IMG/VR virus record: IMGVR_UViG_3300032254_000001 | Location: 256,001 to 320,000 of that record | From: a virus | Taxonomy: Duplodnaviria; Caudoviricetes | Strand: one strand, 5' to 3' | DNA length: 64,000 bases | Shown: one piece after another, positions 1-64,000 of the stretch | How the letters are laid out: every line of letters starts with the position of its first letter | Position numbering within the stretch: the stretch's first letter is position 1 | Program-made: the position numbers and the translations under genes | The notes under the pieces: model-generated | Databases searched by the model: none | The model's input: the letters and a program-made list of their open reading frames with translations, nothing else | Told to the model about the DNA's origin: nothing

Positions 1-8
1 CTGCTTGA

Positions 9-404
9 TCAGATGTTAGTTCTTTCAAGTAGGTCTTCCTCTATTCTTTTCTGCTTATTCTCTTTACTAATATGATGAAGAAAGGCTGAGTGACTAACTT
101 GCACTAAAAATCCAAATGGGTTATTGCTTTTAGTTGAGTCAAAATGCTGATATGAAATTAACATTTGCATAACCGCAGCTTGAACTAAATCATCTGCGTA
201 CACTAGACTCTGATAATGTTTTCTGTGTAGTAGTCTATCCGCAAGTTCTATCATGTACTTGCCTAATGCTTGCGATACTTTGCCATCATTTTGTGCATAG
301 TCTATAGCAATAAGCAAATCAGAATTGTTGTTGATTGGACCGTAATAGCCCCACGGGTCAACTAACTTATCCCATACTGCACGTTGGTCTTTATTCAACA
401 GCAT
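9..404 (-). CDS. Truncated paralog of the gp55-like late sigma factor with an N-terminal AVWDKL tag
   Basis: DGKVSQALGKYMIELADR...KSNNPFGF...ISKENKQKRIEEDLLE aligns by eye with HGRTTNNLAMMYIKLCER...KSQNPFAY...LNIEKKMQNIRDDILE of the full gp55 at 28984-29961. Confidence 0.7.
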   Translation of the reverse strand: MLLNKDQRAVWDKLVDPWGYYGPINNNSDLLIAIDYAQNDGKVSQALGKYMIELADRLLHRKHYQSLVYADDLVQAAVMQMLISYQHFDSTKSNNPFGFLVQVSHSAFLHHISKENKQKRIEEDLLERTNI

Positions 405-684
405 TGAGTTTGTCCCATATAGCTTCTTTCTCTAAGCGATCATGGAACTCAATCATTGCTGCTTTTCTTTCTTTCTTAAAAAGATCAAGTGCTATCTTGT
501 GTGGGCAGTCCTCAGGGTACTCAGTTATGTTGTGTTCAGCTTCGCTTAAGCGACAAGAAACCCAAGTGTTGTCTGACTCGTAGTCCCTGCTGTGATCGCT
601 TATGTGTAATGTTTCATCCCACTCGTAGTAATTTTTACATTCAAGTATATCTCTGCACATACTGTCATAATGTATTCTAAACAT
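391..684 (-). CDS. Cys-containing hypothetical protein with C-terminal AIWDKL tag
   Basis: ATG at 684 preceded by GAGGA; shares NI..YPE.C.H and W.KL with 1765-2031. Confidence 0.7.
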   Translation of the reverse strand: MFRIHYDSMCRDILECKNYYEWDETLHISDHSRDYESDNTWVSCRLSEAEHNITEYPEDCPHKIALDLFKKERKAAMIEFHDRLEKEAIWDKLNAVE

Positions 685-937
685 CTTTCCTCTGCTCTGC
701 TGCAATTTCACTAATTAATATATCAGCTAGTTCTTGTTCAACATCTATTCCGTGTAGGGACTCTAGGTCTTTAGCAACGTCAACAGTCCAACTAGCACGT
801 AGCCTACGGGTCACAGGGCCAGTCTCCTTTAGGCGGTCCCAAACTTTTTCTTTCTCTCGTTGAATAGCTTCTTTCTGCTTCCGGATACCGTTGCGGATCT
901 TTCGTTGGTTCACTTGTATTGCTGTCTCTTTCATCAA
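677..937 (-). CDS. WxKL-tag mini-protein carrying a gp23 major capsid fragment
   Basis: KVWDRL followed by TRRLRASWT...HGIDVEQELADILISEIAAE; 21/39 identical to the MCP segment at about 8920-9040. Confidence 0.8.
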   Translation of the reverse strand: MMKETAIQVNQRKIRNGIRKQKEAIQREKEKVWDRLKETGPVTRRLRASWTVDVAKDLESLHGIDVEQELADILISEIAAEQRKDV

Positions 938-1166
938 ACTTCCATTCTCCTAGTATATGTTTATTAAATTCTGTCATATCTTTAGTCAGACTGTCAATGT
1001 ATGCGTCTACTAAAGACCAATCGATCCCATACTTCTGGGGGAGTTGTGTTACCCCAGATAATTTCTTCCATATGGTCTCTTCTTCTTTTTGCAGCCGCTC
1101 TCTTTCTTTTCGCCTCTGCTCTTTTCTTTTTCCGCGGGTCCTGAAACGTTTCCGTCTTGAAGTCAA
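804..1166 (-). CDS. Arg/Lys-rich WxKL-tag hypothetical protein
   Basis: TTG start with AGGAGG upstream; N-terminus MTSRRKRFRTRGKRK is paralogous to 994-1419; TIWKKL. Confidence 0.65.
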   Translation of the reverse strand: MTSRRKRFRTRGKRKEQRRKERERLQKEEETIWKKLSGVTQLPQKYGIDWSLVDAYIDSLTKDMTEFNKHILGEWKFDERDSNTSEPTKDPQRYPEAERSYSTRERKSLGPPKGDWPCDP

Positions 1167-1419
1167 AATGAAACCCTCCTACTGGTTCTATACCTGCTGT
1201 TTGTTCGCCCATTGGCTGTACACCAACTAAGTCGTCTGCAATCATTACAGGTGCTATGCGTCTCATTAACGGCATTAAAATAGCGCCAAGATCATCCCAA
1301 TCGTATTCAGGTGGTAGTGGCGGGCTAACATTTGTTAACTTGTTCCAAGTCTCTAACGACTCTTTCCTTAGTGCTTTACGCTTACCACGCTGCCTACGTC
1401 TGCGCCTGACACTAGTCAT
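994..1419 (-). CDS. WxKL-tag mini-protein carrying a gp23 fragment (Gol-peptide-equivalent region)
   Basis: ETWNKL followed by ILMPLMRRIAPVMIADDLVGVQPM; 13/24 identical to the MCP segment at about 9288-9360. Confidence 0.75.
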   Translation of the reverse strand: MTSVRRRRRQRGKRKALRKESLETWNKLTNVSPPLPPEYDWDDLGAILMPLMRRIAPVMIADDLVGVQPMGEQTAGIEPVGGFHFDFKTETFQDPRKKKRAEAKRKRAAAKRRRDHMEEIIWGNTTPPEVWDRLVFSRRIH

Positions 1420-1765
1420 CGTCGGTAATATCCTTAGGTTTAGGTTTCATTATTATAACATTATCATGCTCGTCGGACTTCTCGTATTTGTTCTTAATAC
1501 TATCTAACTTTTCTTCAAATGTGTCGCAGGCCCACTCGTTTAATTGATTGTATAAGTCAGCAGCACCAGGCGTCACAGTGTGTCTAAATGTTTCTGTTTT
1601 TGAATCATAATTGCTGATTATACGTTCTATTCGTATTACCCGCTTCCTGCGCCACCAAGACTTGAAATGAATAGTAAAAACATCATAAACCTTTGTGCCA
1701 ATCTTATGCTCCATTGTGTGCTCGAAGTATTCGATTTTATCAAAAAATTCTTTAGGTAGTATCAT
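1412..1765 (-). CDS. Hypothetical protein
   Basis: ORF tightly packed between its neighbours on the same strand. Confidence 0.65.
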   Translation of the reverse strand: MILPKEFFDKIEYFEHTMEHKIGTKVYDVFTIHFKSWWRRKRVIRIERIISNYDSKTETFRHTVTPGAADLYNQLNEWACDTFEEKLDSIKNKYEKSDEHDNVIIMKPKPKDITDDD

Positions 1766-2031
1766 TATAGGACCTGTATATGTACTGGATCACGTAAAAG
1801 TGATTTTACTGTTCTATGGGGTTGATTCAATTTCTTCCACATTATATCTTGTTGCTTTGCTTTATCTTTCGCAATGGTAATATCTTCAAGGTGCAAACAA
1901 CCTTCTGGATATTTAATAATGTTAATCGTCACACCCATTACAATACAGGAATGACATTTACCAACCTGCATATCAAACTCTCTGTGGTACTTGCATTCCT
2001 TTGATTTACAAAATTCATTAAAGTTATACAT
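1765..2031 (-). CDS. Cys-rich hypothetical protein with IMWKKL tag
   Basis: CxxxxC, CxxC and YPEGCLH; paralog of 391-684. Confidence 0.7.
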   Translation of the reverse strand: MYNFNEFCKSKECKYHREFDMQVGKCHSCIVMGVTINIIKYPEGCLHLEDITIAKDKAKQQDIMWKKLNQPHRTVKSLLRDPVHIQVL

Positions 2032-3055
2032 GCTCTACAACTACTTTTACATTTGGAAACGGTGTTATAAACTGCCCACATGCAGACTGAATTTCAACTC
2101 CGGTTGAAATTTGTATCTTTAAATTATTGTGAAACTTTGCAAACTGCACAATAATTTCCTTAAAGCGATCGCTTTCTTCCATTTCGTTAGCATCACATCT
2201 GTTATAGCGTAGTACTCTGAACTCGTAGTCTTCTAGATTCCACTTAGTGATAAAATCAAACAATGCTTGCACTTCTTCTTCGCTATCGTTAACACCATCC
2301 ATAAACATATGATGGAATATTAAATTATGTTTGTTGTTGTCTGCGTACTTTAACAGCTTCGGCATTGCTTCTTCCAATGGCATAGCTCCAGGAATAATTT
2401 GATCCCTAGTCTCTTGTACTGCACTGTGCAACGAATAAAACAATCTAAATGGACTGCGCTGTATGTAATTGCCCATTGATGATTGTGCTTCACTATGCAC
2501 AACAACCTTGTTATTTGGATTAGTTCCAAATGATTTTAGGTCTTCATTGAGCTCGTGAAATATGTCAATCCAATCATCGTTTCTAATTTTAGGTAGCACT
2601 GTTGAAAGATCAACACCATCTAAGCCTGCTGCGTAGTTGTTATCTGTTACGTAGTTTAACACATCGTTGGTTGCTCTGTACACCCCTGCTGGGTTAAGAA
2701 TTGCTTCGCCCATGCCCATCCAGCATACTTTCATGTATCTGCTTGCTATGCTTGCATCGTGTTGCACTGCATGATCAATTGCATCAATAAGATTTGATTG
2801 CACTGTAGTAATTGGCAGCTTCTTGTAAGGCATTTCTTTCATTGTTAAGTAACAGAAGTCACACTGCATCGGGCATCCGCCGCTAATCGATGCGAACACT
2901 GAATACTTATTTCTGTTAATAGGATTCATTTCCAGTACACCAGTTACTGGATTTCTAATTGTGTCGCAGCTTGAAACAGTTTTTATTGCAGTTTCAGACG
3001 TGTCGCTATGCACATACTTTGTTACTAGTCCGTCATCTGATTCAAAAACTTCCAT
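2024..3055 (-). CDS. RlmN/Cfr-family radical SAM protein
   Basis: SISGGCPMQCDFC cluster motif, MGMGE, SLHS and C-terminal SACGQ, all RlmN/Cfr hallmarks. Confidence 0.85.
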   Translation of the reverse strand: MEVFESDDGLVTKYVHSDTSETAIKTVSSCDTIRNPVTGVLEMNPINRNKYSVFASISGGCPMQCDFCYLTMKEMPYKKLPITTVQSNLIDAIDHAVQHDASIASRYMKVCWMGMGEAILNPAGVYRATNDVLNYVTDNNYAAGLDGVDLSTVLPKIRNDDWIDIFHELNEDLKSFGTNPNNKVVVHSEAQSSMGNYIQRSPFRLFYSLHSAVQETRDQIIPGAMPLEEAMPKLLKYADNNKHNLIFHHMFMDGVNDSEEEVQALFDFITKWNLEDYEFRVLRYNRCDANEMEESDRFKEIIVQFAKFHNNLKIQISTGVEIQSACGQFITPFPNVKVVVEHV

Positions 3056-3290
3056 TGGTATTCCTCTTCAATGAGTCCGGGTGAATTATTTCGTTACGAA
3101 CTCTGTTGTTTTCTCTTTCCCTTGCTGCTTCCATCTCTGCTAGTATCTCGTCTTGGATGCGACGAACTGCTTCTTCCATACGTCCTACCATGTGTCGTAG
3201 CATCTCTTCCCATTCCGTGTCATGGATAGAAGGTTCTTCCTGCAGACCGTTCTTTAAGCGATCCCAGACTTCTTCTTGCTCTGTGTTCAT
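3042..3290 (-). CDS. WxKL-tag helical hypothetical protein
   Basis: EQEEVWDRL at the N-terminus; overlaps its neighbours. Confidence 0.7.
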   Translation of the reverse strand: MNTEQEEVWDRLKNGLQEEPSIHDTEWEEMLRHMVGRMEEAVRRIQDEILAEMEAARERENNRVRNEIIHPDSLKRNTNGSF

Positions 3291-3472
3291 GCCGTTGTGT
3301 CCGATACTATTGTTATAGCCTTGTCAGCTCGAAGCACCTGTGTTGACCAATATATCGATCGATACATAAGTGGTTCAAATTTAACCTTAGGCTCTGGAAC
3401 ATGCTTAAGCTTTTCCCACACCAGTTCTTTATCACTGGGTTCTGCAGATGTTACTTTCTTGACTTTTGCCAC
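3287..3472 (-). CDS. WxKL-tag hypothetical protein
   Basis: DKELVWEKLKHVPEPK, nearly identical to the tag in 4112-4567. Confidence 0.7.
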   Translation of the reverse strand: MAKVKKVTSAEPSDKELVWEKLKHVPEPKVKFEPLMYRSIYWSTQVLRADKAITIVSDTTA

Positions 3473-3671
3473 TAAATTTTAATGCGAAAATTATCGCATC
3501 CTCCTTATACTCAAACCACCAACGTGTGTTAGTGTAATGGTGATAAAAACATCCACCATCTTGTTGTTCGACACACCACTTGTGAGCTTCTTTAATACAG
3601 TCACGACATGGTGGTGGAACAACAAACCATAATTCATTACGATGTTCCTTAGGTGGATTACACCACTTCAC
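3432..3671 (-). CDS. Small protein of the WC...[FW]xFExExDAxxFxL family
   Basis: WCVEQQDGG...WWFEYKEDAIIFALKF. Confidence 0.7.
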   Translation of the reverse strand: MKWCNPPKEHRNELWFVVPPPCRDCIKEAHKWCVEQQDGGCFYHHYTNTRWWFEYKEDAIIFALKFSGKSQESNICRTQ

Positions 3672-3919
3672 TCATCTTTACCTACTACCACATACTCGAC
3701 GCTAGATACGCCGTCACCTAAATCTTTGTGTACTAATTTAGTTTCCACCTTACCTCCTCGCATATCAGCGAACAGTTGCGATGCTTTTTTAAGTTCTTCT
3801 TCTGTGTTCTCTACTTCTTTCCAATTCGAAGCCTTGCTCAGCTTTTCCCACATTAATTCCTTATCGTCATCTTCTGTAGTCTTGCCAAGAAGTATTCTTT
3901 TAAAACGTTCTAAGTTCAT
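3668..3919 (-). CDS. WxKL-tag hypothetical protein
   Basis: DKELMWEKL; ATGA overlaps with neighbours. Confidence 0.7.
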   Translation of the reverse strand: MNLERFKRILLGKTTEDDDKELMWEKLSKASNWKEVENTEEELKKASQLFADMRGGKVETKLVHKDLGDGVSSVEYVVVGKDE

Positions 3920-4143
3920 TTGTCGATTGTACTCTCAATATCGAAATACATTGTTTTACCAGCTCCGCGTCGTGCTGCTATTACAACCAATTCACCTTTG
4001 CCAACACCACCACACAATGCTCTACCTAATTGCTGTTGGTACCATGTTAGGCCGTTGCCATTAAATGGTGGTACATACTCTGTGGATAACTTTTCCCACA
4101 TTAGTTCCTGCTCAGCGGCTTTTGAGGATTTTGATTGTGACAT
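3916..4143 (-). CDS. WxKL-tag mini-protein carrying an isolated Walker A (DnaB-like) fragment
   Basis: EQELMWEKL followed by GGVGKGELVVIAARRGAGKT, in only 75 aa. Confidence 0.7.
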   Translation of the reverse strand: MSQSKSSKAAEQELMWEKLSTEYVPPFNGNGLTWYQQQLGRALCGGVGKGELVVIAARRGAGKTMYFDIESTIDK

Positions 4144-4567
4144 TATTTGGATCCACCTCTTCTTTAGAAATACTTAGTATAGTGTCCATCATGCTCGGAT
4201 ATAATGAACTAATGTCATTATCAAACGTGCTACCCTTAGGCTGTGGAACATGTTTAAGCTTTTCCCAAACTTCTGCCTTTTCCTCTTCGATCTTCTGTAA
4301 TAAAATTTTAGCTTTAACACGGGTACCAAACACAGGACTTTTTGCAGCTTCCTGCAAGTCTGCTATCTCCATGCGGATCCGGTTGTCATGCTCCTCATCA
4401 GTATCAGTAATCATCCTAAGTCTAGCTTTTGCTCGTAGCCTAATGCCCATTGAATCATCCTTACTAAGGATTTTAAGATATTCCGGGCCATTGTTCATTA
4501 GCTCTATCTTCTCAGCTTCAGACATTGCCATTATTCTAATTTGGTCAAACAGATCAACTTCACTCAT
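4112..4567 (-). CDS. WxKL-tag protein carrying a family-B DNA polymerase motif A-like fragment
   Basis: EKAEVWEKLKHVPQPK followed by DISSLYPSMM. Confidence 0.65.
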   Translation of the reverse strand: MSEVDLFDQIRIMAMSEAEKIELMNNGPEYLKILSKDDSMGIRLRAKARLRMITDTDEEHDNRIRMEIADLQEAAKSPVFGTRVKAKILLQKIEEEKAEVWEKLKHVPQPKGSTFDNDISSLYPSMMDTILSISKEEVDPNNVTIKILKSR

Positions 4568-4797
4568 TTAAATTTTAATGCAAACAATGTTGCATCCTCT
4601 TCGTTTTCAAAATACCAATATGTTTCTCTAAATTCCACGTCCGCTTTATTTTCTTTATACCTGCGATAATATTGCCCTGATGAATTATGTCCTGTGCACC
4701 ATGATCCTTCCGCAGTATACGATCTAGATGCATGTCTAACTAATGTCACTTTATTCCACGGGTGGCCGTTAACATCGCCTATATCTTTATATTCCAC
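4564..4797 (-). CDS. Small protein of the FxFExExDAxxFxL family
   Basis: WCTG...YWYFENEEDATLFALKF. Confidence 0.7.
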   Translation of the reverse strand: MEYKDIGDVNGHPWNKVTLVRHASRSYTAEGSWCTGHNSSGQYYRRYKENKADVEFRETYWYFENEEDATLFALKFK

Positions 4798-4805
4798 AGT
4801 ACACC

Positions 4806-5225
4806 TTATTCATCAAACTTCTCATTTTTCAATTTATAAAATGTTTCAACGCTTTCTTCTGTGAACGGAACAAAGGTACTAGCCAATGCATCTTTGCCAG
4901 AAGTAAAATAAAATATCCAACCGCCCGGTACACGTTCAGCACAGGTATCGTCGTGTATATCTAAGCGATCATAATGTGGCATGGTATACAGTTGCCTGCG
5001 ATTCTTAGCATAGACCACTTCCCTTACTGCGGCTTCTTTAGCAGCCTCATCCATTTCTGCCCTGTGTTTCGCCATTATTTTGTCAATGCGATCACGGCGT
5101 TCTAATTCTTCACGTAGGCCTTTTGCCTTAGCTGCGTCTTTAGCTTCTTGCTCTTTCTTTTCTTTTAGTAGCTGCCGGTCTGCTTTACTTTTCCACATCG
5201 TGGTACTCCTCGGGAGGAGCTGCAA
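4806..5225 (-). CDS. Hypothetical protein
   Basis: Charged helical N-terminus and RVPGGWIFY C-terminal domain; start uncertain. Confidence 0.6.
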   Translation of the reverse strand: MQLLPRSTTMWKSKADRQLLKEKKEQEAKDAAKAKGLREELERRDRIDKIMAKHRAEMDEAAKEAAVREVVYAKNRRQLYTMPHYDRLDIHDDTCAERVPGGWIFYFTSGKDALASTFVPFTEESVETFYKLKNEKFDE

Positions 5226-5508
5226 TTGCTTCTAAGTCGTATACCACTCGTTTAATGTACTGGAACTTTGATTCCGGATCATCGCATAATGCCATCCATG
5301 CTAATTCCTTATTAAACTTGAATTTAAGTGTGTTAGCTACGCCATTGGTATAGCGATTGATACGGCTAAGTTCAGCTTCGTGGTCACGTTTAACCCGAAG
5401 GAACTGCTTTTCGCGGTAGTTAATATGCTGGGCTTGGCCTTTAGCCTTGTCTTCCAGATCCTTTATTTGCTGTTTAAGATCCTTAATTATATCGCGTTTT
5501 GATGCCAT
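5185..5508 (-). CDS. Coiled-coil hypothetical protein
   Basis: First ORF after the 5541-5569 promoter; ATG at 5508 (track start 5517). Confidence 0.65.
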   Translation of the reverse strand: MASKRDIIKDLKQQIKDLEDKAKGQAQHINYREKQFLRVKRDHEAELSRINRYTNGVANTLKFKFNKELAWMALCDDPESKFQYIKRVVYDLEAIAAPPEEYHDVEK

Positions 5509-5540
5509 AACTACCACTGAGGTTAACGAATTGTGTAGTA

Positions 5541-5569
5541 ATTATAGCAAGTTTTGGAGGGATGGTCAA
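5541..5569 (-). promoter_or_regulatory. sigma70-type early promoter
   Basis: TTGACC-17 nt-TATAAT with extended TG. Confidence 0.8.
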
Positions 5570-5808
5570 TCAGTTTTGGTGTCATCGAGTGTAATGTTAA
5601 CGCTTAAATAGGGGAATTCGGTGTCATCTACGTACTCAACATCGTACGGCTTTTCAATTGTGCAATCGGTACTTAAAAAGGCATCTACTGCCGTCTGTTC
5701 CTCTATGGATAATACCTCATCCTGGAAAAGCCATATATCCATAACCGATTCGAATCCACCGTGCTTAATAAGAAGCAGTGTCATTAGGTGTTCCTGTTCT
5801 GGAGTCAT
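5566..5808 (-). CDS. LILK[YH]G-family small protein
   Basis: LLLIKHGG...DIWL. Confidence 0.65.
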   Translation of the reverse strand: MTPEQEHLMTLLLIKHGGFESVMDIWLFQDEVLSIEEQTAVDAFLSTDCTIEKPYDVEYVDDTEFPYLSVNITLDDTKTD

Positions 5809-5855
5809 AAGTCAGACCTTTATGGGCTTCTGTGTTTGACGCTTTACAAGCCGTT

Positions 5856-5884
5856 ATGTTAACACACTATTTTGGTGTTGTCAA
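5856..5884 (-). promoter_or_regulatory. sigma70-type promoter
   Basis: TTGACA-17 nt-TAACAT with extended TG. Confidence 0.65.
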
Positions 5885-6033
5885 TGGCTGTTCTTTATAT
5901 GCACGTCAAAACCTTCTTTTTCATGCTCGTAATATACAGGAGTATTGTTCAAAATCTTTGCTATTGAATGTGCAAACTCTCTGTCTTCTGTCATTAGTCG
6001 TACGAATGTTGCTTTAAGCTCTTCGTCACTCAT
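5881..6033 (-). CDS. 50-aa hypothetical protein (not in ORF track)
   Basis: MSDEELKATFVRLMTEDREF...KNSH*; fills the gap between two same-strand genes and overlaps the upstream stop. Confidence 0.55.
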   Translation of the reverse strand: MSDEELKATFVRLMTEDREFAHSIAKILNNTPVYYEHEKEGFDVHIKNSH

Positions 6034-6247
6034 CTTCATTATCTGTATCCTTTGGATTATCGTATAGTTTGTTAAACTCTTTCTTTACATCTAAAACAAG
6101 ATTTGGTAATATTTTTATTGCATGTTCACCTAGTACTTCCTTCTGGGCATCACTGAACTGTTCTTTATCGTACAACCATATACAGAATGCGTTCTCTATA
6201 CTGCCGTACTTCAAAATTAAAAATGTTTTAACATCATCTTCACTCAT
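6026..6247 (-). CDS. LILKYG-family small protein
   Basis: FLILKYGSIENAFCIWL. Confidence 0.7.
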   Translation of the reverse strand: MSEDDVKTFLILKYGSIENAFCIWLYDKEQFSDAQKEVLGEHAIKILPNLVLDVKKEFNKLYDNPKDTDNEDE

Positions 6248-6447
6248 TTGCGTCTGGTCTCTGCAAAGAATATATTAATAGCATCGTGCAAGTGAGCGGG
6301 CATTTTATCGTGTGTATTGATCCACATATGGAATGCTTTGTCCAAATTGCCGTATTTTAATATTAAATATGATTCTATATTATCCATAGTTATCGGTCCC
6401 GGGTGATACGCTGTTCGCGTTACTAGCGTAACACACTCGTCTACCAA
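6244..6447 (-). CDS. LILKYG-family small protein
   Basis: YLILKYGNLDKAFHMW. Confidence 0.7.
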   Translation of the reverse strand: MVDECVTLVTRTAYHPGPITMDNIESYLILKYGNLDKAFHMWINTHDKMPAHLHDAINIFFAETRRK

Positions 6448-6465
6448 AAGTCAACCTCAATCTGC

Positions 6466-6678
6466 TCATTTTAAGTCATCTTTTAGTGTAACACTTACTG
6501 GATATTTAATACCATCTTTGGTATGCTCTAATATCATGTGTGCTAGTTCGGATATAGTAGGATCTGGGTCGTTCTTAAATACATCAAGATGCTTACCATA
6601 ACGTACCATTATGAACTTTTCTTCAAACGGTAAGGAGTAGTACTTGATGTGATCAAATACATTTGATTCATTTGCCAT
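6466..6678 (-). CDS. Hypothetical protein (distant LILKYG-like, FIMVRYG)
   Basis: Same-strand packed ORF. Confidence 0.6.
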   Translation of the reverse strand: MANESNVFDHIKYYSLPFEEKFIMVRYGKHLDVFKNDPDPTISELAHMILEHTKDGIKYPVSVTLKDDLK

Positions 6679-6847
6679 TATCTTTATCTCTTTGATCTAA
6701 ATAATCGTTAAGTGCTTTTACTGCTTCCGTTAAGTTGTCCTTATTTCTATCAGTATTGTATTTCTGGATTATATCCAATTTTTGTTCCGTTGTTAGGTAT
6801 TCCTTATTAAGGTTTTCCCATGTTTCTTCTTCAGGTGTTTTAGCCAT
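6668..6847 (-). CDS. 59-aa protein with a WxKL-like tag (EEETWENL); not in ORF track
   Basis: ATG 6847 to TGA 6668, MAKTPEEETWENLNKEYLTTEQKLDIIQKY...; first gene after the 6886-6914 promoter. Confidence 0.7.
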   Translation of the reverse strand: MAKTPEEETWENLNKEYLTTEQKLDIIQKYNTDRNKDNLTEAVKALNDYLDQRDKDNGK

Positions 6848-6885
6848 AATTCGTGCTTCTATCTTGAGGGCGCTTTACAGCACTT

Positions 6886-6914
6886 AGTATAACAATTTAA
6901 AATGCGTTTGTCAA
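6886..6914 (-). promoter_or_regulatory. sigma70-type early promoter (leftward)
   Basis: TTGACA-17 nt-TATACT with extended TG. Confidence 0.85.
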
Positions 6915-6928
6915 CCTTATCGTAATAT

Positions 6929-6958
6929 TTGACTTATACCCATTTTGCATGTTACACT
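6929..6958 (+). promoter_or_regulatory. sigma70-type promoter (rightward, divergent)
   Basis: TTGACT-18 nt-TACACT with extended TG. Confidence 0.65.
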
Positions 6959-6962
6959 CATC

Positions 6963-7035
6963 CTACGAAAGCGTAGAGCAGTTACACGCTTTTGGCCCAC
7001 TAGGGCCATCGAGGACGAAGTACTCGAGTAACTGC
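6963..7035 (+). ncRNA. Candidate structured 5' leader RNA
   Basis: CTACG/CGTAG hairpin; GCAGTTAC/GTAACTGC 8-bp stem enclosing GGCCC/GGGCC and TCGAG/CTCGA hairpins. Confidence 0.5.
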
Positions 7036-7053
7036 GAAGAATAGGAACTTATT

Positions 7054-7284
7054 ATGAATGTAGTACCCGGAGCATCTATAACAGCTATTAAAGATTCGTA
7101 CTTTATGGTTGAAGCACGTACTCCTTTTGAGCGTGATGGCGAATTATATCCATGGTGTAAGAATCACGATAGCGAAGGATATTTCAATTATGCTAATCGC
7201 TACTCTAGTGGCGGTAACGTCCGACCACAGTTTTGGTTTGAGTTAGAAGCTGATGCTATGTTGTTTAAGTTGAAATTCGCATGA
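7054..7284 (+). CDS. Small protein of the FxFExExDAxxFxL family
   Basis: WCKNHDSEGYF...FWFELEADAMLFKLKF. Confidence 0.75.
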   Translation: MNVVPGASITAIKDSYFMVEARTPFERDGELYPWCKNHDSEGYFNYANRYSSGGNVRPQFWFELEADAMLFKLKFA

Positions 7285-7628
7285 GACTTATAATAGCTGG
7301 AAGCAGACACTTAACACTTGATGTAGAAGGCATACAGGCCTTTATTAACTATTTAGGTATTACAGATATAACCGAAGTAGTGTGTGGCATGGCGCCTGGT
7401 ATTGATGCTGCTGGAAAATTATGGGCAGAATCTAATAACATTCCAGTTGAGCCGTTTCCTGCAGAGTGGGAGACGTACGGCAAAGCTGCTGGGCATATAC
7501 GCAATAAGCAAATGGCAGACTACGGTGATGAACTACTAGTAATTTGGAACGGTAAGTCTCCGGGTTCTCGTAATATGAAGACCACAATGGAAAAATTGGG
7601 CAAAAAGGTACACGAAGGCACATTCTAA
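7281..7628 (+). CDS. SLOG-superfamily (YspA/DUF2493-like) nucleotide-binding protein
   Basis: MRLIIAGSR, VVCGMAPGID, FPAEW..YGKAAG.IRN.QMA, W.GKSPG. Confidence 0.85.
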   Translation: MRLIIAGSRHLTLDVEGIQAFINYLGITDITEVVCGMAPGIDAAGKLWAESNNIPVEPFPAEWETYGKAAGHIRNKQMADYGDELLVIWNGKSPGSRNMKTTMEKLGKKVHEGTF

Positions 7629-7810
7629 TGACAAACGATTACCCATACAAAGTTAGATTTAAATGGCGTTACGGTGAAATGCTAAAGGATCTTTCTGCAT
7701 GGTGTAATGAGAATTGCACCGGCGAATATCAGTATCAATACACTGCTTCAGTGTTTTGGTTTAAAGAGTCTAAGGATGCAATGATGTTTAAACTGGCTAA
7801 CAACTTATGA
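7628..7810 (+). CDS. Small protein of the FxFExExDAxxFxL family
   Basis: WCNENCTGEY...FWFKESKDAMMFKL. Confidence 0.75.
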   Translation: MTNDYPYKVRFKWRYGEMLKDLSAWCNENCTGEYQYQYTASVFWFKESKDAMMFKLANNL

Positions 7811-7992
7811 TACTAAGCATTCCAATCAAAGATTACTGCATTGGTTGTCGTATGAAGTCTGTCAGACCGCAGTTTAAACCTAGGCAAGACGACTTCAATT
7901 ATCTGTACTTTAGTATTAACGATGTTGTGTACTTTGAATGGAGTAAGGAATTTGAGCAAGCTTTACTATGGGAGGCACTGCAACGTGATTGA
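7807..7992 (+). CDS. Hypothetical protein, paralog of 7985-8167
   Basis: PRQDDF...FEWSKEFEQALLWEAL. Confidence 0.65.
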   Translation: MILSIPIKDYCIGCRMKSVRPQFKPRQDDFNYLYFSINDVVYFEWSKEFEQALLWEALQRD

Positions 7993-8167
7993 ATACCAGC
8001 GACTAGACTATCCGTGGGAATGGTACGTACTTACTGAGAGGGATTTTATCTGTCGCCCTGATGACTTTAGGCGAATTATATTTAGAGTTGATGGTGCAGA
8101 ATTTATCGAGTGGAATGCAGAATTTGAACATGCTCTTTTAATAGAAAGGCTTAGCCGGTCTGCTTGA
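7985..8167 (+). CDS. Hypothetical protein, paralog of 7807-7992
   Basis: GTG at 7985 with GGGAGG upstream; RPDDF...IEWNAEFEHALLIERL. Confidence 0.65.
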   Translation: MIEYQRLDYPWEWYVLTERDFICRPDDFRRIIFRVDGAEFIEWNAEFEHALLIERLSRSA

Positions 8168-8192
8168 CAAACTAAAATTTACATGTTATGCT
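8164..8192 (+). promoter_or_regulatory. sigma70-type promoter with no downstream ORF
   Basis: TTGACA-17 nt-TATGCT with extended TG. Confidence 0.7.
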
Positions 8193-8280
8193 TAGTTCTG
8201 TCCAAGCAAGCGAGGTCAGTCGAACACGTTCGAGTCACCCGCAACAACAGAACCTACTTATCATGGATTACAACTCAAAA

Positions 8281-8306
8281 AAAAGCACTCTGTAAAGAGT
8301 GCTTTT
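8281..8306. terminator. Bidirectional intrinsic terminator
   Basis: AAAAGCACTCT-GTAA-AGAGTGCTTTT with A/T tails on both sides, between convergent units. Confidence 0.85.
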
Positions 8307-8346
8307 TAATTTTACTTCAAACTATCTAAGATAGTACAGTAACAAC

Positions 8347-9537
8347 TTAGCTAAAGCTTAAATTGCTGACTGCGACTTCCCCTAAATAATCTCCAGCATT
8401 ACCGAAAGATGATGCAGTATTCGTAAGCTCAATATAACCATAACGTGTCATAAAGCTTACAACTGGCTCAAATGTACTTGGATCAAGTACAACACCTGAA
8501 CTCATTAAAGGAACGTATGGGCAGTAGAACGCTGGTGCGTCTGCTTCGCTTGAACCTTTATAACCAACAAGTACTGGAGTAGTGTCGTTAGCATAGCTAT
8601 CAACGTAAACTTTCATTGCTGAGTTAAGAGTACCAACAAACTTAGTGTTTGTAGGAGCTTCAAATGTACCTTCAGTGGTACGTGCAAATGCAGAGGTAGT
8701 AGCTGACTGTAGTACAGTTAAAGAAGCTGGTGAAACAACTGCATAGTTACCAGCGCCACGACGTGTACGTGTAGCGATAAGGTTAGCTGTACGGTTGATA
8801 AGAACTGCTAATGCAGCATGTTCATCACCTACGAATGTAGCAGTACCTGAAACAAGTGACTGATCGTATGTGAATTCTGTGCTTGCTAATGAACGTAAAG
8901 ATAAAAGAATCTCTTGGTCAATTTCAGCAGTAATTTCTTGTGCTAAAGCAGCCATGATTTCAGCTTCAACATCAATGCCGTGCATTGACTGAGCATCTTG
9001 AGCAGCTTCAAAAGTCCAACGTGCTTGTAACTTACGTGTCTTAGCTTCAACAGCTTGCTTTAAGATCTGAACGGAAATGTTACGACCGCCTTCGCCTTCT
9101 AAGTTTGCTGTCTGTGCTGCACGGTAGTCAGCTTGTGTAGCGCCAACACCAGCTGAGTATGCTTGCGCAATCTTGAATGGTGATAGTGCTTCTTCGCCTG
9201 CTGCTGTACTAGTACTAGCTGCACTTGAATCAGTCATAGTAGAACCGTAACGTACACGAAGTGTATGAATCTGGCTTACAGGACCTGACATTGGCTGTAC
9301 ACCTACAAGTTCATTTGCAATGACTGTAGGCATAACACGTCGAATAACTGGTAAAATAACACGGTTTAATGTTGCAACGTTACCAGCGGCAGTAGCGCCA
9401 CTTGATGCAGATTCTGCTAAGTGGTTACGAGTGTTTTCCAAAATTACGCTCATTGTAGAACGTTTGGTACCGTCTAGACCTTCAAGCAATGCTTCTTTGG
9501 TCTCACCCCAACGGTTTTCTAATAGTGCTTGTGACAT
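8347..9537 (-). CDS. gp23: Major capsid protein (T4 gp23-like)
   Basis: LVGVQPM, TRKLQARWT, HGIDVEAE, FYCPYVPL and TRYG motifs. Confidence 0.97.
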   Translation of the reverse strand: MSQALLENRWGETKEALLEGLDGTKRSTMSVILENTRNHLAESASSGATAAGNVATLNRVILPVIRRVMPTVIANELVGVQPMSGPVSQIHTLRVRYGSTMTDSSAASTSTAAGEEALSPFKIAQAYSAGVGATQADYRAAQTANLEGEGGRNISVQILKQAVEAKTRKLQARWTFEAAQDAQSMHGIDVEAEIMAALAQEITAEIDQEILLSLRSLASTEFTYDQSLVSGTATFVGDEHAALAVLINRTANLIATRTRRGAGNYAVVSPASLTVLQSATTSAFARTTEGTFEAPTNTKFVGTLNSAMKVYVDSYANDTTPVLVGYKGSSEADAPAFYCPYVPLMSSGVVLDPSTFEPVVSFMTRYGYIELTNTASSFGNAGDYLGEVAVSNLSFS

Positions 9538-9558
9538 TATAATCTCCTATTTAACACT

Positions 9559-10659
9559 TTATTTTAAGCCAGCTAAAGTTTTAATATCAACGATATTGCT
9601 ATCATCGTTAGTATTTACTTTAGCTGTTTTATCACCAGTTACTTCTTTACGGCTTTCTGTTACTACGCGCTTCTTAGAAGGTGTAGCGTCATTGGCTTTA
9701 TTAGCAAGTACCGCTGGCAGATATTTCTCGAAAGCATTCGATAATCGACTTGTTTGAACGCTTTCTAATAAGTTTTGCATGATCTCACGCTTATCTTCGT
9801 TTAAAGGTGCTAACAAATCTGTCATAGCCTCATCACGTTGATTGCCTTCTTTTATCATACGAATTTCTTTGTTTTTACTTTCTGTAAGTGCTTCTAACTT
9901 AGTTGCTTTAGTAGCAGACTCTTTCAACTCTGTTTCCTTAGCTTCTAAACTATCTTTCAACTTACGGATTTCTGCATTTTCGTTTAAGTGTGTTGATGTA
10001 AACTCACTTGAAAAAGCTTCGAAAATACGTCGACCAAAGCTGTTCTCGCGAGCAGATTTGATGTCTTCTTGTAATGTTGTTAACTCTGTTGATAGTGTTG
10101 ACTTAACATGGTTCTGGACTTTAGCAGCACTTTCTTTAACGAAACGTGTTTTAAGTGCTTCTAGTTGTGTACGTGCTTCTGCAACAAGCTTAACCTTCGT
10201 TTCAACGACGTCTTGCTTATCTTTTGCAAATTCACGAACTTCTTTTGCTAACTGTTTAGCAACAAAAGATTCAACTGCTTCTAATCCTTCACTTTGGATT
10301 TGGCGGTCCTTACGTAGTTCTTTAATTTCTTCAGCTAACTTAGCAGTCATGAAATTATTAAACTTAGCACCGTTTTCAGCCATCTTCTTATTGAACTTAA
10401 CTCGATCTTCTGCTAATGCAGCTTTCTCTTCCTTAAATTCACTAATTTCAGACTGTAAACCTTCAGTAACCATTTTATCAAGAGCTTCGACCATTACTTT
10501 CTTGTCGTGATCGTAACGTTGTGCGAATTCCTCACGTAACTCAGTACGCAATTCTTCACGTGCTTCGTTTAACTTTGAATCCCAGGCTTCCATAATCTCT
10601 GAGCTGGTATCTTCGTTAATCACGTTACTGTCAAGCAATTGTTTGATTGCATCTAGCAT
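9559..10659 (-). CDS. Prohead core scaffold protein (gp22-like)
   Basis: Long acidic coiled coil between the protease and the MCP. Confidence 0.8.
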   Translation of the reverse strand: MLDAIKQLLDSNVINEDTSSEIMEAWDSKLNEAREELRTELREEFAQRYDHDKKVMVEALDKMVTEGLQSEISEFKEEKAALAEDRVKFNKKMAENGAKFNNFMTAKLAEEIKELRKDRQIQSEGLEAVESFVAKQLAKEVREFAKDKQDVVETKVKLVAEARTQLEALKTRFVKESAAKVQNHVKSTLSTELTTLQEDIKSARENSFGRRIFEAFSSEFTSTHLNENAEIRKLKDSLEAKETELKESATKATKLEALTESKNKEIRMIKEGNQRDEAMTDLLAPLNEDKREIMQNLLESVQTSRLSNAFEKYLPAVLANKANDATPSKKRVVTESRKEVTGDKTAKVNTNDDSNIVDIKTLAGLK

Positions 10660-10670
10660 TTTGTGGTCTC

Positions 10671-11303
10671 CTAAATTTTAAGATCTTTGATTAGGGCAAT
10701 TACGCCTTCTTTCAAATATCTTTGTACACGTTTGTTCTCGCTAGCTTCTTCTGCAATACCTAACAACTTCAATCCGCCTTTCATATTCATGATGCCTTCA
10801 TATATAGCTGTTGGGTACGCTTCAGGCGCACTAGGTTGAGCAACGATATCGACTGTGATTATCTCAAAGTCTGATACGTGTCCTGTAGCTTCGTTAACAT
10901 TACCGCTTCCTCTAGATGAAACGCCTAGCTTAACGCCTGCGCCTAACATCGTTTCAATGACTTTACCCATTGGAGTTGGAAGTATTTTTAACTTGCCATA
11001 ACCGTTAGCGCCTTCCATCCACATTTCTGTGATCATGTGCGACACGCGGTCTAAATTTATTTTTAAATCATCTGGGTGATCTATTTCGCCTAAAACGGAA
11101 TAGCCACCTGTGATTTGTTCGTTAAGTGTGCTAACGGCTGTGTTAATTTCTCTCACTGGATATATACGCTGATTAGCATTTCTCTGATCACCTTGGATGC
11201 AGATGCCTTTCATGTATAAATCTTTTCCGCCTTTACCGTCAGCAGCTTCTTCAAGCTGGACTTTAGCTGCGTCAAAGTTTAAATATTCTTGTAAGATACT
11301 CAT
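10671..11303 (-). CDS. gp21: Prohead protease (gp21)
   Basis: NANQRIYP, LGEIDHP, GVSSRGSG, D.VAQPSAP motifs. Confidence 0.95.
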   Translation of the reverse strand: MSILQEYLNFDAAKVQLEEAADGKGGKDLYMKGICIQGDQRNANQRIYPVREINTAVSTLNEQITGGYSVLGEIDHPDDLKINLDRVSHMITEMWMEGANGYGKLKILPTPMGKVIETMLGAGVKLGVSSRGSGNVNEATGHVSDFEIITVDIVAQPSAPEAYPTAIYEGIMNMKGGLKLLGIAEEASENKRVQRYLKEGVIALIKDLKI

Positions 11304-11312
11304 AATCTAACC

Positions 11313-12080
11313 TTAAGAACCGCTTAAGCTTTTCTTGTTAACACCAGCATCTTCACCCTTCTTCTTAGGTTCAGCTACTTTGCTTTCGTTTGGTTTTGTT
11401 GTACCGTCGCCTGGCTTAACTGCTGGGGTAGCATCGCCTTTAGCTTCTGTACCTGTTGGTGTGATAGGTTTAGCAACTGCGCCTTTCTTACCGCTGTTGT
11501 CAGCGTTAACAGACTTCTTGTTTACTGTGCCTTCTTCTGTTGAGTTTGAAATGCCTTTAGAAACTTTAGATAAGCTTACTGCTTCATTGAAGCGGCCTTC
11601 CATTTCTTCTTCAGCGCCCATTTCTGGTTCCATACCCATTTCTGGTTCCATACCCATTTCAGGCTCCATGCCCATTTCATCGCCAGCTTCGTCGCCCATA
11701 ACAGCATCAAATTCTGACATTAAAGCGTCTAACTGATCTTCAAGATCAACAACGCGATCTTCTAAATCGGCTTCTTCTTCGCCTTCCATGCCGCCCATGT
11801 CATCGCCCATTTCTGGTTCCATGCCCATGTCATCGCCCATTTCTGGCTCGGCACCCATTTCTGGTTCCATGCCCATGTCGTCTTCGCGCATGCCTTCTTC
11901 ATCTGAAGAGATATCGTTAATAAGTTCGTCAGCTGCATCGCCACCTAACTCATTTTCTCTATCCATTAATGATTCATAGATATCGCGAGACTTTTCAACT
12001 ACGATTTCATGAAAAAGTTCTTCGGCTTTGCCGTCTTCTTCATTGATAACGTATTCAATAAGTTGTTCAAATTTATTCAT
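11313..12080 (-). CDS. Acidic low-complexity prohead core/internal protein
   Basis: Position in the head module; MG[MA]EPE repeats. Confidence 0.6.
   Translation of the reverse strand: MNKFEQLIEYVINEEDGKAEELFHEIVVEKSRDIYESLMDRENELGGDAADELINDISSDEEGMREDDMGMEPEMGAEPEMGDDMGMEPEMGDDMGGMEGEEEADLEDRVVDLEDQLDALMSEFDAVMGDEAGDEMGMEPEMGMEPEMGMEPEMGAEEEMEGRFNEAVSLSKVSKGISNSTEEGTVNKKSVNADNSGKKGAVAKPITPTGTEAKGDATPAVKPGDGTTKPNESKVAEPKKKGEDAGVNKKSLSGS
11613..11880 (-). repeat. Coding tandem repeats (MG[MA]EPE)n in two blocks
   Basis: Repeated cccatttctggttccat-like units at about 11613-11680 and 11785-11880. Confidence 0.85.
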
Positions 12081-12204
12081 TTCTGAGATCTCCTAAAAGT
12101 ATACTTTCTATGCTCTTATTTAACAGGTAAGAGATAAAAGTAGGTGTTTAATAGGATAAAAAGGTGAGAAAAGGTGATTCTTTACCAAAATCACCTATAT
12201 TTGA

Positions 12205-12444
12205 TTAAAAGGGCTCGCCGCCGCCTTCGTCTGCTGGAGCTGCATATTGAGCTCTAATGTTCTTTAATTTTGCTTCTTTTTCGTACTCTCGGATGTCATT
12301 CATCTTTCGTAACTTGTTAATTTGCTTCAAAGTTAAACGTGTTTGACGCAGGGCATACTTAGTAGACTGGTCGTCTTCTAAGCTTTGCATGCCAGGAACT
12401 GCGGCATCTGTTTCGTTTAAAATTGTTAGGTCATTAATCTTCAT
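12205..12444 (-). CDS. Small conserved head-module protein
   Basis: RQTRLTLKQINKLRKMND; located between the portal and core genes. Confidence 0.7.
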   Translation of the reverse strand: MKINDLTILNETDAAVPGMQSLEDDQSTKYALRQTRLTLKQINKLRKMNDIREYEKEAKLKNIRAQYAAPADEGGGEPF

Positions 12445-12449
12445 ATACT

Positions 12450-12457
12450 TATTTATG
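12450..12457 (-). promoter_or_regulatory. gp55-type late promoter CATAAATA
   Basis: T4 late-promoter-like octamer just upstream of ATG 12444. Confidence 0.7.
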
Positions 12458-14156
12458 GCTCTTCGATATCTACATCACCGCCAGCACCAACTTCATCCGG
12501 GCCGTCAGCTTCAAGATCTAACTCAGCGTCAAAGTCTTCCATGTCGCCTAAGTCAGCATCCATACCGCCCGGTGTTACACCAACGCCACGTAAGTCACTA
12601 CCAGCTGTACCTGTTTCTTCTTCATCTGGTACATTGTTTTCTTCACGCCACATAGTTTCATTCTCAAGCATTTCAGCTTCAGTTAAACCTAAGAAACGCT
12701 TAAGTGCAAAACGCTTAGACATATAAGGAATATCTGCTGTACCACTAAAGTTGCCTAGGCGTGTAGCATCAAGCTCTGTTTGTCTGTAACTTGCAAAGTT
12801 CTGCGGATTATTAAACTTAATGTCGAAGATCTTAGCATCAATGTTAAAGCCTCTCCAACGTAAAAACATCTTAAACTCTTCGTTTATCTTTGTTACGATG
12901 TTGTTTTGTATACGTTCGCAGTACTGGTTAAAGCGGAATTCTTGTATTAAAGCTGTGCCCATACGTCCATCATTTAACGTGCCTTGGCTATCGTCTGGAC
13001 CTGTTGGTAGGTAACTTGAAGGTACTCGGAGACCACGGGCCATCTTGTTATTGAAGTATCTTAAGTCATCAATTTCAGATAGATTTTGTCCGCCGGGTAA
13101 TGTATCTACCTTCGAACCACGTCCTTCAGCTGTCTGTGGGAAGAAGTAATCTTCGTTCATAGACATTGGATTGTAGCTAGCATCTAACTGATTAGCACCG
13201 CCACTCTGTGTAGGGATTCTGCGCTGATGTATTTCATTCTTAACACGCTCTACAAAGCCCATAGCTAAGTGTGCTGGCATGCTACCAACATCTATATAAA
13301 AGATACGGCGCTCTGGCGCACGTTGTATTCTATAGATAAGGATAGCATCCTCAAGCAATTCTTTCTGCTTGTATACTTTATAAATTTGTTCAAGTATTGA
13401 TTGTCCAAAAGGCCAGTTGTAGTCAAGCCCTTCTGTTAAGCTAATGTGTACAACATGCTGAGCATCAACTGCCGACTCTTTCATGCCCATAGCAAAACGG
13501 CTTGCGTTTGCTCCGCCTTGGTCTGGAATAGTATATGTCTGCGGTGCTGTATAACCTTGATTCGGTTGTCCTGTTTGTGCATCAGTAACTGTCTTTGCTG
13601 CTACTGTTAGGTTCTCAAGGTTAGGATTAATGTCCTCAATAATATACTGCTCTGGCATTTTGCCTTCGCTTTCATTAACAATTACTCGTTTTACTTTGTT
13701 AGTTTCAACCCAGTTTAACTTAAATGTTTCTGGATCACGTATAAACACTTGGTCTCCGTACTTAATAGAGTTACGGAAGATTTTGAATATACGCTTATCG
13801 AATTCGTTTAGCTTAACCCATTGCTGTAGCTGCTGTGTAATGATTTTGATTTCGTTATCAGTAGGCTTATCGTTGTAATGAACTTCAAATGCTGTGTTAT
13901 TCTCTTCACTTGTTTGCGTTGAGAACTCAGATATGATATCCAAACATGCATTAACTTCACTGTCTAGGTCCATTGCTTCAAACTGATTATAGCGTTCAAC
14001 ACGATTTGGGTGTCCAGTGTACACCTCAGGTAGATTACTTTGGTAATTACGGAACCCAACTTGGCCGTTCTGATCACTGCCGCCACCCATGCCGCCACTA
14101 ATAGGACTCATGGTTCCTGTTGTGTCTGCTACTTTGAAATATTTACGCCACGTCAT
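12453..14156 (-). CDS. gp20: Portal protein (gp20)
   Basis: LLEDAILIYRIQRAPERRIFYIDVG, EDYFFP, TLPGGQNL motifs. Confidence 0.96.
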   Translation of the reverse strand: MTWRKYFKVADTTGTMSPISGGMGGGSDQNGQVGFRNYQSNLPEVYTGHPNRVERYNQFEAMDLDSEVNACLDIISEFSTQTSEENNTAFEVHYNDKPTDNEIKIITQQLQQWVKLNEFDKRIFKIFRNSIKYGDQVFIRDPETFKLNWVETNKVKRVIVNESEGKMPEQYIIEDINPNLENLTVAAKTVTDAQTGQPNQGYTAPQTYTIPDQGGANASRFAMGMKESAVDAQHVVHISLTEGLDYNWPFGQSILEQIYKVYKQKELLEDAILIYRIQRAPERRIFYIDVGSMPAHLAMGFVERVKNEIHQRRIPTQSGGANQLDASYNPMSMNEDYFFPQTAEGRGSKVDTLPGGQNLSEIDDLRYFNNKMARGLRVPSSYLPTGPDDSQGTLNDGRMGTALIQEFRFNQYCERIQNNIVTKINEEFKMFLRWRGFNIDAKIFDIKFNNPQNFASYRQTELDATRLGNFSGTADIPYMSKRFALKRFLGLTEAEMLENETMWREENNVPDEEETGTAGSDLRGVGVTPGGMDADLGDMEDFDAELDLEADGPDEVGAGGDVDIEEP

Positions 14157-14667
14157 TTGTAGTTACCTTTAATTGTTTTTTCATATTTTGTGCATCTCTT
14201 CTAGCTTGTGACCACGGCTTACCTTTTAATGTAGCCGATGCCTTTGCATATCTTCCGTCTGGTTTCCTACCTAAGTTTGCCTGACGTATCTTTTCTGCAT
14301 GTTCAGCTGTCTTGGGCTTACGGTAGTTTTTCTTATGTGCTTCTGTGCGCACCTTACCTTTATTGCCTGCAGAAATCTTTTCTTTAGCTTGCTCGCTGTG
14401 GTACCAATCCGAATTAGATGTTTTGCCACCACGACGTAAATTCTTTAATATACCAGTGTTATTGCATGCCAACCCATAATGGTCAACTAATTTAGTTTCT
14501 AAATCCCACGCATCTTCCTTTGTCATACTGCTTCGAATAACTGCAATTTCTGTTAATGCTGGTACATCAACATACAAATGATACGCGGTCATTCTGTTAC
14601 CTTTGCCCATTCCAATGTAATACGGTATATCGTCTGCTAGGTACATGTATACATAATGCTCTGCCAT
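14143..14667 (-). mobile_element. GIY-YIG homing endonuclease with NUMOD3-like repeats
   Basis: HYVYMY...PYYIGMGKGNR; HSEQAKEKIS and TAEHAEKIRQA repeats. Confidence 0.8.
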
Positions 14668-14685
14668 ATACTTTTCTCTTTACGC

Positions 14686-14693
14686 TATTTATG
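14686..14693 (-). promoter_or_regulatory. Late promoter CATAAATA
   Basis: Octamer upstream of ATG 14667. Confidence 0.65.
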
Positions 14694-14726
14694 TGTTAAA
14701 CTTAACCGTTTATTGTTAATTGTCCG

Positions 14727-24091: not shown

Positions 24092-25995
24092 TCTACTGCA
24101 CCCTCGTAGTTCGTGAAGCCACCTTCTTTAACCACCTTCATAGTATTGTTTACGCGACTAATTAATTCGTCGCGATGTGAAACAAGCCACACACTCTTTC
24201 CACGCTCTCGGGCCATGCCCTTCATGATTTTAATTGCGGCTTCAACTCCATTAGAGTCTAGGCCGTTGTCGACAAGCTCATCCACAAACAATAAGTTTAT
24301 ATGGTTATATAGGCTTTCCCAAACGTCCCGGAAGGCCCAGCTTAATGATAATATGAGTCTGTTGCGTTCACCGCGAGACAAGTTGTCGAAGTCTAATTCT
24401 CGTCCCATGTCTGTAATTTCTACAGACAAATCGGACATAAAGCGTACCAGGTGAGGAAGACCAATTTCACGTAGGTAGTGTGTGAGTCGATTATTTAAAT
24501 AAGCTAAATTCTGCTCAATAATCTTTTTACGTATGAAGCTGTCTTTGCTTGTTAACAGCTTTAATAGGAATGCTTGATGTTCTTGTAAATCAACTAGTCT
24601 GTTCATTTCATCGTAGTCAACATCCTGCATGCCTTTGTCTTTCATATCATTTATTTGATCAATGTACGGATCTTCATCAGCTAATGCTGTTTCTAACTGT
24701 GATGATAACGTTTCAAGTGAACTCTTGTGTCCATGTGCTTCGTCGATCGTCTTATAAAATGTTGTATTGCCTTTGTATCGCTCAGGACTAAATGTACGAG
24801 GCTCAACCTTCATACCTTGTACTTCTGGCGGAGAGCCTAGTTCAGCAAGTGTTAACTTATGCTCTTCTATACGACCCTCATTTAGTATCAACTGTTCTGA
24901 ACATTCTAATAGTTCTTTTTCTTTAGCTGCAATATTTTCTTCTTGCTTTGAATCGTGTAATTCCTGACCGCATGAATGACACTTGTGATCTGCTAATAAG
25001 TCAATATCTTTCTGGATTGACTGCGAACGTCTTTCTTGTGTTGTGCTATCGCTTGTAATCTGTTTAATCCAGCGATTGCACTCTAATACAGCTGAATTAA
25101 ACTTATCAACGGCAGCTTTATCTTTGTCTGATTGTAGCTTTAGTTCAGCATTGAACTTGTCTACTTCGGCTTGTCCCTTAGCATTTACTTTATCAGTTTC
25201 GACACGCTTGTCGGCATTATTTTTGTGTTTGGTAATCTCATCTTCGATGTCAAGTTCCATTAACTTTTCAATAGCAGCAACATGGTCGCCGACAGTTTCA
25301 TCCTTCTTACGTTGCCACATACGCTGTCTACGCTCAAGCCCTTCGATCTGCTCTTCGATGTGTTCGTTAGCTTTGATAACTGCACTTAAGCGGAACTCTT
25401 CTTCTTTAATTTGGTCTTTAGCTGTTTTATTAATTGCTTTAAGTGCTTCTGCCTTCTCAGTAAGTACTGTAATACCAAGCAATTCTTCAATGATGTTCTT
25501 TTGTTCACCTGCCTTCATTGACAAGAACGGTGTTGTATATGTGTTTAATGCTATTGCATGTTTAAACATGTCGTGGCTAATGCCTAGTAGACTCGCAATC
25601 TCTTTCTGAGTCTCACGACCATCACCTTGCGCTTCATCATCTGCTTTTTGTTCTTTATTATCTTTATAGAACTTTAATACATTTGGTTTACGTCCACGCT
25701 CAATTCTGTATTGAGTTTGATCGATGTCAAATTCAACACTAACAAGCATGTTCGCTGCATTTGTTTTGTTAATAAGATTATTAACTTTAATGTCTGACAA
25801 TGCGCTACCGTATAGTCCATAGCTGAGCGCATTTATTAATGTGGTTTTACCTGTACCGTTCCTGGAACCATTGCTGCCTAAGTCGAGGTTCTCGCCGAGG
25901 ACTAGGGTTAAGTCGTCGCGGTTAAAATCGACAGCCTGTGTGGCATTGCCGATTGACATGAAATTTTTTACGGTTAAATTCTTTATTCTGATCAT
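24088..25995 (-). CDS. gp46: Rad50/SbcC-like recombination ATPase (gp46)
   Basis: NGTGKTT Walker A, CHSC zinc hook, LSRGE signature, LFVDE Walker B. Confidence 0.95.
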   Translation of the reverse strand: MIRIKNLTVKNFMSIGNATQAVDFNRDDLTLVLGENLDLGSNGSRNGTGKTTLINALSYGLYGSALSDIKVNNLINKTNAANMLVSVEFDIDQTQYRIERGRKPNVLKFYKDNKEQKADDEAQGDGRETQKEIASLLGISHDMFKHAIALNTYTTPFLSMKAGEQKNIIEELLGITVLTEKAEALKAINKTAKDQIKEEEFRLSAVIKANEHIEEQIEGLERRQRMWQRKKDETVGDHVAAIEKLMELDIEDEITKHKNNADKRVETDKVNAKGQAEVDKFNAELKLQSDKDKAAVDKFNSAVLECNRWIKQITSDSTTQERRSQSIQKDIDLLADHKCHSCGQELHDSKQEENIAAKEKELLECSEQLILNEGRIEEHKLTLAELGSPPEVQGMKVEPRTFSPERYKGNTTFYKTIDEAHGHKSSLETLSSQLETALADEDPYIDQINDMKDKGMQDVDYDEMNRLVDLQEHQAFLLKLLTSKDSFIRKKIIEQNLAYLNNRLTHYLREIGLPHLVRFMSDLSVEITDMGRELDFDNLSRGERNRLILSLSWAFRDVWESLYNHINLLFVDELVDNGLDSNGVEAAIKIMKGMARERGKSVWLVSHRDELISRVNNTMKVVKEGGFTNYEGAVE

Positions 25996-26044
25996 TTAGC
26001 TATTATACTACCATTGTTGTGTTATATCAATTTATTTGAATCAT

Positions 26045-26578
26045 TTACCCTAAGGTTTCAATGAGTTGCGTGATTTCTTTGTCTTCCAATTCAGTTAGTG
26101 TTTGGAAGTTGTGATCTAATATATCTTTATTTTGATTTAGTAAAACCTGCACTTCTGATATATCCAGACCGCAGAATTTTATTATTTCTTTTTCTATCAT
26201 TAAAAATCTTTTTACAGGATCTAATTCTAGATCATATGACTCATCAATAAAATGGTCAAACGTTTTAAACCCGTTGTCATGCAACATAGCTAATGTTTTA
26301 GGTGCACCTACTACAATAAAGAAACGCTTTGCTGCTATTGGTCTTACTGTTTTTTCAGTAATAAACGGATACGGATAATCAAATACTGTTTCAGTTACAA
26401 TATCCAAACCGATCTTTTTATAAAATTCTGACTGGTACCAGCTGTCGTCCCATCCTGGAGGCTTATCAGCAATTAATGGATCCTTGATCTTTTCAAATCT
26501 ATTATTAACATCTAGACCCTTGCCTACAAGCCTATCGTATATCCGTGTCTGCGTCATTGTTTTAAGGAATTCATTCAT
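26045..26578 (-). CDS. Hypothetical protein resembling the C-terminal half of 59118-60155
   Basis: TEKTVRPIAAKRFFIVVGAP versus TEKLIRPMAYKRPFLLIGSP. Confidence 0.65.
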   Translation of the reverse strand: MNEFLKTMTQTRIYDRLVGKGLDVNNRFEKIKDPLIADKPPGWDDSWYQSEFYKKIGLDIVTETVFDYPYPFITEKTVRPIAAKRFFIVVGAPKTLAMLHDNGFKTFDHFIDESYDLELDPVKRFLMIEKEIIKFCGLDISEVQVLLNQNKDILDHNFQTLTELEDKEITQLIETLG

Positions 26579-27111
26579 GATGAAACTGCAATCTTATTTA
26601 ATAGGTTGTTGTCAGTGATGGAATTATACATTGCAATTCGATGCGACCTTGGAACCCCGCCCATCATACAAATAGCATTCTTCTCTACACGATCTGCGTC
26701 AATGTTGTAGTTTTCGTATCCGTTTGCATTTATTGTTAGATTAGTAATAAACGTTTCGATTACTGTAGGCATGGATTCAGTTTCGTGATTTGTCATTGCT
26801 GATATTTCTTCAGTGATACCAAAATTATTAGTAACTAGCACAACGACGCCCATTGATATATCGACTGTTCTAAAACATTCTATTAGGTTGTATATGTTAA
26901 GCCCATTCTTTAATATAGCCGGATTGTAATAATCTGTATCGAAGTGTTCGATTAAAATACGCTGATTTGGTAATATTGGTTGCTCTATTTTCTGGAGCTT
27001 GTCTATTAATACGTTAAAGTCTCTATCGAACTTTGTAAATTTATCAGCTAGTACTATATCGAATCTGTTGTACAATACATCTTTATACCGTTGTGATAAA
27101 AAGGATTTCAT
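26575..27111 (-). CDS. Hypothetical protein
   Basis: ATGA-coupled between gp47 and 26045-26578. Confidence 0.65.
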   Translation of the reverse strand: MKSFLSQRYKDVLYNRFDIVLADKFTKFDRDFNVLIDKLQKIEQPILPNQRILIEHFDTDYYNPAILKNGLNIYNLIECFRTVDISMGVVVLVTNNFGITEEISAMTNHETESMPTVIETFITNLTINANGYENYNIDADRVEKNAICMMGGVPRSHRIAMYNSITDNNLLNKIAVSS

Positions 27112-28121
27112 AAGCTATTGTAGATTTCCATTAACAAACCAATTTTATAAAAGTCACTTTCGATTGCTGCAATTTGCTCGCCAATTATAGTGTCTACACT
27201 ATTAAACGATACTTCAGCATCATTGTCCTGCTCAAATTCTTGATCCTTCATTGGAATCAAACTAATCTCACGCAAGTTGTAATCTGTTATAAAGGTTTCT
27301 TTAATAAAGTTAGCTTCTTCGTAGCTAACGTCAATGTCTAAGTTAACCTTAACATACATATTAGGACCAAGTAGATCTGGAGCATTGTCTAGTAGATTGC
27401 TTAAGTTTAATACTTTATATAACGGTTGATCTGGCCATGCATGGAATGTAGGGTCTTTATCCCACTCCAATACCATAGCACCACGCTGGTCATCTCCTGC
27501 ATCTGCAAAGTTATGTGGGAAGCAATTGCCTACATAGGTAACGTTACCACGCTCTTGTCGCATATGAAAGTGACCACTAAACACTTGGTCTACATTAGCC
27601 ATTTGCTCAGACTTAACAGTACCGTGGTCAGGCATTTCTACCAACGCATTCATTTTAAAATGCGGGAGCTCGAAATGTCCGAACATGTACTTGGCTTTGA
27701 TCTTTGTTAACTTTTTATAATCGTCTCCAACAAGCCACGGAACAATCGCAACATCATCTTGTTTAAACCAGTCATTACAAATCGTAATGTTAGGCAAGTG
27801 CTTTGCCCACTCAATCCCGTGTATGTCCCGCTTATCTCTATAGTAGAGGTCGTGATTTCCAGGGATAAAATAAAAATTTTCGAATGCATCATTTAGTTTC
27901 TCCAAACTTCTCAAACTATAGTTCAGAGTTTGGAGATTAATGGACGCCCTGTGGTGATGCCAATCGCCAAGAAACAGTCCAGTTTCGCAGCCTTGTTCTT
28001 TGGCCGTTGCTATGGCCCAATCGACGAATGCTTCGCAATCTTTATTATGTTGTTGACTATTTGATTTTAATCCAAAATGTATATCTGTAAATACTAATGC
28101 CTTATTAAAAAGCTGACCCAT
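27108..28121 (-). CDS. gp47: Mre11/SbcD-like nuclease (gp47)
   Basis: TDIHFG, LGDWHH, GNHD, GHFE and SGHFH phosphoesterase motifs. Confidence 0.95.
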   Translation of the reverse strand: MGQLFNKALVFTDIHFGLKSNSQQHNKDCEAFVDWAIATAKEQGCETGLFLGDWHHHRASINLQTLNYSLRSLEKLNDAFENFYFIPGNHDLYYRDKRDIHGIEWAKHLPNITICNDWFKQDDVAIVPWLVGDDYKKLTKIKAKYMFGHFELPHFKMNALVEMPDHGTVKSEQMANVDQVFSGHFHMRQERGNVTYVGNCFPHNFADAGDDQRGAMVLEWDKDPTFHAWPDQPLYKVLNLSNLLDNAPDLLGPNMYVKVNLDIDVSYEEANFIKETFITDYNLREISLIPMKDQEFEQDNDAEVSFNSVDTIIGEQIAAIESDFYKIGLLMEIYNSL

Positions 28122-28140
28122 TTTTATTATTATCCTGTTC

Positions 28141-28983
28141 TTACGTATACTTCCACAGCTCTGCGGCTGTATTAGGGAATGTATCCCCTATTTCGTTGCA
28201 TCTTAGATCGAGTTGTAGTTTCTCGCGAAGATAATATTGAATATACGCTTCGTCTATTATACTACAATTGTCTGGTAATGCACAATCAATGCGGTTAACA
28301 AAGTTCGAAAGGAACTCAGTAACTACGTTATTCTTATTAAGATTACTTTGTAGTGCTAACATACTCTCGTGGTTATCTATTATAGTACTAATAGGTGCGG
28401 TTAGCTCTGTGTCTAAAAATTCAACTGTACTGGTTAACAAATCTTCAAAGTTGTAAAGTAAATCATACAGATCGATTGTTTTAATGTTCTCTGATTCGAA
28501 ATGATATATGTCTGGTGCATCGTAAAATAGTTTATAACTTAGTATTTCTCGTTGTTGAGAGATTTCAGTTACATCATTTAACTCAGATATACCAAACCAA
28601 TCTTTTCTTTTGTTGCGTGTTTTTTGCAACCAATTGTTTGCTGCTACTAGTTGCATATCCTGTGTGTATTTTATTGCTATAATTTTATTACACTTTGATA
28701 CAGCTTCTGTCATTAATGCATCTTCATCCATGCCCGTAGCTGGATCACCGTAGTGTATGCAAAAGAACGGATGGTGTGCATGTGTTGTGCTGTTAACCCA
28801 CTTAGACCAAAACGGCCCAGGACGAGGTCTCTCAAATTGAGAATGTGATCCGCCATCAGCATTAAACGGCAGCCCGGGGTGGTTGTGTAACCCCCGAGCT
28901 GTAAAGTTGTTTAATACCCAGTGTATATAATGGCCGTAACTACCGAGATTAAAAAAGATAGGAACACGATCTTTTAATAGCAC
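28141..28983 (-). CDS. Hypothetical protein
   Basis: 280-aa ORF between gp55 and gp47. Confidence 0.65.
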   Translation of the reverse strand: MLLKDRVPIFFNLGSYGHYIHWVLNNFTARGLHNHPGLPFNADGGSHSQFERPRPGPFWSKWVNSTTHAHHPFFCIHYGDPATGMDEDALMTEAVSKCNKIIAIKYTQDMQLVAANNWLQKTRNKRKDWFGISELNDVTEISQQREILSYKLFYDAPDIYHFESENIKTIDLYDLLYNFEDLLTSTVEFLDTELTAPISTIIDNHESMLALQSNLNKNNVVTEFLSNFVNRIDCALPDNCSIIDEAYIQYYLREKLQLDLRCNEIGDTFPNTAAELWKYT

Positions 28984-29961
28984 TTATGAATCGTCAGTTT
29001 TCTTTTTGTTGGGGTTACACAAGTTATAATCGTATGCAAAGTCTTCTTTCTTGCCTTCGTTTGCAAACTGTCTAGTCCAACTAGGTGTTAGTCCGTTAGC
29101 TTCGAGAATATCATCACGTATATTTTGCATCTTCTTCTCAATGTTTAGTACACGAGTAAAGCTGTTAGTCACTGCGGCAGTGTAGTACGCAAATGGGTTC
29201 TGTGATTTAAGTTCATTAAACTGTAGCCCAATCTGTGATAGCTGCAATAACGCTTGTCCTTGCATCTCATCGTTATACGTATACCCACGCCAGTTACTAC
29301 GTGTGCCATAACGTTCGCATAGCTTTATGTACATCATAGCTAAGTTATTTGTAGTTCTGCCATGATCTTTGGTAAACTTGCCTTCTTCGATATCGCCCTT
29401 CCAGTGTGATTTACCTACTATTTCTGCAGATAGCTCACCATCTGTGTCTGTTACACGGTAATGGAAGAATGGAGGGAAGTTAACACGCATTGGTATCATT
29501 TCAACATCTGGATCAGTTGGTGATAATGATTGATCATCGTCAGTTTCGATTAGTTCGTCAAATACTGCGTTTGCTTTTGCTTGTTTCGCTGCTTTAGCTA
29601 ATGCCGCTTTTGATTTCTTCTTAGGCACTAGCGGAATGTGCTCATTGGTCATAACACGGAATACAACATCATGCAGTTCAACGTCTGCTACATCTGTCGG
29701 TATTTCTAACTTAGTGAGTCGTGTTGCTCGTGCTTGTCTAGCTAAATCAACGACGGGTACGTCTTTGAATGTAGGGTTACCGTTTTCGTCTTTGCCGACA
29801 TCAACGTTCTGTGTTCCCCAAATTTCTTCTAGTGATTCTACTATGAAGTCTTGCTGATTGTCCTCAACTTTATCTTTAAAGGAACAATATGATATTTTGC
29901 TTAGGTGTATTTCTTTAAGCATATCCTTATTATTTAAGTAATTCTTTTTTCTCTTAGCCAT
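28984..29961 (-). CDS. gp55: Late transcription sigma factor (gp55-like)
   Basis: N-terminal KNYLNNKDMLKEI; NWRGYTYNDEM and NPFAYYT; ATG 29961 with GAGGA upstream. Confidence 0.9.
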   Translation of the reverse strand: MAKRKKNYLNNKDMLKEIHLSKISYCSFKDKVEDNQQDFIVESLEEIWGTQNVDVGKDENGNPTFKDVPVVDLARQARATRLTKLEIPTDVADVELHDVVFRVMTNEHIPLVPKKKSKAALAKAAKQAKANAVFDELIETDDDQSLSPTDPDVEMIPMRVNFPPFFHYRVTDTDGELSAEIVGKSHWKGDIEEGKFTKDHGRTTNNLAMMYIKLCERYGTRSNWRGYTYNDEMQGQALLQLSQIGLQFNELKSQNPFAYYTAAVTNSFTRVLNIEKKMQNIRDDILEANGLTPSWTRQFANEGKKEDFAYDYNLCNPNKKKTDDS

Positions 29962-29987
29962 AAAATCCTCGTTGCTGTAGTGCATAC

Positions 29988-30015
29988 AGTATAACATGAT
30001 GTGCGTATTTGTCAA
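29988..30015 (-). promoter_or_regulatory. sigma70-type promoter for the gp55 operon
   Basis: TTGACA-16 nt-TATACT with extended TG. Confidence 0.6.
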
Positions 30016-30048
30016 CCTAAGTTATTATATTGGGTTATAATGACTATC

Positions 30049-30056
30049 CATAAATA
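30049..30056 (+). promoter_or_regulatory. Late promoter CATAAATA
   Basis: Upstream of ATG 30081. Confidence 0.7.
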
Positions 30057-30080
30057 CAACATTAGAATAGGAATATATTT

Positions 30081-31205
30081 ATGGCAACAGTTAGACAGAC
30101 AAATTCTACGTTAACAACTATTGAGTTTGACGAAGACGGCAATGAATCGTATTTCATCGACGGGAAACAGGTACAACGCGATGAGTATGTACAGTCTGGC
30201 GCTGATAATGTTGAGCTGACAGAAGGTGAATTAACAGCCCAGTACCAAGCTGAACTTAAATCTAACGGTTGGACTGACGAGCAGATTGAAGAGTACCAGG
30301 GTTATGAAGACGACGACGAGTTTGATCCAAACGATCCTGATAACTTAGTTGTAGACCCAGTAGGCAGCGGCCCTATTACACAGGGCGAACTTGATCTTAG
30401 ACAAGATGAAGAACGCTTTGATGAAGAATTAGAACGAAGAACAGCTGAAGGGCAATCTATTGCTGATAAGGAAAATGACTGGCGTGTACGTTTACACTTA
30501 GCACCATCAGCAGATTACTTGTATGCATCAAAAGATCCAGGTATATTAGCTCCATTAATGGAAACAAACGGTCTTATATTTCCGTACACTCCGCAAATTG
30601 CTATTCAGTACAATGCAGATTACGAAAACTATGATTTAGTTCATAGTAACTACCGAGGCTATTTTTATAAAGGAAGCCAAGTACAAAACATTCTTGTAAC
30701 AGCAACATTCACAGCTAATGACGCACAAGAAGCAAATTATATGCTAGCAGCAATGCATTTTTTACGTAGTGCTACTAAGATGTTTTACGGCCAGGACATA
30801 GAACGCGGCATGCCACCACCAGTTGTATTTTTAACTGGACTAGGTGAGTATCAATTTGATGGGCATCCGTGTGCTGTTACTATGATGAATTACAATTTAC
30901 CTAACGATGTTGATTATATTTCATGTGGTAAGCCTAGTGGTGTAAAGCCGTTGCCAACACCACGCGATAATCTTTCACCTTCTATTCCATCGACACGATT
31001 AGAAGCTGCAAACTTAGAGAAAGGTGCCAGAGAGGAAGTTGTTGAACGAGCTGAGACTGACACGTATCTAAAGGCAACATATGTGCCTACAAAAATTGAT
31101 TTTAACTTTACTATGATTCCAATTCAAACACGTGATCAAGTTAGTAAAGAATTTAGTCTGAAGGACTACGCATCAGGTAAATTACTTAAGAAGGGGTTCT
31201 GGTAA
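30081..31205 (+). CDS. Tail tube/baseplate cap protein (gp48/gp54-like) with acidic N-terminal extension
   Basis: DWRVRL, GLIFPYTPQI, MPPPVVFL.G.G motifs; first gene of the baseplate module. Confidence 0.65.
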   Translation: MATVRQTNSTLTTIEFDEDGNESYFIDGKQVQRDEYVQSGADNVELTEGELTAQYQAELKSNGWTDEQIEEYQGYEDDDEFDPNDPDNLVVDPVGSGPITQGELDLRQDEERFDEELERRTAEGQSIADKENDWRVRLHLAPSADYLYASKDPGILAPLMETNGLIFPYTPQIAIQYNADYENYDLVHSNYRGYFYKGSQVQNILVTATFTANDAQEANYMLAAMHFLRSATKMFYGQDIERGMPPPVVFLTGLGEYQFDGHPCAVTMMNYNLPNDVDYISCGKPSGVKPLPTPRDNLSPSIPSTRLEAANLEKGAREEVVERAETDTYLKATYVPTKIDFNFTMIPIQTRDQVSKEFSLKDYASGKLLKKGFW

Positions 31206-31510
31206 TGGCAATAACACAATATCCAAAGAAGAGTGCGTATGCATTAACGGTCACACATGATCACTATCTAGACTTGATGGTTAACAGAGACATACCAAAA
31301 TTAGATAGTGATGTGGAATTTACAATTACACAGACGTACAATTTACGCCCGGATCTACTAGCGTTTGACTTGTACGACGATTCAGAGTTATGGTGGGTAT
31401 TTGCCCAACGTAACCCAGACGTATTGAAAAATCCTTTACTTGATTTTAGCACAGGCACAACAATACGTTTACCTAACATAGACACATTGCGAGATACACT
31501 GGGCTTCTAA
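31205..31510 (+). CDS. Baseplate wedge gp53-like / LysM-like protein
   Basis: RPDLLAFDLYDDSELWWVFAQRN. Confidence 0.8.
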   Translation: MAITQYPKKSAYALTVTHDHYLDLMVNRDIPKLDSDVEFTITQTYNLRPDLLAFDLYDDSELWWVFAQRNPDVLKNPLLDFSTGTTIRLPNIDTLRDTLGF

Positions 31511-33414
31511 TGGCAGAGTTAACTGGACCAATTCCAAATCCTTTCCGCGCATTCAATACAATGACGTATAGTATGTCATTGTATTTGCAAGATCCTAAAG
31601 AATACGCAAGCATGATGGCCACTGGTAAAAAGGATGTAAGCAAATTAGAACTACTAGTACAAAGTGGTGGCATAAGTAGCGACACAACTAAAACCGGTGG
31701 CAACTTTGGTGCGACACGAAACAAGTTTTTCACACGTGACTTTTACTTAGACGACATTCAGCTTTCTAGCTATATTGCAGGAACATCAACAGGCGGCCCG
31801 CAAAACAGTTTCGAAATGAATTTTACAGTAACAGAACCGATGGGCTTAACGTTCATGGATCGTTTATATAATGCTGCAACTGATTTTGCTGAGAGGAAAG
31901 GGTATCAAAACTTTAACCCAATTAACCAAATCTACTTAGCTGTTATTCGTTTTTACGGATACGATGAAAATGGTAAGCAGGTTATAAACGGAAAGTTCAA
32001 TGACGGTTCGGACGATCAGTCGTACATTGAGAAGTGGATACCTATAATGATACGTAGTGTTCAGTTCAGAGTTGAGACGGCAAAAGTAGTGTACTCATGT
32101 GAGTGTGTTTGCCCACAGACTCAAGTAGGGCACGGTCAGGTTCACGGTACGATTCCGTTTGATATTGCACTACAGGGCGAAACATTAAAGGACTTACTTG
32201 ACGGTACAGTAAAACGTACACTAGCAGGCGGAGTTGTTACAACAGGCTTGATGTCTGCTTTAAACAGCCACCAGCTCAAGTTAGCAGCAGATAACAAGTA
32301 CCAGTTCGCAGACAAATATGCAATTGAGTTTGAAGCAGGAGCCGGAATTGAGGACGAAACAGTAACAGCACTTGGAACATCAGTAGTGATGAAGAGTGGT
32401 ACTGCTAGTGGTGCGAATCCAGCAGCAGAGTCTAAGATGAAATCAGGCAGTGCTAAAAATGTTAAATCAGTTCAAACAACGGCAACCAATGCAGGTATGA
32501 AAATAGTAAAATTCATAGACCTTGCTATTAGAAATAGTTCATTTATGACTAAGCAGTACAAGAAAATGAACGAAGCTAACAAAGATAAGACAACAAAATT
32601 CCGCACACCTAAGCCGTTTAAGTGGTTTAAGATTCGTCCTCGTATTGAGATAATAGATTTCGATTCTAAACGTCAGGCATGGGCGTATAAGATTACTTAC
32701 GTTGTAACGCTTTACAATGTTAGTACAGTTAATACAAATGACTTTGAAAGTGCTGACTGTTTTAAAACACACAAAGAATATGATTTCTGGTTTACAGGTA
32801 AGAACACAGAAGTACTAGATTTTAAACAAGATTATAATTCATTCTATTACACTACATTTAGTGATAAGCATAAAGAAAATCCTAATGAGAACCCAGAAGC
32901 ACAAACTAACTTACGAGCAATGAGAACGTACAGGGCTAACTCTATTGAGTCTAATGCAGGAAGTGAAAACAAAGAAAATGAACAGGCTGCTAATGCAGCA
33001 AGCATATTATATGCGCCGCAGGATATTGCTAATGTTAGTATTGACATAGTTGGAGACCCAGACTGGTTAGGGCAGAGCGAACTGTTTTATGCTGCAACTC
33101 CTGAGCCTAAGGATCCTGTACTTGATGATGGATCTATTAACTACGATACAGCAGAAGTGTTCTTCTCGGTGAATTTTAATACTGTAGTTGATTACGATCT
33201 CGATACTGGTATTGCTGATGTAACACAAAAGAACGTAAGTAAAAATTTAAATGGTAGCGAGCCTGGTGGCGTGTCTCAGTACAGTTTTGTCTATAGGGCA
33301 AACACAATAGTATCACAGTTCGCAGGCGGACAGTTTGTACAGAAATTAGAAGGCACATTAGTATTCATACCAGAACGATGCATAACAGGCCAAGCGCCGG
33401 AAGATAAAGGTTAA
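31510..33414 (+). CDS. Baseplate hub protein (gp27-like)
   Basis: Position upstream of gp5; IVGDPDWL motif. Confidence 0.6.
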   Translation: MAELTGPIPNPFRAFNTMTYSMSLYLQDPKEYASMMATGKKDVSKLELLVQSGGISSDTTKTGGNFGATRNKFFTRDFYLDDIQLSSYIAGTSTGGPQNSFEMNFTVTEPMGLTFMDRLYNAATDFAERKGYQNFNPINQIYLAVIRFYGYDENGKQVINGKFNDGSDDQSYIEKWIPIMIRSVQFRVETAKVVYSCECVCPQTQVGHGQVHGTIPFDIALQGETLKDLLDGTVKRTLAGGVVTTGLMSALNSHQLKLAADNKYQFADKYAIEFEAGAGIEDETVTALGTSVVMKSGTASGANPAAESKMKSGSAKNVKSVQTTATNAGMKIVKFIDLAIRNSSFMTKQYKKMNEANKDKTTKFRTPKPFKWFKIRPRIEIIDFDSKRQAWAYKITYVVTLYNVSTVNTNDFESADCFKTHKEYDFWFTGKNTEVLDFKQDYNSFYYTTFSDKHKENPNENPEAQTNLRAMRTYRANSIESNAGSENKENEQAANAASILYAPQDIANVSIDIVGDPDWLGQSELFYAATPEPKDPVLDDGSINYDTAEVFFSVNFNTVVDYDLDTGIADVTQKNVSKNLNGSEPGGVSQYSFVYRANTIVSQFAGGQFVQKLEGTLVFIPERCITGQAPEDKG

Positions 33415-33416
33415 TT

Positions 33417-34856
33417 ATGGCACAAGAAGATTACACAGATGGCTTCGGCCTAGCTAAGAATTTCAAACAAGACCGCGGCGGCGTTGGTGGATATTCGGGA
33501 CCGTTTGAGGCTGAAATCATGTCTGTTGTGGACCCTACACATAGTGGAAGACTTGAAGTTTGGATTTCAGCGTTTGGTGATGAAAACACCAAAGACGAGC
33601 CATCGTCATGGACCACAGCACGATACCTTTCTCCGTACTATGGCATAACACAACATAAGATGATCGATGCCCCAGACCCAGACTTTGAAGCTAATGCACA
33701 CTCGTACGGTATGTGGGCGAATGTTCCTGACCCAGGTGGTAAAGTTCTAGTAGTGTTCTCAAACGGTGAACGCGATAAGTGTTACTACATAGGATTTATT
33801 CCTGAGCCTCAGATGAACCAAATGGTTCCTGCAATTGGTGCAAAGGAAGATGTACATTATAACAATGCAGCACAGTCTGAGAAGTGTGCTCATGCTGCTC
33901 GTAACCCAGTTATCGAAATGGATAAACGAGAAGCGTCAATGAATGATCCTGAGTTTGGTAAAATACCTAAGCCTATTCATTCTGTTGTTGCTGGACAGAT
34001 GTGGAAGCAAGGTATTATAATAGACCCATACCGTGGCCCAATTTCATCAAGTGCGCAACGAGAAAGCCCAAGCTATGTATACGGTGTTAGTACTCCGGGT
34101 CGCCCTATATATACTAACGGTATGTTTGATCACGAAGCGGAGTCAAAACTTGCGTCTGGTGAAGAAACAGATACTAGCATTGTTGGCAGACGCGGCGGAC
34201 ACACATTTGTTATGGACGATGGTGAAACTAACGGCGACAACAATTTAATACGTATTCGTACATCAACTGGTCATCAGATAACAATGACAGACGATGGTAA
34301 ATCTATATACATTGTACATGCTAATGGTAACTCATGGTGGGAGCTAGGCAACGAAGGCACCATCGACATGTATGCTGCAAACAGTATTAATATGCGAACA
34401 GGTGGCGAAATTAATATGCATGCCGACAAGAATATTAATATGAATGCAACAGAAAATATTAATATATACAGCAAGAAAAATACTACAGTAGAAGCTGAGG
34501 AAGCACTAAATTTAACAGGTAAGAAGAGTCTTACTGCATACAGTAAGTCTAAGCTTGGAGTTAAAGCAGACGGTACATTAACAGTAGAAGCAGGCGGTTC
34601 AGCATCGTGGAAGTCAGCAGGACACACAGAAATTAAAGGTGCCACCATTGGTTTAAACAATGGCGGAGCAGGCTCAGTTACTGCACCACCAGCGTTACCT
34701 CAAGTTAATTTCCCAGACGCAACAAAGAACGACACCGAAGGCTTTAAATTAGTACCAGGTAAGTTTAAGAGTATTGTTACTCGTGCGCCAACACACGAAC
34801 CTTGGGACGGTCACAATGCAGGAGTATCGAACGTGAAACCGTTTGATAAATCATAA
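33417..34856 (+). CDS. Baseplate central spike (gp5/VgrG-like)
   Basis: DPTHSGRLEVW OB fold, HSYGMW, GHTFVMDD, IRTSTGHQI and beta-helix repeats. Confidence 0.85.
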   Translation: MAQEDYTDGFGLAKNFKQDRGGVGGYSGPFEAEIMSVVDPTHSGRLEVWISAFGDENTKDEPSSWTTARYLSPYYGITQHKMIDAPDPDFEANAHSYGMWANVPDPGGKVLVVFSNGERDKCYYIGFIPEPQMNQMVPAIGAKEDVHYNNAAQSEKCAHAARNPVIEMDKREASMNDPEFGKIPKPIHSVVAGQMWKQGIIIDPYRGPISSSAQRESPSYVYGVSTPGRPIYTNGMFDHEAESKLASGEETDTSIVGRRGGHTFVMDDGETNGDNNLIRIRTSTGHQITMTDDGKSIYIVHANGNSWWELGNEGTIDMYAANSINMRTGGEINMHADKNINMNATENINIYSKKNTTVEAEEALNLTGKKSLTAYSKSKLGVKADGTLTVEAGGSASWKSAGHTEIKGATIGLNNGGAGSVTAPPALPQVNFPDATKNDTEGFKLVPGKFKSIVTRAPTHEPWDGHNAGVSNVKPFDKS

Positions 34857-35617
34857 TGACACTGTGTATACAAGATGTAATAACAGAAGGCACAAACGCC
34901 CCTAGTGTACCAGCTATATCTGGTTTCACACCAGATGAAGTTATAGGAATAATGGCAGTTATCTCAGTTGAAGTTAATCAATCAGCTGATGAAGTAACTG
35001 ATGACGGCCTCGGGCTTTACGGAATTGACTTAGCAGACTTGCAAGGTGCAGGTATTGTAAAGAAAGGAATTGCTACTACAGGCGACCTTGCTACAATTTT
35101 AGCTGACTCATCTATATACACAGGTAAGTTTAGTGTTAACGGTATAACTGATATATTAGTTAACTCGGGCTTGCAACGCGATGTTATTGCAACATCTTTA
35201 TCTAGTGACTTAGTTGCATTGTTTAGCCAAGGTTTAATACCAGCTGATGCATCGTCTGCAGAACTTGCAGGCATTGCAGGTACCGCAGCTGAGTTTGGTT
35301 TAGATGATGCTAGGGACTGGTTAAACGGTGATGCATCGGACGATCTAACTGCATTAATGGATGCATCTAGTGCTGACTTTGAATATGCAGTTAATCTAGT
35401 TAATACCAAAGCATCTGATATATTAGGGCAGGTACAGGGCATTGGCATACCACCAGTTAGCTTACCAGAGCTAAGTATTGGTACAATTGATACAGTTGAT
35501 ATCGACGGTGAAGTTGACAAGTTAATAGGTAGCGTTCGTATTCCGTCAGCTGGTGGCATACCTGTACCTGAGATTCCAAATATACCACCAGCACTCAATC
35601 CAGAGGATTTAATATAA
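34856..35617 (+). CDS. Hypothetical acidic baseplate-associated protein
   Basis: Located between gp5 and gp25. Confidence 0.6.
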   Translation: MTLCIQDVITEGTNAPSVPAISGFTPDEVIGIMAVISVEVNQSADEVTDDGLGLYGIDLADLQGAGIVKKGIATTGDLATILADSSIYTGKFSVNGITDILVNSGLQRDVIATSLSSDLVALFSQGLIPADASSAELAGIAGTAAEFGLDDARDWLNGDASDDLTALMDASSADFEYAVNLVNTKASDILGQVQGIGIPPVSLPELSIGTIDTVDIDGEVDKLIGSVRIPSAGGIPVPEIPNIPPALNPEDLI

Positions 35618-35991
35618 TGCCAAATTTTAGAGGCTTTAGCACAATTAACAAAGATAAGAAGTTCACACTTACGGACCGTGATCTTATTAAGCGCGATTTA
35701 CTTAATGCGTTTGAGCTCAGAGCAGGCTCTGTAGTAGGACGCCCAGAAGTGGGTACTACAATTTGGGATTATATCTTTGACCCTAACGATACACTTACTG
35801 CTAACAGGATAGAAGCTGAAATACGTCGCATTATAGGGCTAGATGAGCGTCTAGAGTTGCATGATGTTGTAGTAACCAACGCGGTTAATACAATTAGAGC
35901 ACATGTTTCGGTTAGCATAGCAACTGAGAAAAGCTCAGAAGATTTCTATATAACATTTGTTGAGGCAACCCAAACAGCCACCATCTCTTAA
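35617..35991 (+). CDS. gp25: Baseplate wedge gp25-like protein
   Basis: LIKRDLLNAF..R.G...RPE.GT.IWDYIFDP. Confidence 0.85.
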   Translation: MPNFRGFSTINKDKKFTLTDRDLIKRDLLNAFELRAGSVVGRPEVGTTIWDYIFDPNDTLTANRIEAEIRRIIGLDERLELHDVVVTNAVNTIRAHVSVSIATEKSSEDFYITFVEATQTATIS

Positions 35992-36012
35992 AGTACGCCG
36001 TTAATACTTCTC

Positions 36013-36020
36013 CATAAATA
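36013..36020 (+). promoter_or_regulatory. Late promoter CATAAATA
   Basis: Upstream of ATG 36045. Confidence 0.7.
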
Positions 36021-36044
36021 CAGGAACATTAAGAGAATTATAAC

Positions 36045-39000
36045 ATGGCAAAGACCTCTAGACAAACAGCAATATTCGGAACAGAAGACTGGAAGCGTAT
36101 TTACAAAACATACGAAGAAGCAGACCTTCAGAGTTATAACTTTGAAACAATTCGTAAGACATTTGTAGATTACTTAAGACAGCATCATCCGGAAACGTTT
36201 AACGACTTTACTGAAAACTCAGAATACATCGCATTGCTTAATGTAATGTCATTTATGGGGCAATCACTAGCATTCCGTAGTGATTTAAACACACGTGAAA
36301 ACTTCCTTGATACTGCTGAACGTACTGATAGCGTTAATAACCTAGCTAAGTTAGTTGGATATACTCCAAAGCGTAACGAAGCAGCTCGTGGTTACTTAAA
36401 GGTACTAGCGGCAGCAACAACAGAAAACATCACTGATTATAATAAAAACAATCTTAGTAACATTGCAGTACGCTGGAATGACAAAACAAATGATGACTGG
36501 CAAGAACAGCTTACTACTGTTTTAAATGCAGCACTAGTAGATAGTCAGAAGATTGGTCAGCCAGGACACAAAGCTAATTTAATTGGCATTGAAACGTCTG
36601 AATACGAAATTAATATGGAATCTGGCTTCTTGCCAGTAGTACCGTTCTCTGCAACTGTTAACGGCAGTGTAATGGATTTTGAAATCATTAACGGTACATC
36701 AATTGGTAAGTCTAATATATACGAACCAGCACCAAGTGCTAACGGTCAGCTTAACTTACTATACAGAAACGATAACCAAGGCTTTGCTAGCACAAACACT
36801 GGATACTTTTTCTACTTTAAGCAAGGTACATTAAAAACACAAGATTTCACTTTAAGTGAACGCATTGCTAACAGATCAATTGACATTGATGTGCCAGGCG
36901 TTAACGATAATGATATTTGGTTATACAAAACAAATACAACTAATACATCAGGCACTGAAGAGTGGACAGAAGTTGATAACATATATGCTACAAACAATAC
37001 ACAGCTAGACGTTGAAGATAGAAAATTCTTCAGTGTAACAAGCAGAGTAGACGATCAGATTACATTTAACTTCGGCGATGGCGTGTTTAGTGAAATCCCA
37101 ACTGGCGATTACCGTGCATATGTACGTGAAAGCAACGGCCAGGAATACATTGTAAATCCTGAAGAGATTCAAAACATTGATGTTAACGTAAGTTATATTA
37201 GCAAAACAGGTCGTAACGAAACACTTACTCTTACAATTGGATTAACACAACCAGTTTCAAATGCTAAGGCACGTGAAGAACTTGATGATATCAAGCGAAG
37301 AGCACCAGCACGTTTTTACACACAAAACAGAATGGTTAACGGTGAAGATTACAATAATTTCCCTTACACTTCTTACAGCAGCATTACAAAAAGTAAAGCT
37401 ATTAACAGAACAAACATTGGCGCAAGTCGCTACTTAGATCTTGTTGACCCAACTGGCAAATATAGTAGCATTAATGCATATGCTAGCGATGGTTTAATTT
37501 ATAAAGACTCTAGCTTAACATCATTCAACTTTACATTCAATGACAGAAATGACATTGACTCAGTATTTAGAAATCAGCTTGAGCCATTACTAGGTGAGCG
37601 CGGCACAATTCAGTTCTATTACGAGAACTTTACTCGTGTTGACATGTCACCAATTGACTTACTATGGAATCAAAATACAACTATAACAAACGAGACGTCT
37701 GGTTACTTTAAAGACTCTGCGTTACCAGTGGGCAATGCACAACCAATCGGTCCGTATGTTAGCGATAATAAGCAGTACCTATTACCACATTCATTGGTTA
37801 AATTTGTTGCACCAACAGGCTTGCACTTCAATGAAAACAATAGATTAATTGCAGGCACAGAGTTAAGTGCAGGCGACAAGACTGAAATATGGACTACTAT
37901 AACAAGTGTTGAGAACGAAGGTACAGCTGGTGGCGAAATTGCAGCATTACCAGCTACCACTGTTGGTCCAGTTAAATTAAATAATTTTGTACCAACTGGT
38001 GCAGAACCAGCTGAAGTTATACCACTATTTAATTCAGACTTGCCAGTAGCAATCGAGCAGGAAATGCTAGCACAGGTAGAATTACTACGTGCATTTGGCA
38101 TTGGCTTTGATCACTTAACTAATAGCTGGTACATTATCAGTGCTGATAACTTAAACGCAGACGGTGAGTTTAGTCTACTAAACGCAGGCTCAACTTCTAA
38201 CACGAATGCAGATGCTAGCTGGATGGTTAAGTTTATACCAACACCAGAAGGATACACAGTGTCTTCAAGAACATTACACTATTTCTTCTCAAGCATATTA
38301 GAAACAAGATTCTTTTATGATAACAGTCGCAGAATATTTGATCCTAGAACAGGACAGATAGTTAATGATTTTATTAGAGTATTAAAAACAAACAGCAAAC
38401 CAGACGGTACAAATCAGCCATTGTCGGGCGATGTGTTTATGGATATCATCGACCAAAGTGTTGAACCAGACGGTTATGTAAATGACTACAATGTAGAAGT
38501 TAGTTTTACTGACTTTGATAACGATGGCATTGCTGATGATCCAGATTACTTTAAGTTACTAGTTGATGAGACAGGCGAGAATCTAAACAAAAATGTTTAC
38601 TTCCAGTCAACGGTTGACTTTGACAACTTAGAAAGATTTTTACCAGTATCGTCTAGCTTAATTAACGACGAATACGATACAGAAGGTGCTATTGCATTAG
38701 TTAAAACAGAGTACAGCGCAGGGCAGATATTTTATGCAACTACCGACGCTAAATTCTTTGAATTAATAGTTGATGGCGATACTTCTAGAGAGCTAGAAGA
38801 ACGATTTGACTTTAGTGCAAAACTAGGACGTGGCGATTTACACTTCCAGTACAGACATAACAGTCCAGAAACTAGACGCATTAATCCAAGTGTAACAAAC
38901 ATCATTGATGTTTATGTTGTTACATCAGATTACTACGAATCGTACATAAGATACATACAGGACGTAACTGGATCAGTAACTGAACCAGCGATTCCAACAA

Positions 39001-39458
39001 CAGACGAGTTATCAGTACAGTACGAAGAGTTACAGGATAGCAAAATGATTAGTGATAACATGGTACTAAACAGTGTTAGCTTTAAGCCATTATTTGGAGC
39101 TAAAGCAGATGCGAAATTGCAAGCATACATTAAGGTAGTTAAACTTAGTAATTCAAATACAAGTGATAGTGAAATTAAGAGTAAAGTAATATCATCTATT
39201 AATAACTATTTTGATATTGGCAATTGGGACTTCGGAGATACATTTTATTTCTCAGAAATGGCAGCGTACATACATTCAGAATTAGGTAGCATTTTGGGAT
39301 CGGTTGTTATTACACCGAAAGACCCATCAATGGCGTTTGGTGATTTATACGAAATTAAGTCAGCACCGTACGAGATCTTTACTAGTGCGGCAACGGTTGA
39401 TGATGTAAATATAATTGATGCATTAACAGCAAGCAACTTACAGAACAGGGCAGGTTAA
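36045..39458 (+). CDS. gp6: Baseplate wedge protein (gp6-like)
   Basis: FNDFTENSEYIALL, FLDTAER, FGDGVF, QNRMVNGEDY. Confidence 0.88.
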   Translation: MAKTSRQTAIFGTEDWKRIYKTYEEADLQSYNFETIRKTFVDYLRQHHPETFNDFTENSEYIALLNVMSFMGQSLAFRSDLNTRENFLDTAERTDSVNNLAKLVGYTPKRNEAARGYLKVLAAATTENITDYNKNNLSNIAVRWNDKTNDDWQEQLTTVLNAALVDSQKIGQPGHKANLIGIETSEYEINMESGFLPVVPFSATVNGSVMDFEIINGTSIGKSNIYEPAPSANGQLNLLYRNDNQGFASTNTGYFFYFKQGTLKTQDFTLSERIANRSIDIDVPGVNDNDIWLYKTNTTNTSGTEEWTEVDNIYATNNTQLDVEDRKFFSVTSRVDDQITFNFGDGVFSEIPTGDYRAYVRESNGQEYIVNPEEIQNIDVNVSYISKTGRNETLTLTIGLTQPVSNAKAREELDDIKRRAPARFYTQNRMVNGEDYNNFPYTSYSSITKSKAINRTNIGASRYLDLVDPTGKYSSINAYASDGLIYKDSSLTSFNFTFNDRNDIDSVFRNQLEPLLGERGTIQFYYENFTRVDMSPIDLLWNQNTTITNETSGYFKDSALPVGNAQPIGPYVSDNKQYLLPHSLVKFVAPTGLHFNENNRLIAGTELSAGDKTEIWTTITSVENEGTAGGEIAALPATTVGPVKLNNFVPTGAEPAEVIPLFNSDLPVAIEQEMLAQVELLRAFGIGFDHLTNSWYIISADNLNADGEFSLLNAGSTSNTNADASWMVKFIPTPEGYTVSSRTLHYFFSSILETRFFYDNSRRIFDPRTGQIVNDFIRVLKTNSKPDGTNQPLSGDVFMDIIDQSVEPDGYVNDYNVEVSFTDFDNDGIADDPDYFKLLVDETGENLNKNVYFQSTVDFDNLERFLPVSSSLINDEYDTEGAIALVKTEYSAGQIFYATTDAKFFELIVDGDTSRELEERFDFSAKLGRGDLHFQYRHNSPETRRINPSVTNIIDVYVVTSDYYESYIRYIQDVTGSVTEPAIPTTDELSVQYEELQDSKMISDNMVLNSVSFKPLFGAKADAKLQAYIKVVKLSNSNTSDSEIKSKVISSINNYFDIGNWDFGDTFYFSEMAAYIHSELGSILGSVVITPKDPSMAFGDLYEIKSAPYEIFTSAATVDDVNIIDALTASNLQNRAG

Positions 39459-39461
39459 CAG

Positions 39462-42400
39462 ATGGCACGAATTCGTAGTATAGATTTTCTACCAGAGATT
39501 TTTCAAACTCCAACCAACGAAAAGTTTTTAAACTCGACACTTGATCAATTAATTCAAGAACCGAAGTTAAAGCAAACACAAGGTTATATCGGTGCTAGAA
39601 CAGCACCCGGTAAGTTAGAGACTGACGGTTATATAACAGAGATAACTGATAGAAGATCAAATTATCAACTTGAGCCAGGCGTTATTTTCAAAGATGAAAA
39701 CGGTGGCACAGTTGATGCATTAACGTACATGGGTCTACTAGACGGACTTGACACTTCAGGTTCGAACGTAGAAAATCACGATCGTCTATTCAAATCAGAG
39801 ACATACAGTTGGTCTCCATTTATTGAGTTTGATAAGTTTGTAAACTACAGCCAGTACTTTTGGTTACCTTCTGGACCAGACAGCGTTGACGTTGCCGCGT
39901 CTAGTGTTTTATTAACAAACGACTTTGATATAACTGCAAACGACGAAACATATTCAATTGATGGATTTACCATCGAGAACCCTGTAATTACAGTGTTACG
40001 TGGTGGTGCATATGATTTTAATGTTAACCAGAATGGTAGTCCATTTTATATCCAAACACATCCGGGCACTGATGGTACAGTGCCGTGGGCAGACAATATA
40101 AGCAGTCGTGAAATTATCGGCGTTACAAATAATGGCGACGATAACGGTACAATTACATTTAATGTGCCACAAAGCGATGCGCAGAGCTTCTACTATAATT
40201 TACCAGATATTGGTAATGTTGATTTAGCAACAACCGTCCGAATGGATTCAATTGCTGACCAGTTACTAAGTGACGTGGTCACTGTGTCTGGTATACAAAG
40301 TATCGATAATATGACTATTGTTTTCTTAGACGATACACCAGGTGATGCAGTTGACCTAGGTTGGGTTAACGGTGGCGTGCCTTTAACAGCACAAGAAGAC
40401 AGATACCAAATATTTAGAATTTTCCTTGAAGATGTGCTTGGTGAGATATACATTAGATTAATTCCAATACAGCCAATTACTATTTTTGAGAAGTTCACTA
40501 TACTATACGGTGCAGATTACAGTAACATAAGTTTCTTTAAAGACTCAGATGGTTACTTTGATCAAGTACCACTAGATACAGCTTCACTTGATACTTTATA
40601 TTACCAAGACGCTGTTAACCCAGATCGTTTTGGCATCATTAACGTAGTTGATCAGGAATCATCTGCAACACTAGATGTCGATGCTATACTTGGAAGAACA
40701 GATTACACAAGTCCAAACGGTGTAATATTTACTAACGGACTTAAAGTAAAGTTCCGTGGCGAAGTATCACCTGCAGAGTACTCAGACGAAGAGTACTATG
40801 TTGAAGGTGTTGGTACATCAATACGCCTTGTATTAACATCGGACTTACAAGTTCCTGAAACGTATGCTAAGAGTTTCACATCACCGTGGGATATCTCAGG
40901 ATGGGATACAGAAGGACTAGACGGAACATTAAATGCTCCACTTGACTTAGATTACATTACTATTAACAGATCTAGCTTAGATAAAAATGCTTGGTCTAGA
41001 AGTAACAGATGGTTCCACCTTGACGTTATTAAAGCGACAGCTGAATATAACAACACGGTAGTGAACGTTGATAACAATAATAGAGCTACACGCCCAATTA
41101 TTGAATTTGATGCAGACTTACGTTTATTCAACTACGGTACAAACGGTAAGCAACTTGTTAACATCATTGACTTTGTTATAACTGACGCATTATCAACTAT
41201 TAATGGTTCGTTAGGTTACACGGTTGACGGATACAAATTGTCAGAAGGCAGTCGTGTTATATTTGCTAACGACGCAGATCCATCTATTAGAGATAAAATT
41301 TTCGTAGTTGAATTAATTGATCCAACTAACTCAGGAACCGACACACTGAACCTTGTTGAGGCAGCTGATGCAGACAGTGAAGAAAATGACATTGTTATAG
41401 TAGCTACAGGTATTGAACAGCAGGGTAAGGTATTCACGTACGATGGCACATCATGGGTTGAATCACAAGCTAAGACATCAGTTAATCAGCCTCCATTATT
41501 TGATATATTTGATCGCGATGGATATTCACTAAGTGAATTTACTGCTTACCCAAGTACTACATTTACAGGATCTAAGTTATTCAGTTATAGTGAAGGAACA
41601 GGGTCAAGTGACCCAGTACTTGGATTCCCATTAAGCTATTTGAATATTGATAACTTAGGTGACATTGTTTTTGAGAATAACATGTACACTGATACCTTCT
41701 TATATGTAGAAGATAATGTATCTAACGAAAACAGTCCAATAAGCGAAGGCTTTGCTAGGAAGTACAACACTCGTACTGAATACACAAATGAAATTGGCTG
41801 GGTAACATCAATAGAAAACTCACGCCAGGCACAAGTTATTGAAATGGCATATGCAGGCGAGCCAATTGAATTAGACATTCTTCCAGAATCTGATTTATTA
41901 ATCCCAGCGGTTAGGATCACAGCTGATGGTACCTTTATTACGCCAGGTGAATACACTGTAGTAGATAACATCATTACATTTATTAGTGATATTGCAGACG
42001 GTGCAGCATTAGAAATTAAAGTAATTAGTAACGAGATTAGTGCTAGTGGCTATTACGAAGTGCCAACTAACTTGTCAAGCAACATGTTCAATAAAAACAC
42101 ATCGTTATTAACACTTGGTACGATTCGTAACCACTATAATAACTTGTCGCAAAATGTACTAGACATAACAGGTGACATCAATGGCGCGAATAACTTACGT
42201 GACTTAGGCGACATAAGCAAGTACGGTAATCTTATTGTACAGCAGTCATCACCGCTTGCACTTGCAGCGATGTTCATGCGTAACAAAGAGTATAACTTCT
42301 TTGGTTCAGTTAAGTTTGCATCACGCCAGTACGATAAATTCAAAAGCCAATTAATTGACTGGGTTGAAAAGCATGATGTATATGATCTTACAGTAAGTGA

Positions 42401-45400
42401 GATACTCGATGCAGCATTTAAAGACATAAACACAGGCAAGAATTTTGAAAGTGCGTTTTATTGGTCAGACATGTTACCTACAGGGTCAGATTACGAGACT
42501 ACTGAGTACACGGTAACAGCAATTAGCACAAATACATTTGCAACGCTTAAGTCATACGACTTCTTAAATGCTAACACTCTAGCATTATTAGTATACCACA
42601 ATGGCACGTTGTTAATAAAAGACACAGACTACACAGTAGCAACAGACGGTGCGCGTATTGAAATATTAATCGACACTGACGTAGATGATGTTATAACCAT
42701 AAACGAATACAATACAACACTTGGATCAAATGTACCAAGTACACCGACTAAGTTAGGATTGTATCCAAAATATAAACCAACTATTTTTACTGACAATACT
42801 TACGTTAACCCAATTGATGTTATCCGCGGCCACGATGGTAGCATTACTACATCATTTGGTAAAAACAGCGAAGGCGGAAACGATATTCGCGATTTAGTAT
42901 TACTTGAGTTTGAAAAACGTGTTTATAATAACATCAAAGTAAATGATATTATACCAATTGAACCTTCGGACATTCTTCCGGGTGCATTCCGTGACACGGA
43001 TTATGAAGGCTCTGAAGTAATAGACGTACTTTCACCGAGCTTATTATCGTGGTTAGGATGGAATCGAATTGATTTCAAAACACAAGACTATAATAAAGCA
43101 GAAGAAAAGACATGGAACTACAGTTCAAGTACTTCTAAGATAGATGGCGCACAGATTACACAAGGTAACTGGCGTGGTATTTACACGTACTTCTATGACA
43201 CAGATGCTCCACATGAACGTCCATGGGAAATGGTTGGATTAACTGAGCGCCCGGATTGGTGGGAGCAACGTTATGGACCAGCACCGTACACAAGTGGTAA
43301 CTTAGTACTTTGGGACGACATGGAAGCCGGCTTAATTAACGAGCCAGGCAATGAACGTGCAATTGACAAATATAAGCGTCCGGGTCTTACATCAATATTA
43401 CCTGTAAACAGTGAAGGCATTTTAGTTATGCCACTTGAATCTGTTATAGCAGGTTACTCAGCGTATGACTTTAAGAAGACATGGAAGATTGGCGACATCG
43501 CTCCTGCTGAAGCAGCTTGGAGGAAGTCAAGTGCGTATCCGTTTGCAATGCAGACACTTTATGCATTAACTAAGCCAGCTCAGTACTTTGCATTAATGGC
43601 AGATAGAGACCGTTATGTTTACGATACAGATTTTGAGCAATACTTATACGACAGCCGTCACAGACTTGATGCACATAACATTGAAATACTAGACGAGAAT
43701 TTAGTTAAGCATAGCTACATAAACTGGATAATCGATTATAACAAGTACTTCGGTTACGAAAGCTTAGGCAAATTAAAAACAGATTTATCAAATCTTGATG
43801 TAAATCTATGTCACCATATGGCATCGTTTACTGATAAGAATAACTTAAAGATATTCACAGACAAGAGCAGCCCAGATAGCACAAATAATAGTCTATTGCT
43901 GCCAGATGAGAGCTTTAACTTATTACTATATAAGAATCAGCCTGCAGAAGAAATTACATATTCGTCAATCATTGTACAAAAGGTTGATACTGGATACTCT
44001 GTAATTGGTAACAGTTTCACAGATCCGTACTTTAAGATACAAGCATCAATTGACACCGGACGATTTGACACAATTAAAGTTGGTAGAACTGAAACAACTT
44101 CAACAACCGTGCGTGTTCCATTGGACTTTAGAGATGAAGTGCAATACATTCCGTACGGTCACATATACACTAGCAAGCAGGCAGTAGCTGAGTTCATTGC
44201 AAGCTACAATCAATACCTAGTACGCTCTGGATTGAAGTTTGATACATATGAAAATACTCAACCAGTTGATTGGACACAGATGGTACAGGAATTTGTATAC
44301 TGGTCTGACCAAGGATGGGATGTTAATAGTATTATTAACCTTAACCCGGCAGCATCAACGTTAGAGTTTGAACGTGAACTGCATATTGTTGACGACTTAA
44401 ACAATTTAGAATTAACAGAGCAACCGCTTAATCAAAACAGAGAGCCACTTGACATTAGTGACTATGCCGTTGATCGTATTGACAATAACTTTAAGATAAG
44501 AATGCTTGATGACAATGTTATTAGCTACTTGAAATTCAACTTAACTAGCTTCGAACACTTGTTAGTACTAGATAACACTAGTATCTTTAATGATTTAATC
44601 TATGATCCAGTAACTGGTGTTAGACAGCATCGTGTTAAACTATTTGGTTTCACAACTTACGAGTGGAACGGACAATTAGATGCACAAGGCTTCTTATACA
44701 ATGAAGATAATGTTACGGAATGGGTTACAACTGGTTCATATAACAAAGGCAACATTGTTAAGTTTAAGAATTCATACTGGAGCGCATCTGAGAAGGTACA
44801 GCCATCAGAAACGTTTGACTTTAGTCAATGGATAAAGACTGATTACAATAGCATTAACAAAGGTTTACTGCCTAACATAGCTACAAAGGCAGACCAACAG
44901 TTACAATACTACAATAATAAGACAGCTAACTTAGAAACTGATATCGACTTATTCGCTTATGGCTTAACAGGTTTCCGTTCACGTGATTACTTACAATCAC
45001 TAGACTTAGACGACATTAGCCAAGTAAACATATACAGCGACATGATCGAGAATAAGGGAACGTCTAAGAGCCTGAACTTATTTAAAGATGTTGAATTAAA
45101 CAACGAAGCAGTTGATTACACTATTTTTGAAAACTGGGCTATTAAACGTGCTCAGTACGGTGCTACTAGTAGCCGCTCATTCATAGAATTAAAACTAGAC
45201 CAGGATGAGCTTACATCAAGCCCAGGTCTAATAGAGATTGTTGACTCAGTAGCTGATGAATCAGTAGCTGATTTATTAATTCCAGTATCGCAAATCTTTA
45301 AGCAAAGCGAGAAGAACACAGACAAAAACATATTGCCTGTAGTAGTTCAGAAGAATACTGATACTTCATTGCCATCTGCAGGCTTTGTAGATGAAGACGA

Positions 45401-48400
45401 TGTAGATATTGCAGTCTTTAATATATCGGAAATAGATGTTACTGAAGACATAAGCGAAGGTACATTAATATGGGTAGCAAACGATACACCAACTGATTGG
45501 AATGTATACCGCATAGTTAAACTAGACCCATTGGTAGTTAGTGCAACTGACAACCTTAACGGTACGTTAACTCTTACAACTAACATCGCACATAATTTAG
45601 TAGTAGACGACACGGTTGTCGTTGCTGACTTCAGTGACGTAGTTGACGGCACTCACAAAGTATTAGGATACTACGACGATGTTAACATTGTTATTGCAGG
45701 CGAGTTAGATGTAAATCAAACTTGTATATTAGACAAGCATGGTTCGTTGTTACAATTTGAATCAGCGCGTGTTGATGTTCCTAGTGACATAGCAGGTTCT
45801 GTATTTGATAACATTATTTTCTCAACTGATAAAGTTTGGGTTTCGAATGATAACGATAAGACAGCAACATACGTTAAAACAAGTCCGTTCACATTAACTA
45901 GAGATGAAGTTAATCCAAATGGTACAGCGGCTGAGTTCGGCTATAGTGTGTCACAAGGCTATGCTAACACAGGCTTATTAGTTGGTGATCCAGTTAATGA
46001 CATTGTACACCTGTACAAGAAAGAAGGCAGAGCTGACTACATACAAAGCGCGGCATTAACATTAAGCAATAACCCAAACATTTTACGTTACGGTAATGAT
46101 GTAACATTAATAGAATCATGGGGTGCGGTAACTGCACCGGGCGATGCTAGCACACCGGGTATAGTAGCAATTATAAAACGTGATAGAGTCTTAGACTATA
46201 TTGTTGAAACGCAGATACTTGTTAGCCCGACACCGGTTGTCAACGATGGCTTCGGCACAAGTGTCGCAATGAGCAAAGACGAGAATTGGGTGTACGTTGG
46301 TGAACCAGCAAGCAACCAAGTTCATGCATACCAGAAAAAAGATTACCAAGCGCAATCTGCTACATATGCAACTGATGGAGTTTCACAAGAGTACGACATA
46401 TCAAATGATATTATAGTTGATGCAGCAAGTGAAGTTATTGTAATGTTAGATGATGTGTTAGTGCCTGTGGGCGATTACACATACAGCAGTCCAAATATTG
46501 TATTAAATGATTTACCAGACGACGGCAGTGTTGTTAGCATTGCACGAAGAGATGCAGTAGCTTACGACGGTGATACCATTGAAGACACATTCTCAGTAGC
46601 TGATCTTTATGCACTTGATGGAATAGACTCTGTAGTAGTTGCGGTAAGCGGTGCTATACAGCGTCCAGTATTAGACTATACATTAACAGGTACTGACATT
46701 GTATTTACAACACCACCAGCAGCTGGCACCACTAATGTTGTAATTTCGCTAGCTACTACGTTTAGATATGTTGATACAATAGACGACAGCATTGATGGAA
46801 TTACATTAGCTGGCACTGATCGTTTTGGTGCTGAACTTGAAGTAACTGAGAACAGTAGTCACATTGTTATTACTGCACCGGGCACAGACTCAGATGCAGG
46901 CAATGCATATATCCTTAATAGGGTTGTTGAGCGTTTTGTAGTTACTCCAGATAATGTATCAGGCTTAACAGTTGGGCCAACTATTAGAACACCACTTGGT
47001 TCAGTGAACAACAATGGTACACAGTTAATTCCATCTGGTCCAACACTAAACCCAGATTATGAAATTACTGGTAATGATGTAACATTCCTTAATGCAGGTA
47101 CTATTCAAACTGGTGACTTCTTAGATGTTGATACAACCGAGTTTAAATTAATTCAAGTTGTTGCCGCAGCTACACCAACAGCGGGTGCAACATTTGGTAA
47201 CTCTGTAACTATATGTAAAACAAAATGTTCTGTTTACTTTGGTGCACCTGACGACTTAAGTGGTGCTGGTAGTGTTACACGATACATTAACGGTCCACGA
47301 ATAACTAGCTACATTACAAGTACAGTGATAGATCCAACTATACCTGCTAGCAGTTCAATTAGAATTAATAACGTCGAAGTACCTATTAGTGGCACATCGC
47401 AGGATGTTGCTGACACTATTAATGCAACAACACTTCCAAACGTTTCTGCATCAGCACCAGGCGGTTACTTAACAATCGAATTGAATAATAAAGAAATACA
47501 ATCAATTGCTAACAGATTGGATATACTACCGGGTGAAAATGTATCACTTGAAACATTAGGATTGGATCCGTACTACATCGGACAAACACTTACAAGTCCA
47601 GTTGAAGCTACACAGGATCAATATTTTGGTAGTTCGTTGCACATCGATCTTAATATAAATCAATTAGTTGTTGGTGCACCAGGCGGCAATGTATTGCACG
47701 ATAACACAGCAACAGCAGACACCACTAAAACAACGTCTGACAGTGGCACGACAGCAGATGCAGCTACTACAGTCGTAGGCGGTGGTGCTGTTTATACATA
47801 CGATTTATTAACAGACGGCTCTATCTTTACACCAGGTAAATTAGTATTCGGACAACAGCTATACGATACTAATATTACAACAGGTGATAGTTTTGGTAAT
47901 GCGGTTAGTTTAGTAGACGGTATACTAGTTGTTGGATCGGTTGATTACGATACAGACATAGGCCGTGTTGTTATATTTGGTAACGAATCAAATGCATTTT
48001 CATGGCAGGCAACTAACGTTCAGAACGATACAGTTGATGTTGAATTAATTAATTCATCGTACATTTATGATTCTGCAACGCTTGGTGTGTCTCGTTACTT
48101 AGATTACATTGATCCGTTAAACGGCAAGATTTTAGGCGCAGCAAATCAGAATATTGATTATACTACAGCATACGATCCAACAGTGTACAATGATACGAAC
48201 GTAGGATTACTTTGGGGACGTGAACAAGTTGGAAAGATTTGGTGGAACATTACATCAATTCGTTTCTTAGACTACAACCTAGGTGATGCTAAACATGCTA
48301 GCAGAGTGTGGGGTAAAATATTCCCAGGCAGCTCTGTTGATGTTTATCAGTGGGTTGAGAGCACCGTGCCACCAGAAGAATACACAGGCACAGGCACTGT

Positions 48401-51400
48401 ATACGATACAACTAAATTTGTTACTATTGCAGAAATTGATAGATCAGGCATTATACAAAATAGTTACTTCTTCTGGGTTAACAAAGTTGAGACTATCAGC
48501 ACCAACTCTGAAAAGACATTAAGTGCAAGTGCAATTGCATCGTACATTGAATCACCTGCAAGTTCAGGTATATCGTATGCGGCCTTTGTTGCACAGAATA
48601 CAATTAGTTTATATAACTGCAAGGATATAATTCAAAACGCAGAAACCGTATTGTACATTGAATACGATAAGATTAAAAATGATAACAACGTATTTGTTGA
48701 ATACGATCTCTACCGTGAAAGTCATCCAACAGATGTACTGTCAGATGGACTGTATAAGAAATTCCAAGACAGCCTATGTGGTGTTGACACACTAGGTAAC
48801 TTAGTACCTGACACAGGGTTAAGCACCGCAGATAGATATGGTATTGATTTCCGTCCACGTAAGTCAATGTTTATTGATAGGTATGCAGCATTAGCAAGTT
48901 ACATGAAAAAAGTAAACGGTATACTTGCCAAGCACACAATTGCAGAAGCACAATCATATCCACTACTTGATAGCGAAGAACCAATTCCAACAGAAGCATC
49001 GGGTGAATGGGATCAGCGTATATTCAATGAAGAAGAATTATCGTTCCAGGACTTAGCGATTGTTCCTGAAGGCTACACATATCTATTAGAAACAGATACA
49101 GCTAACGGTGGCCTGTGGGCTATATACGAAGTAACAGCGGCTAAGACACTACAGCTTAAGCGTGTACAGAGCTACGACACTAAACGTTTTTGGAGTCGCG
49201 AACACTGGTACGCAGAAGGCTTCAGCCCATTTGCTAAAGTAGATTATGTTGTTAACGAACTTAGCGATCTAACTACATTAAACGGTGTTGAAAATAATGC
49301 CGTTGCTAAGGTAGTTAGTAACAGTACAAGTGAATGGGAAATCCATCAATTTATCGACAGCGAGTGGGTTAGAGTAGCACTAGAGAATGGTACTATGCAA
49401 TTCGACGAACGTCTTTGGAACTATGAACTAGGACGTTATGGTTGGGACGTTGAGGTGTTCGACGCACAGAACTCAGACGAAGAACCTGTTATTGAACTAC
49501 GTCAAATCATTAGATCAATCAACGAAGAATTATTAGTTGGCAACTTATCAGTTGAGCGAAGCACTGCAACATTGTCTGTGTTTAGCTACATACTAGCAGA
49601 ACAGCCACATGTTGATTGGTTATACAAAACAAGTTTAATTGACGTAACACAAAAAGTACGTAGCTTGTCGCAGTACGCGGTTTATCAGAAAGATAACCAG
49701 GATTACCTAAGCGACTATATTAAAGAGTCTAAGCCTTACCACACTAAAGTTAAAGACTTCTTACTAAGCTACAACGGCATCGACTATGTAAACGGTAATG
49801 TTTCAGACTTTGATTGTCCGTCTACTTACGACTCCGATCACGATCAGTTTATTAGTCCTATCTTAGACGATGGTGCAACTCTTGTAACTGATCCAAGCAA
49901 CAAGTTAGCTACAGATGAGATATGGCAGACAGCTCCGTGGGACCAGTGGTACGATAATTACCGCTTAACTATCGACAGTGTATTAATTACTAATCCTGGT
50001 ACAGGTTATACATCTGCACCAACTGTTACAGTAACAGGTACAAGTGTAGTGCCAGCAACGTTATCAGCTAGAGTTGGTAGCGGTGGTACAATAGCTGAAA
50101 TCATTATCGACGATCCAGGCAGCGGTTACTTAGACACTCCTGTTATTACATTCAGCGGCGGTAACGGCACAGACGTTACCGCATTAGCCGTAATGGATAA
50201 CAAGCTAGTAAGATCAATGGATGTAACTGTTAAGTACGACAGATATTGGGATTCAGATGAAGAAGGCCGTATCACCGAGCTTGGAGTTGTTACATGGGAA
50301 GCAGACGAAGCTTATACCGCTGGTCAACTTGTAAAAGTTATTAATGCAGTATACAGAATTGTAGACGAAGATCCAGCAGCAACATTTAACCCTGCGTTAC
50401 ATGAGTTAGTTGATATTGAATCACTTAGTGGTTTAGATCGTACCACTGGATACTATGTATCAGACGTTAACAAGCCTGGCTTAGATTTATCATTGCTTAT
50501 TAAAGGCATTGCATACCCAGGTGTTGAAGTTGACGGTGTCGGCTTTGATCAAAACACAGGTATTGATATATCACCATTTGATACAAGTCCATTTGATAAC
50601 TTTGATATCGGCCCAGAGGGCTTCCCCACTTACAGTGACGAGATAATCGATACTATATACGAAAGCTCATTCTTAGATACATATTTAGGAACACGCCCAA
50701 CTGATATTAACGTAGGCGGCGGTGCATTCATAGACACTTATCATTCACATGCTCCTGAAGAGTTAGTGCCAGGTGCAATATTTGATACGCTTGATATTAA
50801 AGTGTTTGGCCGTCCTGGTTCGGATTACTTAAGTGACGGTCATGCGTTTGACATACAGGGCCAAGTATATAAAGCAAATGGTCCAATTCAATCGTTCTCG
50901 TTTGAGGATCTAGCAGCACATCCAATTAAGGTATTAGTTGCAAATGTTACGACTGGTACATCAATGTACGAAGGCATAGACTTTACAGTTGATTGGCCAA
51001 ACCAGAATGTTCTAATTACGTCTGGTGTAGTAGCGGGCGACGATGTTAAGCTATTTGTATACGAAATAGGCGGCGGTAATCAATTACACAGAGGCGTATT
51101 ACGAGGCACTGATATTGCAGCAGATACATTTAATGTACCAGTACGCAATAGTGAAATTTACGAATCAATTATATTTGTAAACGGAGTAGAGACTGCGGTA
51201 ACTACAGCACACATTGACAACCAAACAGCGGCAGTGACATTACCGTCTGCTCCAGTTAACACTGACTTTATTACAGTAACTATATTTGGTACATCTGTTC
51301 CGCAGCGTGAGGAGAGCTATCCTGTTACTCAAACATTTGTTGCAGGCACTGACACTCCAGATGCAGGTGCAGAACTTGAAGGTAAGAACAGACACAATGC

Positions 51401-52583
51401 AATCGTTGAAGTTAACGGATTAAGATTGCGTCCAGCAGAAGTTGCAAGACACACAGCAGACGGCGTTGGAGCAGATTTCTTCATGCCATTAACAGGTGGA
51501 TACTTATTTGACAATGTAGCAGACAACGAAGTTGACGTGTACGTTAACAATGAATTACTTACACAAACACTTGATTTTTCAGTTAGCCCTCCATCGCCAA
51601 GTCCATCATTATTTGGAACAGCGGTGTTTGGCACAGACGTATTTACTAGCCCATCAGGAAATACACCACGCTTTGTTACATTATTCACAACTCCAAGCGA
51701 TGGAGACATAGTTGAAGTTTATGTTAGACATGCTGCTGATTATTGGTGGACTGGCGATGTAGTTGATTTTAATGTTGCTCCTACACCGGGCGATCTTATT
51801 GCAGTTACAACATTCAAGGATGTTAGCGAGCTAGGTATCTTTACACAAGTATTTGAAGGCCCAACACTTATACAAGAACAGCAACAAGATTTATTTGATG
51901 GACTTGGATTTGACACAGCGGCATTTGATCTAGAGTTAGGTGTTAATAGCAGTATAAACCTATTTACATCCGACAGAGATATTATTGCAAATGCAGGCCG
52001 CTTATGGGTAACAGTAAACGGAGAACGTCTACATTCGGGTACAGGATATGAGGTAGTCAATGACAACCAAATACTTCTTACTATTCCTGTGATACAACCA
52101 ACTGATGTAGTAGCGGTAACAACCATTACAGATAACGTTATAACAAACGGTGCGAACTTTAGACTGTTTAAAGATATGCGTGATAGTGTTGGCATGTATA
52201 AAATGTCAGCTAGTACATCAACATACTTGACGCAGGATTTAGCAGAGACAGATGATATCATACATGTAGCAGATGCAAGTGTACTTGGGCAGCCAAGTCT
52301 AGCAATTGCAAAATTTGGTATCTTAATTGTTAACGGCGAGCGTATTACATACAGAGAACGTGACTTAGTAGCTAACACAGTTAGTGGTTTACGTCGTGGT
52401 ACAGCTGGTACTGGTGTGCCAGAGTTACATACTGCTACAGATGTGGTAACGGACGTTAGTGCTAAGAGTTTCGTCCAATGGGATTATGATACAATATGGT
52501 ACGAGCAGGGCTCAACAACGGCAAGCAACGGTATTCCGCTGCAAGACCAGACAACAAGCCCAGCATTGTTCATTAAAAAGTAG
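39462..52583 (+). CDS. Giant 4373-aa baseplate/tail structural protein (gp7-like position)
   Basis: Follows gp6; contains FG-GAP-like repeats (FGxSVx) and IIIDDPGSGY-type repeats. Confidence 0.75.
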   Translation: MARIRSIDFLPEIFQTPTNEKFLNSTLDQLIQEPKLKQTQGYIGARTAPGKLETDGYITEITDRRSNYQLEPGVIFKDENGGTVDALTYMGLLDGLDTSGSNVENHDRLFKSETYSWSPFIEFDKFVNYSQYFWLPSGPDSVDVAASSVLLTNDFDITANDETYSIDGFTIENPVITVLRGGAYDFNVNQNGSPFYIQTHPGTDGTVPWADNISSREIIGVTNNGDDNGTITFNVPQSDAQSFYYNLPDIGNVDLATTVRMDSIADQLLSDVVTVSGIQSIDNMTIVFLDDTPGDAVDLGWVNGGVPLTAQEDRYQIFRIFLEDVLGEIYIRLIPIQPITIFEKFTILYGADYSNISFFKDSDGYFDQVPLDTASLDTLYYQDAVNPDRFGIINVVDQESSATLDVDAILGRTDYTSPNGVIFTNGLKVKFRGEVSPAEYSDEEYYVEGVGTSIRLVLTSDLQVPETYAKSFTSPWDISGWDTEGLDGTLNAPLDLDYITINRSSLDKNAWSRSNRWFHLDVIKATAEYNNTVVNVDNNNRATRPIIEFDADLRLFNYGTNGKQLVNIIDFVITDALSTINGSLGYTVDGYKLSEGSRVIFANDADPSIRDKIFVVELIDPTNSGTDTLNLVEAADADSEENDIVIVATGIEQQGKVFTYDGTSWVESQAKTSVNQPPLFDIFDRDGYSLSEFTAYPSTTFTGSKLFSYSEGTGSSDPVLGFPLSYLNIDNLGDIVFENNMYTDTFLYVEDNVSNENSPISEGFARKYNTRTEYTNEIGWVTSIENSRQAQVIEMAYAGEPIELDILPESDLLIPAVRITADGTFITPGEYTVVDNIITFISDIADGAALEIKVISNEISASGYYEVPTNLSSNMFNKNTSLLTLGTIRNHYNNLSQNVLDITGDINGANNLRDLGDISKYGNLIVQQSSPLALAAMFMRNKEYNFFGSVKFASRQYDKFKSQLIDWVEKHDVYDLTVSEILDAAFKDINTGKNFESAFYWSDMLPTGSDYETTEYTVTAISTNTFATLKSYDFLNANTLALLVYHNGTLLIKDTDYTVATDGARIEILIDTDVDDVITINEYNTTLGSNVPSTPTKLGLYPKYKPTIFTDNTYVNPIDVIRGHDGSITTSFGKNSEGGNDIRDLVLLEFEKRVYNNIKVNDIIPIEPSDILPGAFRDTDYEGSEVIDVLSPSLLSWLGWNRIDFKTQDYNKAEEKTWNYSSSTSKIDGAQITQGNWRGIYTYFYDTDAPHERPWEMVGLTERPDWWEQRYGPAPYTSGNLVLWDDMEAGLINEPGNERAIDKYKRPGLTSILPVNSEGILVMPLESVIAGYSAYDFKKTWKIGDIAPAEAAWRKSSAYPFAMQTLYALTKPAQYFALMADRDRYVYDTDFEQYLYDSRHRLDAHNIEILDENLVKHSYINWIIDYNKYFGYESLGKLKTDLSNLDVNLCHHMASFTDKNNLKIFTDKSSPDSTNNSLLLPDESFNLLLYKNQPAEEITYSSIIVQKVDTGYSVIGNSFTDPYFKIQASIDTGRFDTIKVGRTETTSTTVRVPLDFRDEVQYIPYGHIYTSKQAVAEFIASYNQYLVRSGLKFDTYENTQPVDWTQMVQEFVYWSDQGWDVNSIINLNPAASTLEFERELHIVDDLNNLELTEQPLNQNREPLDISDYAVDRIDNNFKIRMLDDNVISYLKFNLTSFEHLLVLDNTSIFNDLIYDPVTGVRQHRVKLFGFTTYEWNGQLDAQGFLYNEDNVTEWVTTGSYNKGNIVKFKNSYWSASEKVQPSETFDFSQWIKTDYNSINKGLLPNIATKADQQLQYYNNKTANLETDIDLFAYGLTGFRSRDYLQSLDLDDISQVNIYSDMIENKGTSKSLNLFKDVELNNEAVDYTIFENWAIKRAQYGATSSRSFIELKLDQDELTSSPGLIEIVDSVADESVADLLIPVSQIFKQSEKNTDKNILPVVVQKNTDTSLPSAGFVDEDDVDIAVFNISEIDVTEDISEGTLIWVANDTPTDWNVYRIVKLDPLVVSATDNLNGTLTLTTNIAHNLVVDDTVVVADFSDVVDGTHKVLGYYDDVNIVIAGELDVNQTCILDKHGSLLQFESARVDVPSDIAGSVFDNIIFSTDKVWVSNDNDKTATYVKTSPFTLTRDEVNPNGTAAEFGYSVSQGYANTGLLVGDPVNDIVHLYKKEGRADYIQSAALTLSNNPNILRYGNDVTLIESWGAVTAPGDASTPGIVAIIKRDRVLDYIVETQILVSPTPVVNDGFGTSVAMSKDENWVYVGEPASNQVHAYQKKDYQAQSATYATDGVSQEYDISNDIIVDAASEVIVMLDDVLVPVGDYTYSSPNIVLNDLPDDGSVVSIARRDAVAYDGDTIEDTFSVADLYALDGIDSVVVAVSGAIQRPVLDYTLTGTDIVFTTPPAAGTTNVVISLATTFRYVDTIDDSIDGITLAGTDRFGAELEVTENSSHIVITAPGTDSDAGNAYILNRVVERFVVTPDNVSGLTVGPTIRTPLGSVNNNGTQLIPSGPTLNPDYEITGNDVTFLNAGTIQTGDFLDVDTTEFKLIQVVAAATPTAGATFGNSVTICKTKCSVYFGAPDDLSGAGSVTRYINGPRITSYITSTVIDPTIPASSSIRINNVEVPISGTSQDVADTINATTLPNVSASAPGGYLTIELNNKEIQSIANRLDILPGENVSLETLGLDPYYIGQTLTSPVEATQDQYFGSSLHIDLNINQLVVGAPGGNVLHDNTATADTTKTTSDSGTTADAATTVVGGGAVYTYDLLTDGSIFTPGKLVFGQQLYDTNITTGDSFGNAVSLVDGILVVGSVDYDTDIGRVVIFGNESNAFSWQATNVQNDTVDVELINSSYIYDSATLGVSRYLDYIDPLNGKILGAANQNIDYTTAYDPTVYNDTNVGLLWGREQVGKIWWNITSIRFLDYNLGDAKHASRVWGKIFPGSSVDVYQWVESTVPPEEYTGTGTVYDTTKFVTIAEIDRSGIIQNSYFFWVNKVETISTNSEKTLSASAIASYIESPASSGISYAAFVAQNTISLYNCKDIIQNAETVLYIEYDKIKNDNNVFVEYDLYRESHPTDVLSDGLYKKFQDSLCGVDTLGNLVPDTGLSTADRYGIDFRPRKSMFIDRYAALASYMKKVNGILAKHTIAEAQSYPLLDSEEPIPTEASGEWDQRIFNEEELSFQDLAIVPEGYTYLLETDTANGGLWAIYEVTAAKTLQLKRVQSYDTKRFWSREHWYAEGFSPFAKVDYVVNELSDLTTLNGVENNAVAKVVSNSTSEWEIHQFIDSEWVRVALENGTMQFDERLWNYELGRYGWDVEVFDAQNSDEEPVIELRQIIRSINEELLVGNLSVERSTATLSVFSYILAEQPHVDWLYKTSLIDVTQKVRSLSQYAVYQKDNQDYLSDYIKESKPYHTKVKDFLLSYNGIDYVNGNVSDFDCPSTYDSDHDQFISPILDDGATLVTDPSNKLATDEIWQTAPWDQWYDNYRLTIDSVLITNPGTGYTSAPTVTVTGTSVVPATLSARVGSGGTIAEIIIDDPGSGYLDTPVITFSGGNGTDVTALAVMDNKLVRSMDVTVKYDRYWDSDEEGRITELGVVTWEADEAYTAGQLVKVINAVYRIVDEDPAATFNPALHELVDIESLSGLDRTTGYYVSDVNKPGLDLSLLIKGIAYPGVEVDGVGFDQNTGIDISPFDTSPFDNFDIGPEGFPTYSDEIIDTIYESSFLDTYLGTRPTDINVGGGAFIDTYHSHAPEELVPGAIFDTLDIKVFGRPGSDYLSDGHAFDIQGQVYKANGPIQSFSFEDLAAHPIKVLVANVTTGTSMYEGIDFTVDWPNQNVLITSGVVAGDDVKLFVYEIGGGNQLHRGVLRGTDIAADTFNVPVRNSEIYESIIFVNGVETAVTTAHIDNQTAAVTLPSAPVNTDFITVTIFGTSVPQREESYPVTQTFVAGTDTPDAGAELEGKNRHNAIVEVNGLRLRPAEVARHTADGVGADFFMPLTGGYLFDNVADNEVDVYVNNELLTQTLDFSVSPPSPSPSLFGTAVFGTDVFTSPSGNTPRFVTLFTTPSDGDIVEVYVRHAADYWWTGDVVDFNVAPTPGDLIAVTTFKDVSELGIFTQVFEGPTLIQEQQQDLFDGLGFDTAAFDLELGVNSSINLFTSDRDIIANAGRLWVTVNGERLHSGTGYEVVNDNQILLTIPVIQPTDVVAVTTITDNVITNGANFRLFKDMRDSVGMYKMSASTSTYLTQDLAETDDIIHVADASVLGQPSLAIAKFGILIVNGERITYRERDLVANTVSGLRRGTAGTGVPELHTATDVVTDVSAKSFVQWDYDTIWYEQGSTTASNGIPLQDQTTSPALFIKK

Positions 52584-52614
52584 GGCTTTTAAAAGTAGGT
52601 AAATAATAGCTATT

Positions 52615-52749
52615 ATGCAGAGTGATGAAACAGAAAACAAAGAAAACGAGAAGAAGCCGGACGACGAAGGCCAAATCTTAGTGGATGAACATATTAAGAT
52701 TTTTGATCCAAATTCTGGCGAAGTGCTAGTTAACAAGAGAGAGACATAA
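52615..52749 (+). CDS. 44-aa protein (not in ORF track)
   Basis: MQSDETENKE...HIKIFDPNSGEVLVNKRET*, downstream of TAAATA; its stop overlaps the next ATG. Confidence 0.65.
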   Translation: MQSDETENKENEKKPDDEGQILVDEHIKIFDPNSGEVLVNKRET

Positions 52750-53354
52750 TGTTTGACAAAGGTAACTTAAAAATAACAGGGCACATCAAAGTATTTGACC
52801 CAGTCACGAAGGAAGTCTTTGAAGACAAAAAGAATGCTATTCATTATGAAAACTTCTCTGAGTCTTTAGCGTATTCTTTAGCGAACAAAGATAGTGGACA
52901 AATTTACCAAATGTCGTTTGGTAACGGTGGAACCAGCGTTGATCCAACAGGTGTAATTACATACTTGCCTGCTAACTCAACAGGTCAAAATGCCGATTTA
53001 TACAACGAAACATATTCTAAAGTGGTTGATGATAATTCAACTGCTAATACAGATACAGCAAGAAACAACCTAACAGTTATGCATACAAGTGGTAAAGTTT
53101 ACACTGACATACTAGTTAGCTGTTTACTTGACTACGGTGAGCCAAACGGCCAGCAAGCATTTGATAATAGCACCCAACTTGACGGTGATTTTGTGTTTGA
53201 TGAACTAGGCCTTAAAAGCTGGTACGGTAGTGCTGAAGAATTGAAACTTATTACTCACGTAGTATTTCATCCAATTCAGAAGGCGTTAAACCGTCAAATA
53301 CAAATAGACTATACAGTTCGTATTCAAACTCTTACAAACTTGAGTACTACCTAA
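52749..53354 (+). CDS. Conserved virion/tail protein
   Basis: GHIKVFDP, FGNGG, FVFDELGL, HPIQK.LNR. Confidence 0.7.
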   Translation: MFDKGNLKITGHIKVFDPVTKEVFEDKKNAIHYENFSESLAYSLANKDSGQIYQMSFGNGGTSVDPTGVITYLPANSTGQNADLYNETYSKVVDDNSTANTDTARNNLTVMHTSGKVYTDILVSCLLDYGEPNGQQAFDNSTQLDGDFVFDELGLKSWYGSAEELKLITHVVFHPIQKALNRQIQIDYTVRIQTLTNLSTT

Positions 53355-53376
53355 TGAAAATTTATAGTGACAATAG

Positions 53377-53384
53377 CATAAATA
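53377..53384 (+). promoter_or_regulatory. Late promoter CATAAATA
   Basis: Upstream of ATG 53414. Confidence 0.7.
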
Positions 53385-53413
53385 CAAACAATATATTACA
53401 GGAAGCATAAATC

Positions 53414-54874
53414 ATGGCGTATACCATAAATCTTACAAACGGTTCTATCTTTGCAACAGTTTCAGATGGAACAATCAATACCGACAGTAGCGTTACTGTT
53501 ATTGGTAAAAACTACGCTGGTTATGGCGAATTCTTAGGTGAAAACTTTTTAAGAATGCTTGAAAACAGCGCAAACCCAACAGCACCAGCTAACCCTCTTA
53601 GAGGCCAGTTATGGTACGATTCAAGCGCGAGCTTGCTTAAGGTTTATAACGGTTCATCATTTAAGGACTTAGGCTCAACTACTTCACAATCATCAGCACC
53701 AGCATCAAACGTAGTTGGCGACATGTGGTTTGACACATTAAATTCACAATTAAATATTTGGGACGGAACTCAATTTATTTTAGTTGGTGGTAGTGCAGGT
53801 GTTGGTATTGGTGCTTCGGGTTCAATCGTTGACACTATTACAGACAGCATTGCAGTAGACCACGTTGTAGTTAAGATGTTCGTTGATGACGATCTTGTAG
53901 CTATAATGAGTAAAGATGCAGCGTTTACACCAGCAACACCAATTACAGGATTTGCTTCAACAATTTCCCCTGGCATGCAATTGGCTTTAACAATAGCAGG
54001 ACAGGTTCCACTCTTTGTGGGCGACGCCACTAATGCTCAAACACTTGACGGCATTGATAGCACTGGATTTTTAAGTGCTGTCGGAGACGACAATACAAGT
54101 GGACAGATAGGCATTATCAACGATAACGGATTAACGGTTGGTGCAGACGGGGATGCAAAACTTAAGGTTGTTGCAGACGATGTAATACTTGGTAACATTA
54201 CACTTAACGGTGATGTAGTTCTTCAAGTTAATGACGGTGGTGTAACAACTTCAGTTATTACTTGTGATGGAGCTAGCGGTCGTGCTAGAGTTGCTGCACC
54301 ACTTGCATCAACTGATGTAGCTAATAAAGATTATGTTGATACTTCAGCAGTTAGACTAGACGGTAGCAACGATATCACTGGTGTAATAAATCCAGCAACA
54401 GATGGTCTTATTGATTTAGGTGAAGCTCTTAAACAGTTTGCTACTATACATGCTGTTACATTTAGCGGACAAGCTACTACAGCTCAGTACGCAGATTTGG
54501 CAGAACGCTTCCACGCAGATACAGCAATGGCGCCTGGTACAGTAGTACAGTTAGGCGGTATAGCAGAAATAACAAAAGCGGACAACGATTTATCTGATGA
54601 TGTCTTCGGTGTTATAAGTACTAATGCTGCATTTTTAATGAATGCAGATGCAGGCCAAGACGAAACTCATCCTCCAGTAGCGATGAGTGGTAGGGTGCCA
54701 GTTAGGGTAATTGGTAAGATTGTTAAAGGCGAACGTTTAGTTTCTGCAGGTAACGGTCTTGCTAGAGCGGCGTTACTATCCGAAATGACTTCATTTAATG
54801 TGATTGGTAGAGCTTTAGAAAACAAAACAACAGATGGTGAAGGCGTAATTGAAGCGTTCGTTACTGTCAACTAA
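53414..54874 (+). CDS. Tail fibre-like protein with C-terminal intramolecular-chaperone/autocleavage-type domain
   Basis: GKNYAGYGE N-terminus; AQYADLAERF...PGTVV...SGRVPVRV C-terminus. Confidence 0.75.
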   Translation: MAYTINLTNGSIFATVSDGTINTDSSVTVIGKNYAGYGEFLGENFLRMLENSANPTAPANPLRGQLWYDSSASLLKVYNGSSFKDLGSTTSQSSAPASNVVGDMWFDTLNSQLNIWDGTQFILVGGSAGVGIGASGSIVDTITDSIAVDHVVVKMFVDDDLVAIMSKDAAFTPATPITGFASTISPGMQLALTIAGQVPLFVGDATNAQTLDGIDSTGFLSAVGDDNTSGQIGIINDNGLTVGADGDAKLKVVADDVILGNITLNGDVVLQVNDGGVTTSVITCDGASGRARVAAPLASTDVANKDYVDTSAVRLDGSNDITGVINPATDGLIDLGEALKQFATIHAVTFSGQATTAQYADLAERFHADTAMAPGTVVQLGGIAEITKADNDLSDDVFGVISTNAAFLMNADAGQDETHPPVAMSGRVPVRVIGKIVKGERLVSAGNGLARAALLSEMTSFNVIGRALENKTTDGEGVIEAFVTVN

Positions 54875-54897
54875 ATAACAAAACAGGAAATTTAATC

Positions 54898-55812
54898 ATG
54901 GCTTATACAGCAGGCAATACCATCTTAGATGACGAATACAATAACTTCGCAGCATCAGTGAACTCTATCCTAAGCACCGGTTCTGGAGATTCAGGGTATG
55001 GGCAGGGTGCAGTTTCGACAGTAGCCGCAGGCACTGTAATTTCAGCAACACAGTGGGCATCATTGTTGAATAAGATTACAACAGCGGCTAACCACCAGGG
55101 TACATCAATCACAGCAATTACTAACCCAGTGTCGACTGATACAATCACAGCTGAAGCAGCACTAGCTGGCAACATTACAGCTATTGATAATGCTAGATTT
55201 AATGCAGCAGCAAGTGGCACACCAATAACAGCTGGCGGCGTATCGTCAAGAACAGCTACATGGAACAACACAATTGATTCTGTGCAACGTGTTACTTTTG
55301 CGTCACTCGAAGCAATGCGTTTCTTTTTCAATGCAGGCGGTCGTATTACAGTAACGTATTCACGCACAGGCGGAACAGCATCAAACAAAAACACAGGTTG
55401 GTCAAACTTATGCACAGCATGTGGTACACTTAATATGACAGGCGCAGCGGCAGCAAAAACAATTGCAGCGGTTTCGTACACTGGCTTTTCAAAGAAAGGC
55501 GGCAGTGGCACACCGCAGACATTAGCAACGACTATTGGTGAAAATGCATTAACTACATCTAACCAGACAGTCTTCCGTCAATATGATGCTACGGCACAAT
55601 ATACAGCTAACTACATCCAGTTTGGCGCCCGAGTTGGATCTGGTACTCCGGAACTTATACTCACATCTACTGCTGTGGATGACGCAAATGCAAACACAGA
55701 TGAAAATATCGACGGTACGTTTAGTAGTACTGTTACTATTATCCCACCAAGTACTACACAACTTACAAGTACATGGGGAACACCAACGTTATCAACAACA
55801 AACGCATATTAA
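54898..55812 (+). CDS. Thr/Ala-rich virion structural protein
   Basis: GYGQ..V...W..L and RFFFNAGGRI motifs; late region. Confidence 0.65.
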   Translation: MAYTAGNTILDDEYNNFAASVNSILSTGSGDSGYGQGAVSTVAAGTVISATQWASLLNKITTAANHQGTSITAITNPVSTDTITAEAALAGNITAIDNARFNAAASGTPITAGGVSSRTATWNNTIDSVQRVTFASLEAMRFFFNAGGRITVTYSRTGGTASNKNTGWSNLCTACGTLNMTGAAAAKTIAAVSYTGFSKKGGSGTPQTLATTIGENALTTSNQTVFRQYDATAQYTANYIQFGARVGSGTPELILTSTAVDDANANTDENIDGTFSSTVTIIPPSTTQLTSTWGTPTLSTTNAY

Positions 55813-55836
55813 TATTTAAATATTAATCGTTATTAC

Positions 55837-55864
55837 AATAAGGGGCTTCGGCCCTTTATTTTTG
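55837..55864 (+). terminator. Intrinsic terminator
   Basis: AATAAGGGGC-TTCG-GCCCTTTATT followed by a T run. Confidence 0.85.
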
Positions 55865-55878
55865 GTTGTTCAAACTCG

Positions 55879-55907
55879 TTTACATATTACTTTTAATCTG
55901 TTATACT
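55879..55907 (+). promoter_or_regulatory. sigma70-type promoter
   Basis: TTTACA-17 nt-TATACT with extended TG. Confidence 0.7.
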
Positions 55908-55923
55908 ACAACAGAGGTAATAT

Positions 55924-56241
55924 ATGCAAACTAATCAAATTGAAGCTGAAGTCGCGAATGTTAGAAAGAAATTCGATCACGACTCTGCAAAACAAGTCCT
56001 AAAAGAAAAATACGAAGCCAAAATGCTATTTGCAGCTTTTGGAGGTATGTGGAAAGCCGGTCCGGAATTACTATCCCTTTTAACTGCCGTAGGCACAACA
56101 CCCGAAATAGTGCTAGTAGACGAATACGGAAATCCTTGTAAAGTTACATCGCTTGAGCTATACAACATGGTAGCTACACGCTGGCAAGAACAAATGAATG
56201 CCTGGTACGCAGAGTTTACAGAGATGCAATCAAAACGATGA
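55924..56241 (+). CDS. Hypothetical protein
   Basis: GAGGT RBS; first gene of the operon. Confidence 0.7.
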   Translation: MQTNQIEAEVANVRKKFDHDSAKQVLKEKYEAKMLFAAFGGMWKAGPELLSLLTAVGTTPEIVLVDEYGNPCKVTSLELYNMVATRWQEQMNAWYAEFTEMQSKR

Positions 56242-57053
56242 GTAGAGGCGTTTTAATATTTGCGTTTAACAATGCTAAACTTAACTATTTTAAGCAAGCT
56301 GATTGGTTAGCTGATAGGGTAGAAAAGTTTTTAGGACTGCCTACTACTATAGTCACAGACGAAAAGAGTTCGGGTGATACTAGACACGATGTGATATTCA
56401 AGCGAGCAATCAATATGGGTACGCGCAATCTTGATATATCTAGAGAAGACTTTACTGACGACTGGTTCAACGCTAATAGGTTCCAAGCGTACGACATATC
56501 ACCGTACGATGAGACTATAGTAATAGACAGTGACTACATTGTAAACAGTGATCAACTTAACTTATTATTTGACTCTCCGCATGATTTCCTGTGCCATAGA
56601 CATGTTTACGATGTAGCTAATAAAGATAGTCTAGAAGCGTACAAAACATTTGGTGATACAAAGTTTCCGCATTATTGGGCAACGGTATTATTTTTCCGTG
56701 AATCAGATATAGCAGAATCAATGTTTAACTTAATTGAAATGGTGAAACAGAACTACGTGTTCTACAGTAAATTATATAAGTTTCCATCATCGCCGTTCCG
56801 TAATGATCATGCGGTTAGTATAGCGTTATCAATTGCATACGGTCACAGGATTAATTCAATACCAACCATTCCGTGGAAGTTACCTACAGCGGTAACTGAT
56901 ATTGATGTAAAGCAATTAAGCGAAACAGAGTTTGAATTACACTTTACTAAATGGTCTAGGAATAAGCAGAAAGAAATGAAATCAGTTATTAACGGTCACG
57001 ATTTTCACTGCTTAAATAAAATAGCAATGGAGAAAATGATAGATGCAAAGTAA
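56238..57053 (+). CDS. GT-A fold glycosyltransferase-like protein
   Basis: SPYDETIVIDSD (DxD), YWATV.FF. Confidence 0.7.
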   Translation: MSRGVLIFAFNNAKLNYFKQADWLADRVEKFLGLPTTIVTDEKSSGDTRHDVIFKRAINMGTRNLDISREDFTDDWFNANRFQAYDISPYDETIVIDSDYIVNSDQLNLLFDSPHDFLCHRHVYDVANKDSLEAYKTFGDTKFPHYWATVLFFRESDIAESMFNLIEMVKQNYVFYSKLYKFPSSPFRNDHAVSIALSIAYGHRINSIPTIPWKLPTAVTDIDVKQLSETEFELHFTKWSRNKQKEMKSVINGHDFHCLNKIAMEKMIDAK

Positions 57054-57873
57054 AGAAGACCGCGGCTATTTGATTTGGGCCATCGGTGATGACTATATTG
57101 ATTGTGCCATTGCATGTGCAAGAAGTATTAAACTACATACACCAAGTGCTAAAATATGTTTATTAACAGATGAAGCAGGATCACTTTCAGTCTACGGACA
57201 CGATGGTAATCATTGGGTATTCGAACATATTGTAAAGTTTCCGTTTCCAGTTAACTACGATAATATATTAGCTAATGACTGGCAAGTGTTTTTCGCTACA
57301 CCGTTTAAAGAAACAATAAAAATTGAAGCCGACATGATTGTGCCACATAGTATCGAACACTGGTGGACAATGTTAAGACATAAGGATGTTGTGTTAACAA
57401 CAGGCGCTCGTAACTACATGAACGAAAAAACCGACGAGCGATTCTATAGACAAATATTTGACGAAAACAATTTACCTGATGTCTACAATGCAATTACATA
57501 CTGGCACGAAAGTGATTTAGCTAATGATTTTGGATCGCTTGTGAAGTACCTGTTTAACAGATGGGATATTGCACAGGCTAGACTTAAACTAGGACTAACT
57601 GATCCTGGCACCACAGATGTAGTGTATGCAGTAGCCGCAGTGATACTTGGGGTTGAGAACGTTACATTACCAAATACAAGTTACCCTACGTTAATACACA
57701 TGAAGGGTAGAATAAATTGGTTAGTTGGAGAAGATTGGACTAAAGAAATGGTATGGGAACTAGATGAGAGTAACATACGCATCAATACAATCGACCAGCA
57801 ATATCCATTTCATTATTATACAAAGGAATTTAGTAAGGTACTAAATGAACATTATGACAATATTTTTGGGTGA
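57043..57873 (+). CDS. GT-A fold glycosyltransferase-like protein (paralog)
   Basis: TPFKETIKIEAD, TDVVYAVA, QQYPFHY. Confidence 0.7.
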   Translation: MQSKEDRGYLIWAIGDDYIDCAIACARSIKLHTPSAKICLLTDEAGSLSVYGHDGNHWVFEHIVKFPFPVNYDNILANDWQVFFATPFKETIKIEADMIVPHSIEHWWTMLRHKDVVLTTGARNYMNEKTDERFYRQIFDENNLPDVYNAITYWHESDLANDFGSLVKYLFNRWDIAQARLKLGLTDPGTTDVVYAVAAVILGVENVTLPNTSYPTLIHMKGRINWLVGEDWTKEMVWELDESNIRINTIDQQYPFHYYTKEFSKVLNEHYDNIFG

Positions 57874-58199
57874 AGCAAATGACTAATTTCTTTGAATCAT
57901 TGGAATTACTTGAAGAACAACCTAAGCAAAAGATCGAGTTTAGGTTGTACTACGATCCAAAGACAAACGAACCGTTGTTTTACACAATGGAAGATGAGCC
58001 CGGGGATTATATTTCAATTACCCCGGAAGAGTTTTCAGAAATGCGACTTGACGTATTTGTTAAGGATGGCAAAATTGAAAAGAAACGTGCAATTTCAATA
58101 GGTAAACTGGTACCTTCTGATGAAGGTTACCGAACAACAAAAAACGATATATCAATTATCGGCAACGAACAGTACTGGGATTTAAAAACATATGAGTAA
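57870..58199 (+). CDS. Hypothetical protein
   Basis: Packed in the operon. Confidence 0.65.
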   Translation: MKQMTNFFESLELLEEQPKQKIEFRLYYDPKTNEPLFYTMEDEPGDYISITPEEFSEMRLDVFVKDGKIEKKRAISIGKLVPSDEGYRTTKNDISIIGNEQYWDLKTYE

Positions 58200-59118
58200 T
58201 CAAATAGACATAGCAGATTTAGATGTAATTTTTCTTAGTTACGATGAACCACAAAAAGAAGAGTTCTGGGTTAAGATTAAAAACATGGTGCCGTGGGCCG
58301 TCAGGGTAGACGGTGTTAAAGGTAGCGATGCGGCACACAAAGCCGCAGCTGATGCAAGTGAAACAGATCGCTTTGTATTAATAGATGGCGACAACATGCC
58401 GGACTTAGACTTCTTTAATCTAACACTTGACCTTAAAGACAACGAGTACGAAAATGCAGTTTTCCGTTGGAGAGCACGTAACCACATCAATGGATTAATG
58501 TACGGCAACGGTGGATTAAGTTGTTGGACAAAAGAGTTTGTGTACAATATGAAAACACACGAAGCAAGTGAGGGCAATGACGACACGGATGTAGAGTTTT
58601 GTTTTGATCCAATGTATTGGGCTATGCATGACTGCTACAGTACAACATATCCAAATGGTAGCAAGTTCCATGCATGGCGCGCTGGGTTCAGAGAAGGTGT
58701 AAAGATGTGCTTAGACCGAGGCAAGAAGCCTACTATCGGAGAGTTCAAAGATAGTGTACACAAGCGCAACATGGATAATTTAAGTATCTGGCACAACATA
58801 GGCAGCGATGCAGAATTTGGATGCTGGGCAATACTTGGTGCGCGTATGGGTACGCAAATGACAATGTTAACTGACTGGGATTATAAAGAAGTACAGAGCT
58901 TTGATAGCTTAGAAAAGATTTATAACACAATGGTACATGATGTTCCGTCGCAAGTGCAAAAAGTTGGACAAGAACTTAAAACTCAACTAGACTTGCCAAT
59001 TATAACTCCTAACGCAGACCACAGCACATTCTTTAAACATCACTATCATGCTAGCTGGCACAACAAAGGTATAATGGTACGTGAGATAGATGTTATACGT
59101 AACCTAGAGGGCTGGTAG
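58192..59118 (+). CDS. Glycosyltransferase-like protein
   Basis: FLSYDEP, GVKGSDAAH, LIDGDN, YGNGG, AWRAGFREGVK. Confidence 0.7.
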   Translation: MSNQIDIADLDVIFLSYDEPQKEEFWVKIKNMVPWAVRVDGVKGSDAAHKAAADASETDRFVLIDGDNMPDLDFFNLTLDLKDNEYENAVFRWRARNHINGLMYGNGGLSCWTKEFVYNMKTHEASEGNDDTDVEFCFDPMYWAMHDCYSTTYPNGSKFHAWRAGFREGVKMCLDRGKKPTIGEFKDSVHKRNMDNLSIWHNIGSDAEFGCWAILGARMGTQMTMLTDWDYKEVQSFDSLEKIYNTMVHDVPSQVQKVGQELKTQLDLPIITPNADHSTFFKHHYHASWHNKGIMVREIDVIRNLEGW

Positions 59119-60155
59119 TGCAAATAGACATAGAAGAATTTGTTTGCAACGATGAGCTTTCAGATGTTGGTCGCTTATCTGCGATCATAATAGAAACTAT
59201 GCGACACCACGGCACTATTACATTGCACACAGAAGAATTAATCTCCGGAGAAGAGATTGGCTTGTTTGATTTGCTAGATAGTCTGTGTAGTTACTACAAC
59301 TGGGATCCAACACAAATACAACTATCGTATCAAAATTATAGAGAATTAGAAAACGAAACTCGCTATACAGTTAAAAGGATTGTCCATTCAGGTGAGCAGA
59401 TATGGCCAGGTACACTCAACGATACTAAGAATGTACTTCAGTTACGTGATTGGAACAAAGAAGAAATGTTCGGTATGTTCACAGGCCGTATGAATTTTAC
59501 AAGACTATATGCACACGATAAACTAAGAAAGTTCAGGTACAAAGACCAGTGCTTGTCAAGTATGAACCAAGCTCCTAGCGACTTTAGAGTTAATCAACGT
59601 GTGCTATTGCAGTACTTAAAAGAGTCTGGCACAAGCTGGGACGAAATAAAAGATATCGAACCGTATAGTGATATTAGCGAAGTGATAACTCCGCCGATAA
59701 CATTAGCCCGTCAGCAGTTCATAGGTTGGGAAGATATATACGAAAAGATTGGAATTGAGATTGTATGCGAAACTGCTGAGTCACAGAACATTGTAGCATT
59801 TACAGAAAAATTAATACGCCCAATGGCGTATAAGCGACCATTTTTATTAATTGGCAGTCCAGGACTAGCACACGAGTTAGCTGATGAGAATTCGTTTATA
59901 ATGCAGAAACTTAAAACATTGCCTATCCCTGTAGGACCAATACGTTTCTTTCAAAATGTAATACCGCTTAATTACGATAACCTAGCAGGGGCTGAGCGAG
60001 TTGATGCTGTATTTGAAATACTCGACGGTCTAATAGAATCAGGTATGATTGATACGATACTTGATGATTGCAAAGACGACATAGAGTGGAACCACAAGAT
60101 TGCATACGATTGGTTAAAGAATGGTTACAACCCTGAGGGATTATTAAATGAGTAA
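59118..60155 (+). CDS. Hypothetical protein (possible glycan-modifying enzyme)
   Basis: GTG start; FTEKLIRPM..KRPF...G motif shared with 26045-26578. Confidence 0.6.
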   Translation: MQIDIEEFVCNDELSDVGRLSAIIIETMRHHGTITLHTEELISGEEIGLFDLLDSLCSYYNWDPTQIQLSYQNYRELENETRYTVKRIVHSGEQIWPGTLNDTKNVLQLRDWNKEEMFGMFTGRMNFTRLYAHDKLRKFRYKDQCLSSMNQAPSDFRVNQRVLLQYLKESGTSWDEIKDIEPYSDISEVITPPITLARQQFIGWEDIYEKIGIEIVCETAESQNIVAFTEKLIRPMAYKRPFLLIGSPGLAHELADENSFIMQKLKTLPIPVGPIRFFQNVIPLNYDNLAGAERVDAVFEILDGLIESGMIDTILDDCKDDIEWNHKIAYDWLKNGYNPEGLLNE

Positions 60156-61548
60156 AGGCGACGAAGTAGATAAAGATTTTAAAAGTAAGTTTCTCTCAGA
60201 CGCAGAAATAATGAAGGAAAAACTAGATGAAGTTAGCCCTTCGATGTGTCTTGCTAAGTGGAAACAAGTGTCATTGCATTTACCAACAGGGTTAAACAAC
60301 TCATGTTACCATCCGCCATTGCATCAAATTAGTATAGAAGATATTAAAAACAATCCTTCTGGCTTACACAACACAGCACAGAAAGCCATTGCACGTCAGC
60401 AAATGATCGACGGTGTTAGACCAGACGAGTGTAGCTATTGCTGGGCAATGGAAGATAACGGAGAACTGAGTGATCGTCACTATCGCAGTGGCGAACCGTG
60501 GGCCGCAAAGGACCTAAGTGCTATTGTTGCGAACCCAGACGCAAACGTCACTCCTTCATATGTTGAAGTGAACTTCAACCATGCGTGTAACTTAGCATGT
60601 TCGTATTGTTCCCCTCAGTTCTCCTCTTCATGGTTGCAGGAGGTTAAGAAGTACGGCGCATACCCTACAACACAACCTCATAACGATCCTGCATATTTTA
60701 CAGGCACTAGACGTCCTATTCCAAACAGAGAAGAGAATCCATACGTAGATGCATTTTGGGAATGGTGGCCTGAGCTGTATAAAGACTTACAACATTTTAG
60801 AATGACTGGCGGTGAACCGCTTATGGATAAGAATACGTACAGGGTATTTGACTATGTACTTGAGCATCCAAAAAGTGATTTGCATTTAAACGTTACAAGT
60901 AACTTGTCTGTAGATCAAAAGCTTTGGGACAAGTACATGGGCTATGTTAAGCAATTAACAACAGGCAAGATAGAACACTTCATGCAGTACGTATCGGTAG
61001 ACACATGGGGCAGACAGGCTGAGTACATACGACACGGATTAGATTTTAATCTATTAATAGAACGTGTAGAACAGTTTTTAACAGAGATACCTAGCTATAG
61101 TAGTGTCACATTTATTATCACAATGAACAATCTGTCTATACATAATTTAAGACAGCTAATGATGTGTATATTGCATTTAAGAAGGAAGTACAGCAAAGAC
61201 TTCCAGCGTGTATGGTTCGATACTCCTGTACTACGCACACCTGAATGGCAAAGTATGCAAGTACTTCCAGATCATTTTGTTAGCAAGTTAGAAGATGCAA
61301 AAGCTTACATGGAAGATAATATAGAAACAGAAGAGTCTCGCTTCCATGGCTTTAAGGATTACGAAATACAACGTATGAGCAGAGACATTGCGTGGATGAA
61401 GCAAGGTACAAACAACGTGGAGCAAAAGAAAGCAGACTTCTATCGCTTCTTTAGCGAAGCAGATAAACGCCATGACACTAACTTCTTAGAAGTATTCCCA
61501 GAGCTTAAAGCTTTTTGGGAGGAATGTCAGTACTATGCTAAACGATAA
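60148..61548 (+). CDS. Radical SAM protein (N-terminal auxiliary-Cys type)
   Basis: CLAKW, SCYH, CSYCW..E; CNLACSYC; GGEP. Confidence 0.88.
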   Translation: MSKGDEVDKDFKSKFLSDAEIMKEKLDEVSPSMCLAKWKQVSLHLPTGLNNSCYHPPLHQISIEDIKNNPSGLHNTAQKAIARQQMIDGVRPDECSYCWAMEDNGELSDRHYRSGEPWAAKDLSAIVANPDANVTPSYVEVNFNHACNLACSYCSPQFSSSWLQEVKKYGAYPTTQPHNDPAYFTGTRRPIPNREENPYVDAFWEWWPELYKDLQHFRMTGGEPLMDKNTYRVFDYVLEHPKSDLHLNVTSNLSVDQKLWDKYMGYVKQLTTGKIEHFMQYVSVDTWGRQAEYIRHGLDFNLLIERVEQFLTEIPSYSSVTFIITMNNLSIHNLRQLMMCILHLRRKYSKDFQRVWFDTPVLRTPEWQSMQVLPDHFVSKLEDAKAYMEDNIETEESRFHGFKDYEIQRMSRDIAWMKQGTNNVEQKKADFYRFFSEADKRHDTNFLEVFPELKAFWEECQYYAKR

Positions 61549-62674
61549 AAACAAACACGCATTCTGTCCAGCGCATTGGGATGATATTCATTATGCTCCG
61601 TCACAAGGTTACTTGTACGGTTGCTGTAAAGCTACGCCTATTCCAATTGAAGACGTAAACGAATTAGATCAGCGTAAACAAAATGCATTAGACGGTGTTA
61701 GGAACCCAAGCTGTAATTACTGCTGGAAGACAGAGGATGCAGGCAATGAAAGCCTACGTCATAACAAGCTAAGGGAGTGGGACGGCACATCAAATTGTCG
61801 TAAATTAACGCTAGTACTTGGTAACCTTTGTAATCTACAATGCACTTACTGTAATGAAAAGTACAGTTCAAAGTGGCAAACAGATAAGAAAAGATTCGGT
61901 GAAATTAAAATGCAGTACGACACTGACATTTATTATGCTGGCAAGACTTGTGTTAACAAAGAGTCGCAAGTGTACATAGACTTCTACAATAAAACAAAGC
62001 CAAAGTCTTTAACAGTGTCAGGCGGTGAGCCACTTATAGGCAACGTGTTTAAAGACATCTTAACAGAGTGCGACTTGTCACAGCTACAAGACATAAGTGT
62101 TTCTACTAACCTAAACTATACAAAGCGTGATACAATTGACAAGCTACTAGAGTTCAAAGATAGCCATAATATAACACTTAATGCCAGTTTGGACACTGTA
62201 GATAGCAATGTGCAAGAGTACTTACGTTTTGGTTTCAATATGGATAGATTTAAAAGTAATCTCTATGATCTATTAGATAACACACCAGTTCGGATAAATT
62301 TCATTACACTTGTTACGGCTCAATCGGTAAAAGGTATTTACAATCTGTGCAAATTCGTGTATCATTTAAAGACAGTATATCCTAATAGGGTTAACTGGTA
62401 CGCATCAACCTGCGTTACACCAGCGACACATACATTCGATATACTAACCGAAACAGAAAGAGCACAAGCTTTGGATGAAGCAAGGAAAGTACAGCAAGAG
62501 ATACAGGACCAGTTAGAGTTAATTAATATTAACAAAGTAATTGCAACATTAGAGAATGCAAAGTACAATGAAGAACTTCGCAACGACCAATCAAATTTCT
62601 TTAAGCAGTTTAATGAAAGGCAAGACATACAAACACCGCAGGAACTAGGATTTTTAATAGATGCTAACAGATAA
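61535..62674 (+). CDS. Radical SAM protein, paralog
   Basis: CPAHW, CCK, CNYCW; CNLQCTYC; GGEP. Confidence 0.88.
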   Translation: MLNDKNKHAFCPAHWDDIHYAPSQGYLYGCCKATPIPIEDVNELDQRKQNALDGVRNPSCNYCWKTEDAGNESLRHNKLREWDGTSNCRKLTLVLGNLCNLQCTYCNEKYSSKWQTDKKRFGEIKMQYDTDIYYAGKTCVNKESQVYIDFYNKTKPKSLTVSGGEPLIGNVFKDILTECDLSQLQDISVSTNLNYTKRDTIDKLLEFKDSHNITLNASLDTVDSNVQEYLRFGFNMDRFKSNLYDLLDNTPVRINFITLVTAQSVKGIYNLCKFVYHLKTVYPNRVNWYASTCVTPATHTFDILTETERAQALDEARKVQQEIQDQLELININKVIATLENAKYNEELRNDQSNFFKQFNERQDIQTPQELGFLIDANR

Positions 62675-63773
62675 GAATAAGCACACATTTTGTCCTGCTA
62701 AATGGCAGGAGGTTGTTTTTCATCCGTCACGGAATCTTGTTTTTGCTTGCTGTAAATCAGAAAACTATGATGGCGGAACACTTGACGAACAAAGAGATAA
62801 TTTACTAAATGGCGTTAAGGATCCAAGCTGTAATTACTGCTGGGACGCAGAAGAAAAAGGCGGTCGTAGTTTAAGGCACGAGAAGCTTGAAAACTGGGAC
62901 GGCACAATAGAATTAAAACTACTTGATATCTTTATAAACAACGTATGTAATCTACAATGTACATACTGTTCTCCGGCTGCAAGTAGTAAGTGGTCAACTG
63001 ACATTGAAAAGAATGGTCAGTACCCTATGTATCCATTGTACAATACAGTCGCAGATAAAATTACTAACGAACAGCTGGTAGAATATATTAACGATTATAG
63101 TCCAGCAAACAAGATTACACTAATTGGCGGCGAGTTACTTATTAACCCGCAAACAAACTTAATCCTTAATAATATTCCAGCTGGTATTCGTATTGAAGTC
63201 CCATCAAATATGTGCTATGACAAGTACGATGTATTAGACAAGCTGTCAGCACTAACAGAAACAAATGATGTTTGGGTTAAGCCGAGTATTGATACCATAA
63301 ATAATAATGTTAAGCAGTACATACGACGCGGCTTCGACCCAGAGCTAGCGCAAACAAATATTCAATACATCTTAGAACATACTAACATAAATTTATGTTT
63401 CATGACATTAATATCACCGTACACTGTATGGGATCTAGTAGAAACGCAACGATACATTCAAGACTTAGAAGCACGTTACCCTAATAGAGTTATATGGAAG
63501 CTTTCGTATTTGCACTCTCCAGAGAACCAGTCTTTTGTTATTCTAACTGATAAAGAAAGAGCTCAAGCAATTGAAGTAACTAAAGCAGCACAGTTAGAAT
63601 CTACAGAGAAAAATAAAAAGCTCGTAGCAGTTGTATTAAATGCTTTAAGCTGTTCAGAATTTAATCCGGCACTACGCCAAGAACAACAAACTTTCTTTAA
63701 GGAATTTAATAGAAGACACAATGTAATAACTCCTAATGAGTTACAATTTATAATAGAGGAAACACCATGTTAG
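62661..63773 (+). CDS. Radical SAM protein, paralog
   Basis: CPAKW, CCK, CNYCW; CNLQCTYC; GGEL. Confidence 0.88.
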   Translation: MLTDKNKHTFCPAKWQEVVFHPSRNLVFACCKSENYDGGTLDEQRDNLLNGVKDPSCNYCWDAEEKGGRSLRHEKLENWDGTIELKLLDIFINNVCNLQCTYCSPAASSKWSTDIEKNGQYPMYPLYNTVADKITNEQLVEYINDYSPANKITLIGGELLINPQTNLILNNIPAGIRIEVPSNMCYDKYDVLDKLSALTETNDVWVKPSIDTINNNVKQYIRRGFDPELAQTNIQYILEHTNINLCFMTLISPYTVWDLVETQRYIQDLEARYPNRVIWKLSYLHSPENQSFVILTDKERAQAIEVTKAAQLESTEKNKKLVAVVLNALSCSEFNPALRQEQQTFFKEFNRRHNVITPNELQFIIEETPC

Positions 63774-64000
63774 ACGATAGAGAAGATACACCAGGCGACT
63801 TAGTACACGACGGCAACGAAGCGCAATGGAGACAGAAGTTTTGTGATGAAACAGGCCATAGTATGGAATGCGTTGGCGAAACCGTAACTGGCATGGCCGA
63901 GATAGCCGCTGCCGCTGCTAATGCAGCAGATGCAGAATTGTACTTAGAGGATATCATTAACCAGATGGGCGTGGAACTGTTTGAAAAGCATCTACGTAAC
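63767..64000 (+). CDS. Partial CDS running off the window end
   Basis: ATG 63767 after GAGGA; open to 64000 (MLDDREDTPGDLVHDG...). Confidence 0.6.
   Translation, partial: MLDDREDTPGDLVHDGNEAQWRQKFCDETGHSMECVGETVTGMAEIAAAAANAADAELYLEDIINQMGVELFEKHLRN

What the first reader, a model, noticed from the sequence alone, without database searches (positions are those of the whole stretch)
9..4567. Array of mini-proteins sharing a WxKL tag, fused to fragments of essential phage proteins (candidate decoy/mimic library)
Seen: the motif [VIMT]-W-[DEKN]-[KR]-L, usually after an acidic or coiled stretch, occurs 12 times in 11 co-oriented small ORFs (Trp codons at 372, 415, 839, 1027, 1068, 1345, 1837, 3264, 3416, 3848, 4096, 4265). 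A variant (ETWENL) occurs at 6818. Codons vary synonymously (AAG/AAA/CGC/CGA; CTA/TTA/CTT/TTG), so the constraint is at protein level. In at least five ORFs the tag precedes an isolated piece of a core protein: gp55 core, two different gp23 segments, a DnaB-type Walker A and PolB motif A. Established: capsid, helicase and other core phage proteins can trigger abortive-infection sensors (e.g. Lit, CapRel). Inference: a modular 'tag + bait' system expressed early, either to decoy or saturate host sensors, or to poison competing phages as dominant negatives, with the tag docking all members on one partner or scaffold.
Basis: partly seen in the sequence, partly recalled or inferred. Interest (0 to 1): 0.92.

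Follow-up and report, generated by a model that had tools for sequence, protein, structure and literature searches.

The report
Tagged mini-proteins carrying core-protein fragments
An uncultured giant T4-related phage carries an apparently early-expressed row of tiny genes that each join one short Trp-containing "handle" to a copy of one of the most conserved blocks of its own capsid, replication or transcription proteins; selection keeps this design, several related phages share it, and its purpose is unknown.

Summary
The motif [VIMT]-W-x-[KR]-L occurs 14 times in a 4.5-kb stretch, 12 of them in the window. Residue shuffles give 0.04, and the enrichment over the rest of the 344-kb genome is more than 100-fold. 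The constraint is on the protein, not the DNA.

The tagged ORFs carry 25-60-residue copies of conserved blocks. These come from gp23 (three blocks here, a fourth in relatives), a DnaB-type helicase and PolB motif A (weak here, clearer in orthologues). One ORF holds a near-complete gp55 core. In relatives the cargo also includes portal, tail-sheath, UvsX/RecA and fibre pieces.

Six related metagenomic arrays keep the same kit. Synonymous sites are saturated, yet pooled dN/dS is 0.19 for the handle and 0.27 for the cargo. A 40-residue N-terminal module ending in the tag heads 62 protein clusters, all 44-146 aa.

Two cultured relatives have neither the tag nor stray gp23 pieces. Sinorhizobium phage Phosso has two stray gp23 pieces without the tag.

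Function is untested. I favour competitive mimicry (decoy or antagonist) at about 0.3. The scan has noted analogous capsid-fragment mini-genes with other handles on other genomes.

The parts
6886..6914 (-). Sigma-70-type promoter (TTGACA, 17 nt, TG-n-TATACT) heading the minus-strand array. It faces a divergent plus-strand block.
   Evidence: 11 of 12 consensus matches with an extended -10. The capsid gene instead has a TAAATA box. Timing is inferred, not measured.
6668..6847 (-). First array gene, 59 aa, with the variant tag ETWENL. Its L006 orthologue carries EKLWDSL and EEWNKL.
4112..4567 (-). 151 aa: an N-terminal repeat domain (a separate gene in relatives), an internal tag (Trp codon at 4265) and a PolB motif A-like piece (about 4187-4216), ending in a conserved VTI(K/R)(I/V)LK(S/N)R.
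   Evidence: 7 of 8 identical to resident PolB motif A; the L022 orthologue DLNSAYPSAIANVM resembles the resident DINSLYPSAIQACNM
3916..4143 (-). 75 aa: tag (Trp 4096), Pro-containing spacer, and a DnaB-type strand plus Walker A piece (about 3952-4017).
   Evidence: phrog_19 E 4.8e-5; Pfam DnaB_C E 0.009; the only match to DnaB_C outside the resident helicase; the L006 orthologue against the resident helicase gives E 3e-6
3668..3919 (-). 83 aa: tag (Trp 3848) with cargo of unknown origin.
3287..3472 (-). 61 aa: tag (Trp 3416) with a diverged paralogue of the PolB-type cargo. Its tag and linker DNA is 90% identical over 40 nt to that of ORF 4112-4567.
   Evidence: 3382-3421 against 4231-4270
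3042..3290 (-). 82 aa: N-terminal tag (Trp 3264) with acidic helical cargo. An orphan with no relatives in 5.8 billion proteins.
1765..2031 (-). 88 aa: Cys-rich domain with a C-terminal tag (Trp 1837). Paralogue of ORF 391-711.
994..1419 (-). 141 aa: Arg-rich N-terminus, tag (Trp 1345), gp23 N-arm block (about 1207-1290, the region reported as Gol in T4), basic tail and a second tag (Trp 1027).
   Evidence: Pfam Gp23 positions 6-37, E 5e-6; 52% identical over 27 aa to resident MCP residues about 57-83; orthologues aligned in A4
804..1166 (-). 120 aa gene in the +1 frame, overlapping the 3' end of 994-1419 and the 5' end of 677-937. It has an Arg-rich start, a tag (Trp 1068) and a conserved IDW...EF.K...GEW stretch.
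   Evidence: the frame and motifs are conserved in L006, L022 and L024
677..937 (-). 86 aa: basic helix (RKIRNGIRKQ), tag (Trp 839) and the gp23 strand plus spine-helix block (680-811).
   Evidence: Pfam Gp23 positions 147-190, E 5e-12; 48% over 44 aa to the resident MCP; 54.5% to cyanophage gp23; 8 small homologues of 79-108 aa; AF2 gives helix 5-37, a break, then helices 43-60 and 65-83
391..711 (-). 106 aa: Cys-rich domain with a C-terminal tag (Trp 415).
9..404 (-). 131 aa: N-terminal tag (Trp 372) followed by a gp55-type late-sigma core. The ORF ends just after the core.
   Evidence: phrog_234 positions 35-125 of 181, E 1e-16; Sigma70_r2; 32% to cyanophage gp55 against 24% to the resident 343-aa gp55-like protein; tagged orthologues in L024, L031 and L032
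1..28 (-). Start of a 71-aa tagged gene (genome 255813-256028) whose cargo is a fibre-repeat motif. Next downstream, outside the window, is a 66-aa tagged gene (genome 255610-255810) with the end of the gp23 spine helix.
   Evidence: (Gp23 positions 160-216, E 1.5e-3)
1412..1765 (-). Untagged 117-aa protein, conserved in five of the arrays examined (67-71% identity to the window copy). Predicted as a five-stranded sheet plus a long helix. Role unknown.
   Evidence: no PDB fold match; absent from cultured phages
8347..9537 (-). Resident major capsid protein gp23, parent of the capsid pieces. Blocks used: about aa 57-86, 152-219 and 324-364.
28984..30015 (-). Resident long (343 aa) gp55-like late sigma.

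Best explanation
Shown: the array encodes modular mini-proteins. Each has a short amphipathic handle with consensus [DE]-[KQ]-[DE]-x-[VTIM]-W-x-[KR]-L-K-x-[GV]-x-P-P. The handle is often the end of a longer basic helix and is followed by a Pro-rich or flexible spacer. It presents a 25-60-residue copy of an invariant block of a T4-type core protein. These are capsid N-arm, strand plus spine helix and C-terminal strands, helicase and RecA P-loop strands, PolB motif A, portal, sheath N-arm and fibre repeats. A whole gp55 core is also carried. Inferred, and my preferred mechanism: the proteins are made early from a sigma-70 promoter, before the real proteins accumulate. They act by competitive mimicry, occupying whatever reads those immutable blocks. 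The shared handle supplies solubility, anchoring or a second contact.
For: The tag is enriched more than 100-fold and constrained at the protein level. The cargo repertoire is not random. 19 of 79 tagged genes against 0 of 63 untagged array genes hit a resident core gene. Among 62 clusters sharing the N-terminal module, 16 hit Pfam Gp23 and 20 hit the resident capsid gene, which is 0.35% of the genome. Cargo is under purifying selection, with pooled dN/dS 0.27 at dS about 1.1. The pieces stay as close to the parent as to their own distant orthologues. The kit is accessory: PA5oct and Vibrio phage 2.275.O lack both the tag and stray pieces. Stray gp23 pieces from the same blocks recur on other carriers in the cultured phage Phosso. 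The array has an early-type promoter. A 29-residue gp23 peptide is enough to bind EF-Tu (PMC3014915). Host STAND sensors target these same protein classes (PMC13581612).
Against: No binding partner of tag or cargo was identified and no expression data exist. Published Avs sensors recognise folded cores through large interfaces, not linear motifs. In T4 a free Gol peptide activates Lit rather than blocking it. Walker A, Walker B and PolB motif A are buried catalytic strands, which make odd epitopes. The kit is fairly stable across relatives rather than turning over quickly. A later check in this scan priced the same mimicry reading at 13/100 for an analogous system on another genome. The host is unknown.
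Confidence: 0.3

Rival explanations
1. The pieces regulate or chaperone the phage's own core proteins in trans. Each piece substitutes for, or caps, one structural element of its parent (capsid N-arm, sheath N-terminal strand, RecA or helicase interface strand, fibre repeat). This prevents premature or aberrant assembly, or several capsid pieces brought together by the handle rebuild a partial capsid P-domain. The tail-less gp55 would tune late transcription.
For: The same kit of about a dozen cargo types is kept across phages whose synonymous sites are saturated. Many parents are self-assembling proteins. The capsid-piece genes are adjacent (994-1419, 804-1166, 677-937). The scan noted a T4 gene (61.1) as a capsid-arm copy with a head-targeting leader (unchecked).
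Against: Sister phages with a 63-66% identical capsid protein manage without the kit. PolB motif A and the Walker motifs are not assembly interfaces. The promoter is of early type whereas most parents are late.
Confidence: 0.2
2. The pieces are dominant-negative poisons aimed at co-infecting T4-type phages or satellites. They interfere with folding or assembly of the competitor's homologous core proteins, and the tagged tail-less gp55 blocks its late transcription.
For: Two of the window's pieces are closer to canonical T4-type or cyanophage proteins than to the resident ones. The spine-helix piece is 54.5% against 48% identical. The gp55 core is 32% against 24%. The targets are motifs a competitor cannot mutate.
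Against: The resident proteins carry the same motifs, so self-poisoning would have to be avoided. A competitor's late proteins appear when early products may already be gone. No immunity mechanism is visible.
Confidence: 0.15
3. The array is a gene nursery. The tag DNA acts as a recombination or duplication module that fuses a ready-made start and soluble helix to captured DNA. Cargo similarity to core genes reflects origin only, and the proteins' functions (for example host take-over) do not depend on mimicry.
For: Near-identical tag and linker DNA sits next to unrelated cargo (40 nt at 90%). The tag can be N-terminal, internal or C-terminal. Some members are orphans. Other cargoes, such as Cys-rich domains and the WFE..EDA..FALKF domain, are not core pieces.
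Against: Random capture predicts capsid pieces at about 0.35%, not a third or more of cargoes, and not always the same three or four blocks. Cargo dN/dS is 0.27 and parent-like residues persist after synonymous saturation. The same blocks recur independently in Phosso.
Confidence: 0.12
4. The mini-proteins are RiPP-like precursors. The tag would be a leader peptide recognised by the radical SAM enzyme at 2024-3055, which would modify the variable core peptides.
For: There are many small ORFs with a conserved short motif and variable remainder, and a radical SAM gene lies inside the array.
Against: The radical SAM gene is missing from the arrays of all relatives examined. Its 48% homologue in L005 has no tagged neighbours. 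Its best family matches are Cfr/RlmN RNA methyltransferases, not peptide maturases. The tag can be C-terminal.
Confidence: 0.03

Closest known systems
Gol region of T4 gp23 and the Lit/EF-Tu exclusion system
   Same: A short block from the first quarter of gp23 (29 residues), reported as the most conserved region of the protein, is active on its own and binds EF-Tu domains II and III (PMC3014915). ORF 994-1419 carries a block from the N-proximal part of gp23 (Pfam Gp23 positions 6-37) as a free-standing piece. That this is the Gol region itself rests on recall, not on a check of T4 coordinates.
   Different: Gol is part of the full capsid protein and triggers a host defence. Here the block is a separate, apparently early, tagged gene, one of a kit covering many core proteins. 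Binding to EF-Tu was not shown.
Capsid and portal fragment mini-genes with other handles noted by this scan (e1-4035658 and others; T4 gene 61.1, e1-311612)
   Same: The design is the same: a lineage-specific handle joined to short conserved pieces of T4-type capsid, portal or sheath proteins, in tandem small genes, kept by selection (AI notes, one of them checked later).
   Different: The handle differs. Here it is a 12-15-residue Trp helix motif rather than a small folded domain, a Tat-like leader or a head-targeting leader. The cargo range is wider here (helicase, RecA, PolB, gp55). I did not re-test those notes.
RiPP precursor families (conserved leader, hypervariable core)
   Same: Many small ORFs share a short conserved recognition motif and have a variable remainder.
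   Different: There is no conserved maturase. The motif's position is not fixed. The cargoes copy phage core proteins.
Fragment mimics used as regulators: T4 Srd/Srh (host sigma look-alikes) and BRC repeats mimicking the RAD51 oligomerisation motif (own knowledge, not checked here)
   Same: A short copy of a conserved protein segment acts in trans by competing for that segment's partner.
   Different: Those are single cases copying one protein. Here there is a tagged kit copying about ten different phage core proteins.
Modular shuffling cassettes of T4-type hyperplastic regions (PeSL elements; own knowledge, not checked here)
   Same: Short repeated DNA modules at the starts of small early genes in a plastic region. 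A 40-nt, 90% identical tag block flanks unrelated cargo.
   Different: PeSLs are non-coding promoter and stem-loop elements. Here the repeated element is coding and is constrained at the protein level.

Membership tests
Major capsid protein Gp23 (PF07068) | Full-length HK97-fold capsid protein covering most of the 376-position profile | tested here: not met
   The pieces score above the Pfam cut-off but cover only profile positions 6-37, 147-196 or 160-216. The only full-length match is the resident gene at 8347-9537.
gp55 late sigma factor (phrog_234) | Sigma region-2-like core | tested here: met
   ORF 9-404 residues 38-128 match profile positions 35-125 of 181, E 1e-16. Sigma70_r2 E 1e-6.
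gp55 late sigma factor (phrog_234) | C-terminal part beyond the core (in T4 the sliding-clamp-binding tail; own knowledge) | tested here: not met
   The ORF ends 3 residues after the matched core and profile positions 126-181 are unmatched. The tag replaces nothing known at the N-terminus.
DnaB-type replicative helicase (PF03796 / phrog_19) | Complete RecA-like ATPase domain with Walker A and Walker B | tested here: not met
   Only profile positions 11-35 of 255 match. The ORF stops 9 residues after the Walker A GKT. Orthologues in L022 and L024 lose the P-loop lysine context.
Family B DNA polymerase (PF00136) | Polymerase fold; motif A alone is not sufficient | tested here: not met
   No profile hit for ORF 4112-4567. 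There is only an 8-residue match to resident motif A.
RiPP precursor and radical SAM maturase cluster | Conserved co-occurrence of precursors with a peptide-modifying maturase | tested here: not met
   The radical SAM gene is absent from the arrays of L006, L009, L022, L024 and L031. Its homologue in L005 has no tagged genes nearby. Its best families are Cfr/RlmN.
T4-type head-targeted internal proteins (CTS leader) | N-terminal targeting leader ending in an L/I-x-E cleavage site, with late expression | tested here: not met
   The tag is N-terminal, internal or C-terminal and has no L/I-x-E consensus. The array has a sigma-70-type promoter.
Known phage anti-defence decoys or sponges | Demonstrated binding to, or neutralisation of, a defence component | not testable with these tools
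   The host and its defences are unknown. No homology to catalogued families was found in Pfam, PHROGs or NCBIfam. PADLOC was not searched because these are phage proteins.

The most novel reading that the evidence does not exclude
The array is a natural bait library. Each mini-protein would be a bivalent antagonist. The common Trp-helix handle would bind a conserved module shared by a family of host pattern-recognition receptors, or one host hub. The cargo would occupy the variable sensor site that reads an immutable block of a core phage protein. Several capsid pieces might be brought together by the handle to rebuild a fold-level decoy. That would be a pan-decoy kit mirroring the modular architecture of host sensors of the core phage proteome.
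Probability: 0.15. Interest if true: 0.95.

Novelty: categorically new. Interest (0 to 1): 0.8.

Why it matters
If the pieces work by mimicry, this would be a previously undescribed strategy. The phage would pre-load the cell with copies of the very sequence blocks it cannot mutate, instead of evolving one inhibitor per defence. That bears on how phages cope with immune sensors that target the conserved core proteome. It would also hand experimenters a ready-made map of which 25-60-residue blocks of capsid, portal, sheath, helicase, RecA and polymerase proteins are read by something in the cell.

Even if the function is different, such as assembly control, competition or gene birth, the architecture stands. 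It is a selected, recurrent way of building new small proteins from fragments of essential genes, in one of the least understood parts of giant phage genomes. A cultured system, Sinorhizobium phage Phosso, carries two such capsid pieces and makes the question testable.

Tried and rejected
1. Hidden nucleotide signal (RBS plus ATG in another frame) as the cause of the tag. Rejected: the third position of the codon before Trp is unbiased and third positions carry almost no information.

2. Recent self-duplication or decaying pseudogenes. Rejected: the pieces are only 36-59% identical to the resident genes, orthologues are intact across saturated synonymous divergence, and dN/dS is 0.17-0.35.

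3. The radical SAM gene as an anchor for synteny or as a RiPP maturase. Its 48% homologue (L005) lies in an unrelated context and relatives' arrays lack it.

4. The N-terminal part of ORF 677-937 as capsid-derived. A 94%-coverage tblastn match to cyanophage S-RIM32 turned out to be real only for residues 43-86.

5. IMG/VR scan with the ORF 677-937 family. It returned only true capsid genes.

6. ORF 1412-1765 as a possible hub. It folds confidently but has no PDB fold match and no atlas neighbour. Nothing links it to the tag.

7. One complex prediction, the capsid N-arm piece (residues 30-90 of ORF 994-1419, 4-row alignment) with E. coli EF-Tu. It gave no answer (score 0.00, controls not run). 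This is neither support nor evidence against.

8. RNA evidence. Only two DNA runs from microbial-mat metagenomes hold the stretch and no RNA run does.

9. A search for relatives of ORF 3042-3290 found only itself.

10. Literature searches for capsid-fragment decoys, terminase mimics and small early PA5oct proteins found nothing that describes this design.

Full report
**Where this is.** The window is bases 256,001-320,000 of a 344,483-bp virus record with terminal repeats, judged complete. It comes from a microbial-mat metagenome. The phage is T4-related. It has a Gp23-type capsid gene at 8347-9537 (-), a T4-type portal at 12453-14162 (-), a family B polymerase, a DnaB-like helicase and a RecA/UvsX-like protein. 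Its capsid protein is 63-67% identical to those of the jumbo phages Sinorhizobium Phosso, Vibrio 2.275.O and Pseudomonas PA5oct.

- On the minus strand, 11 small co-oriented ORFs carry the motif 12 times, exactly at the listed Trp codons. Two more tagged ORFs lie just before the window.
- Of 25 six-frame matches in the whole genome, 14 fall in 4.5 kb.
- Residue shuffles of the 16 array proteins give 0.038 matches on average, with a maximum of 2 in 5000. The 467 other ORFs of 100 aa or more hold 7 matches in 110,110 residues.
- Aligning about 40 instances from three phages extends the motif to [DE]-[KQ]-[DE]-x-[VTIM]-W-x-[KR]-L-K-x-[GV]-x-P-P.
- First and second codon positions are informative and third positions are not. 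This includes the codon before Trp, so the idea that the Trp is the shadow of a start codon in another frame fails.
- Some paralogue pairs still share DNA: 40 nt at 90% between the tag and linker of ORFs 3287-3472 and 4112-4567, next to diverged cargo.

**The cargo really is made of pieces of core proteins.**
- ORF 677-937 (residues 43-86) matches Gp23 profile positions 147-190 (E 5e-12).
- ORF 994-1419 (residues 46-77) matches Gp23 positions 6-37 (E 5e-6).
- The 66-aa ORF upstream of the window weakly matches Gp23 positions 160-216.
- These pieces are 48-52% identical to the resident capsid protein.
- ORF 3916-4143 matches a DnaB-like helicase family (E 4.8e-5). It is the only place outside the resident helicase that matches DnaB_C.
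- ORF 9-404 is the tag plus an almost complete gp55-type core (E 1e-16). It lacks everything after the core. It is closer to cyanophage gp55 (32%) than to the resident 343-aa gp55-like protein at 28984-30015 (24%).
- PolB motif A in ORF 4112-4567 has no profile support. Its DISSLYPS against the resident DINSLYPS is nevertheless the best local match to the resident polymerase. Orthologues keep or improve the match: DLNSAYPSAIANVM in L022 and IVDYDISSFYPGVI in L031.

**The design is conserved and selected.**
- ORF 677-937 has eight small homologues of 79-108 aa.
- Their contigs, and two found later, give six further arrays (L006, L009, L022, L024, L031, L032) with the same tag and largely the same kit.
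- The kit comprises the capsid N-arm, strand plus spine helix, spine-helix end, and a fourth capsid block (FYCPYVP...EPV). It also includes the helicase strand, PolB motif A, tagged gp55, a fibre domain, a fibre repeat and two Cys-rich proteins with the tag at the C-terminus.
- L031 adds RecA/UvsX and portal pieces.
- Against the resident genome, tagged genes of the five arrays hit a core gene in 19 of 79 cases and untagged array genes in 0 of 63. Fisher p is 6e-6, but orthologues are not independent and about seven cargo families are involved.
- Between the window and its relatives synonymous sites are saturated (pS 0.5-0.9) while pN is 0.19-0.41. Among the closer trio, dN/dS is 0.17-0.35 for most families.
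- Split by region, pooled dN/dS is 0.19 for the handle and 0.27 for the cargo. The cargo evolves faster than the handle but is clearly constrained.
- The pieces are about as similar to the resident parent as to their own distant orthologues. This fits a pull towards the parent pattern.

**A wider family.**
- A 40-position profile of the basic helix plus tag that heads ORF 677-937 finds 62 clusters (50% identity) among 1.84 billion proteins. All are 44-146 aa with the module at residues 1-40.
- Behind the module, 16 have Pfam Gp23 hits, and 20 hit the resident capsid gene in the strand/spine-helix and C-terminal blocks. The N-arm block is carried by the separate ORF 994-1419 family.
- Other cargoes hit the helicase, the RecA-like protein, the portal, the sheath N-terminus or PolB motif A. 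A set carries a Walker-B-like hhhhDE stretch.
- A capsid gene that makes up 0.35% of the genome supplies a third or more of the cargoes.
- AlphaFold2 models ORF 677-937 as a long N-terminal helix ending in the tag, a break, then two helices covering the capsid piece. There is no compact fold (pTM 0.35). A Pro-rich spacer after the tag is common.

**Distribution.**
- Vibrio phage 2.275.O and PA5oct have neither the tag nor any capsid piece outside their capsid genes.
- Phosso lacks the tag but has two accessory proteins with stray capsid pieces above the Pfam cut-off.
- One is about 205 aa and starts with the N-arm block.
- The other is 126 aa and starts with the C-terminal block. That block is fused to a domain that by eye resembles the WFE..EDA..FALKF type, which also occurs as separate small genes in this array.
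- So the pieces, not the tag, are the recurrent element, and the kit is accessory rather than part of the conserved core.
- This scan has also noted capsid, portal or sheath fragment mini-genes with quite different handles on other genomes. One follow-up confirmed the anatomy, and a later check priced the mimicry reading at 13/100. I did not re-test those.

**Timing.** A near-consensus extended -10 sigma-70 promoter sits at 6914-6886, directly upstream of the first array gene. The genes are tightly packed or overlapping down to the end of the array. The capsid gene instead has a TAAATA box. Early expression is therefore inferred, not shown. No RNA data exist.

**What it most likely does.**
- Shown: anatomy, enrichment, conservation, selection, non-random cargo and accessory status.
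- Inferred: the pieces act as surrogates of single invariant elements of core proteins. They compete for whatever binds those elements, while the handle gives solubility, anchoring or a second contact.
- I favour a host reader (0.3). The kit is accessory and apparently early, it would not harm the phage's own proteins, and it copies exactly the residues the phage cannot change. The protein classes copied are the ones host STAND sensors are reported to detect (PMC13581612). A 29-residue capsid peptide is known to bind EF-Tu on its own (PMC3014915).
- Against this, those sensors are reported to read folds, not sequences. Free Gol activates Lit. Several cargoes are buried catalytic strands. No partner is known.
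- Rivals are trans-acting control of the phage's own assembly and timing (0.2), dominant-negative poisoning of co-infecting T4-type phages (0.15), a gene nursery in which cargo similarity is only ancestry (0.12) and RiPP-like precursors (0.03).
- The remaining probability is for something not thought of.

**Comparison and novelty.** Nothing in Pfam, PHROGs or NCBIfam names the tag or the family, and literature searches found no description. The closest published element is the Gol peptide. The closest concepts are fragment mimics and leader/core precursor families. As an architecture (one handle, many copied blocks of the core proteome, in a conserved early array) it does not belong to any described kind of system. 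The function remains open.

Noticed in passing
window 804-1166 (-), overlapping 994-1419 and 677-937: A 120-aa gene read in the +1 frame overlaps the 3' end of one capsid-piece gene by about 170 nt and the 5' end of the next by about 130 nt. Its frame, tag and an IDW...EF.K...GEW stretch are conserved in L006, L022 and L024. Its last 40 or so residues look like a by-product of the strongly conserved start of ORF 677-937. This is either dual coding or a frameshift product.
   Followed up: partly
window 2024-3055 (-): A radical SAM protein sits inside the array. Its C-terminal half matches Cfr/RlmN RNA methyltransferases (E 1e-17, far below the family cut-offs). It is 36% identical to a Klebsiella phage protein and 48% to one on an unrelated viral contig. 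It is not part of the array in relatives.
   Followed up: partly
window 3432-3671 (-), 4564-4797 (-), 7054-7284 (+): A second mini-protein family ends in W(W/Y)FE..(E)DA..FALKF. It has no Pfam or PHROG hit. ORF 3432-3671 is almost unchanged in L009. By eye, Phosso has a run of similar genes, and one of them carries a capsid piece at its N-terminus.
   Followed up: partly
window 5566-5808, 6026-6247, 6244-6447 (-): A third mini-protein family shares an N-terminal (F/Y)LILKYGS...A...W motif. It is present in many copies in all related arrays. The tagged gp55 of L024 starts VWIILKYG, which looks like a blend of this motif and the tag.
   Followed up: no
window 1412-1765 (-): An untagged 117-aa protein is 67-71% identical across five arrays and absent from all cultured phages searched. 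It is predicted with pLDDT 78 as a five-stranded sheet plus a 30-residue helix, with no PDB fold match.
   Followed up: partly
window 28984-30015 (-) and 9-404 (-): There are two gp55-type sigma proteins: a 343-aa form with a long N-terminal extension, and the 131-aa tagged core that is closer to cyanophage gp55. Which of them drives late transcription is open.
   Followed up: partly
genome 108229-110988 (outside the window), PolB residues about 217-231: The resident polymerase itself contains CLWDKLPKKRTFE. This aligns weakly (E 0.5) with the tag plus linker of the PolB-type mini-protein (VWEKLKHVPQPKGSTFD). It may be chance, or a hint to where that tag copy came from.
   Followed up: no
protein P0050 (metagenomic, 90 aa): One member of the 62-cluster family seems to carry two pieces in a row behind the handle. 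A capsid strand (Gp23 profile 115-164, E 4e-4) is followed by a portal helix (Portal_T4 273-303, E 2e-3; E 4e-4 against the resident portal).
   Followed up: partly
genome 255283-255600 (just before the window): By sequence, an IscA/HesB-type Fe-S assembly protein directly follows the array. The gene at the matching position in L009-L011 hits PF01521. After it come an unidentified 274-aa gene and then structural genes.
   Followed up: no

Follow-up and report, generated by a model that had tools for sequence, protein, structure and literature searches.

Why would a phage that already encodes a full-length gp55 keep a second, miniature gp55-type gene, and why would that gene begin with a short peptide that recurs in the small proteins encoded beside it? 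The gp55 protein is the textbook minimal sigma factor, and its coupling to the sliding clamp is the model for replication-dependent late transcription. The locus lies at one end of the window analysed here, a stretch of 64,000 nucleotides that corresponds to bases 256,001-320,000 of a 344,483-bp record with direct terminal repeats. This record derives from an uncultured, T4-like jumbo phage found in two microbial-mat metagenome studies. A first-pass annotation had described the gene as a second, miniature gp55-type sigma factor carrying the tag of the adjoining gene array, and both parts of that description are borne out by gp55 profiles and by a PSSM of the tag.

A second gp55 reduced to the region-2 domain

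The features that concern the two gp55-like genes are as follows.

9..404, minus strand: mini gp55-type sigma gene P0001, 131 aa (ATG-start ORF; PHROG 234, Pfam Sigma70_r2, AlphaFold2 and Foldseek)
15..335, minus strand: sigma region-2 homology domain, helices H1-H4, residues 24-130, without H5 or tail (DSSP and T4 gp55 alignment)
351..401, minus strand: N-terminal address module, residues 2-18, with a helix at 5-14 carrying V10-W11-D-K-L14, then D-P-W (W11 and L14 in 22/22 family members; PSSM)
28984..29961, minus strand: resident long gp55 P0002, 325 aa, the presumed true late sigma (PHROG 12791, E=6e-76)

The membership of P0001 in the gp55 family and its fold are secure. The profile search that the first-pass annotation had called for gave strong matches, to the long gp55 family PHROG 12791 (E=1.9e-10) and, over profile positions 35-125 of 181, to PHROG 234 'late sigma transcription factor' at E=1.1e-16, and Pfam Sigma70_r2 (PF04542) scored 28.9 bits over residues 61-116, above its gathering cut-off of 24. 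T4 gp55 in the PDB was reached at E=0.0024 from the single sequence and at 4.4e-14 from the family profile, which also matched SigA and SigH at E=3e-4 to 2e-3. An AlphaFold2 model built from 22 homologues has a mean pLDDT of 90 and five helices by DSSP (5-14, 27-40, 45-59, 70-87 and 96-130), the second to fifth of which correspond to H1-H4 when aligned with T4 gp55. Its top PDB match by Foldseek is T4 gp55 in the open complex (7d7c_F; TM 0.73, rmsd 1.7 Å), and cellular sigma factors come next.

P0001 and P0002 are the only two gp55-like genes in the whole genome, and they align as annotated: BLASTP places residues 36-127 of P0001 on 196-287 of P0002 (92 residues, 25% identity, E=2e-11), NPFAY has become NPFGF, and the NWRGYTY region has diverged to HYQSLVY. 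The further claim that only the C-terminal core aligns is imprecise: H1 is kept as well as H2-H4. Residues 24-34 (INNNSDLLIAI) resemble helix 1 of the long gp55 (YLNNKDMLKEI) and of T4 gp55 (YVNNKELLQAI), and the same NN..LL..I motif stands at the start of the resident long gp55 and of most gp55 homologues; P0001 thus follows canonical gp55 without a break from H1 to H4. By this alignment it is the uninterrupted canonical core, and the insert, some 175 aa placed between H1 and H2, belongs to the long protein P0002. Similarly, the tag AVWDKL does sit at the N-terminus (residues 9-14), as had been noted, but because H1 is kept it is an addition of about 20 residues before H1 and not a replacement of the N-terminus. 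The part that is missing is C-terminal: P0001 ends at residue 131, directly after H4, so that H5 and the sliding-clamp-binding motif are absent.

The long gp55 shares about 38% identity with the protein annotated as late sigma in jumbo phages of the RaK2 type, and continues after H4 with PSWTRQ and a DFAYDY-type tail that resembles a clamp-binding motif. The PS[WY]TRQ segment is conserved throughout the long-gp55 clade, and in array-less relatives the long gp55 ends in SSLDE-type tails instead of DFAYDY-type ones.

A maintained and fast-evolving family

Searches for relatives of P0001 differed greatly in reach. A word-index homologue search returned P0001 alone when P0001 was the query and five proteins when a family alignment was used; a scan of viral contigs with back-translated P0001 found no relatives; and tblastn of P0001 on a cultured-phage collection found gp55-type genes at one place per record, at less than 60% identity. 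An exhaustive HMMER search yielded 859 relatives at E < 0.001, and from these the mini-sigma family was drawn. At least 22 cluster representatives, all intact ORFs of 124-145 aa, match P0001 end to end at 27-43% identity. All 22 terminate 5-12 residues past H4, none has H5 or the tail, and all share an N-terminal module with the consensus L-S-K-E-Q-R-x-V-W-x-x-L-K-x-P-Y, in which W11 and L14 are invariant. All but one of the 22 group together (SH-aLRT about 90) when 152 gp55-like proteins are placed in a maximum-likelihood tree, and this group of 21 is separate from both the T4 clade and the long-gp55 clade to which P0002 belongs. Short gp55-like proteins of 100-123 aa that carry no tag also occur in metagenomes.

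Decay of the gene had been proposed as the outcome that would overturn the annotation, with dN/dS near 1 as its sign. Among five members with available DNA, Nei-Gojobori estimates gave pN of 0.38-0.49 and pS of 0.69-0.91, with dN/dS of 0.16-0.31 for pairs involving P0001 and below 0.27 for the remaining pairs; dS is saturated, so these ratios are upper bounds. Contigs from two microbial-mat runs are identical to the window and thus offer no variants usable for dN/dS, and identical proteins at other loci are encoded by identical DNA. Judged by these substitution patterns, the gene is selectively maintained, constrained yet fast-evolving.

These data also bear on the idea that P0001 is a decaying or recent, non-functional duplicate of the resident gp55. 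The gene is shorter than the resident one and sits in a region of small ORFs, as such a remnant might. Its 25% identity to P0002, separate clade, 22 intact homologues of the same length, low dN/dS and confident fold, together with synteny conserved in four other phage loci, make this origin highly improbable, and recent duplication or a pseudogene of the resident gp55 was excluded by the divergence, the separate clade and dN/dS.

An address helix shared with an array of mini-proteins

The mini-sigma gene is one of a block of small genes that share its orientation and separate the head operon from the fibre genes. The members of the block that concern us here are the following.

391..711, minus strand: Cys-rich gene upstream of P0001 with tag IWDKL at its C-terminus, 13 nt before the sigma ATG; 14-nt overlap, translationally coupled (homologues with a C-terminal tag in L091, L097, L100 and G003)
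677-937, minus strand: tagged gp23 spine-helix piece (Pfam Gp23)
804-1166, minus strand: tagged 120-aa ORF (array clustering over seven loci)
994-1419, minus strand: tagged gp23 Gol-region piece (Pfam Gp23)
1412-1765, minus strand: untagged conserved 117-aa ORF (clustering over seven loci)
1765-2031, minus strand: Cys-rich tagged ORF (clustering over seven loci)
3042..4567, minus strand: upstream part of the array, with five further tag-bearing ORFs (tag motif)
4564-4797 and 3432-3671, minus strand; 7054-7284, plus strand; 5566-6447, minus strand: untagged paralogue-family ORFs (sequence recurrence)

Across the array the tag follows the pattern L-x-K-E-Q-x-x-[VMI]-W-[DE]-[KR]-L-[KS], then a Pro/Gly-rich turn, and residues 2-18 of P0001 fit it. 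Fourteen copies of [VIMT]-W-[DEKN]-[KR]-L occur on the minus strand within 4.6 kb, and their codons differ synonymously, so the motif is maintained at the protein level. A PSSM was built from 54 non-sigma tags gathered from seven related-phage loci, where the tag is N-terminal or, in the Cys-rich family, C-terminal, and is followed by the Pro/Gly-rich turn. With W, L and the -1 residue masked, mini-sigma N-termini averaged +7.8 compared with -22 for 165 control W..L sites, and P0001 scored 12.6, above the 99th percentile of those controls (7.5). By this measure the first helix of the mini sigma is the array's tag.

The cargo behind the tags is varied. Three tagged mini-proteins each carry a different piece of gp23, namely the Gol region, the spine-helix region and the EIDKEIL helix (the third at G000 255610-255810, minus strand), with Pfam Gp23 E values of 5e-12, 5e-6 and 0.03, the two stronger ones from the stretch 677..2031 (minus strand). 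The gp23 pieces in the array are 30-45 residues long. Among the other cargo, weaker matches point to a Walker-A piece of the DnaB type, a family resembling primase zinc ribbons and a DUF2793-like fibre piece.

Several smaller observations concern the members of this block. A tagged 75-aa ORF (window 3916-4143, minus strand), which has a homologue in L100, contains a Walker-A-like GAGKT and weakly matches DnaB_C (E=0.009), and one member of the Cys-rich family with the tag at the C-terminus (391-711 and 1765-2031, minus strand) weakly matches a primase PHROG (E=0.0017). Three C-terminal tags, one at this locus and two in L091, have their Trp codon exactly 13 nt ahead of the ATG of the following gene. 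A further gp23 piece, the YCPYIPL C-terminal one, is found at other loci. A radical-SAM-like 343-aa gene inside the array (window 2024-3055, minus strand) scores 25 bits in Pfam, below the cut-off, and a HesB/IscA-type Fe-S assembly gene (G000 255283-255600, minus strand) closes the array here and in L089, L097 and L100. The remainder of the block consists of two untagged paralogue families, both of which recur at related loci; one ends in ...EEDA..FALKF and the other has FLILKYGS close to its N-terminus. The tag also appears outside the array, at the C-terminus of a 128-aa ORF (G000 20880-21266, minus strand), at the N-terminus of an 81-aa ORF (G000 53866-54111, minus strand) and within a 188-aa stand-alone DNA-polymerase piece (G000 199128-199694, minus strand; PHROG 11778, E=3e-52).

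The untagged 117-aa gene is the best-conserved array member (55-66% identity in G003, L097 and L100). Relatives without the array lack it, Pfam, PHROG and the phage records gave no match to it, and, taken as a marker for the array, it was found in no cultured phage of the searched collection; it is a candidate core component of the array. A complex prediction for the 117-aa protein with P0001 (score 0.17, mark 0.32) speaks neither for nor against their binding.

Two readings of the tag were weighed. As a clamp-binding motif it was rejected, VWD[KR]L being unlike T4 LDFL[LYF] and the phage's own DFAYDY and NLFEF tails; NLFEF is the clamp-motif-like tail of the phage DNA polymerase, and P0001 has no such tail. 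A PF02916 search of the phage for gp45 gave no match, and a gp33 candidate in the phage was not confirmed. A derivation from the N-terminus of gp23 is only suggestive: the tag and gp23 (T4 KWKPLLEG) agree at W, L +3 and G +6 only, the spacing in the phage's own gp23 is 4 residues longer, and a tblastn match that runs on into a cyanophage capsid protein is weak.

Patchy distribution of the mini sigma

At four other phage loci (L089, L091, L097 and L100) the mini sigma stands in the same setting, in the order small tagged ORFs, HesB-type Fe-S gene, SGNH-type gene and fibre genes; inside the array the gene order is shuffled between phages. In these loci and in the present genome (G000) it occurs only together with the array and gp23 pieces. 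All 23 related viral records examined carry the long gp55, and none of them the mini form. G004 (99% complete) and G005 lack the entire array, all gp23 pieces and the mini sigma, whereas G003 has the array and is missing the mini sigma exactly between the flanking Cys-rich gene and the fibre-piece gene. The contigs of the closest relatives, G001 and G002, stop before the expected position. Compared with the L091 phage, identity is 93% for gp23, 84% for gp21, 77% for gp22 and 61% for the SGNH gene, and falls to 36.5% for the mini sigma; the three other loci likewise show the mini sigma diverging far more than its neighbours, and across loci it is 34-43% identical compared with 53-93% for neighbours (61-70% for the SGNH gene). 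Judged by presence and divergence across these loci, the gene is accessory, cassette-like and fast-evolving.

Such a distribution makes it conceivable, if unlikely, that the mini sigma is a bait or decoy in a tagged library, a sigma domain displayed early, like the tagged capsid, helicase, primase and fibre pieces beside it, and bound not by RNA polymerase but by something such as a host defence sensor or a rival-phage factor that recognises conserved phage proteins, with the address helix as a common handle for sequestration, turnover or delivery. Consistent with this, its tag is the same as the 54 non-sigma tags, it occurs only where the array and gp23 pieces do and is absent from the array-less genomes, it seems to be gained or lost as a cassette between two tagged genes in G003, the array gene order is shuffled, its evolution is fast, as a conflict would lead one to expect, and its candidate promoters are of early type (see below). 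Against it, P0001 is a whole folded domain with conserved polymerase- and DNA-contact residues, unlike the 30-45-residue capsid pieces, and the basis for a bait is wholly one of genomic context. We know of no sensor of gp55.

Promoters and timing

Three elements around the array bear on when the mini sigma might be made.

5541..5569, minus strand: sigma-70-type promoter candidate TTGACC-17-TATAAT with TG, upstream of the array (consensus match alone, 11/12)
6886..6914, minus strand: sigma-70-type promoter candidate TTGACA-17-TATACT with TG, where the minus-strand block of small ORFs starts (consensus match alone, 11/12)
8280..8307, no strand assigned: bidirectional terminator-like hairpin after gp23, between the late head operon and the array (12-bp stem plus T run, both strands)

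The hairpin is a strong one and is followed by plus-strand genes, and no ATAAATA late box is present on the minus strand between window positions -1553 and 12457. From these candidate promoter and terminator consensus matches, we infer that the mini sigma would be expressed early. None of the public runs listed as containing this sequence is an RNA run.

Upstream regions across the genome contain two motif classes only, N-ATAAATA (31 regions), in which any base may stand before the late promoter core ATAAATA, and a strong early cassette, AAAGGTTGACCTTT-N17-TATAAT; a third promoter class was not found among them. The first-pass annotation had set TATAAATA against CATAAATA promoters, a distinction that dissolves here: all four N-ATAAATA forms precede genes, and T-ATAAATA and C-ATAAATA were accordingly rejected as distinct promoter classes. 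The same survey, with its sigma-70-type and N-ATAAATA promoters only, argues against the proposal of an alternative-specificity sigma with a dedicated new promoter class, one of three roles that the first-pass annotation had listed unranked, the others being competitor and decoy; the data do not tell a competitor from a bait. As separate observations, TATAAATA is under-represented genome-wide, with 13 copies compared with about 37 expected on both strands, and the early promoter cassette spans about 60 nt, consisting of an A-rich UP region, GGTTGACCTTT, a 17-nt spacer, TATAAT and a conserved TAGTACATAG start region. About 15-20 copies of the cassette occur genome-wide (e.g., G000 153677, 150270, 88756, 29760 and 14024, minus strand).

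Contacts kept and lost, and a likely role at RNA polymerase

Regions 2.2-2.3 are the main core-docking segment of sigma factors. The mini-sigma consensus DDLIQEA..QML.S...FD aligns there with DLIQEGNMGLMKAVEKFD of SigA, with SigH and with H3 of gp55. In T4 gp55, E70 contacts the beta-prime clamp helices and Y97 stacks on the flipped -12 adenine, while H4 and H5 form a helix-loop-helix that holds the template strand and is followed by a linker and the LDFLY clamp-binding motif (PMC7892883), given as LDFL[LYF] in Supplementary Table 2 of that work. The E70 equivalent (P0001 position 72, in H3) is acidic in 22/22 mini sigmas, the D74 equivalent in 10/22 (A in P0001) and the E77 equivalent in none, so that, of the three acidic residues through which T4 gp55 contacts the clamp helices, the family conserves a single one. 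In the -12 base pocket, every member has an aromatic residue at both the F86 and the Y97 equivalent, and 16 of the 22 have N at the N13 equivalent; the R57 equivalent is basic in 12. The -9/-8 pocket residues vary, with F and V in P0001 at the H95 and T99 equivalents; a basic residue is found at the R114 position or adjacent to it in most members, and H4 of P0001 is full length with a basic patch. This pattern of conservation suggests that RNA polymerase docking and some single-strand DNA contact are probably kept in mini sigmas, and the residues absent from all 22 indicate that clamp coupling and H5 function are not.

Two results on T4 gp55 frame what such a protein might do: without the helix-loop-helix it retains polymerase binding and is impaired in open-complex formation and transcription, and when truncated at the C-terminus it still supports basal transcription (PMC7892883). 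The first of these leads toward the reading that we favour, although we place it a little short of an even chance, in which the mini sigma is made early and, independently of the clamp, occupies or modulates the site where sigma binds the host RNA polymerase. Docking on the polymerase is, by the residue comparison, likely.

Family, fold, truncation, conservation, selection and genomic setting are established by the analysis; polymerase binding, early timing and a competitive outcome we infer, as follows. P0001 would be a functional gp55-type sigma of which only the region-2 domain, H1-H4, is left, preceded by an address helix of 17 residues, and would be produced early from host sigma-70-type promoters within an accessory array that shares this helix. 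The region-2.2-like motif on H3 would dock on the beta-prime clamp helices of the host core polymerase, at the same site as sigma-70 and the phage's own long gp55. Because it has neither H5 nor a clamp-binding tail, the mini sigma could not couple to the replication clamp, and it might act mainly as a sigma mimic, in competition with the host sigma or with gp55-type sigmas of the canonical form, not as a reader of its own promoter class. This reading draws on the docking motif being the best-conserved part of the protein, on the loss of H5 and the clamp tail, a combination that in T4 binds but initiates poorly, on the absence of a separate promoter class, and on a gene that is dispensable and evolves like a conflict gene. 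Conversely, the aromatics kept in the -12 pocket are expected of a working sigma and count against an occupant, though some of these residues may be structural. The neighbours, moreover, are pieces of proteins unrelated to transcription, and the logic of the array may not concern RNA polymerase.

The invariant aromatics invite the converse explanation, which we regard as rather improbable, that the mini sigma is a productive second sigma, a clamp-independent initiation factor that reads ATAAATA-type or related -10-like elements before or without replication, its address helix replacing the clamp tail as a tether to an activator. The DNA-pocket aromatics, the mostly kept N13 equivalent, the full-length H4 with its basic patch, the basal activity of truncated T4 gp55 (PMC7892883), the existence of tagless short gp55-like proteins and purifying selection on the gene all agree with it. 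However, H5, which T4 requires for open complexes, is absent, the -9 and -8 pocket residues vary, no separate promoter class accompanies the gene and all four N-ATAAATA variants precede genes, and the gene is dispensable in close relatives and evolves far faster than the long gp55 lineage.

A wider and more tentative reading makes the mini sigma one of several cargoes in a library of conserved phage modules (capsid pieces, a sigma domain, helicase and primase pieces and a fibre tip), all bearing the address tag, made early and directed to one common partner through the W..L helix. The sigma domain could then block the sigma site of RNA polymerase as a dominant-negative plug, or serve as bait for some factor of the host or of a rival phage by which gp55-type sigmas are recognised. 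If this were true, conflict between phages, or between phage and host, would be fought here with tagged protein modules, a hitherto undescribed strategy.

Comparison with known systems

Among known proteins, T4 gp55 (185 aa; 7D7C/7D7D; PMC7892883) is like the mini sigma in its four-helix region-2 domain, the NN..LL..I motif of H1, the acidic E70 position, the aromatic F86/Y97 pair and a long H4 with a basic patch. It differs in having H5, a linker and an LDFLY-type motif, all three of which the mini sigma lacks; the mini sigma in turn has an extra N-terminal helix with an invariant W..L, does not conserve D74/E77, and carries V for T99 and F for H95. T4 gp55 is also the sole late sigma of its phage, whereas the mini sigma is a second, accessory copy. 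The nearest annotated relatives by tblastn are cyanophage gp55 proteins (e.g., Syn9, 155 aa), which are 31-32% identical over residues 26-129, similar in size and uninterrupted through H1-H4. Syn9 gp55, however, begins at H1 without a tag, has about 30 more C-terminal residues and is the only gp55 of its genome. The long gp55 of RaK2-type jumbo phages (PHROG 12791, including P0002) belongs to the same superfamily, is encoded in the same genome and aligns through H2-H4 at 25% identity, but its H1 and H2 are set apart by the insert of about 175 aa, its H4 is followed by the conserved PSWTRQ segment and by a tail of aromatic and acidic residues, and it falls in another clade and occurs in 23/23 relatives, where the mini form is patchy. 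Sigma-70 region 2 (PF04542) and stand-alone sigma-2 fragments share with the mini sigma a recognisable region 2.2-2.3 consensus; compared with the Sigma-70 family, the mini sigma is without regions 1.1, 3 and 4, is of phage lineage and has the N-terminal tag.

T4 AsiA and the proposed sigma look-alikes Srd and Srh are small early proteins thought to bind or mimic host transcription machinery. The likeness to P0001 drawn here is one of kind; P0001 is a true gp55 homologue and not an anti-sigma fold. In the literature searched, we found no description of a second, tagged gp55 lineage without clamp tail and H5. A comparative review of jumbo phages describes minimal and RpoD-like sigmas and gp33 in this phage group and does not mention such a lineage. 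The tagged array may be a new kind of system. The mini sigma would be a natural experiment on the capacity of a bare region-2 domain on RNA polymerase, and it is also the most readily testable array member: the known binding site of a sigma domain and the assays available for it could reveal the partner of the tag and the purpose of the array.

The address helix also invites comparison with the T4 capsid targeting sequence of internal proteins, likewise a short terminal peptide shared by unrelated small proteins near head genes. The address helix differs in that it may be N- or C-terminal, has no LxE cleavage context and is associated with early-type candidate promoters. An acidic prohead-core-like protein in the window (11313-12080, minus strand) begins with MNKFEQLIEYVINEE, a start that resembles the T4 capsid targeting sequence, and thus the phage seems to have a separate signal of that type, distinct from the W..L tag.

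Follow-up and report, generated by a model that had tools for sequence, protein, structure and literature searches.

Introduction

The Gol region of the T4 major capsid protein (MCP) gp23 acts together with the e14 Lit protease and EF-Tu, and free Gol switches a defence on. Satellites encode capsid-redirecting proteins, such as CpmB of SaPIs, Sid of P4 and Ccm of PICIs, which are small or capsid-like and act on the capsid protein of another virus.

Bacterial sensors, including Lit and CapRel, read short capsid motifs, Lit being named as a detector of the capsid protein through such a motif, and whole core phage proteins (capsid, helicase, polymerase) are also read by bacterial sensors (10.64898/2026.01.04.697583). 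Essential proteins can also be inhibited by their own free fragments, which bind in a native-like way (10.1101/2022.01.04.474984; PMC10769210). We found no paper in the literature describing capsid-fragment mini-genes and no PHROG family dedicated to them. Here we describe a small phage gene in which a conserved piece of gp23 is joined to a charged helix, and compare it with these systems.

Genomic setting and resident capsid protein

We analysed a 64-kb stretch of DNA, hereafter the window, which spans positions 256001-320000 in a virus record of 344,483 bp that has direct terminal repeats. The stretch was present in two DNA runs, both from microbial-mat metagenomes, and no RNA run was among those listed. 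The resident MCP was 62-67% identical to the MCPs of the jumbo myoviruses PA5oct, Serratia BF, Salmonella PHA46, Vibrio 2.275.O and Sinorhizobium Phosso, and we refer to the resident MCP and these jumbo-phage MCPs as the resident clade. The mini-gene lies on the strand of the head genes, 7.4 kb downstream of the protease-like, scaffold-like and MCP genes and just before fibre-like genes. A megablast of window positions 1-4600 against cultured phages gave no match, and a tRNA scan of positions 1-20000 found none. The T4 late-promoter motif TATAAATA had 2 matches in the 64 kb against 6.9 expected; being below expectation, it was of no use for timing.

Table 1. Positions of the mini-gene, its parts and related features in the window.
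Feature	Positions	Strand	Remarks
Mini-protein gene, 85 residues	677-934	minus	ATG at 934; stop codon 677-679
N-terminal half, residues 1-36	827-934	minus	One long charged amphipathic helix ending in VWDRLK
Array tag VWDRLK	827-844	minus	End of the N-terminal helix
Capsid-derived payload, residues 42-85 (ATG numbering)	680-811	minus	Pfam Gp23 positions 147-190
ATG of the next gene (MFRIHYDS..., Cys-rich ORF ending AIWDKL)	682-684	minus	Overlaps the last codons of the mini-protein
GGAGA, likely ribosome-binding site	946-950	minus	11 nt before the ATG at 934; read from the sequence
Weak sigma-70-like promoter match	968-997	minus	TTGACA, 18-nt spacer, TG-CAGAAT; 10/12 matches
Upstream neighbour, 141 aa	994-1419	minus	Basic N-terminus, tag ETWNKL, first capsid fragment
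First capsid fragment	1189-1284	minus	Gp23 positions 6-37, inside ORF 994-1419
Resident MCP	8347-9537	minus	396 aa; Pfam Gp23 E 5e-96
MCP segment homologous to the payload	8908-9039	minus	Within the resident MCP gene

An intact mini-gene with a capsid-derived payload

An earlier note on this DNA had singled out a gp23-like fragment at 695-811. The minus-strand translation of these positions gave exactly the 39 residues that it quoted, which are the first 39 residues of the 44-residue payload (Table 1). The fragment is not a free-standing relic and belongs to the C-terminal half of an intact ORF. The ORF listing gives 677-937, beginning at TTG; we consider the ATG at 934 the likely start, since the homologues all begin with MKET there. 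The overlap of the next gene's ATG with the last codons of the mini-gene suggests translational coupling. The sigma-70-like scan returned 8 sites in the region, a number not above that of shuffled sequences (6.0 +/- 3.0), and a terminator scan of the region was not above shuffles either.

The Pfam Gp23 profile (PF07068) aligned ORF residues 43-86 with profile positions 147-190 (E 5e-12, 46.4 bits, cut-off 24.4), and PHROG 138 ('major head protein') matched the payload with E 2e-11. In BLASTP, the payload matched residues 167-210 of the resident MCP with 21 identities out of 44 (E 1e-12), all of them within its first 39 residues, which bears out the 21/39 reported in the earlier note. On these scores the capsid match is far beyond chance. 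A long alignment of S-RIM32 to the mini-protein was likewise carried by ORF residues 43-86, and the nucleotide comparison of the payload with the resident MCP gene showed no similarity. Only 44 of the 376 Gp23 profile positions were matched, and the 85-aa protein is without most of the capsid fold (A and P domains); together with the three helices and weak strand modelled by AF2, this indicates a fragment and not a capsid protein.

The AF2 model, computed on the family alignment, had a mean pLDDT of 70.5 for the mini-protein. A helix at residues 5-37 was predicted at pLDDT 79-90, and the payload was modelled with low confidence (pLDDT 52-78) as a weak strand (43-50) followed by two helices (51-61 and 65-84). 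As modelled, the payload would fit the secondary structure that we expect at this place of the HK97/T4 capsid fold, where a beta-strand is followed by a short helix and by the beginning of the long spine helix. A Foldseek search of the AF2 model against the PDB found nothing below E 7. We also predicted a complex of ORF 994-1419 (residues 36-96) with the mini-gene ORF (residues 38-86), looking for native-fold pairing between the two capsid pieces; the score was 0.01, which gives no answer. A capsid origin of the N-terminal helix as well, considered for the likeness of 'MKET' and 'RKIR..I.KQ' to the MCP stretch before the strand, was rejected as too weak.

The tagged array around the mini-gene

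The motif [VIMTL]-W-[DEKNQ]-[KR]-L had 25 six-frame matches in the genome, and 14 of them, all on the minus strand, were found within 4.5 kb of the mini-gene; about 14 small genes of this neighbourhood have the tag in common. The mini-gene is a member of this array, as a small co-oriented ORF with the tag placed after a charged helix. Its upstream neighbour, ORF 994-1419, carries the GVQPM stretch (the Gol-equivalent) within the first capsid fragment; this stretch is not in the mini-protein. The two genes stand side by side also in the related loci L006 and L011. Other neighbours in the array carry pieces of other kinds, namely a weak DnaB-like P-loop (3916-4143) and a fibre-type DUF2793 stretch.

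A third capsid piece was found 190-390 bases before the window start, in a tagged ORF of 66 aa (AEVWDRLK; G000:C1:255610-255810, minus strand). It is a continuation of the spine helix, at Gp23 positions 168-196 (E 0.027), and its homologues are kept in L006, L011 and L031; a comparable spine-helix ORF of 48 aa adjoins the strand-helix mini-gene of L028. Another ORF of 120 aa (804-1166, minus strand) runs into the two capsid-fragment genes, with overlaps of 173 nt and 134 nt. In its N-terminus (MTS, an Arg-rich part, RGKRK, followed by TIWKKL) it is a paralogue of ORF 994-1419, and its payload had no Pfam family match; it looks like an extra inserted unit, because L006 and L011 show only a gap of 100 nt there.

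At the edge of the window (9-404, minus strand), we found a tagged protein of 131 aa with a match to sigma-70 region 2 (E 1e-6). Its likeness to residues 214-309 of a 343-aa protein encoded at 28984-30015 (24% identity, E 3e-9) makes it a miniature second sigma-like protein. Finally, the array includes two small paralogous ORFs (3432-3671 and 4564-4797, minus strand) that share the C-terminal pattern W-[WY]-F-E-x-[KE]-E-D-A-x-x-F-A-L-K-F; they have neither the tag nor a family match, and a homologue is present in L006 (7631-7840).

Homologues, synteny and selection

We found eight small metagenomic homologues of the mini-protein (79-108 aa, 60-69% identity). The gene order was kept in both neighbourhoods that were inspected, L006-L010 (one phage) and L011, and partly in L031: a 115-aa gene, a 98-aa gene, the Gol-like capsid-fragment gene, the mini-gene, further tagged genes, which in L006 and L011 include the third capsid piece, and fibre-like genes. 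The dN/dS of the mini-gene between two homologues was 0.17 overall; in the comparison of L006 with L011 it was 0.05 over the first 36 codons and 0.15 over the payload. When the window was compared with either relative, synonymous sites were saturated (pS 0.8-0.99), and pN was 0.04-0.05 in the N-terminal half and 0.31 in the payload. Most invariant columns of the family also fell in the N-terminal half. In P0009 (L031) and in the mini-gene of L033, the payload helix has drifted almost beyond recognition and the N-terminal tag helix is kept, so that the capsid likeness may be dispensable in those lineages; P0009 carries extra capsid-like residues after the tag.

The listed cultured jumbo phages of the resident MCP clade gave a match in the capsid gene only, with no second capsid-like match. 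Among 80 loci of the nearest MCP relatives (80-89% identity), for which the DNA around the MCP covered up to 10 kb on each side and often less, a second payload hit was absent at thresholds up to E 1e-3, and relaxing the threshold to E 10 yielded one diverged tagged homologue, that of L033. The sequence comparisons show that 677-934 is a real gene under selection, and we consider it very probable that it encodes a selected capsid-derived mini-protein of old origin.

Comparison of the payload with capsid clades

We aligned the payload with the resident MCP, six clade relatives, T4 gp23 and gp24, six T4-like/cyanophage MCPs and twelve full-length gp23-family proteins that had been found by searching with the payload. 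Out of 44 positions, the payload shared 21 with the resident MCP, 19-21 with the other members of the resident clade, 17 with T4 gp23, 19 with Providencia PSTCR6, 22-24 with the cyanophage MCPs and 18-23 with other gp23 lineages. Mean identities were 20.0 for the resident clade, 20.4 for T4/cyanophage and 20.0 for the others, and the first two clades shared 18.9/44 with each other. The payload matched the resident and the T4/cyanophage consensus at 20 positions each: 15 positions matched both, 5 the resident consensus only, 5 the T4/cyanophage consensus only, 7 a third group only and 12 none.

The two halves of the payload leaned in different directions. The first 22 residues (RRL, W-T, GIDVE) were closer to the resident clade (11-13 vs 6-11 identities), and the last 22 (EQEL..IL..EI) were closer to T4/cyanophage (9-13 vs 7-9), so the payload reads as a mosaic of a resident-leaning first half and a T4/cyanophage-leaning second half. 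In particular, it shares W-T and GIDVE with the resident clade and is without the resident states DA, MxAL and EIDQE; it has the T4/cyanophage-like DL and EQEL..IL, but W-T/GIDVE in place of Y-S/T and GLDA, and both W-T and GIDVE were absent from the T4/cyanophage MCPs compared. The contrasts that had been drawn with the resident MCP (DL against DA, and EL..IL..EI against EIMAALAQEI) were real in the alignment, and the T4 gp23 string quoted in the earlier note agrees with the T4 record.

Constrained trees were computed with the six clearest members of the mini-protein family held together. The best tree had lnL -16412.8; a position of the family as sister to T4/cyanophage was 0.2 lnL below it (AU p 0.479) and a position as sister to the resident clade was 3.7 lnL worse (AU p 0.106), and neither was rejected. 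The phylogenetic placement proposed in the earlier note thus kept the payload from nesting inside the resident clade and did not decide between the two sister positions. A quick tree built from 57 rows, 27 of them full MCPs and the others mini-protein fragments, left the query on an unsupported polytomy, and no placement was drawn from it. Clade HMMs scored the payload at 46.8 bits for the resident clade, a narrow model of seven close sequences that penalises any outsider, 60.1 bits for T4/cyanophage and 66.7 bits for the third gp23 group.

The payload is not a recent copy of the resident MCP gene. It is about equally distant from the resident clade and from the T4/cyanophage capsids, and would belong to neither clade; a greater closeness to T4-type capsids amounts at most to a non-significant lean, and is false for T4 gp23 itself. 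The view that the fragment looks more like foreign T4-type capsids than the resident MCP stands in part: the lack of a recent resident copy and the DL and E.EL..IL..EI states speak for it, and the nearly equal means (20.0 vs 20.4), the 5:5 split of diagnostic positions and the 17/44 of T4 gp23 speak against it. As the signal of a foreign T4-like origin is not beyond noise, the finding is weaker than it had looked.

Other mini-proteins carrying the module

A phmmer search of 1.84 billion representatives with the 44 residues gave 112 hits at E 1e-3 or below, and the best of these were proteins of 57-130 aa and not full capsid proteins. We inspected the contigs of five hits, and each was a complete ORF inside its contig: P0011 (L026), P0013 (L025, 2 kb downstream of a resident-clade MCP), P0014 (L024), P0020 (L029/L030) and P0037 (L028). 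In no fewer than five additional phage lineages, the strand-plus-helix module stood behind a different leader. The leaders included amphipathic W/F-basic N-termini, Tat-like RRxF (P0059 and P0105), Cys-rich leaders (P0052 and P0082) and tags like the VWDRLK-type tag of the mini-gene (P0010, P0035 and P0096). In the metagenomic proteins P0059 (116 aa) and P0105 (80 aa), RRxF is combined with a hydrophobic stretch and resembles a twin-arginine (Tat) signal peptide; if these signals are real, some copies of the module would be exported.

The consensus of the mini-proteins matched the payload at 28/44 positions, better than the consensus of any MCP clade, and a common set of residues (R, L, W, T, E, D-L, HG, D, E-EL, L, EI) is retained across independent lineages of mini-genes. 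In L025 the mini-protein reads DL/ADIL and the MCP of the same phage, a member of the resident clade, reads DA/MQAL. As the same contrast with the phage's own MCP recurs there, these states mark the mini-gene family and not a capture from T4, and they would be due to descent or convergence. The order of genes at L025:3307-6851 is the MCP, a 653-aa DUF7487 protein and the 69-aa capsid mini-protein P0013.

Capsid pieces beside endonuclease-like genes

At L029:7558-8234 (also in L030), we found three consecutive small ORFs that cover Gp23 positions 4-40 and 146-188, in gene order and with gene-like spacing. Each of them ends in an aromatic-x-x-L helix (IYKELDKIL, MWQELQDRL and IFKQLDNIL), and a DUF7487/DUF559 endonuclease-like gene follows the three. 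L029 is an unrelated large-phage contig rich in sugar-modifying genes; a TerL-like 'RQLGKS' in one of its ORFs (91 aa) is not claimed, as Pfam gave no such match.

Endonuclease-like genes (DUF7487, DUF559, DUF723) adjoin capsid mini-ORFs in L025, L028 and L029, and the recurrence of DUF7487 beside the mini-genes of these loci suggests a link with homing-endonuclease-like genes. In T4 (segD), Ochrobactrum phage OC and Vibrio phage K469, g23 is immediately followed by a homing endonuclease gene. Given such genes beside both g23 and the mini-genes, a partial duplication of the 5' third of the capsid gene in the course of endonuclease traffic is a plausible source of the pieces. An adjacent endonuclease-like gene, as expected of an endonuclease-associated remnant, is present in L025, L028 and L029 and absent beside the mini-gene of the window, and a PF24308 search of the 344-kb genome found nothing. 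The nearest GIY-YIG gene (19032-20261, minus strand; 409 aa, SegE-type domain E 2e-31) lies 18 kb from the mini-gene, among three radical-SAM genes (20297-22099, 22577-24091 and, further away, 2024-3055).

Discussion

The best overall explanation of these data is an old, selected, tagged mini-protein derived from the capsid and acting as a mimic, to which we give somewhat less than an even chance. The module may work on its own as a soluble mimic of the conserved capsid segment, binding what normally contacts that segment and so titrating or diverting the partner; the partner could be a capsid subunit in the course of folding or assembly, or else a host factor recognising short motifs of the capsid. 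All members of the array would be docked onto one common partner by the tag helix, which is the part of the protein under the strongest constraint, and the T4-like residues (DL, ADIL) would be features of a free-standing module rather than marks of capture from T4. This explanation is supported by the 15 positions at which the payload keeps the residue on which both clade consensuses agree, and the idea of a generic capsid epitope, put forward in the earlier note, fits this consensus-like sequence. Weighing against it are the low confidence of the payload model, the drift of the payload helix in L031 and L033, the single capsid-gene match in the listed cultured jumbo phages of the clade, and the one comparable gene in the DNA (up to 10 kb on each side) around the MCPs of the 80 nearest relatives. 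Taken as a separate claim, action by mimicry is possible though rather doubtful. A wider reading seems unlikely to us, namely that the segment is an autonomous mobile 'capsid-mimic' module, fused by large phages to varied leaders, and that it forms, with sister mini-proteins that carry pieces of further core proteins, a phage-encoded library of conserved-motif mimics which titrate the host's sensors for the core phage proteome or sabotage rivals.

Two alternatives concern the origin of the piece. It may have been captured from, or have evolved towards, the capsid of another T4-like phage, so that it poisons the assembly of a rival in co-infection while the resident capsid (DA, MAAL) is immune. 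The payload is indeed not nested in the resident clade, scores higher with the T4/cyanophage HMM (60 bits vs 47 for the resident), has a T4/cyanophage sister tree only 0.2 lnL below the best (3.7 for the resident sister) and shows 9-13/22 identities to T4/cyanophage in its spine-helix half (7-9 to the resident clade); moreover, in two phages the mini-protein departs from its own MCP at the same positions. Against this, the resident-clade position is not rejected (AU p 0.106), the clade means are tied (20.0/20.4) with diagnostic positions at 5:5, T4 gp23 itself reaches only 17/44, W-T and GIDVE are absent from the compared T4/cyanophage MCPs, and the best-scoring full-length group is neither T4-type nor resident-type. 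The homologues in related phages point to long vertical descent and an old independent history with no recent capture. The capture that the earlier note proposed was not borne out, and we regard this explanation as very improbable. Alternatively, the capsid piece could be the relic of an endonuclease-driven partial duplicate of the capsid-gene 5' third, made next to g23 and split into small ORFs, in which the tag helix alone is functional and the capsid likeness is decaying. The endonuclease-like genes beside the capsid mini-ORFs of L025, L028 and L029 and directly after g23 in T4, OC and K469 would agree with such an origin, as would the order of the pieces, which is that of the gene in L029 and in the window, where fragment 1 precedes fragment 2 at a distance of 473 nt. 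The N-terminal half is three times more constrained than the payload, which has drifted in L031 and L033. However, a payload dN/dS of 0.15 is still purifying selection, independent mini-gene lineages keep the same conserved residues, and the aromatic-x-x-L helix at the end of all three L029 pieces is not what random decay would give; the genome has no PF24308 match, and its nearest GIY-YIG gene is 18 kb off. We consider a relic unlikely.

The mini-protein could also serve the phage's own head, as a small assembly helper or regulator. The copied strand and helix would then bind the resident MCP, its scaffold or its protease, and might for instance retain subunits up to the point at which the prohead core is ready. 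Its gene is on the strand of the head genes, 7.4 kb downstream of them and before the fibre-like genes, the corresponding genes of L025 and L033 are 1.5-2 kb downstream of the MCP, and residues common to all capsid clades have been retained in the payload. On the other hand, the payload does not track its own MCP and differs from it at the same clade-specific positions in two phages; the listed cultured phages of the clade have no second capsid-like match, most of the 80 environmental relatives are without such a gene in the DNA around the MCP, and neighbours in the array carry pieces that are not of the head (sigma factor, DnaB-like P-loop, fibre domain). A role in the phage's own head is very unlikely in our view; among the readings of function we favour mimicry, doubtful as it is.

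A short and highly conserved segment of the MCP thus persists as a separate, selected small gene, and recurs behind different leaders in several large-phage lineages. If mimicry is true, these genes would be natural counterparts of engineered inhibitory fragments, and could show which capsid surfaces are read by hosts or rival phages. If only the tag helix matters, they would be debris of structural genes, taken up as filler in a family of small proteins that carry the tag.

Comparison with known systems

The 44 residues of the payload give a gap-free alignment with T4-type gp23 (PF07068, PHROG 138, HK97 fold) over its conserved strand, its short helix and the beginning of its spine helix. The mini-protein differs from gp23 in that it covers only 44 of the 376 profile positions, too few to form the capsid fold, and in that these residues are fused to an unrelated helix of 36 residues. 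The Gol/Lit system is a precedent for a short free gp23 segment with an activity of its own, and the neighbouring ORF 994-1419 carries the Gol-equivalent; the payload of the mini-protein, in contrast, corresponds to profile positions 147-190, and the Gol-equivalent to positions 6-37. The satellite proteins CpmB, Sid and Ccm are different, being satellite-encoded, whole folded proteins or scaffold mimics with no sequence relation to the payload.

The principle of dominant-negative inhibitory fragments is the same as the one proposed here, a fragment with native-like contacts that titrates the partners of the full-length protein (10.1101/2022.01.04.474984; PMC10769210), though those fragments are laboratory constructs of bacterial proteins, and the mini-gene is a natural, conserved phage gene with a tag helix and a putative inhibitory action. 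Finally, the partial duplicates beside homing endonucleases near g23 resemble the capsid pieces found by endonuclease-like genes in L025, L028 and L029, with their gene order kept, whereas the mini-gene of the window has no endonuclease nearby and its capsid piece is intact, tagged and under purifying selection.

Follow-up and report, generated by a model that had tools for sequence, protein, structure and literature searches.

Why would a giant phage that carries an intact major capsid protein (MCP) gene also encode, some 8 kb away, a second and detached copy of one short segment of that protein? We addressed this question with a window of 64,000 nucleotides, positions 256,001-320,000 of the 344,483-bp IMG/VR record IMGVR_UViG_3300032254_000001, which has direct terminal repeats. 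This uncultured jumbo myovirus comes from a microbial-mat metagenome, and its capsid protein is closest to those of Sinorhizobium phage Phosso (67%), Vibrio phage 2.275.O (66%), PA5oct (63%) and Asteriusvirus (62%). An earlier note, made from the sequence alone, had reported at 1207-1281 an isolated capsid segment matching the Gol region of T4 gp23. It suggested that a free-standing Gol-like peptide could be an EF-Tu-binding modulator or a decoy for Lit-like sensors.

The segment is present at exactly these coordinates, and the note's observation is confirmed, although the reading strand is minus. Positions 1207-1281 encode residues 47-71 (ILMPLMRRIAPVMIADDLVGVQPMG) of a 141-aa open reading frame, here called gene A. 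The features needed to follow the analysis are listed below, all on the minus strand.

994..1419 (-), gene A, a 141-aa protein of pI 10.7 made up of an Arg-rich leader with a peptide tag, a linker, the Gol-homologous window, a loop and a Lys/Arg-rich C-terminal helix
1333..1419 (-), the leader of A, residues 1-29 (MTSVRRRRRQRGKRKALRKESLETWNKLT), a predicted Arg-rich helix ending in the tag (T-W-N-K-L)
1207..1281 (-), the Gol-homologous window of A, residues 47-71, a copy of the MCP N-arm segment (own MCP 60-83, T4 gp23 94-118)
1045..1140 (-), the predicted C-terminal Lys/Arg-rich helix of A, residues 94-125; the same DNA encodes the Arg-rich leader of gene B in the +1 frame
804..1166 (-), gene B, a paralogue of A in the +1 frame that overlaps A by 173 nt
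677..937 (-), gene C, 85-86 aa, again in the +1 frame, with a second capsid segment at 680-811
1412..1765 (-), a conserved 117-aa upstream neighbour (MILPKEFFDKIEYFEH...)
9..4797 (-), an array of co-oriented small genes sharing the peptide tag
5541..6914 (-), two sigma-70-type promoter-like sites upstream of the array
8347..9537 (-), the resident MCP gene (396 aa, Pfam Gp23 5e-96), with the parent window at 9289..9360 (MCP residues 60-83)

BLASTP of A against the resident MCP aligned residues 47-70 with MCP 60-83, with 13/24 identical residues, 22/24 positives and an E-value of 1e-8. Pfam Gp23 (PF07068) matched residues 46-77 on profile positions 6-37 of 376 at 26.6 bits (26.5 bits in a genome-wide scan), above the gathering cut-off of 24.4, and the PHROG major head protein gave 7.5e-6. 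A profile of the A family aligned to T4 gp23 residues 89-124 (TQIGPAVMGMVRRAIPNLIAFDICGVQPMNSPTGQV) in PDB chain 6uzc_a with an E-value of 2.8e-7. By our count on this alignment 12 of 24 residues are identical to T4, and the T4 Gol sequence given in the note is correct. The protein meets the homology criterion for Gol and contains a capsid-derived segment, but at 141 aa it lacks the complete HK97-type fold of a capsid protein (N-arm, E-loop, spine helix, P and A domains; about 400-520 aa). It covers under 10% of this fold, with no A domain, P-domain sheet or spine helix, and cannot be a capsid subunit.

The note also pointed to 15 identical nucleotides shared by the two copies. This identity (GGTGTACAGCCAATG, at 1210-1224 and 9289-9303) is real, and 0 of 100 shuffles gave two copies. 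However, it reflects only the same codon choice for G-V-Q-P-M, as orthologues use GTT/GTA, GGT/GGC, GTA/GTG/ATT, CAG/CAA and CCA/CCG in the VGVQPM stretch, and pS to the MCP is 0.56. It is not evidence of recent copying, and we rejected a recent copy of the resident gene.

We next asked whether A is a gene or a relic. A word-indexed search of 5.8 billion proteins, restricted to short proteins, first gave five orthologues, and a profile search extended this to about 26 proteins of the same build, 93-144 aa in length. In 24 aligned members two islands are conserved: the leader (residues 1-29), which ends in T-W-x-x-L and has a mean fraction of the commonest residue of 0.79, and the Gol window (residues 47-70) at 0.70. 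The linker is 0.31, the loop 0.45 and the tail, which is basic in all orthologues, 0.44. In seven sequences R5, R6, R8, R9, Q10, R11, G12, K13, R14, K15, R18, L22, T24, W25 and L28 of the leader are invariant; in the Gol window R53, P57, A61, V65, G66, Q68, P69 and M70 are invariant. Across six orthologues with DNA, the 24 core codons showed pS of 0.46-0.92 and pN of 0.16-0.43, so that synonymous sites are near saturation while the peptide is held. The ATG of A overlaps the stop of the upstream gene by 8 nt, and an AAGGA lies 11 nt upstream. The source contig has about 400x depth with no variants or indels over 600-4600. From these data we conclude that A is a genuine gene under protein-level selection.

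An AF2 model built with the family alignment was of low confidence and non-globular (mean pLDDT 67, pTM 0.27). Helices were predicted at residues 4-29 (pLDDT 86-93), 44-64, which covers much of the Gol window, 94-125 and 128-140, with residues 65-93 disordered.

Contrary to the word "isolated" in the note, which is misleading, the Gol window sits between two Arg/Lys-rich helices in a conserved three-part protein, and A is followed by genes with further capsid pieces. Gene B starts inside A at TTG 1166 with a perfect AGGAGG 8 nt upstream. It begins MTSRRKRFRTRGKRK... (with E-T-I-W-K-K-L as its tag), comparable to MTSVRRRRRQRGKRK of A, and the A/B alignment has an E-value of 2.6e-4. The payload of B (...EFNKHILGEWKFDER) resembles a large-terminase motif, and profile-profile alignment chose the expected stretch of the resident TerL (259-302), but with an E-value of 0.89 this resemblance is not significant. 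Gene C starts inside B. Following its leader, MKETAIQVNQRKIRNGIRKQ...EKVWDRLK, residues 43-86 copy MCP 167-210 (21/44 identical, E 1e-12; Pfam Gp23 46.3 bits). A PDB profile alignment places this segment at T4 gp23 262-299, which is the return strand of the E-loop-equivalent linker plus the start of the spine helix (domain names from PMC9546572). C has eight short orthologues. The A-B-C order with the same two +1 overlaps was found in five independent metagenome assemblies of relatives (L005 and L010-L013). With the 400x depth this rules out assembly frameshifts as the source of the three frames. Two further relatives (L008 and L014) carry arrays but lack A and B. The 117-aa neighbour precedes A, or C where A and B are absent, in all relatives. 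Neither this neighbour nor the leader had a match in 50,697 deposited phage genomes.

A genome-wide Pfam scan found exactly four Gp23 matches: the true gene, C, A and a third small gene just outside the window (genome 255,535-255,732; spine helix; E 1.5e-3). A relative also has a tagged 75-aa protein carrying the capsid C-terminal block ...FYCPYVP (Pfam 7.8e-5).

These genes belong to a larger array. The motif [VIM]-W-[DEKN]-[KR]-L, usually preceded by E-x (in short, E-x-V-W-(D/E)-(K/R)-L), occurs 12 times on the minus strand within 360-4270, compared to three chance hits in the other 60 kb, and two more copies lie just upstream of the window. Genome-wide, 14 copies lie within 4.7 kb (255.7-260.3 kb). 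With T also allowed (E-x-[VIMT]-W-[DEKN]-[KR]-L), the tag of A is L-E-T-W-N-K-L at residues 22-28. The tag is conserved as peptide and not as DNA, as its codons vary synonymously. Repeats in the region are only 65-75% alike apart from one tag pair that is 90% identical over 40 nt, and we rejected a DNA-level repeat, recombination site or translational bypass as the source of the W-x-K-L motif.

Payloads homologous to a conserved block of a core phage protein have statistical support for A, C, the third MCP piece and two other array members. ORF 3916..4143 carries the DnaB-type H1/Walker A block (PHROG 4.8e-5, Pfam 8.9e-3). ORF 9..404 encodes a 131-aa mini version of the gp55-like late sigma factor (Sigma70_r2 1e-6, and 1e-8 to the resident gene at 28984..30015). 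A primase-like zinc-finger piece is weak (1.7e-3). A PolB motif A payload in 4112..4567 matches 8 of the 10 motif residues of the resident polymerase by eye but has no Pfam or PHROG support. Recognisable payloads may also be biased towards conserved blocks.

The profile search for the Gol window returned 176 short proteins. Together with the family members found earlier, at least 119 of these match the resident MCP. Fifteen are truncated genuine capsid N-termini. The other 104 carry only this window: 26 are of the A type, about 45 have the Gol window within the first dozen residues followed by an unrelated domain ending in a ...F.(V/I)S.E.L..W..LRW-like motif, and 33 have other architectures, including one (P0041) with two windows. 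The C-terminal ..LRW domains match no Pfam or PHROG family. In the 104 non-capsid proteins, similarity starts at MCP residue 56-60 (median) and ends at about 90-97 (median). The note had proposed that scattered fragment boundaries in homologues would count against its reading; the boundaries are not scattered. This result also argues against the note's own caveat, that this is simply the easiest piece of gp23 to recognise, as the whole story. As the search was seeded with this window, it does not indicate how common other detached windows are.

Three of these proteins were checked and are internal small genes of 332-kb, 411-kb and 128-kb contigs. The unrelated 411-kb contig (L115, an NCBI MAG record) has its own array with a different tag, (V/A)(F/Y)D(R/K)W(C/N)WETG..ED(K/R), and adjacent genes there carry the same three capsid windows: spine 173-208, the Gol window and FYCPFLPL 336-352. 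In cultured phages a Gol-core query found 2396 places in 2392 records, and second copies are practically absent. Two "hypothetical" hits in cultured jumbo phages and a hit in RsoM2USA are ordinary or frameshifted MCP genes. True capsid genes keep the 24-aa core almost invariant (23.3/24 identical on average over 80 IMG/VR loci), whereas cores of the A family have diverged (14.1/24) but keep R, P, IA and VGVQPM.

To obtain an indication of timing we searched for promoter-like sequences. Two sigma-70-type matches with an extended -10 TG lie upstream of the array, at 6914-6886 (TTGACA-17-TATACT) and 5569-5541 (TTGACC-17-TATAAT), each matching 11 of 12 positions. These are consensus matches only and are not enriched over shuffles. 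The motif CATAAATA, which we read as a late-promoter candidate by analogy with TATAAATA of T4, precedes many structural genes but is absent from 1-12,000. These results suggest early expression but do not show it: the array lies downstream of the late capsid operon on the same strand, so late read-through is possible, and a search for RNA-seq runs found none that holds the region.

What might such a protein do? In T4 the 29-aa Gol peptide, active on its own, binds EF-Tu domains II-III, 13 of 20 core residues matter, the complex is the substrate of the Lit protease, and the region is the most conserved in gp23 (PMC3014915). The first half of the Gol window, up to L106, is disordered inside the prohead, probably on the scaffold core, and is later externalised into inter-capsomer contacts (PMC9546572). 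Many bacterial sensors read core phage proteins: Lit and CapRel read short MCP motifs, and Avs families sense MCP, polymerase and primase-helicase (bioRxiv 10.64898/2026.01.04.697583). Fragments of essential proteins inhibit their parents by titration (Savinov et al. 2022, PMC9245647), although those are laboratory constructs against the cell's own proteins, whereas here a natural, conserved, tagged set is encoded by a virus.

Our analysis establishes the gene, its selection, its two conserved blocks (the Arg-rich leader, predicted to be helical, with the tag shared by about 14 neighbouring mini-genes, and the 24-40-aa copy of the capsid N-arm), the overlapping genes that follow it, and the recurrence of the detached window on other carriers in other giant-phage contigs. 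Binding, early expression and function are inferred. The explanation we tentatively favour is that the Gol window is a portable binding module that keeps the surface of nascent, unassembled capsid protein. Made from host-type (early) promoters before the capsid protein itself, it would occupy whatever reads that stretch, either a host sensor of short capsid motifs (Lit- or CapRel-like) or EF-Tu, and would compete with or divert that interaction. In this view the basic leader and tag would supply a shared second function for all array members, such as anchoring, blocking or stabilising. The selective retention of just this window, its portability and its place in an apparently early array beside other core-protein pieces are the grounds for this preference. 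Several observations weigh against it. As a free Gol peptide switches Lit on in T4, a mimic could harm the phage unless the flanks change the outcome. The much faster evolution of the Gol window here than in true MCPs could mean relaxed rather than retained function. Fusion to many different passenger domains fits a targeting tag as well as a decoy.

The interpretation in the note is partly supported: a free-standing copy of exactly the Gol-homologous window exists and homologues conserve just this window, but EF-Tu binding and any Lit effect rest only on homology to T4, where the free peptide activates Lit rather than blocking it, so that a simple decoy for Lit is not the obvious outcome.

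Among the alternatives, which we consider unlikely, two are about equally placed. In the first, the N-arm copy is a capsid-targeting tag that docks on the scaffold core or on neighbouring capsid subunits, and the basic protein is packed inside the head to bind DNA or be injected. T4 internal proteins IPI-III are likewise small, basic and carry a short N-terminal address peptide, but there is no sequence similarity to A. The location of the gp23 N-terminal region inside the prohead shell, the basicity of A, B and C (pI 10.7, 9.6 and 9.1), the extreme N-terminal position of the Gol window before a passenger domain in about 45 other proteins, and the proximity of the array to the capsid operon are consistent with this reading. 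However, no late-type promoter motif lies within 12 kb, early-type matches lie upstream, no T4-like L/I-x-E processing site is evident by eye, and array members carrying DnaB or sigma pieces are not explained.

In the second, fragments of interface elements (capsid N-arm, E-loop and spine; helicase P-loop; sigma region 2) would act as dominant-negative poisons of a co-infecting T4-like relative. All recognised payloads come from multi-subunit machines, a related phage contig carrying the tag is present in the same sample at lower depth, and the detached cores differ from the phage's own MCP core. On the other hand, the phage's own proteins carry the same motifs and would be poisoned too, there is no evidence of self-resistance, and the near-invariance of the MCP core across relatives would make discrimination between self and rival hard.

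Slightly less likely is an EF-Tu binder that modulates translation, which develops the first option of the note: the Gol window would dock on EF-Tu domains II-III, as T4 Gol does, and the Arg-rich helices would contact tRNA or rRNA, altering or protecting elongation during take-over. The Gol window is homologous to the only segment with a demonstrated partner, and almost every position of the motif is kept in detached copies, in line with the 13 of 20 Gol core residues that matter. The Arg-rich leader, followed by Trp, resembles in general character the RNA-binding arginine-rich motifs of lambda N and HK022 Nun, which recognise a boxB hairpin; no repeated hairpin and no Rfam family was found in 1-8000, and the other array tags are acidic rather than basic. 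Against this reading, only 12/24 residues are identical to T4 Gol, and the other capsid windows and payloads are not accounted for.

A non-functional scar, left by recombination between tag-bearing cassettes in a hyperplastic mosaic region with a recent tag duplication and variable gene content, is very unlikely because orthologues keep the ORF, its length and exactly the MCP-conserved residues despite saturated synonymous change, the same window recurs on unrelated carriers, and there is no MCP sequence between the pieces.

Other readings were also rejected. A split or intron-interrupted capsid gene is excluded by the intact resident MCP. Co-folding of A (38-95) with C (36-86), carried out to examine a split mini-capsid, gave a score of 0.01, which is no evidence either way. 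For a DGR template the nucleotide identity is too low; we saw no reverse transcriptase or endonuclease among the array ORFs read, and the fragments span both sides of the motifs, so that an intein or homing-endonuclease flank was also dropped. A radical-SAM/RiPP leader role for the tag had no support, as the enzyme at 2024..3055 is only weakly Radical_SAM and the payloads are not core-peptide-like. Atlas searches gave no usable hit for A and only sub-threshold leads for the protein P0121.

A more far-reaching possibility, which is speculative and unlikely on present evidence although not excluded, is that giant phages encode early-expressed libraries of tagged peptide mimics of their own core proteins (the capsid Gol window, spine helix and C-terminal strand, helicase P-loop and sigma core) that pre-load or blind host surveillance of Lit-, CapRel- or Avs-type, including EF-Tu-dependent sensors, with the shared tag turning a would-be trigger into a blocker. 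The Gol-window protein would then be the first natural antagonist of capsid-motif sensing. The Gol stretch is one of the few viral peptides known to be read directly by a bacterial defence system, and its excision, selection and mounting on several carriers, often beside equally short pieces of other core proteins, suggest that it has a transferable activity of its own. If that activity is mimicry, these arrays would be a new class of viral counter-measure or inter-viral weapon, and a natural catalogue of the peptide motifs that matter in phage-host recognition; if it is capsid targeting, the Gol window would be a new packaging address for giant phages. Either way, a single small gene makes the old question of why gp23 binds EF-Tu testable.

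We found no paper describing detached Gol windows or tagged fragment arrays, and none containing GVQPM. Nor did we find a description in Pfam or PHROGs, where the only trace is a 128-position PHROG (phrog_12830) labelled "major head protein", whose last 30 or so profile positions match the Gol window.

We noted in passing several sequence features around the gene for the basic protein carrying the detached capsid window (gene A), as well as in more distant parts of the same DNA. The features considered here are as follows.

677-1419 (-), three consecutive overlapping genes, A, B and C
9-404 (-), a tagged 131-aa mini-sigma
2024-3055 (-), a 343-aa radical-SAM-like protein
3382-3421 and 4231-4270, two tag-coding stretches
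3432-3671 (-) and 4564-4797 (-), two small ORFs lacking the Gol window
28984-30015 (-), the resident 343-aa gp55-like late sigma
39462-52583 (+), a single ORF of 4373 aa

Genes A, B and C overlap by 173 and 134 nt, with each gene in the +1 frame of the one before. The same purine-rich DNA encodes the basic tail of A and the Arg-rich leader of B, and this arrangement is conserved in five independent assemblies. Although the T-poor sequence explains why the frames stay open, it does not explain why the overlap is kept. Within the mini-gene array the two tag-coding stretches (…EVWEKLKHVP.PK) are 90% identical over 40 nt, pointing to a recent duplication or conversion inside the array. The 343-aa radical-SAM-like protein, which contains CPMQCDFC and matches Pfam Radical_SAM with a score of 25 bits, below the cut-off, sits in the middle of the array. 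The mini-sigma carries the tag and matches only region 2 and the core of the resident gp55-like late sigma (24% over 96 aa, E 1e-8). It is conserved in the relative L014.

An independent array of mini-genes was found on contig L115, an NCBI MAG contig of 411 kb, at positions 2258-5497 (+). Its members share a different tag, (V/A)(F/Y)D(R/K)W(C/N)WETG..ED(K/R). Three adjacent members carry the capsid spine window, the Gol window (with the tag inserted between the window and the E-loop strand) and the C-terminal FYCPFLPL block. The core of this tag, V-F-D-R-W, resembles the V-W-D-R-L of the phage under study.

About 45 metagenomic proteins, within the set numbered P0043 to P0133, join an N-terminal Gol window to an unrelated domain ending ...F.VS.E.L.W..LRW. 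No Pfam or PHROG family matches this domain. The two small ORFs at 3432-3671 and 4564-4797 end in a similar W.FE.(E/K)EDA..FALKF motif, but lack the Gol window. In addition, one small metagenomic protein (P0041, 139 aa) carries two Gol-like windows in tandem (…LLPLIRNVLPNIIAHDICGVQPM… and …NLIPYDTVGVQPMPGPISEIMTMRYSYG).

The sequence CATAAATA lies 20-40 nt upstream of several structural genes on both strands, with occurrences at positions 12450, 14686, 17029, 20269, 30049, 30076, 36013, 53377 and 63296. By comparison with T4 TATAAATA, this is a likely late-promoter motif. None occurs in 1-12,000. The single 4373-aa ORF lies among tail or fibre genes.

Follow-up and report, generated by a model that had tools for sequence, protein, structure and literature searches.

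The described systems that lie closest to the protein analysed here, a 75-residue phage product that we call q75, are the SF4 helicases, small phage proteins that copy a piece of a larger one, and designed P-loop polypeptides. The SF4 helicases (T4-type gp41, T7 gp4 and bacterial DnaB; PF03796, PHROG 19/239) have a G-G-x-x-x-G-E-L...A....G-K-[ST] string in common with q75, which differs from them in retaining some 35 residues of a domain of roughly 250 and in having an unrelated tag helix fused in front. Specifically, q75 possesses H1/Walker A preceded by strand 1 (residues 51-64), and is devoid of H1a, H2 (Walker B), H3, H4, the arginine finger, the N-terminal helical domain and the linker helix; its N-terminal 31 residues, comprising the tag helix and a Pro-rich linker, align with no helicase profile. 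Because just one of the defining motifs of the family is present, q75 falls outside the SF4 helicases.

The T4 early proteins Srd and Srh, which are listed as sigma-factor decoys (PMC3594737), offer a second comparison: they and q75 are small proteins that copy a piece of a larger essential protein, are early (in the case of q75, probably so), and would act, by the analogy proposed, through competition rather than catalysis. Unlike Srd and Srh, q75 copies a phage-type helicase and not a host sigma factor, has no sequence relation to them, and carries a tag that is common to a dozen neighbouring mini-proteins. In this respect q75 resembles small phage proteins whose sequence derives from part of a larger protein, and is at most a fragment mimic. 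With regard to helicases as targets, Ped1 is an example of phage proteins that bind the host helicase (PMC13728149), and in bacteria Avs20 detects the RecA-type ATPase domain of phage primase-helicases in a way that does not depend on catalysis (PMC13581612). Finally, binding of NTPs and ssDNA, together with strand-separation activity, has been described for synthetic beta-(P-loop)-alpha polypeptides (bioRxiv 10.1101/2020.07.30.228619). These prototypes are similar in size to q75 and likewise combine a single strand with a Walker A loop and a brief stretch after it; however, they are designed ancestral reconstructions, whereas q75 is a natural phage gene in which helix 1 is truncated, and some of its homologues lack GK[ST].

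The q75 gene and its tagged neighbours

The window, i.e. the whole stretch of 64,000 nucleotides that was analysed, corresponds to bases 256001-320000 of a virus record that measures 344,483 bp, carries direct terminal repeats and is rated complete. The source is a giant uncultured T4-like phage, with a T4-type major capsid protein encoded in the window (Pfam Gp23, E 5e-96) and, elsewhere in the genome, an intact gp41/DnaB-type helicase of 458 aa (genome 192395..193771, with its own Walker A), a family-B polymerase and a large terminase. Distant from q75, the window also contains a single 4373-aa ORF (39462..52583, plus strand) that adjoins a 1137-aa ORF (36045..39458). The original prediction had described a 75-aa ORF with an unpaired Walker A, and this ORF was found on the minus strand at exactly 3916..4143 with the quoted string present. 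The prediction also had Walker A followed by MYFDIES and then directly by a stop codon; the first part of this description is accurate, whereas four residues intervene between MYFDIES and the stop. The gene and its parts are as follows.

3916..4143 (stop codon included), minus strand: q75 coding sequence, a 75-aa mini-protein, from the ORF list; relatives have an open frame of the same length class
4153..4159, minus strand: Shine-Dalgarno-like GAGGTGG, visible in the sequence 9 nt upstream of the ATG (4143)
4112..4143, minus strand: dual-coded 32-nt overlap of the q75 start with the upstream ORF 4112..4567, from the sequence, and comparable in contigs L086, L089 and L090
3668..3919, minus strand: downstream tagged ORF of 83 aa, starting in an ATGA overlap with the q75 stop (tag HMM E 2.7e-5)
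4081..4143, minus strand: N-terminal module, residues 1-21, a Lys/Ser-rich start and then the amphipathic tag helix E-L-M-W-E-K-L-S-T; the best-conserved part of the family
4051..4080, minus strand: Pro/Gly-rich variable linker, residues 22-31, in indel-rich alignment columns
3946..4050, minus strand: cargo, residues 32-66, homologous to the SF4 helicase H1 region by profile searches and hhalign
3952..3975, minus strand: Walker A, residues 57-64, A-R-R-G-A-G-K-T, a canonical [AG]xxxxGK[ST] read directly from the sequence
3919..3951, minus strand: C-terminal tail, residues 65-75, with F-D-I-E; an FD[IL]E-type tail occurs in 6/25 homologues
5541..5569, minus strand: candidate early promoter, TTGACC-17-TATAAT with TG, from a consensus scan; the nearest strong sigma-70-like match upstream of q75

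A DNA pattern for a tag variant led to a 23.9-kb IMG/VR contig (L086/L087) with the same row of small genes after a capsid gene, providing an opportunity to evaluate how the q75 frame has evolved. Between q75 and its L086 orthologue, the one alignable orthologue used for pN/pS, amino acid identity is 46%, with pN of 0.32 and a saturated pS of 0.70. Ordinary flanking genes of the window are 63-67% identical to those of L086/L087, with a pS of about 0.66; the two phages are thus old relatives, in which the q75 frame has been kept by selection. Indeed, 46% identity in the presence of saturated synonymous change indicates that the frame is under purifying selection. In the same phage pair, the C-terminal 202 residues of the capsid protein (8347..9537, minus strand, versus L087:19-627) are 99% identical with a pS of 0.41, whereas neighbouring genes show saturated pS and identities of only 27-68%; the capsid gene has either been exchanged or is under extreme constraint.

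q75 is a genuine gene, translationally coupled to both neighbours. Its L086 orthologue has an AAGGAG box at the same spacing as the GAGGTGG of q75, and is overlapped by its upstream gene over 35 nt (L086:1618-1652). In the metagenome contigs L089 and L090, the upstream tagged mini-protein ends V-T-I-K-[IV]-[LI]-K-x-R and overlaps the start of the q75 homologue, such that the same gene pair with the same start/stop overlap occurs in four independent contigs. The corresponding upstream ORF of the window (4112..4567) is a tagged mini-protein with a PolB motif A. In addition, the overlap is dual-coded, with both V-T-I-K-[IV]-L-K-x-R plus stop and M-S-x-S-K-S-L-K conserved across the four contigs, and this dual coding may be a partial cause of the extreme conservation of the first 10 residues of the family. 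On the opposite strand of the window, the long ORFs (140 and 168 aa) are Ser/Leu-rich, and no conservation of either was found in the relative L086.

Downstream of the capsid gene, small ORFs follow one another on the minus strand from about -400 to 6850 in window coordinates, and q75 is one of them. The genes of this row are co-oriented and tightly coupled, and the row is syntenic in L086/L087, where at least 10 members have orthologues. Its members bear a tag, which the regular expression E-x-(x)-W-[DEKN]-[KRN]-L captures with 13 of 19 genome-wide matches inside this 7-kb row, including E-L-M-W-E-K-L at residues 13-19 of q75. That q75 is a tagged peptide, as originally predicted, was also evident from a tag-only HMM, which significantly matched three neighbouring ORFs at 3287..3472 (E 1.4e-5), 3668..3919 (2.7e-5) and 1765..2031 (1.3e-3). 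The codons of the tag motif differ synonymously among copies. Several neighbouring cargos contain strings that resemble, by eye only, conserved parts of the capsid protein, of a gp55-like sigma factor and of a tail-fibre repeat, as well as PolB motif A (D-I-x-S-L-Y-P-S). Pfam searches of four ORFs with tag-like strings outside the row gave no clue to the origin of the tag. Among 80 other relatives with 80-89% MCP identity, the row, q75 and the tag are absent downstream of the capsid gene, and the row is therefore confined to a sub-lineage.

The row and its surroundings contain several further elements. A 343-aa radical-SAM protein lies inside the row (2024..3055, minus strand; Pfam Radical_SAM just below threshold), with RlmN/Cfr-like strings recognisable by eye (CxxxCxxC, M-G-M-G-E, and A-C-G-Q near the C-terminus). 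Its single relative found, in L005 (48% identity), is without the tagged row, and L086 has an unrelated 319-aa ORF at this position. Two sets of paralogous small proteins are also present. The first (3432..3671 and 4564..4797 on the minus strand, 7054..7284 and 7628..7810 on the plus strand) ends W-[FY]-F-E-x-x-x-D-A-x-x-F-x-L-K-F, and its copy at 3432..3671 is 68% identical to the L086 orthologue with no Pfam match; the second (5566..5808, 6026..6247 and 6244..6447, minus strand) has L-I-L-K-Y-G-x-x-x-x-A-F-x-x-W near the N-terminus, with several copies in L087 and L090. Overlapping frames recur elsewhere in the row: the ORFs 677..937, 804..1166 and 994..1419 overlap by 130-170 nt, and the segment 1029..1070 (minus strand) reads as a tag in two frames, as E-T-I-W-K-K-L in ORF 804..1166 and as I-I-W-G...E-V-W-D-R-L in ORF 994..1419.

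Sigma-70-like promoters were sought upstream of q75. Besides the match at 5541..5569, strong matches in coding-strand intergenic gaps occur at 6914..6886 and 5884..5856, although the total number of sigma-70-like matches is not above that in shuffles, and the minus strand shows no terminator-like site from the match at 5541..5569 down to q75. These consensus matches hint at transcription of the row by the host polymerase, i.e. early. No enrichment of the T4 late promoter TATAAATA was seen, and it thus gives no guide to late versus early timing. An Rfam scan of positions 1..9000 detected no RNA family. Further upstream, a 12-bp stem without mismatches, flanked by T-runs on either strand (8280..8307) and reminiscent of a bidirectional terminator, separates the capsid gene from a divergent block of small genes (7054..8329, plus strand).

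Homologues of q75 and the origin of its cargo

Homologues of q75 were recovered by profile searches and number about 30, all metagenomic and all 54-116 aa in length. A profile of q75 and its L086 orthologue, searched against 1.84 billion representatives of any length, returned 15 small proteins of 61-116 aa, and a profile search of a set of 5.8 billion proteins returned 23 proteins of 54-116 aa, all of them metagenomic and none named. Two long tandem-repeat proteins from the search of representatives (P0007 and P0017), which we guess to be assembly artefacts, were omitted from the family, and the counts given below rest on an alignment (A3) of 25 members. Other approaches yielded little. In the phage collection, blastn detected no close relatives, tblastn gave only weak Walker-A matches to DnaB-like helicases, and a search for related loci with q75 alone returned nothing; in metagenome DNA, a pattern combining the strand, the P-loop and FD had zero matches. 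A word-indexed protein search recovered the query alone in the near-length range and nothing longer, having missed the true homologues because they share no 5-mers with q75. The family is unannotated, without Pfam, PHROG or NCBIfam membership, and its members appear as "hypothetical protein" in their sources. In a language-model look-up the nearest entries were small viral clusters, one of which (87 aa) has DnaB_C in 13% of its members; this lead may indicate that detached helicase pieces occur in other phages too.

In the alignment, the N-terminus is nearly invariant (M-S-Q-S-K-S-L-K-x-D-K-E-L-M-W-K-K-L-S-T) and is followed by a variable linker. The cargo is conserved, reading Q-Q-x-L-G-R-G-L-R and then G-x-K-K-G-E-[LV]-x-V-x-A-x-G-x-x-x-G-K-S, and extends from the stretch before the hydrophobic strand 1, through that strand and the P-loop, into the first turn of helix 1. 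Eighteen of the 25 members retain GK[ST] and seven have lost it, which implies that the P-loop itself is not indispensable; the full [AG]xxxxGK[ST] pattern occurs in 11/25, and the first Walker position is not conserved. After GK[ST], the proteins continue either as an amphipathic helix or, in 6/25 including q75, as a short FD[IL]E-type tail, which in the q75 subgroup takes the place of a truncated helix 1. In three members (P0016, P0028 and P0029), a Q-x-L-G-R-A-[LM]-R helix is located after the P-loop and not before the strand, as if the modules had been permuted.

The short length of q75 and the position of its Walker A near the C-terminus are features that a decaying remnant of a duplicated helicase would have, as would the first exon or a fragment of a split helicase or terminase. 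We consider this origin highly improbable, and it is already largely refuted by the distribution of the family. The same short length recurs in about 30 homologues, the gene order is conserved and the frame is under purifying selection. The original prediction would have fallen had the orthologs at this locus been full-length helicases; instead, the three other contigs and all other relatives found encode proteins of 54-116 aa, and a full-length helicase with the N-terminus of the family was found in none of the word-indexed, representative and 5.8-billion profile searches. Moreover, the downstream ORF (3668..3919) has its own tag and no ATPase similarity, and helicase similarity was looked for there and not found. 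Within the genome, DnaB_C occurs twice, in the intact gp41 and in q75, and the phage's own TerL is intact and unrelated. No longer form of q75 was found in the word-indexed and representative searches.

The similarity of the cargo to helicases was evident at the level of both the single protein and the family. q75 matches Pfam DnaB_C at profile positions 11-35 (E 0.009; 15.9 bits against a cut-off of 27), PHROG 19 (DnaB-like helicase) over residues 36-65 (E 4.8e-5), PHROG 239 (primase/helicase; E 0.0034) and, among NCBIfam models, phage_DnaB (E 8e-4; 18.4 bits versus a cut-off of 498) as well as DnaB, RadA and KaiC. Of the 25 family members, 11 match PHROG 19, eight PHROG 239 (best E 2.3e-5), six DnaB_C and five AAA_25, and thus significant hits, on which the prediction had been made to depend, exist at the family level. 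By chance, a loose Walker A regular expression would be expected 0.005 times per 75 aa at the composition of this genome. A cargo-only HMM built from the 25 homologues was also searched against all six-frame ORFs of at least 40 aa of the genome. After q75, the phage's own gp41 ranks first (E 5.2e-6, 23.9 bits), matching at residues 168-194 in its Walker A region; a weaker second match (E 0.005) is to a 380-aa ORF, possibly a UvsX/RecA-type recombinase. Consistent with these results, hhalign aligned the family (columns 35-71) with residues 159-196 of the own gp41 at 88% probability (E 3e-6). The H1 string of q75 itself is identical to that of the own gp41 at 10 of 24 positions and is more like bacterial DnaB, and other family members share with the own gp41 the strings G-G-F-x-x-G-E-L and A-x-G....G-K-S-[LM]. 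The predicted DnaB/gp41-type H1 motif is accordingly borne out by PHROG 19, NCBIfam, the cargo HMM against the own gp41, and hhalign. From these profile comparisons, we conclude that the probable ancestor of the cargo is the H1 region of a T4-gp41/T7-gp4-type SF4 helicase.

Two further identifications made in the original prediction did not hold. A terminase Walker A had been offered as the weaker alternative; however, no alignment with q75 was obtained for the own TerL, nor did the cargo HMM match it, and a terminase origin (large-subunit families PF03237 and PHROG 38) was rejected with PHROG 38 matched by 1/25 members (E 0.012) and an own TerL that is intact and unrelated. The F-D-I-E of the tail had been likened to the polymerase ExoI motif, which in the own polymerase reads F-F-D-I-E-V. 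FDIE occurs in 4 of 532 predicted proteins, the cargo profile has no match to the own PolB, and the residues in question align with the start of helicase helix 1, with nothing beyond chance to favour ExoI. The FD[IL]E tail is nevertheless conserved within its subgroup (6/25), and on that account is probably functional.

A different identity for the cargo emerged from comparison of the family profile with the PDB. The best matches there are the KOW-like region of the eukaryotic ribosomal protein eL6 (E 0.014 over 45 positions) and eL27, which rank ahead of T7 gp4 (0.16); Pfam KOW was matched by 1/25 members (E 0.11), the first AF2 run was all-beta, and the tail of q75 has a beta-like periodicity. 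The likeness to helicases could then be historical or coincidental, the cargo being a small, possibly KOW/SH3-like, beta element that was exapted while the tag carries the function, which would suit a family whose tag and N-terminus are best conserved and in which GK[ST] is lost in 7/25. Over a stretch this short, the KOW pattern resembles that of a strand plus Walker A; the PDB matches of the family to eL6/eL27 come from a basic-x-G-x-hydrophobic strand-G-R-x-x-G-K pattern. However, the own gp41 scores about 5 bits above eL6 (23.9 vs 18.8) with the hhalign probability at 88%, and DnaB-type families are matched independently by 11/25 members. Furthermore, family members and the own gp41 have in common the string G-G-F-x-x-G-E-L...A-x-G....G-K-S, and the long-tailed members continue as a helix after GKS, like P-loop proteins and unlike KOW. 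We therefore regard an exapted beta element as unlikely, though deserving of consideration, and on these profile scores it appears to be a weaker rival to the helicase reading of the cargo.

Possible modes of action

The possibility of catalysis by q75 is readily addressed. As originally predicted, there is neither a Walker B nor space for an ATPase fold, with only 11 residues after GKT, and the claim that the protein is non-catalytic agrees with its ending 11 residues past GKT. Lacking both a Walker B and an arginine finger, q75 is not an ATPase, and Pfam searches of the genome found no partner ORF supplying either element. Structure prediction was of limited help: AF2 models from 2 and from 25 sequences both had a mean pLDDT of 61, one being all-strand and the other mostly helix and coil, and the tag helix was placed at residues 7-20 with low confidence. 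Overall, q75 is a conserved non-enzymatic two-module mini-protein, in which a shared tag helix and a Pro-rich linker precede a helicase H1 piece of about 35 residues.

In the manner of a natural minimal P-loop protein, a tag-oligomerised strand-P-loop-helix unit could bind phosphate ligands (NTPs, polyphosphate) or single-stranded nucleic acid. The retention of GK[ST] in 18/25 homologues and the conserved basic residues flanking the loop (G-R-G-L-R, K-K-G-E) are compatible with such a role, as is the precedent of similar-sized synthetic beta-(P-loop)-alpha polypeptides that bind NTPs and ssDNA (10.1101/2020.07.30.228619). It seems doubtful nonetheless, given a GK[ST] missing from 7/25 members, a first Walker position that is not conserved, the replacement of helix 1 by the short FD[IL]E tail in the q75 subgroup and the lack of a confident fold.

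The action that we tentatively favour, with somewhat less than even confidence, is protein-protein binding, in which q75 would act stoichiometrically as a stand-in for the helicase segment, akin to the bait or mimic of the original prediction; Srd and Srh, Ped1 and the Avs20 sensor serve as precedents. The cargo would take up a binding surface that is ordinarily contacted by the nucleotide-site/subunit-interface region of an SF4 helicase. Candidate owners of this surface are helicase subunits or loaders, whether encoded by the phage, the host or a rival phage, and host sensors that recognise RecA-type ATPase domains. A function common to all members of the row, for example stability, oligomerisation or recruitment, would come from the tag. 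Several results argue against this stand-in role, including the limited identity of the q75 H1 string to the own gp41 (only 10/24), the loss of GK[ST] in 7/25 homologues and AF2 models without a confident fold (pLDDT 61). In addition, strand 1 is buried in the folded helicase, and the isolated piece is therefore not an obvious surface mimic. Avs-type sensors, moreover, recognise whole core folds via extended interfaces (PMC13581612), and a 35-residue piece would hardly reproduce such an interface, which likewise counts against stand-in binding.

The composition of the row raises the further, and in our judgement rather improbable, prospect that q75 is one element of a phage-encoded decoy library, each member joining the tag helix to the most conserved segment of a core protein and blunting immunity or rivals. 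Peptides made early from the capsid protein, polymerase, helicase and late sigma factor would occupy the sensors or partners of those proteins; the immunity blunted would be host pattern-recognition, with rival phages as alternative opponents, and q75 would be directed at a sensor or partner of the RecA-type ATPase domain found in replicative helicases.

Whatever the mechanism, an unannotated family of about 30 proteins is now defined. q75 presents a rare natural Walker A loop without the rest of its fold, and is thereby relevant to minimal P-loop peptides. The main interest of q75 lies in the row-level design. If the piece does stand in for the helicase, this would be a natural case of a virus competing by means of an active-site segment detached from its own replication enzyme, and q75 would be one of a conserved row doing likewise with segments of the capsid protein, polymerase and sigma factor. 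This would provide a testable link to the recent finding that core phage proteins, RecA-type helicase domains among them, are sensed by bacterial receptors.
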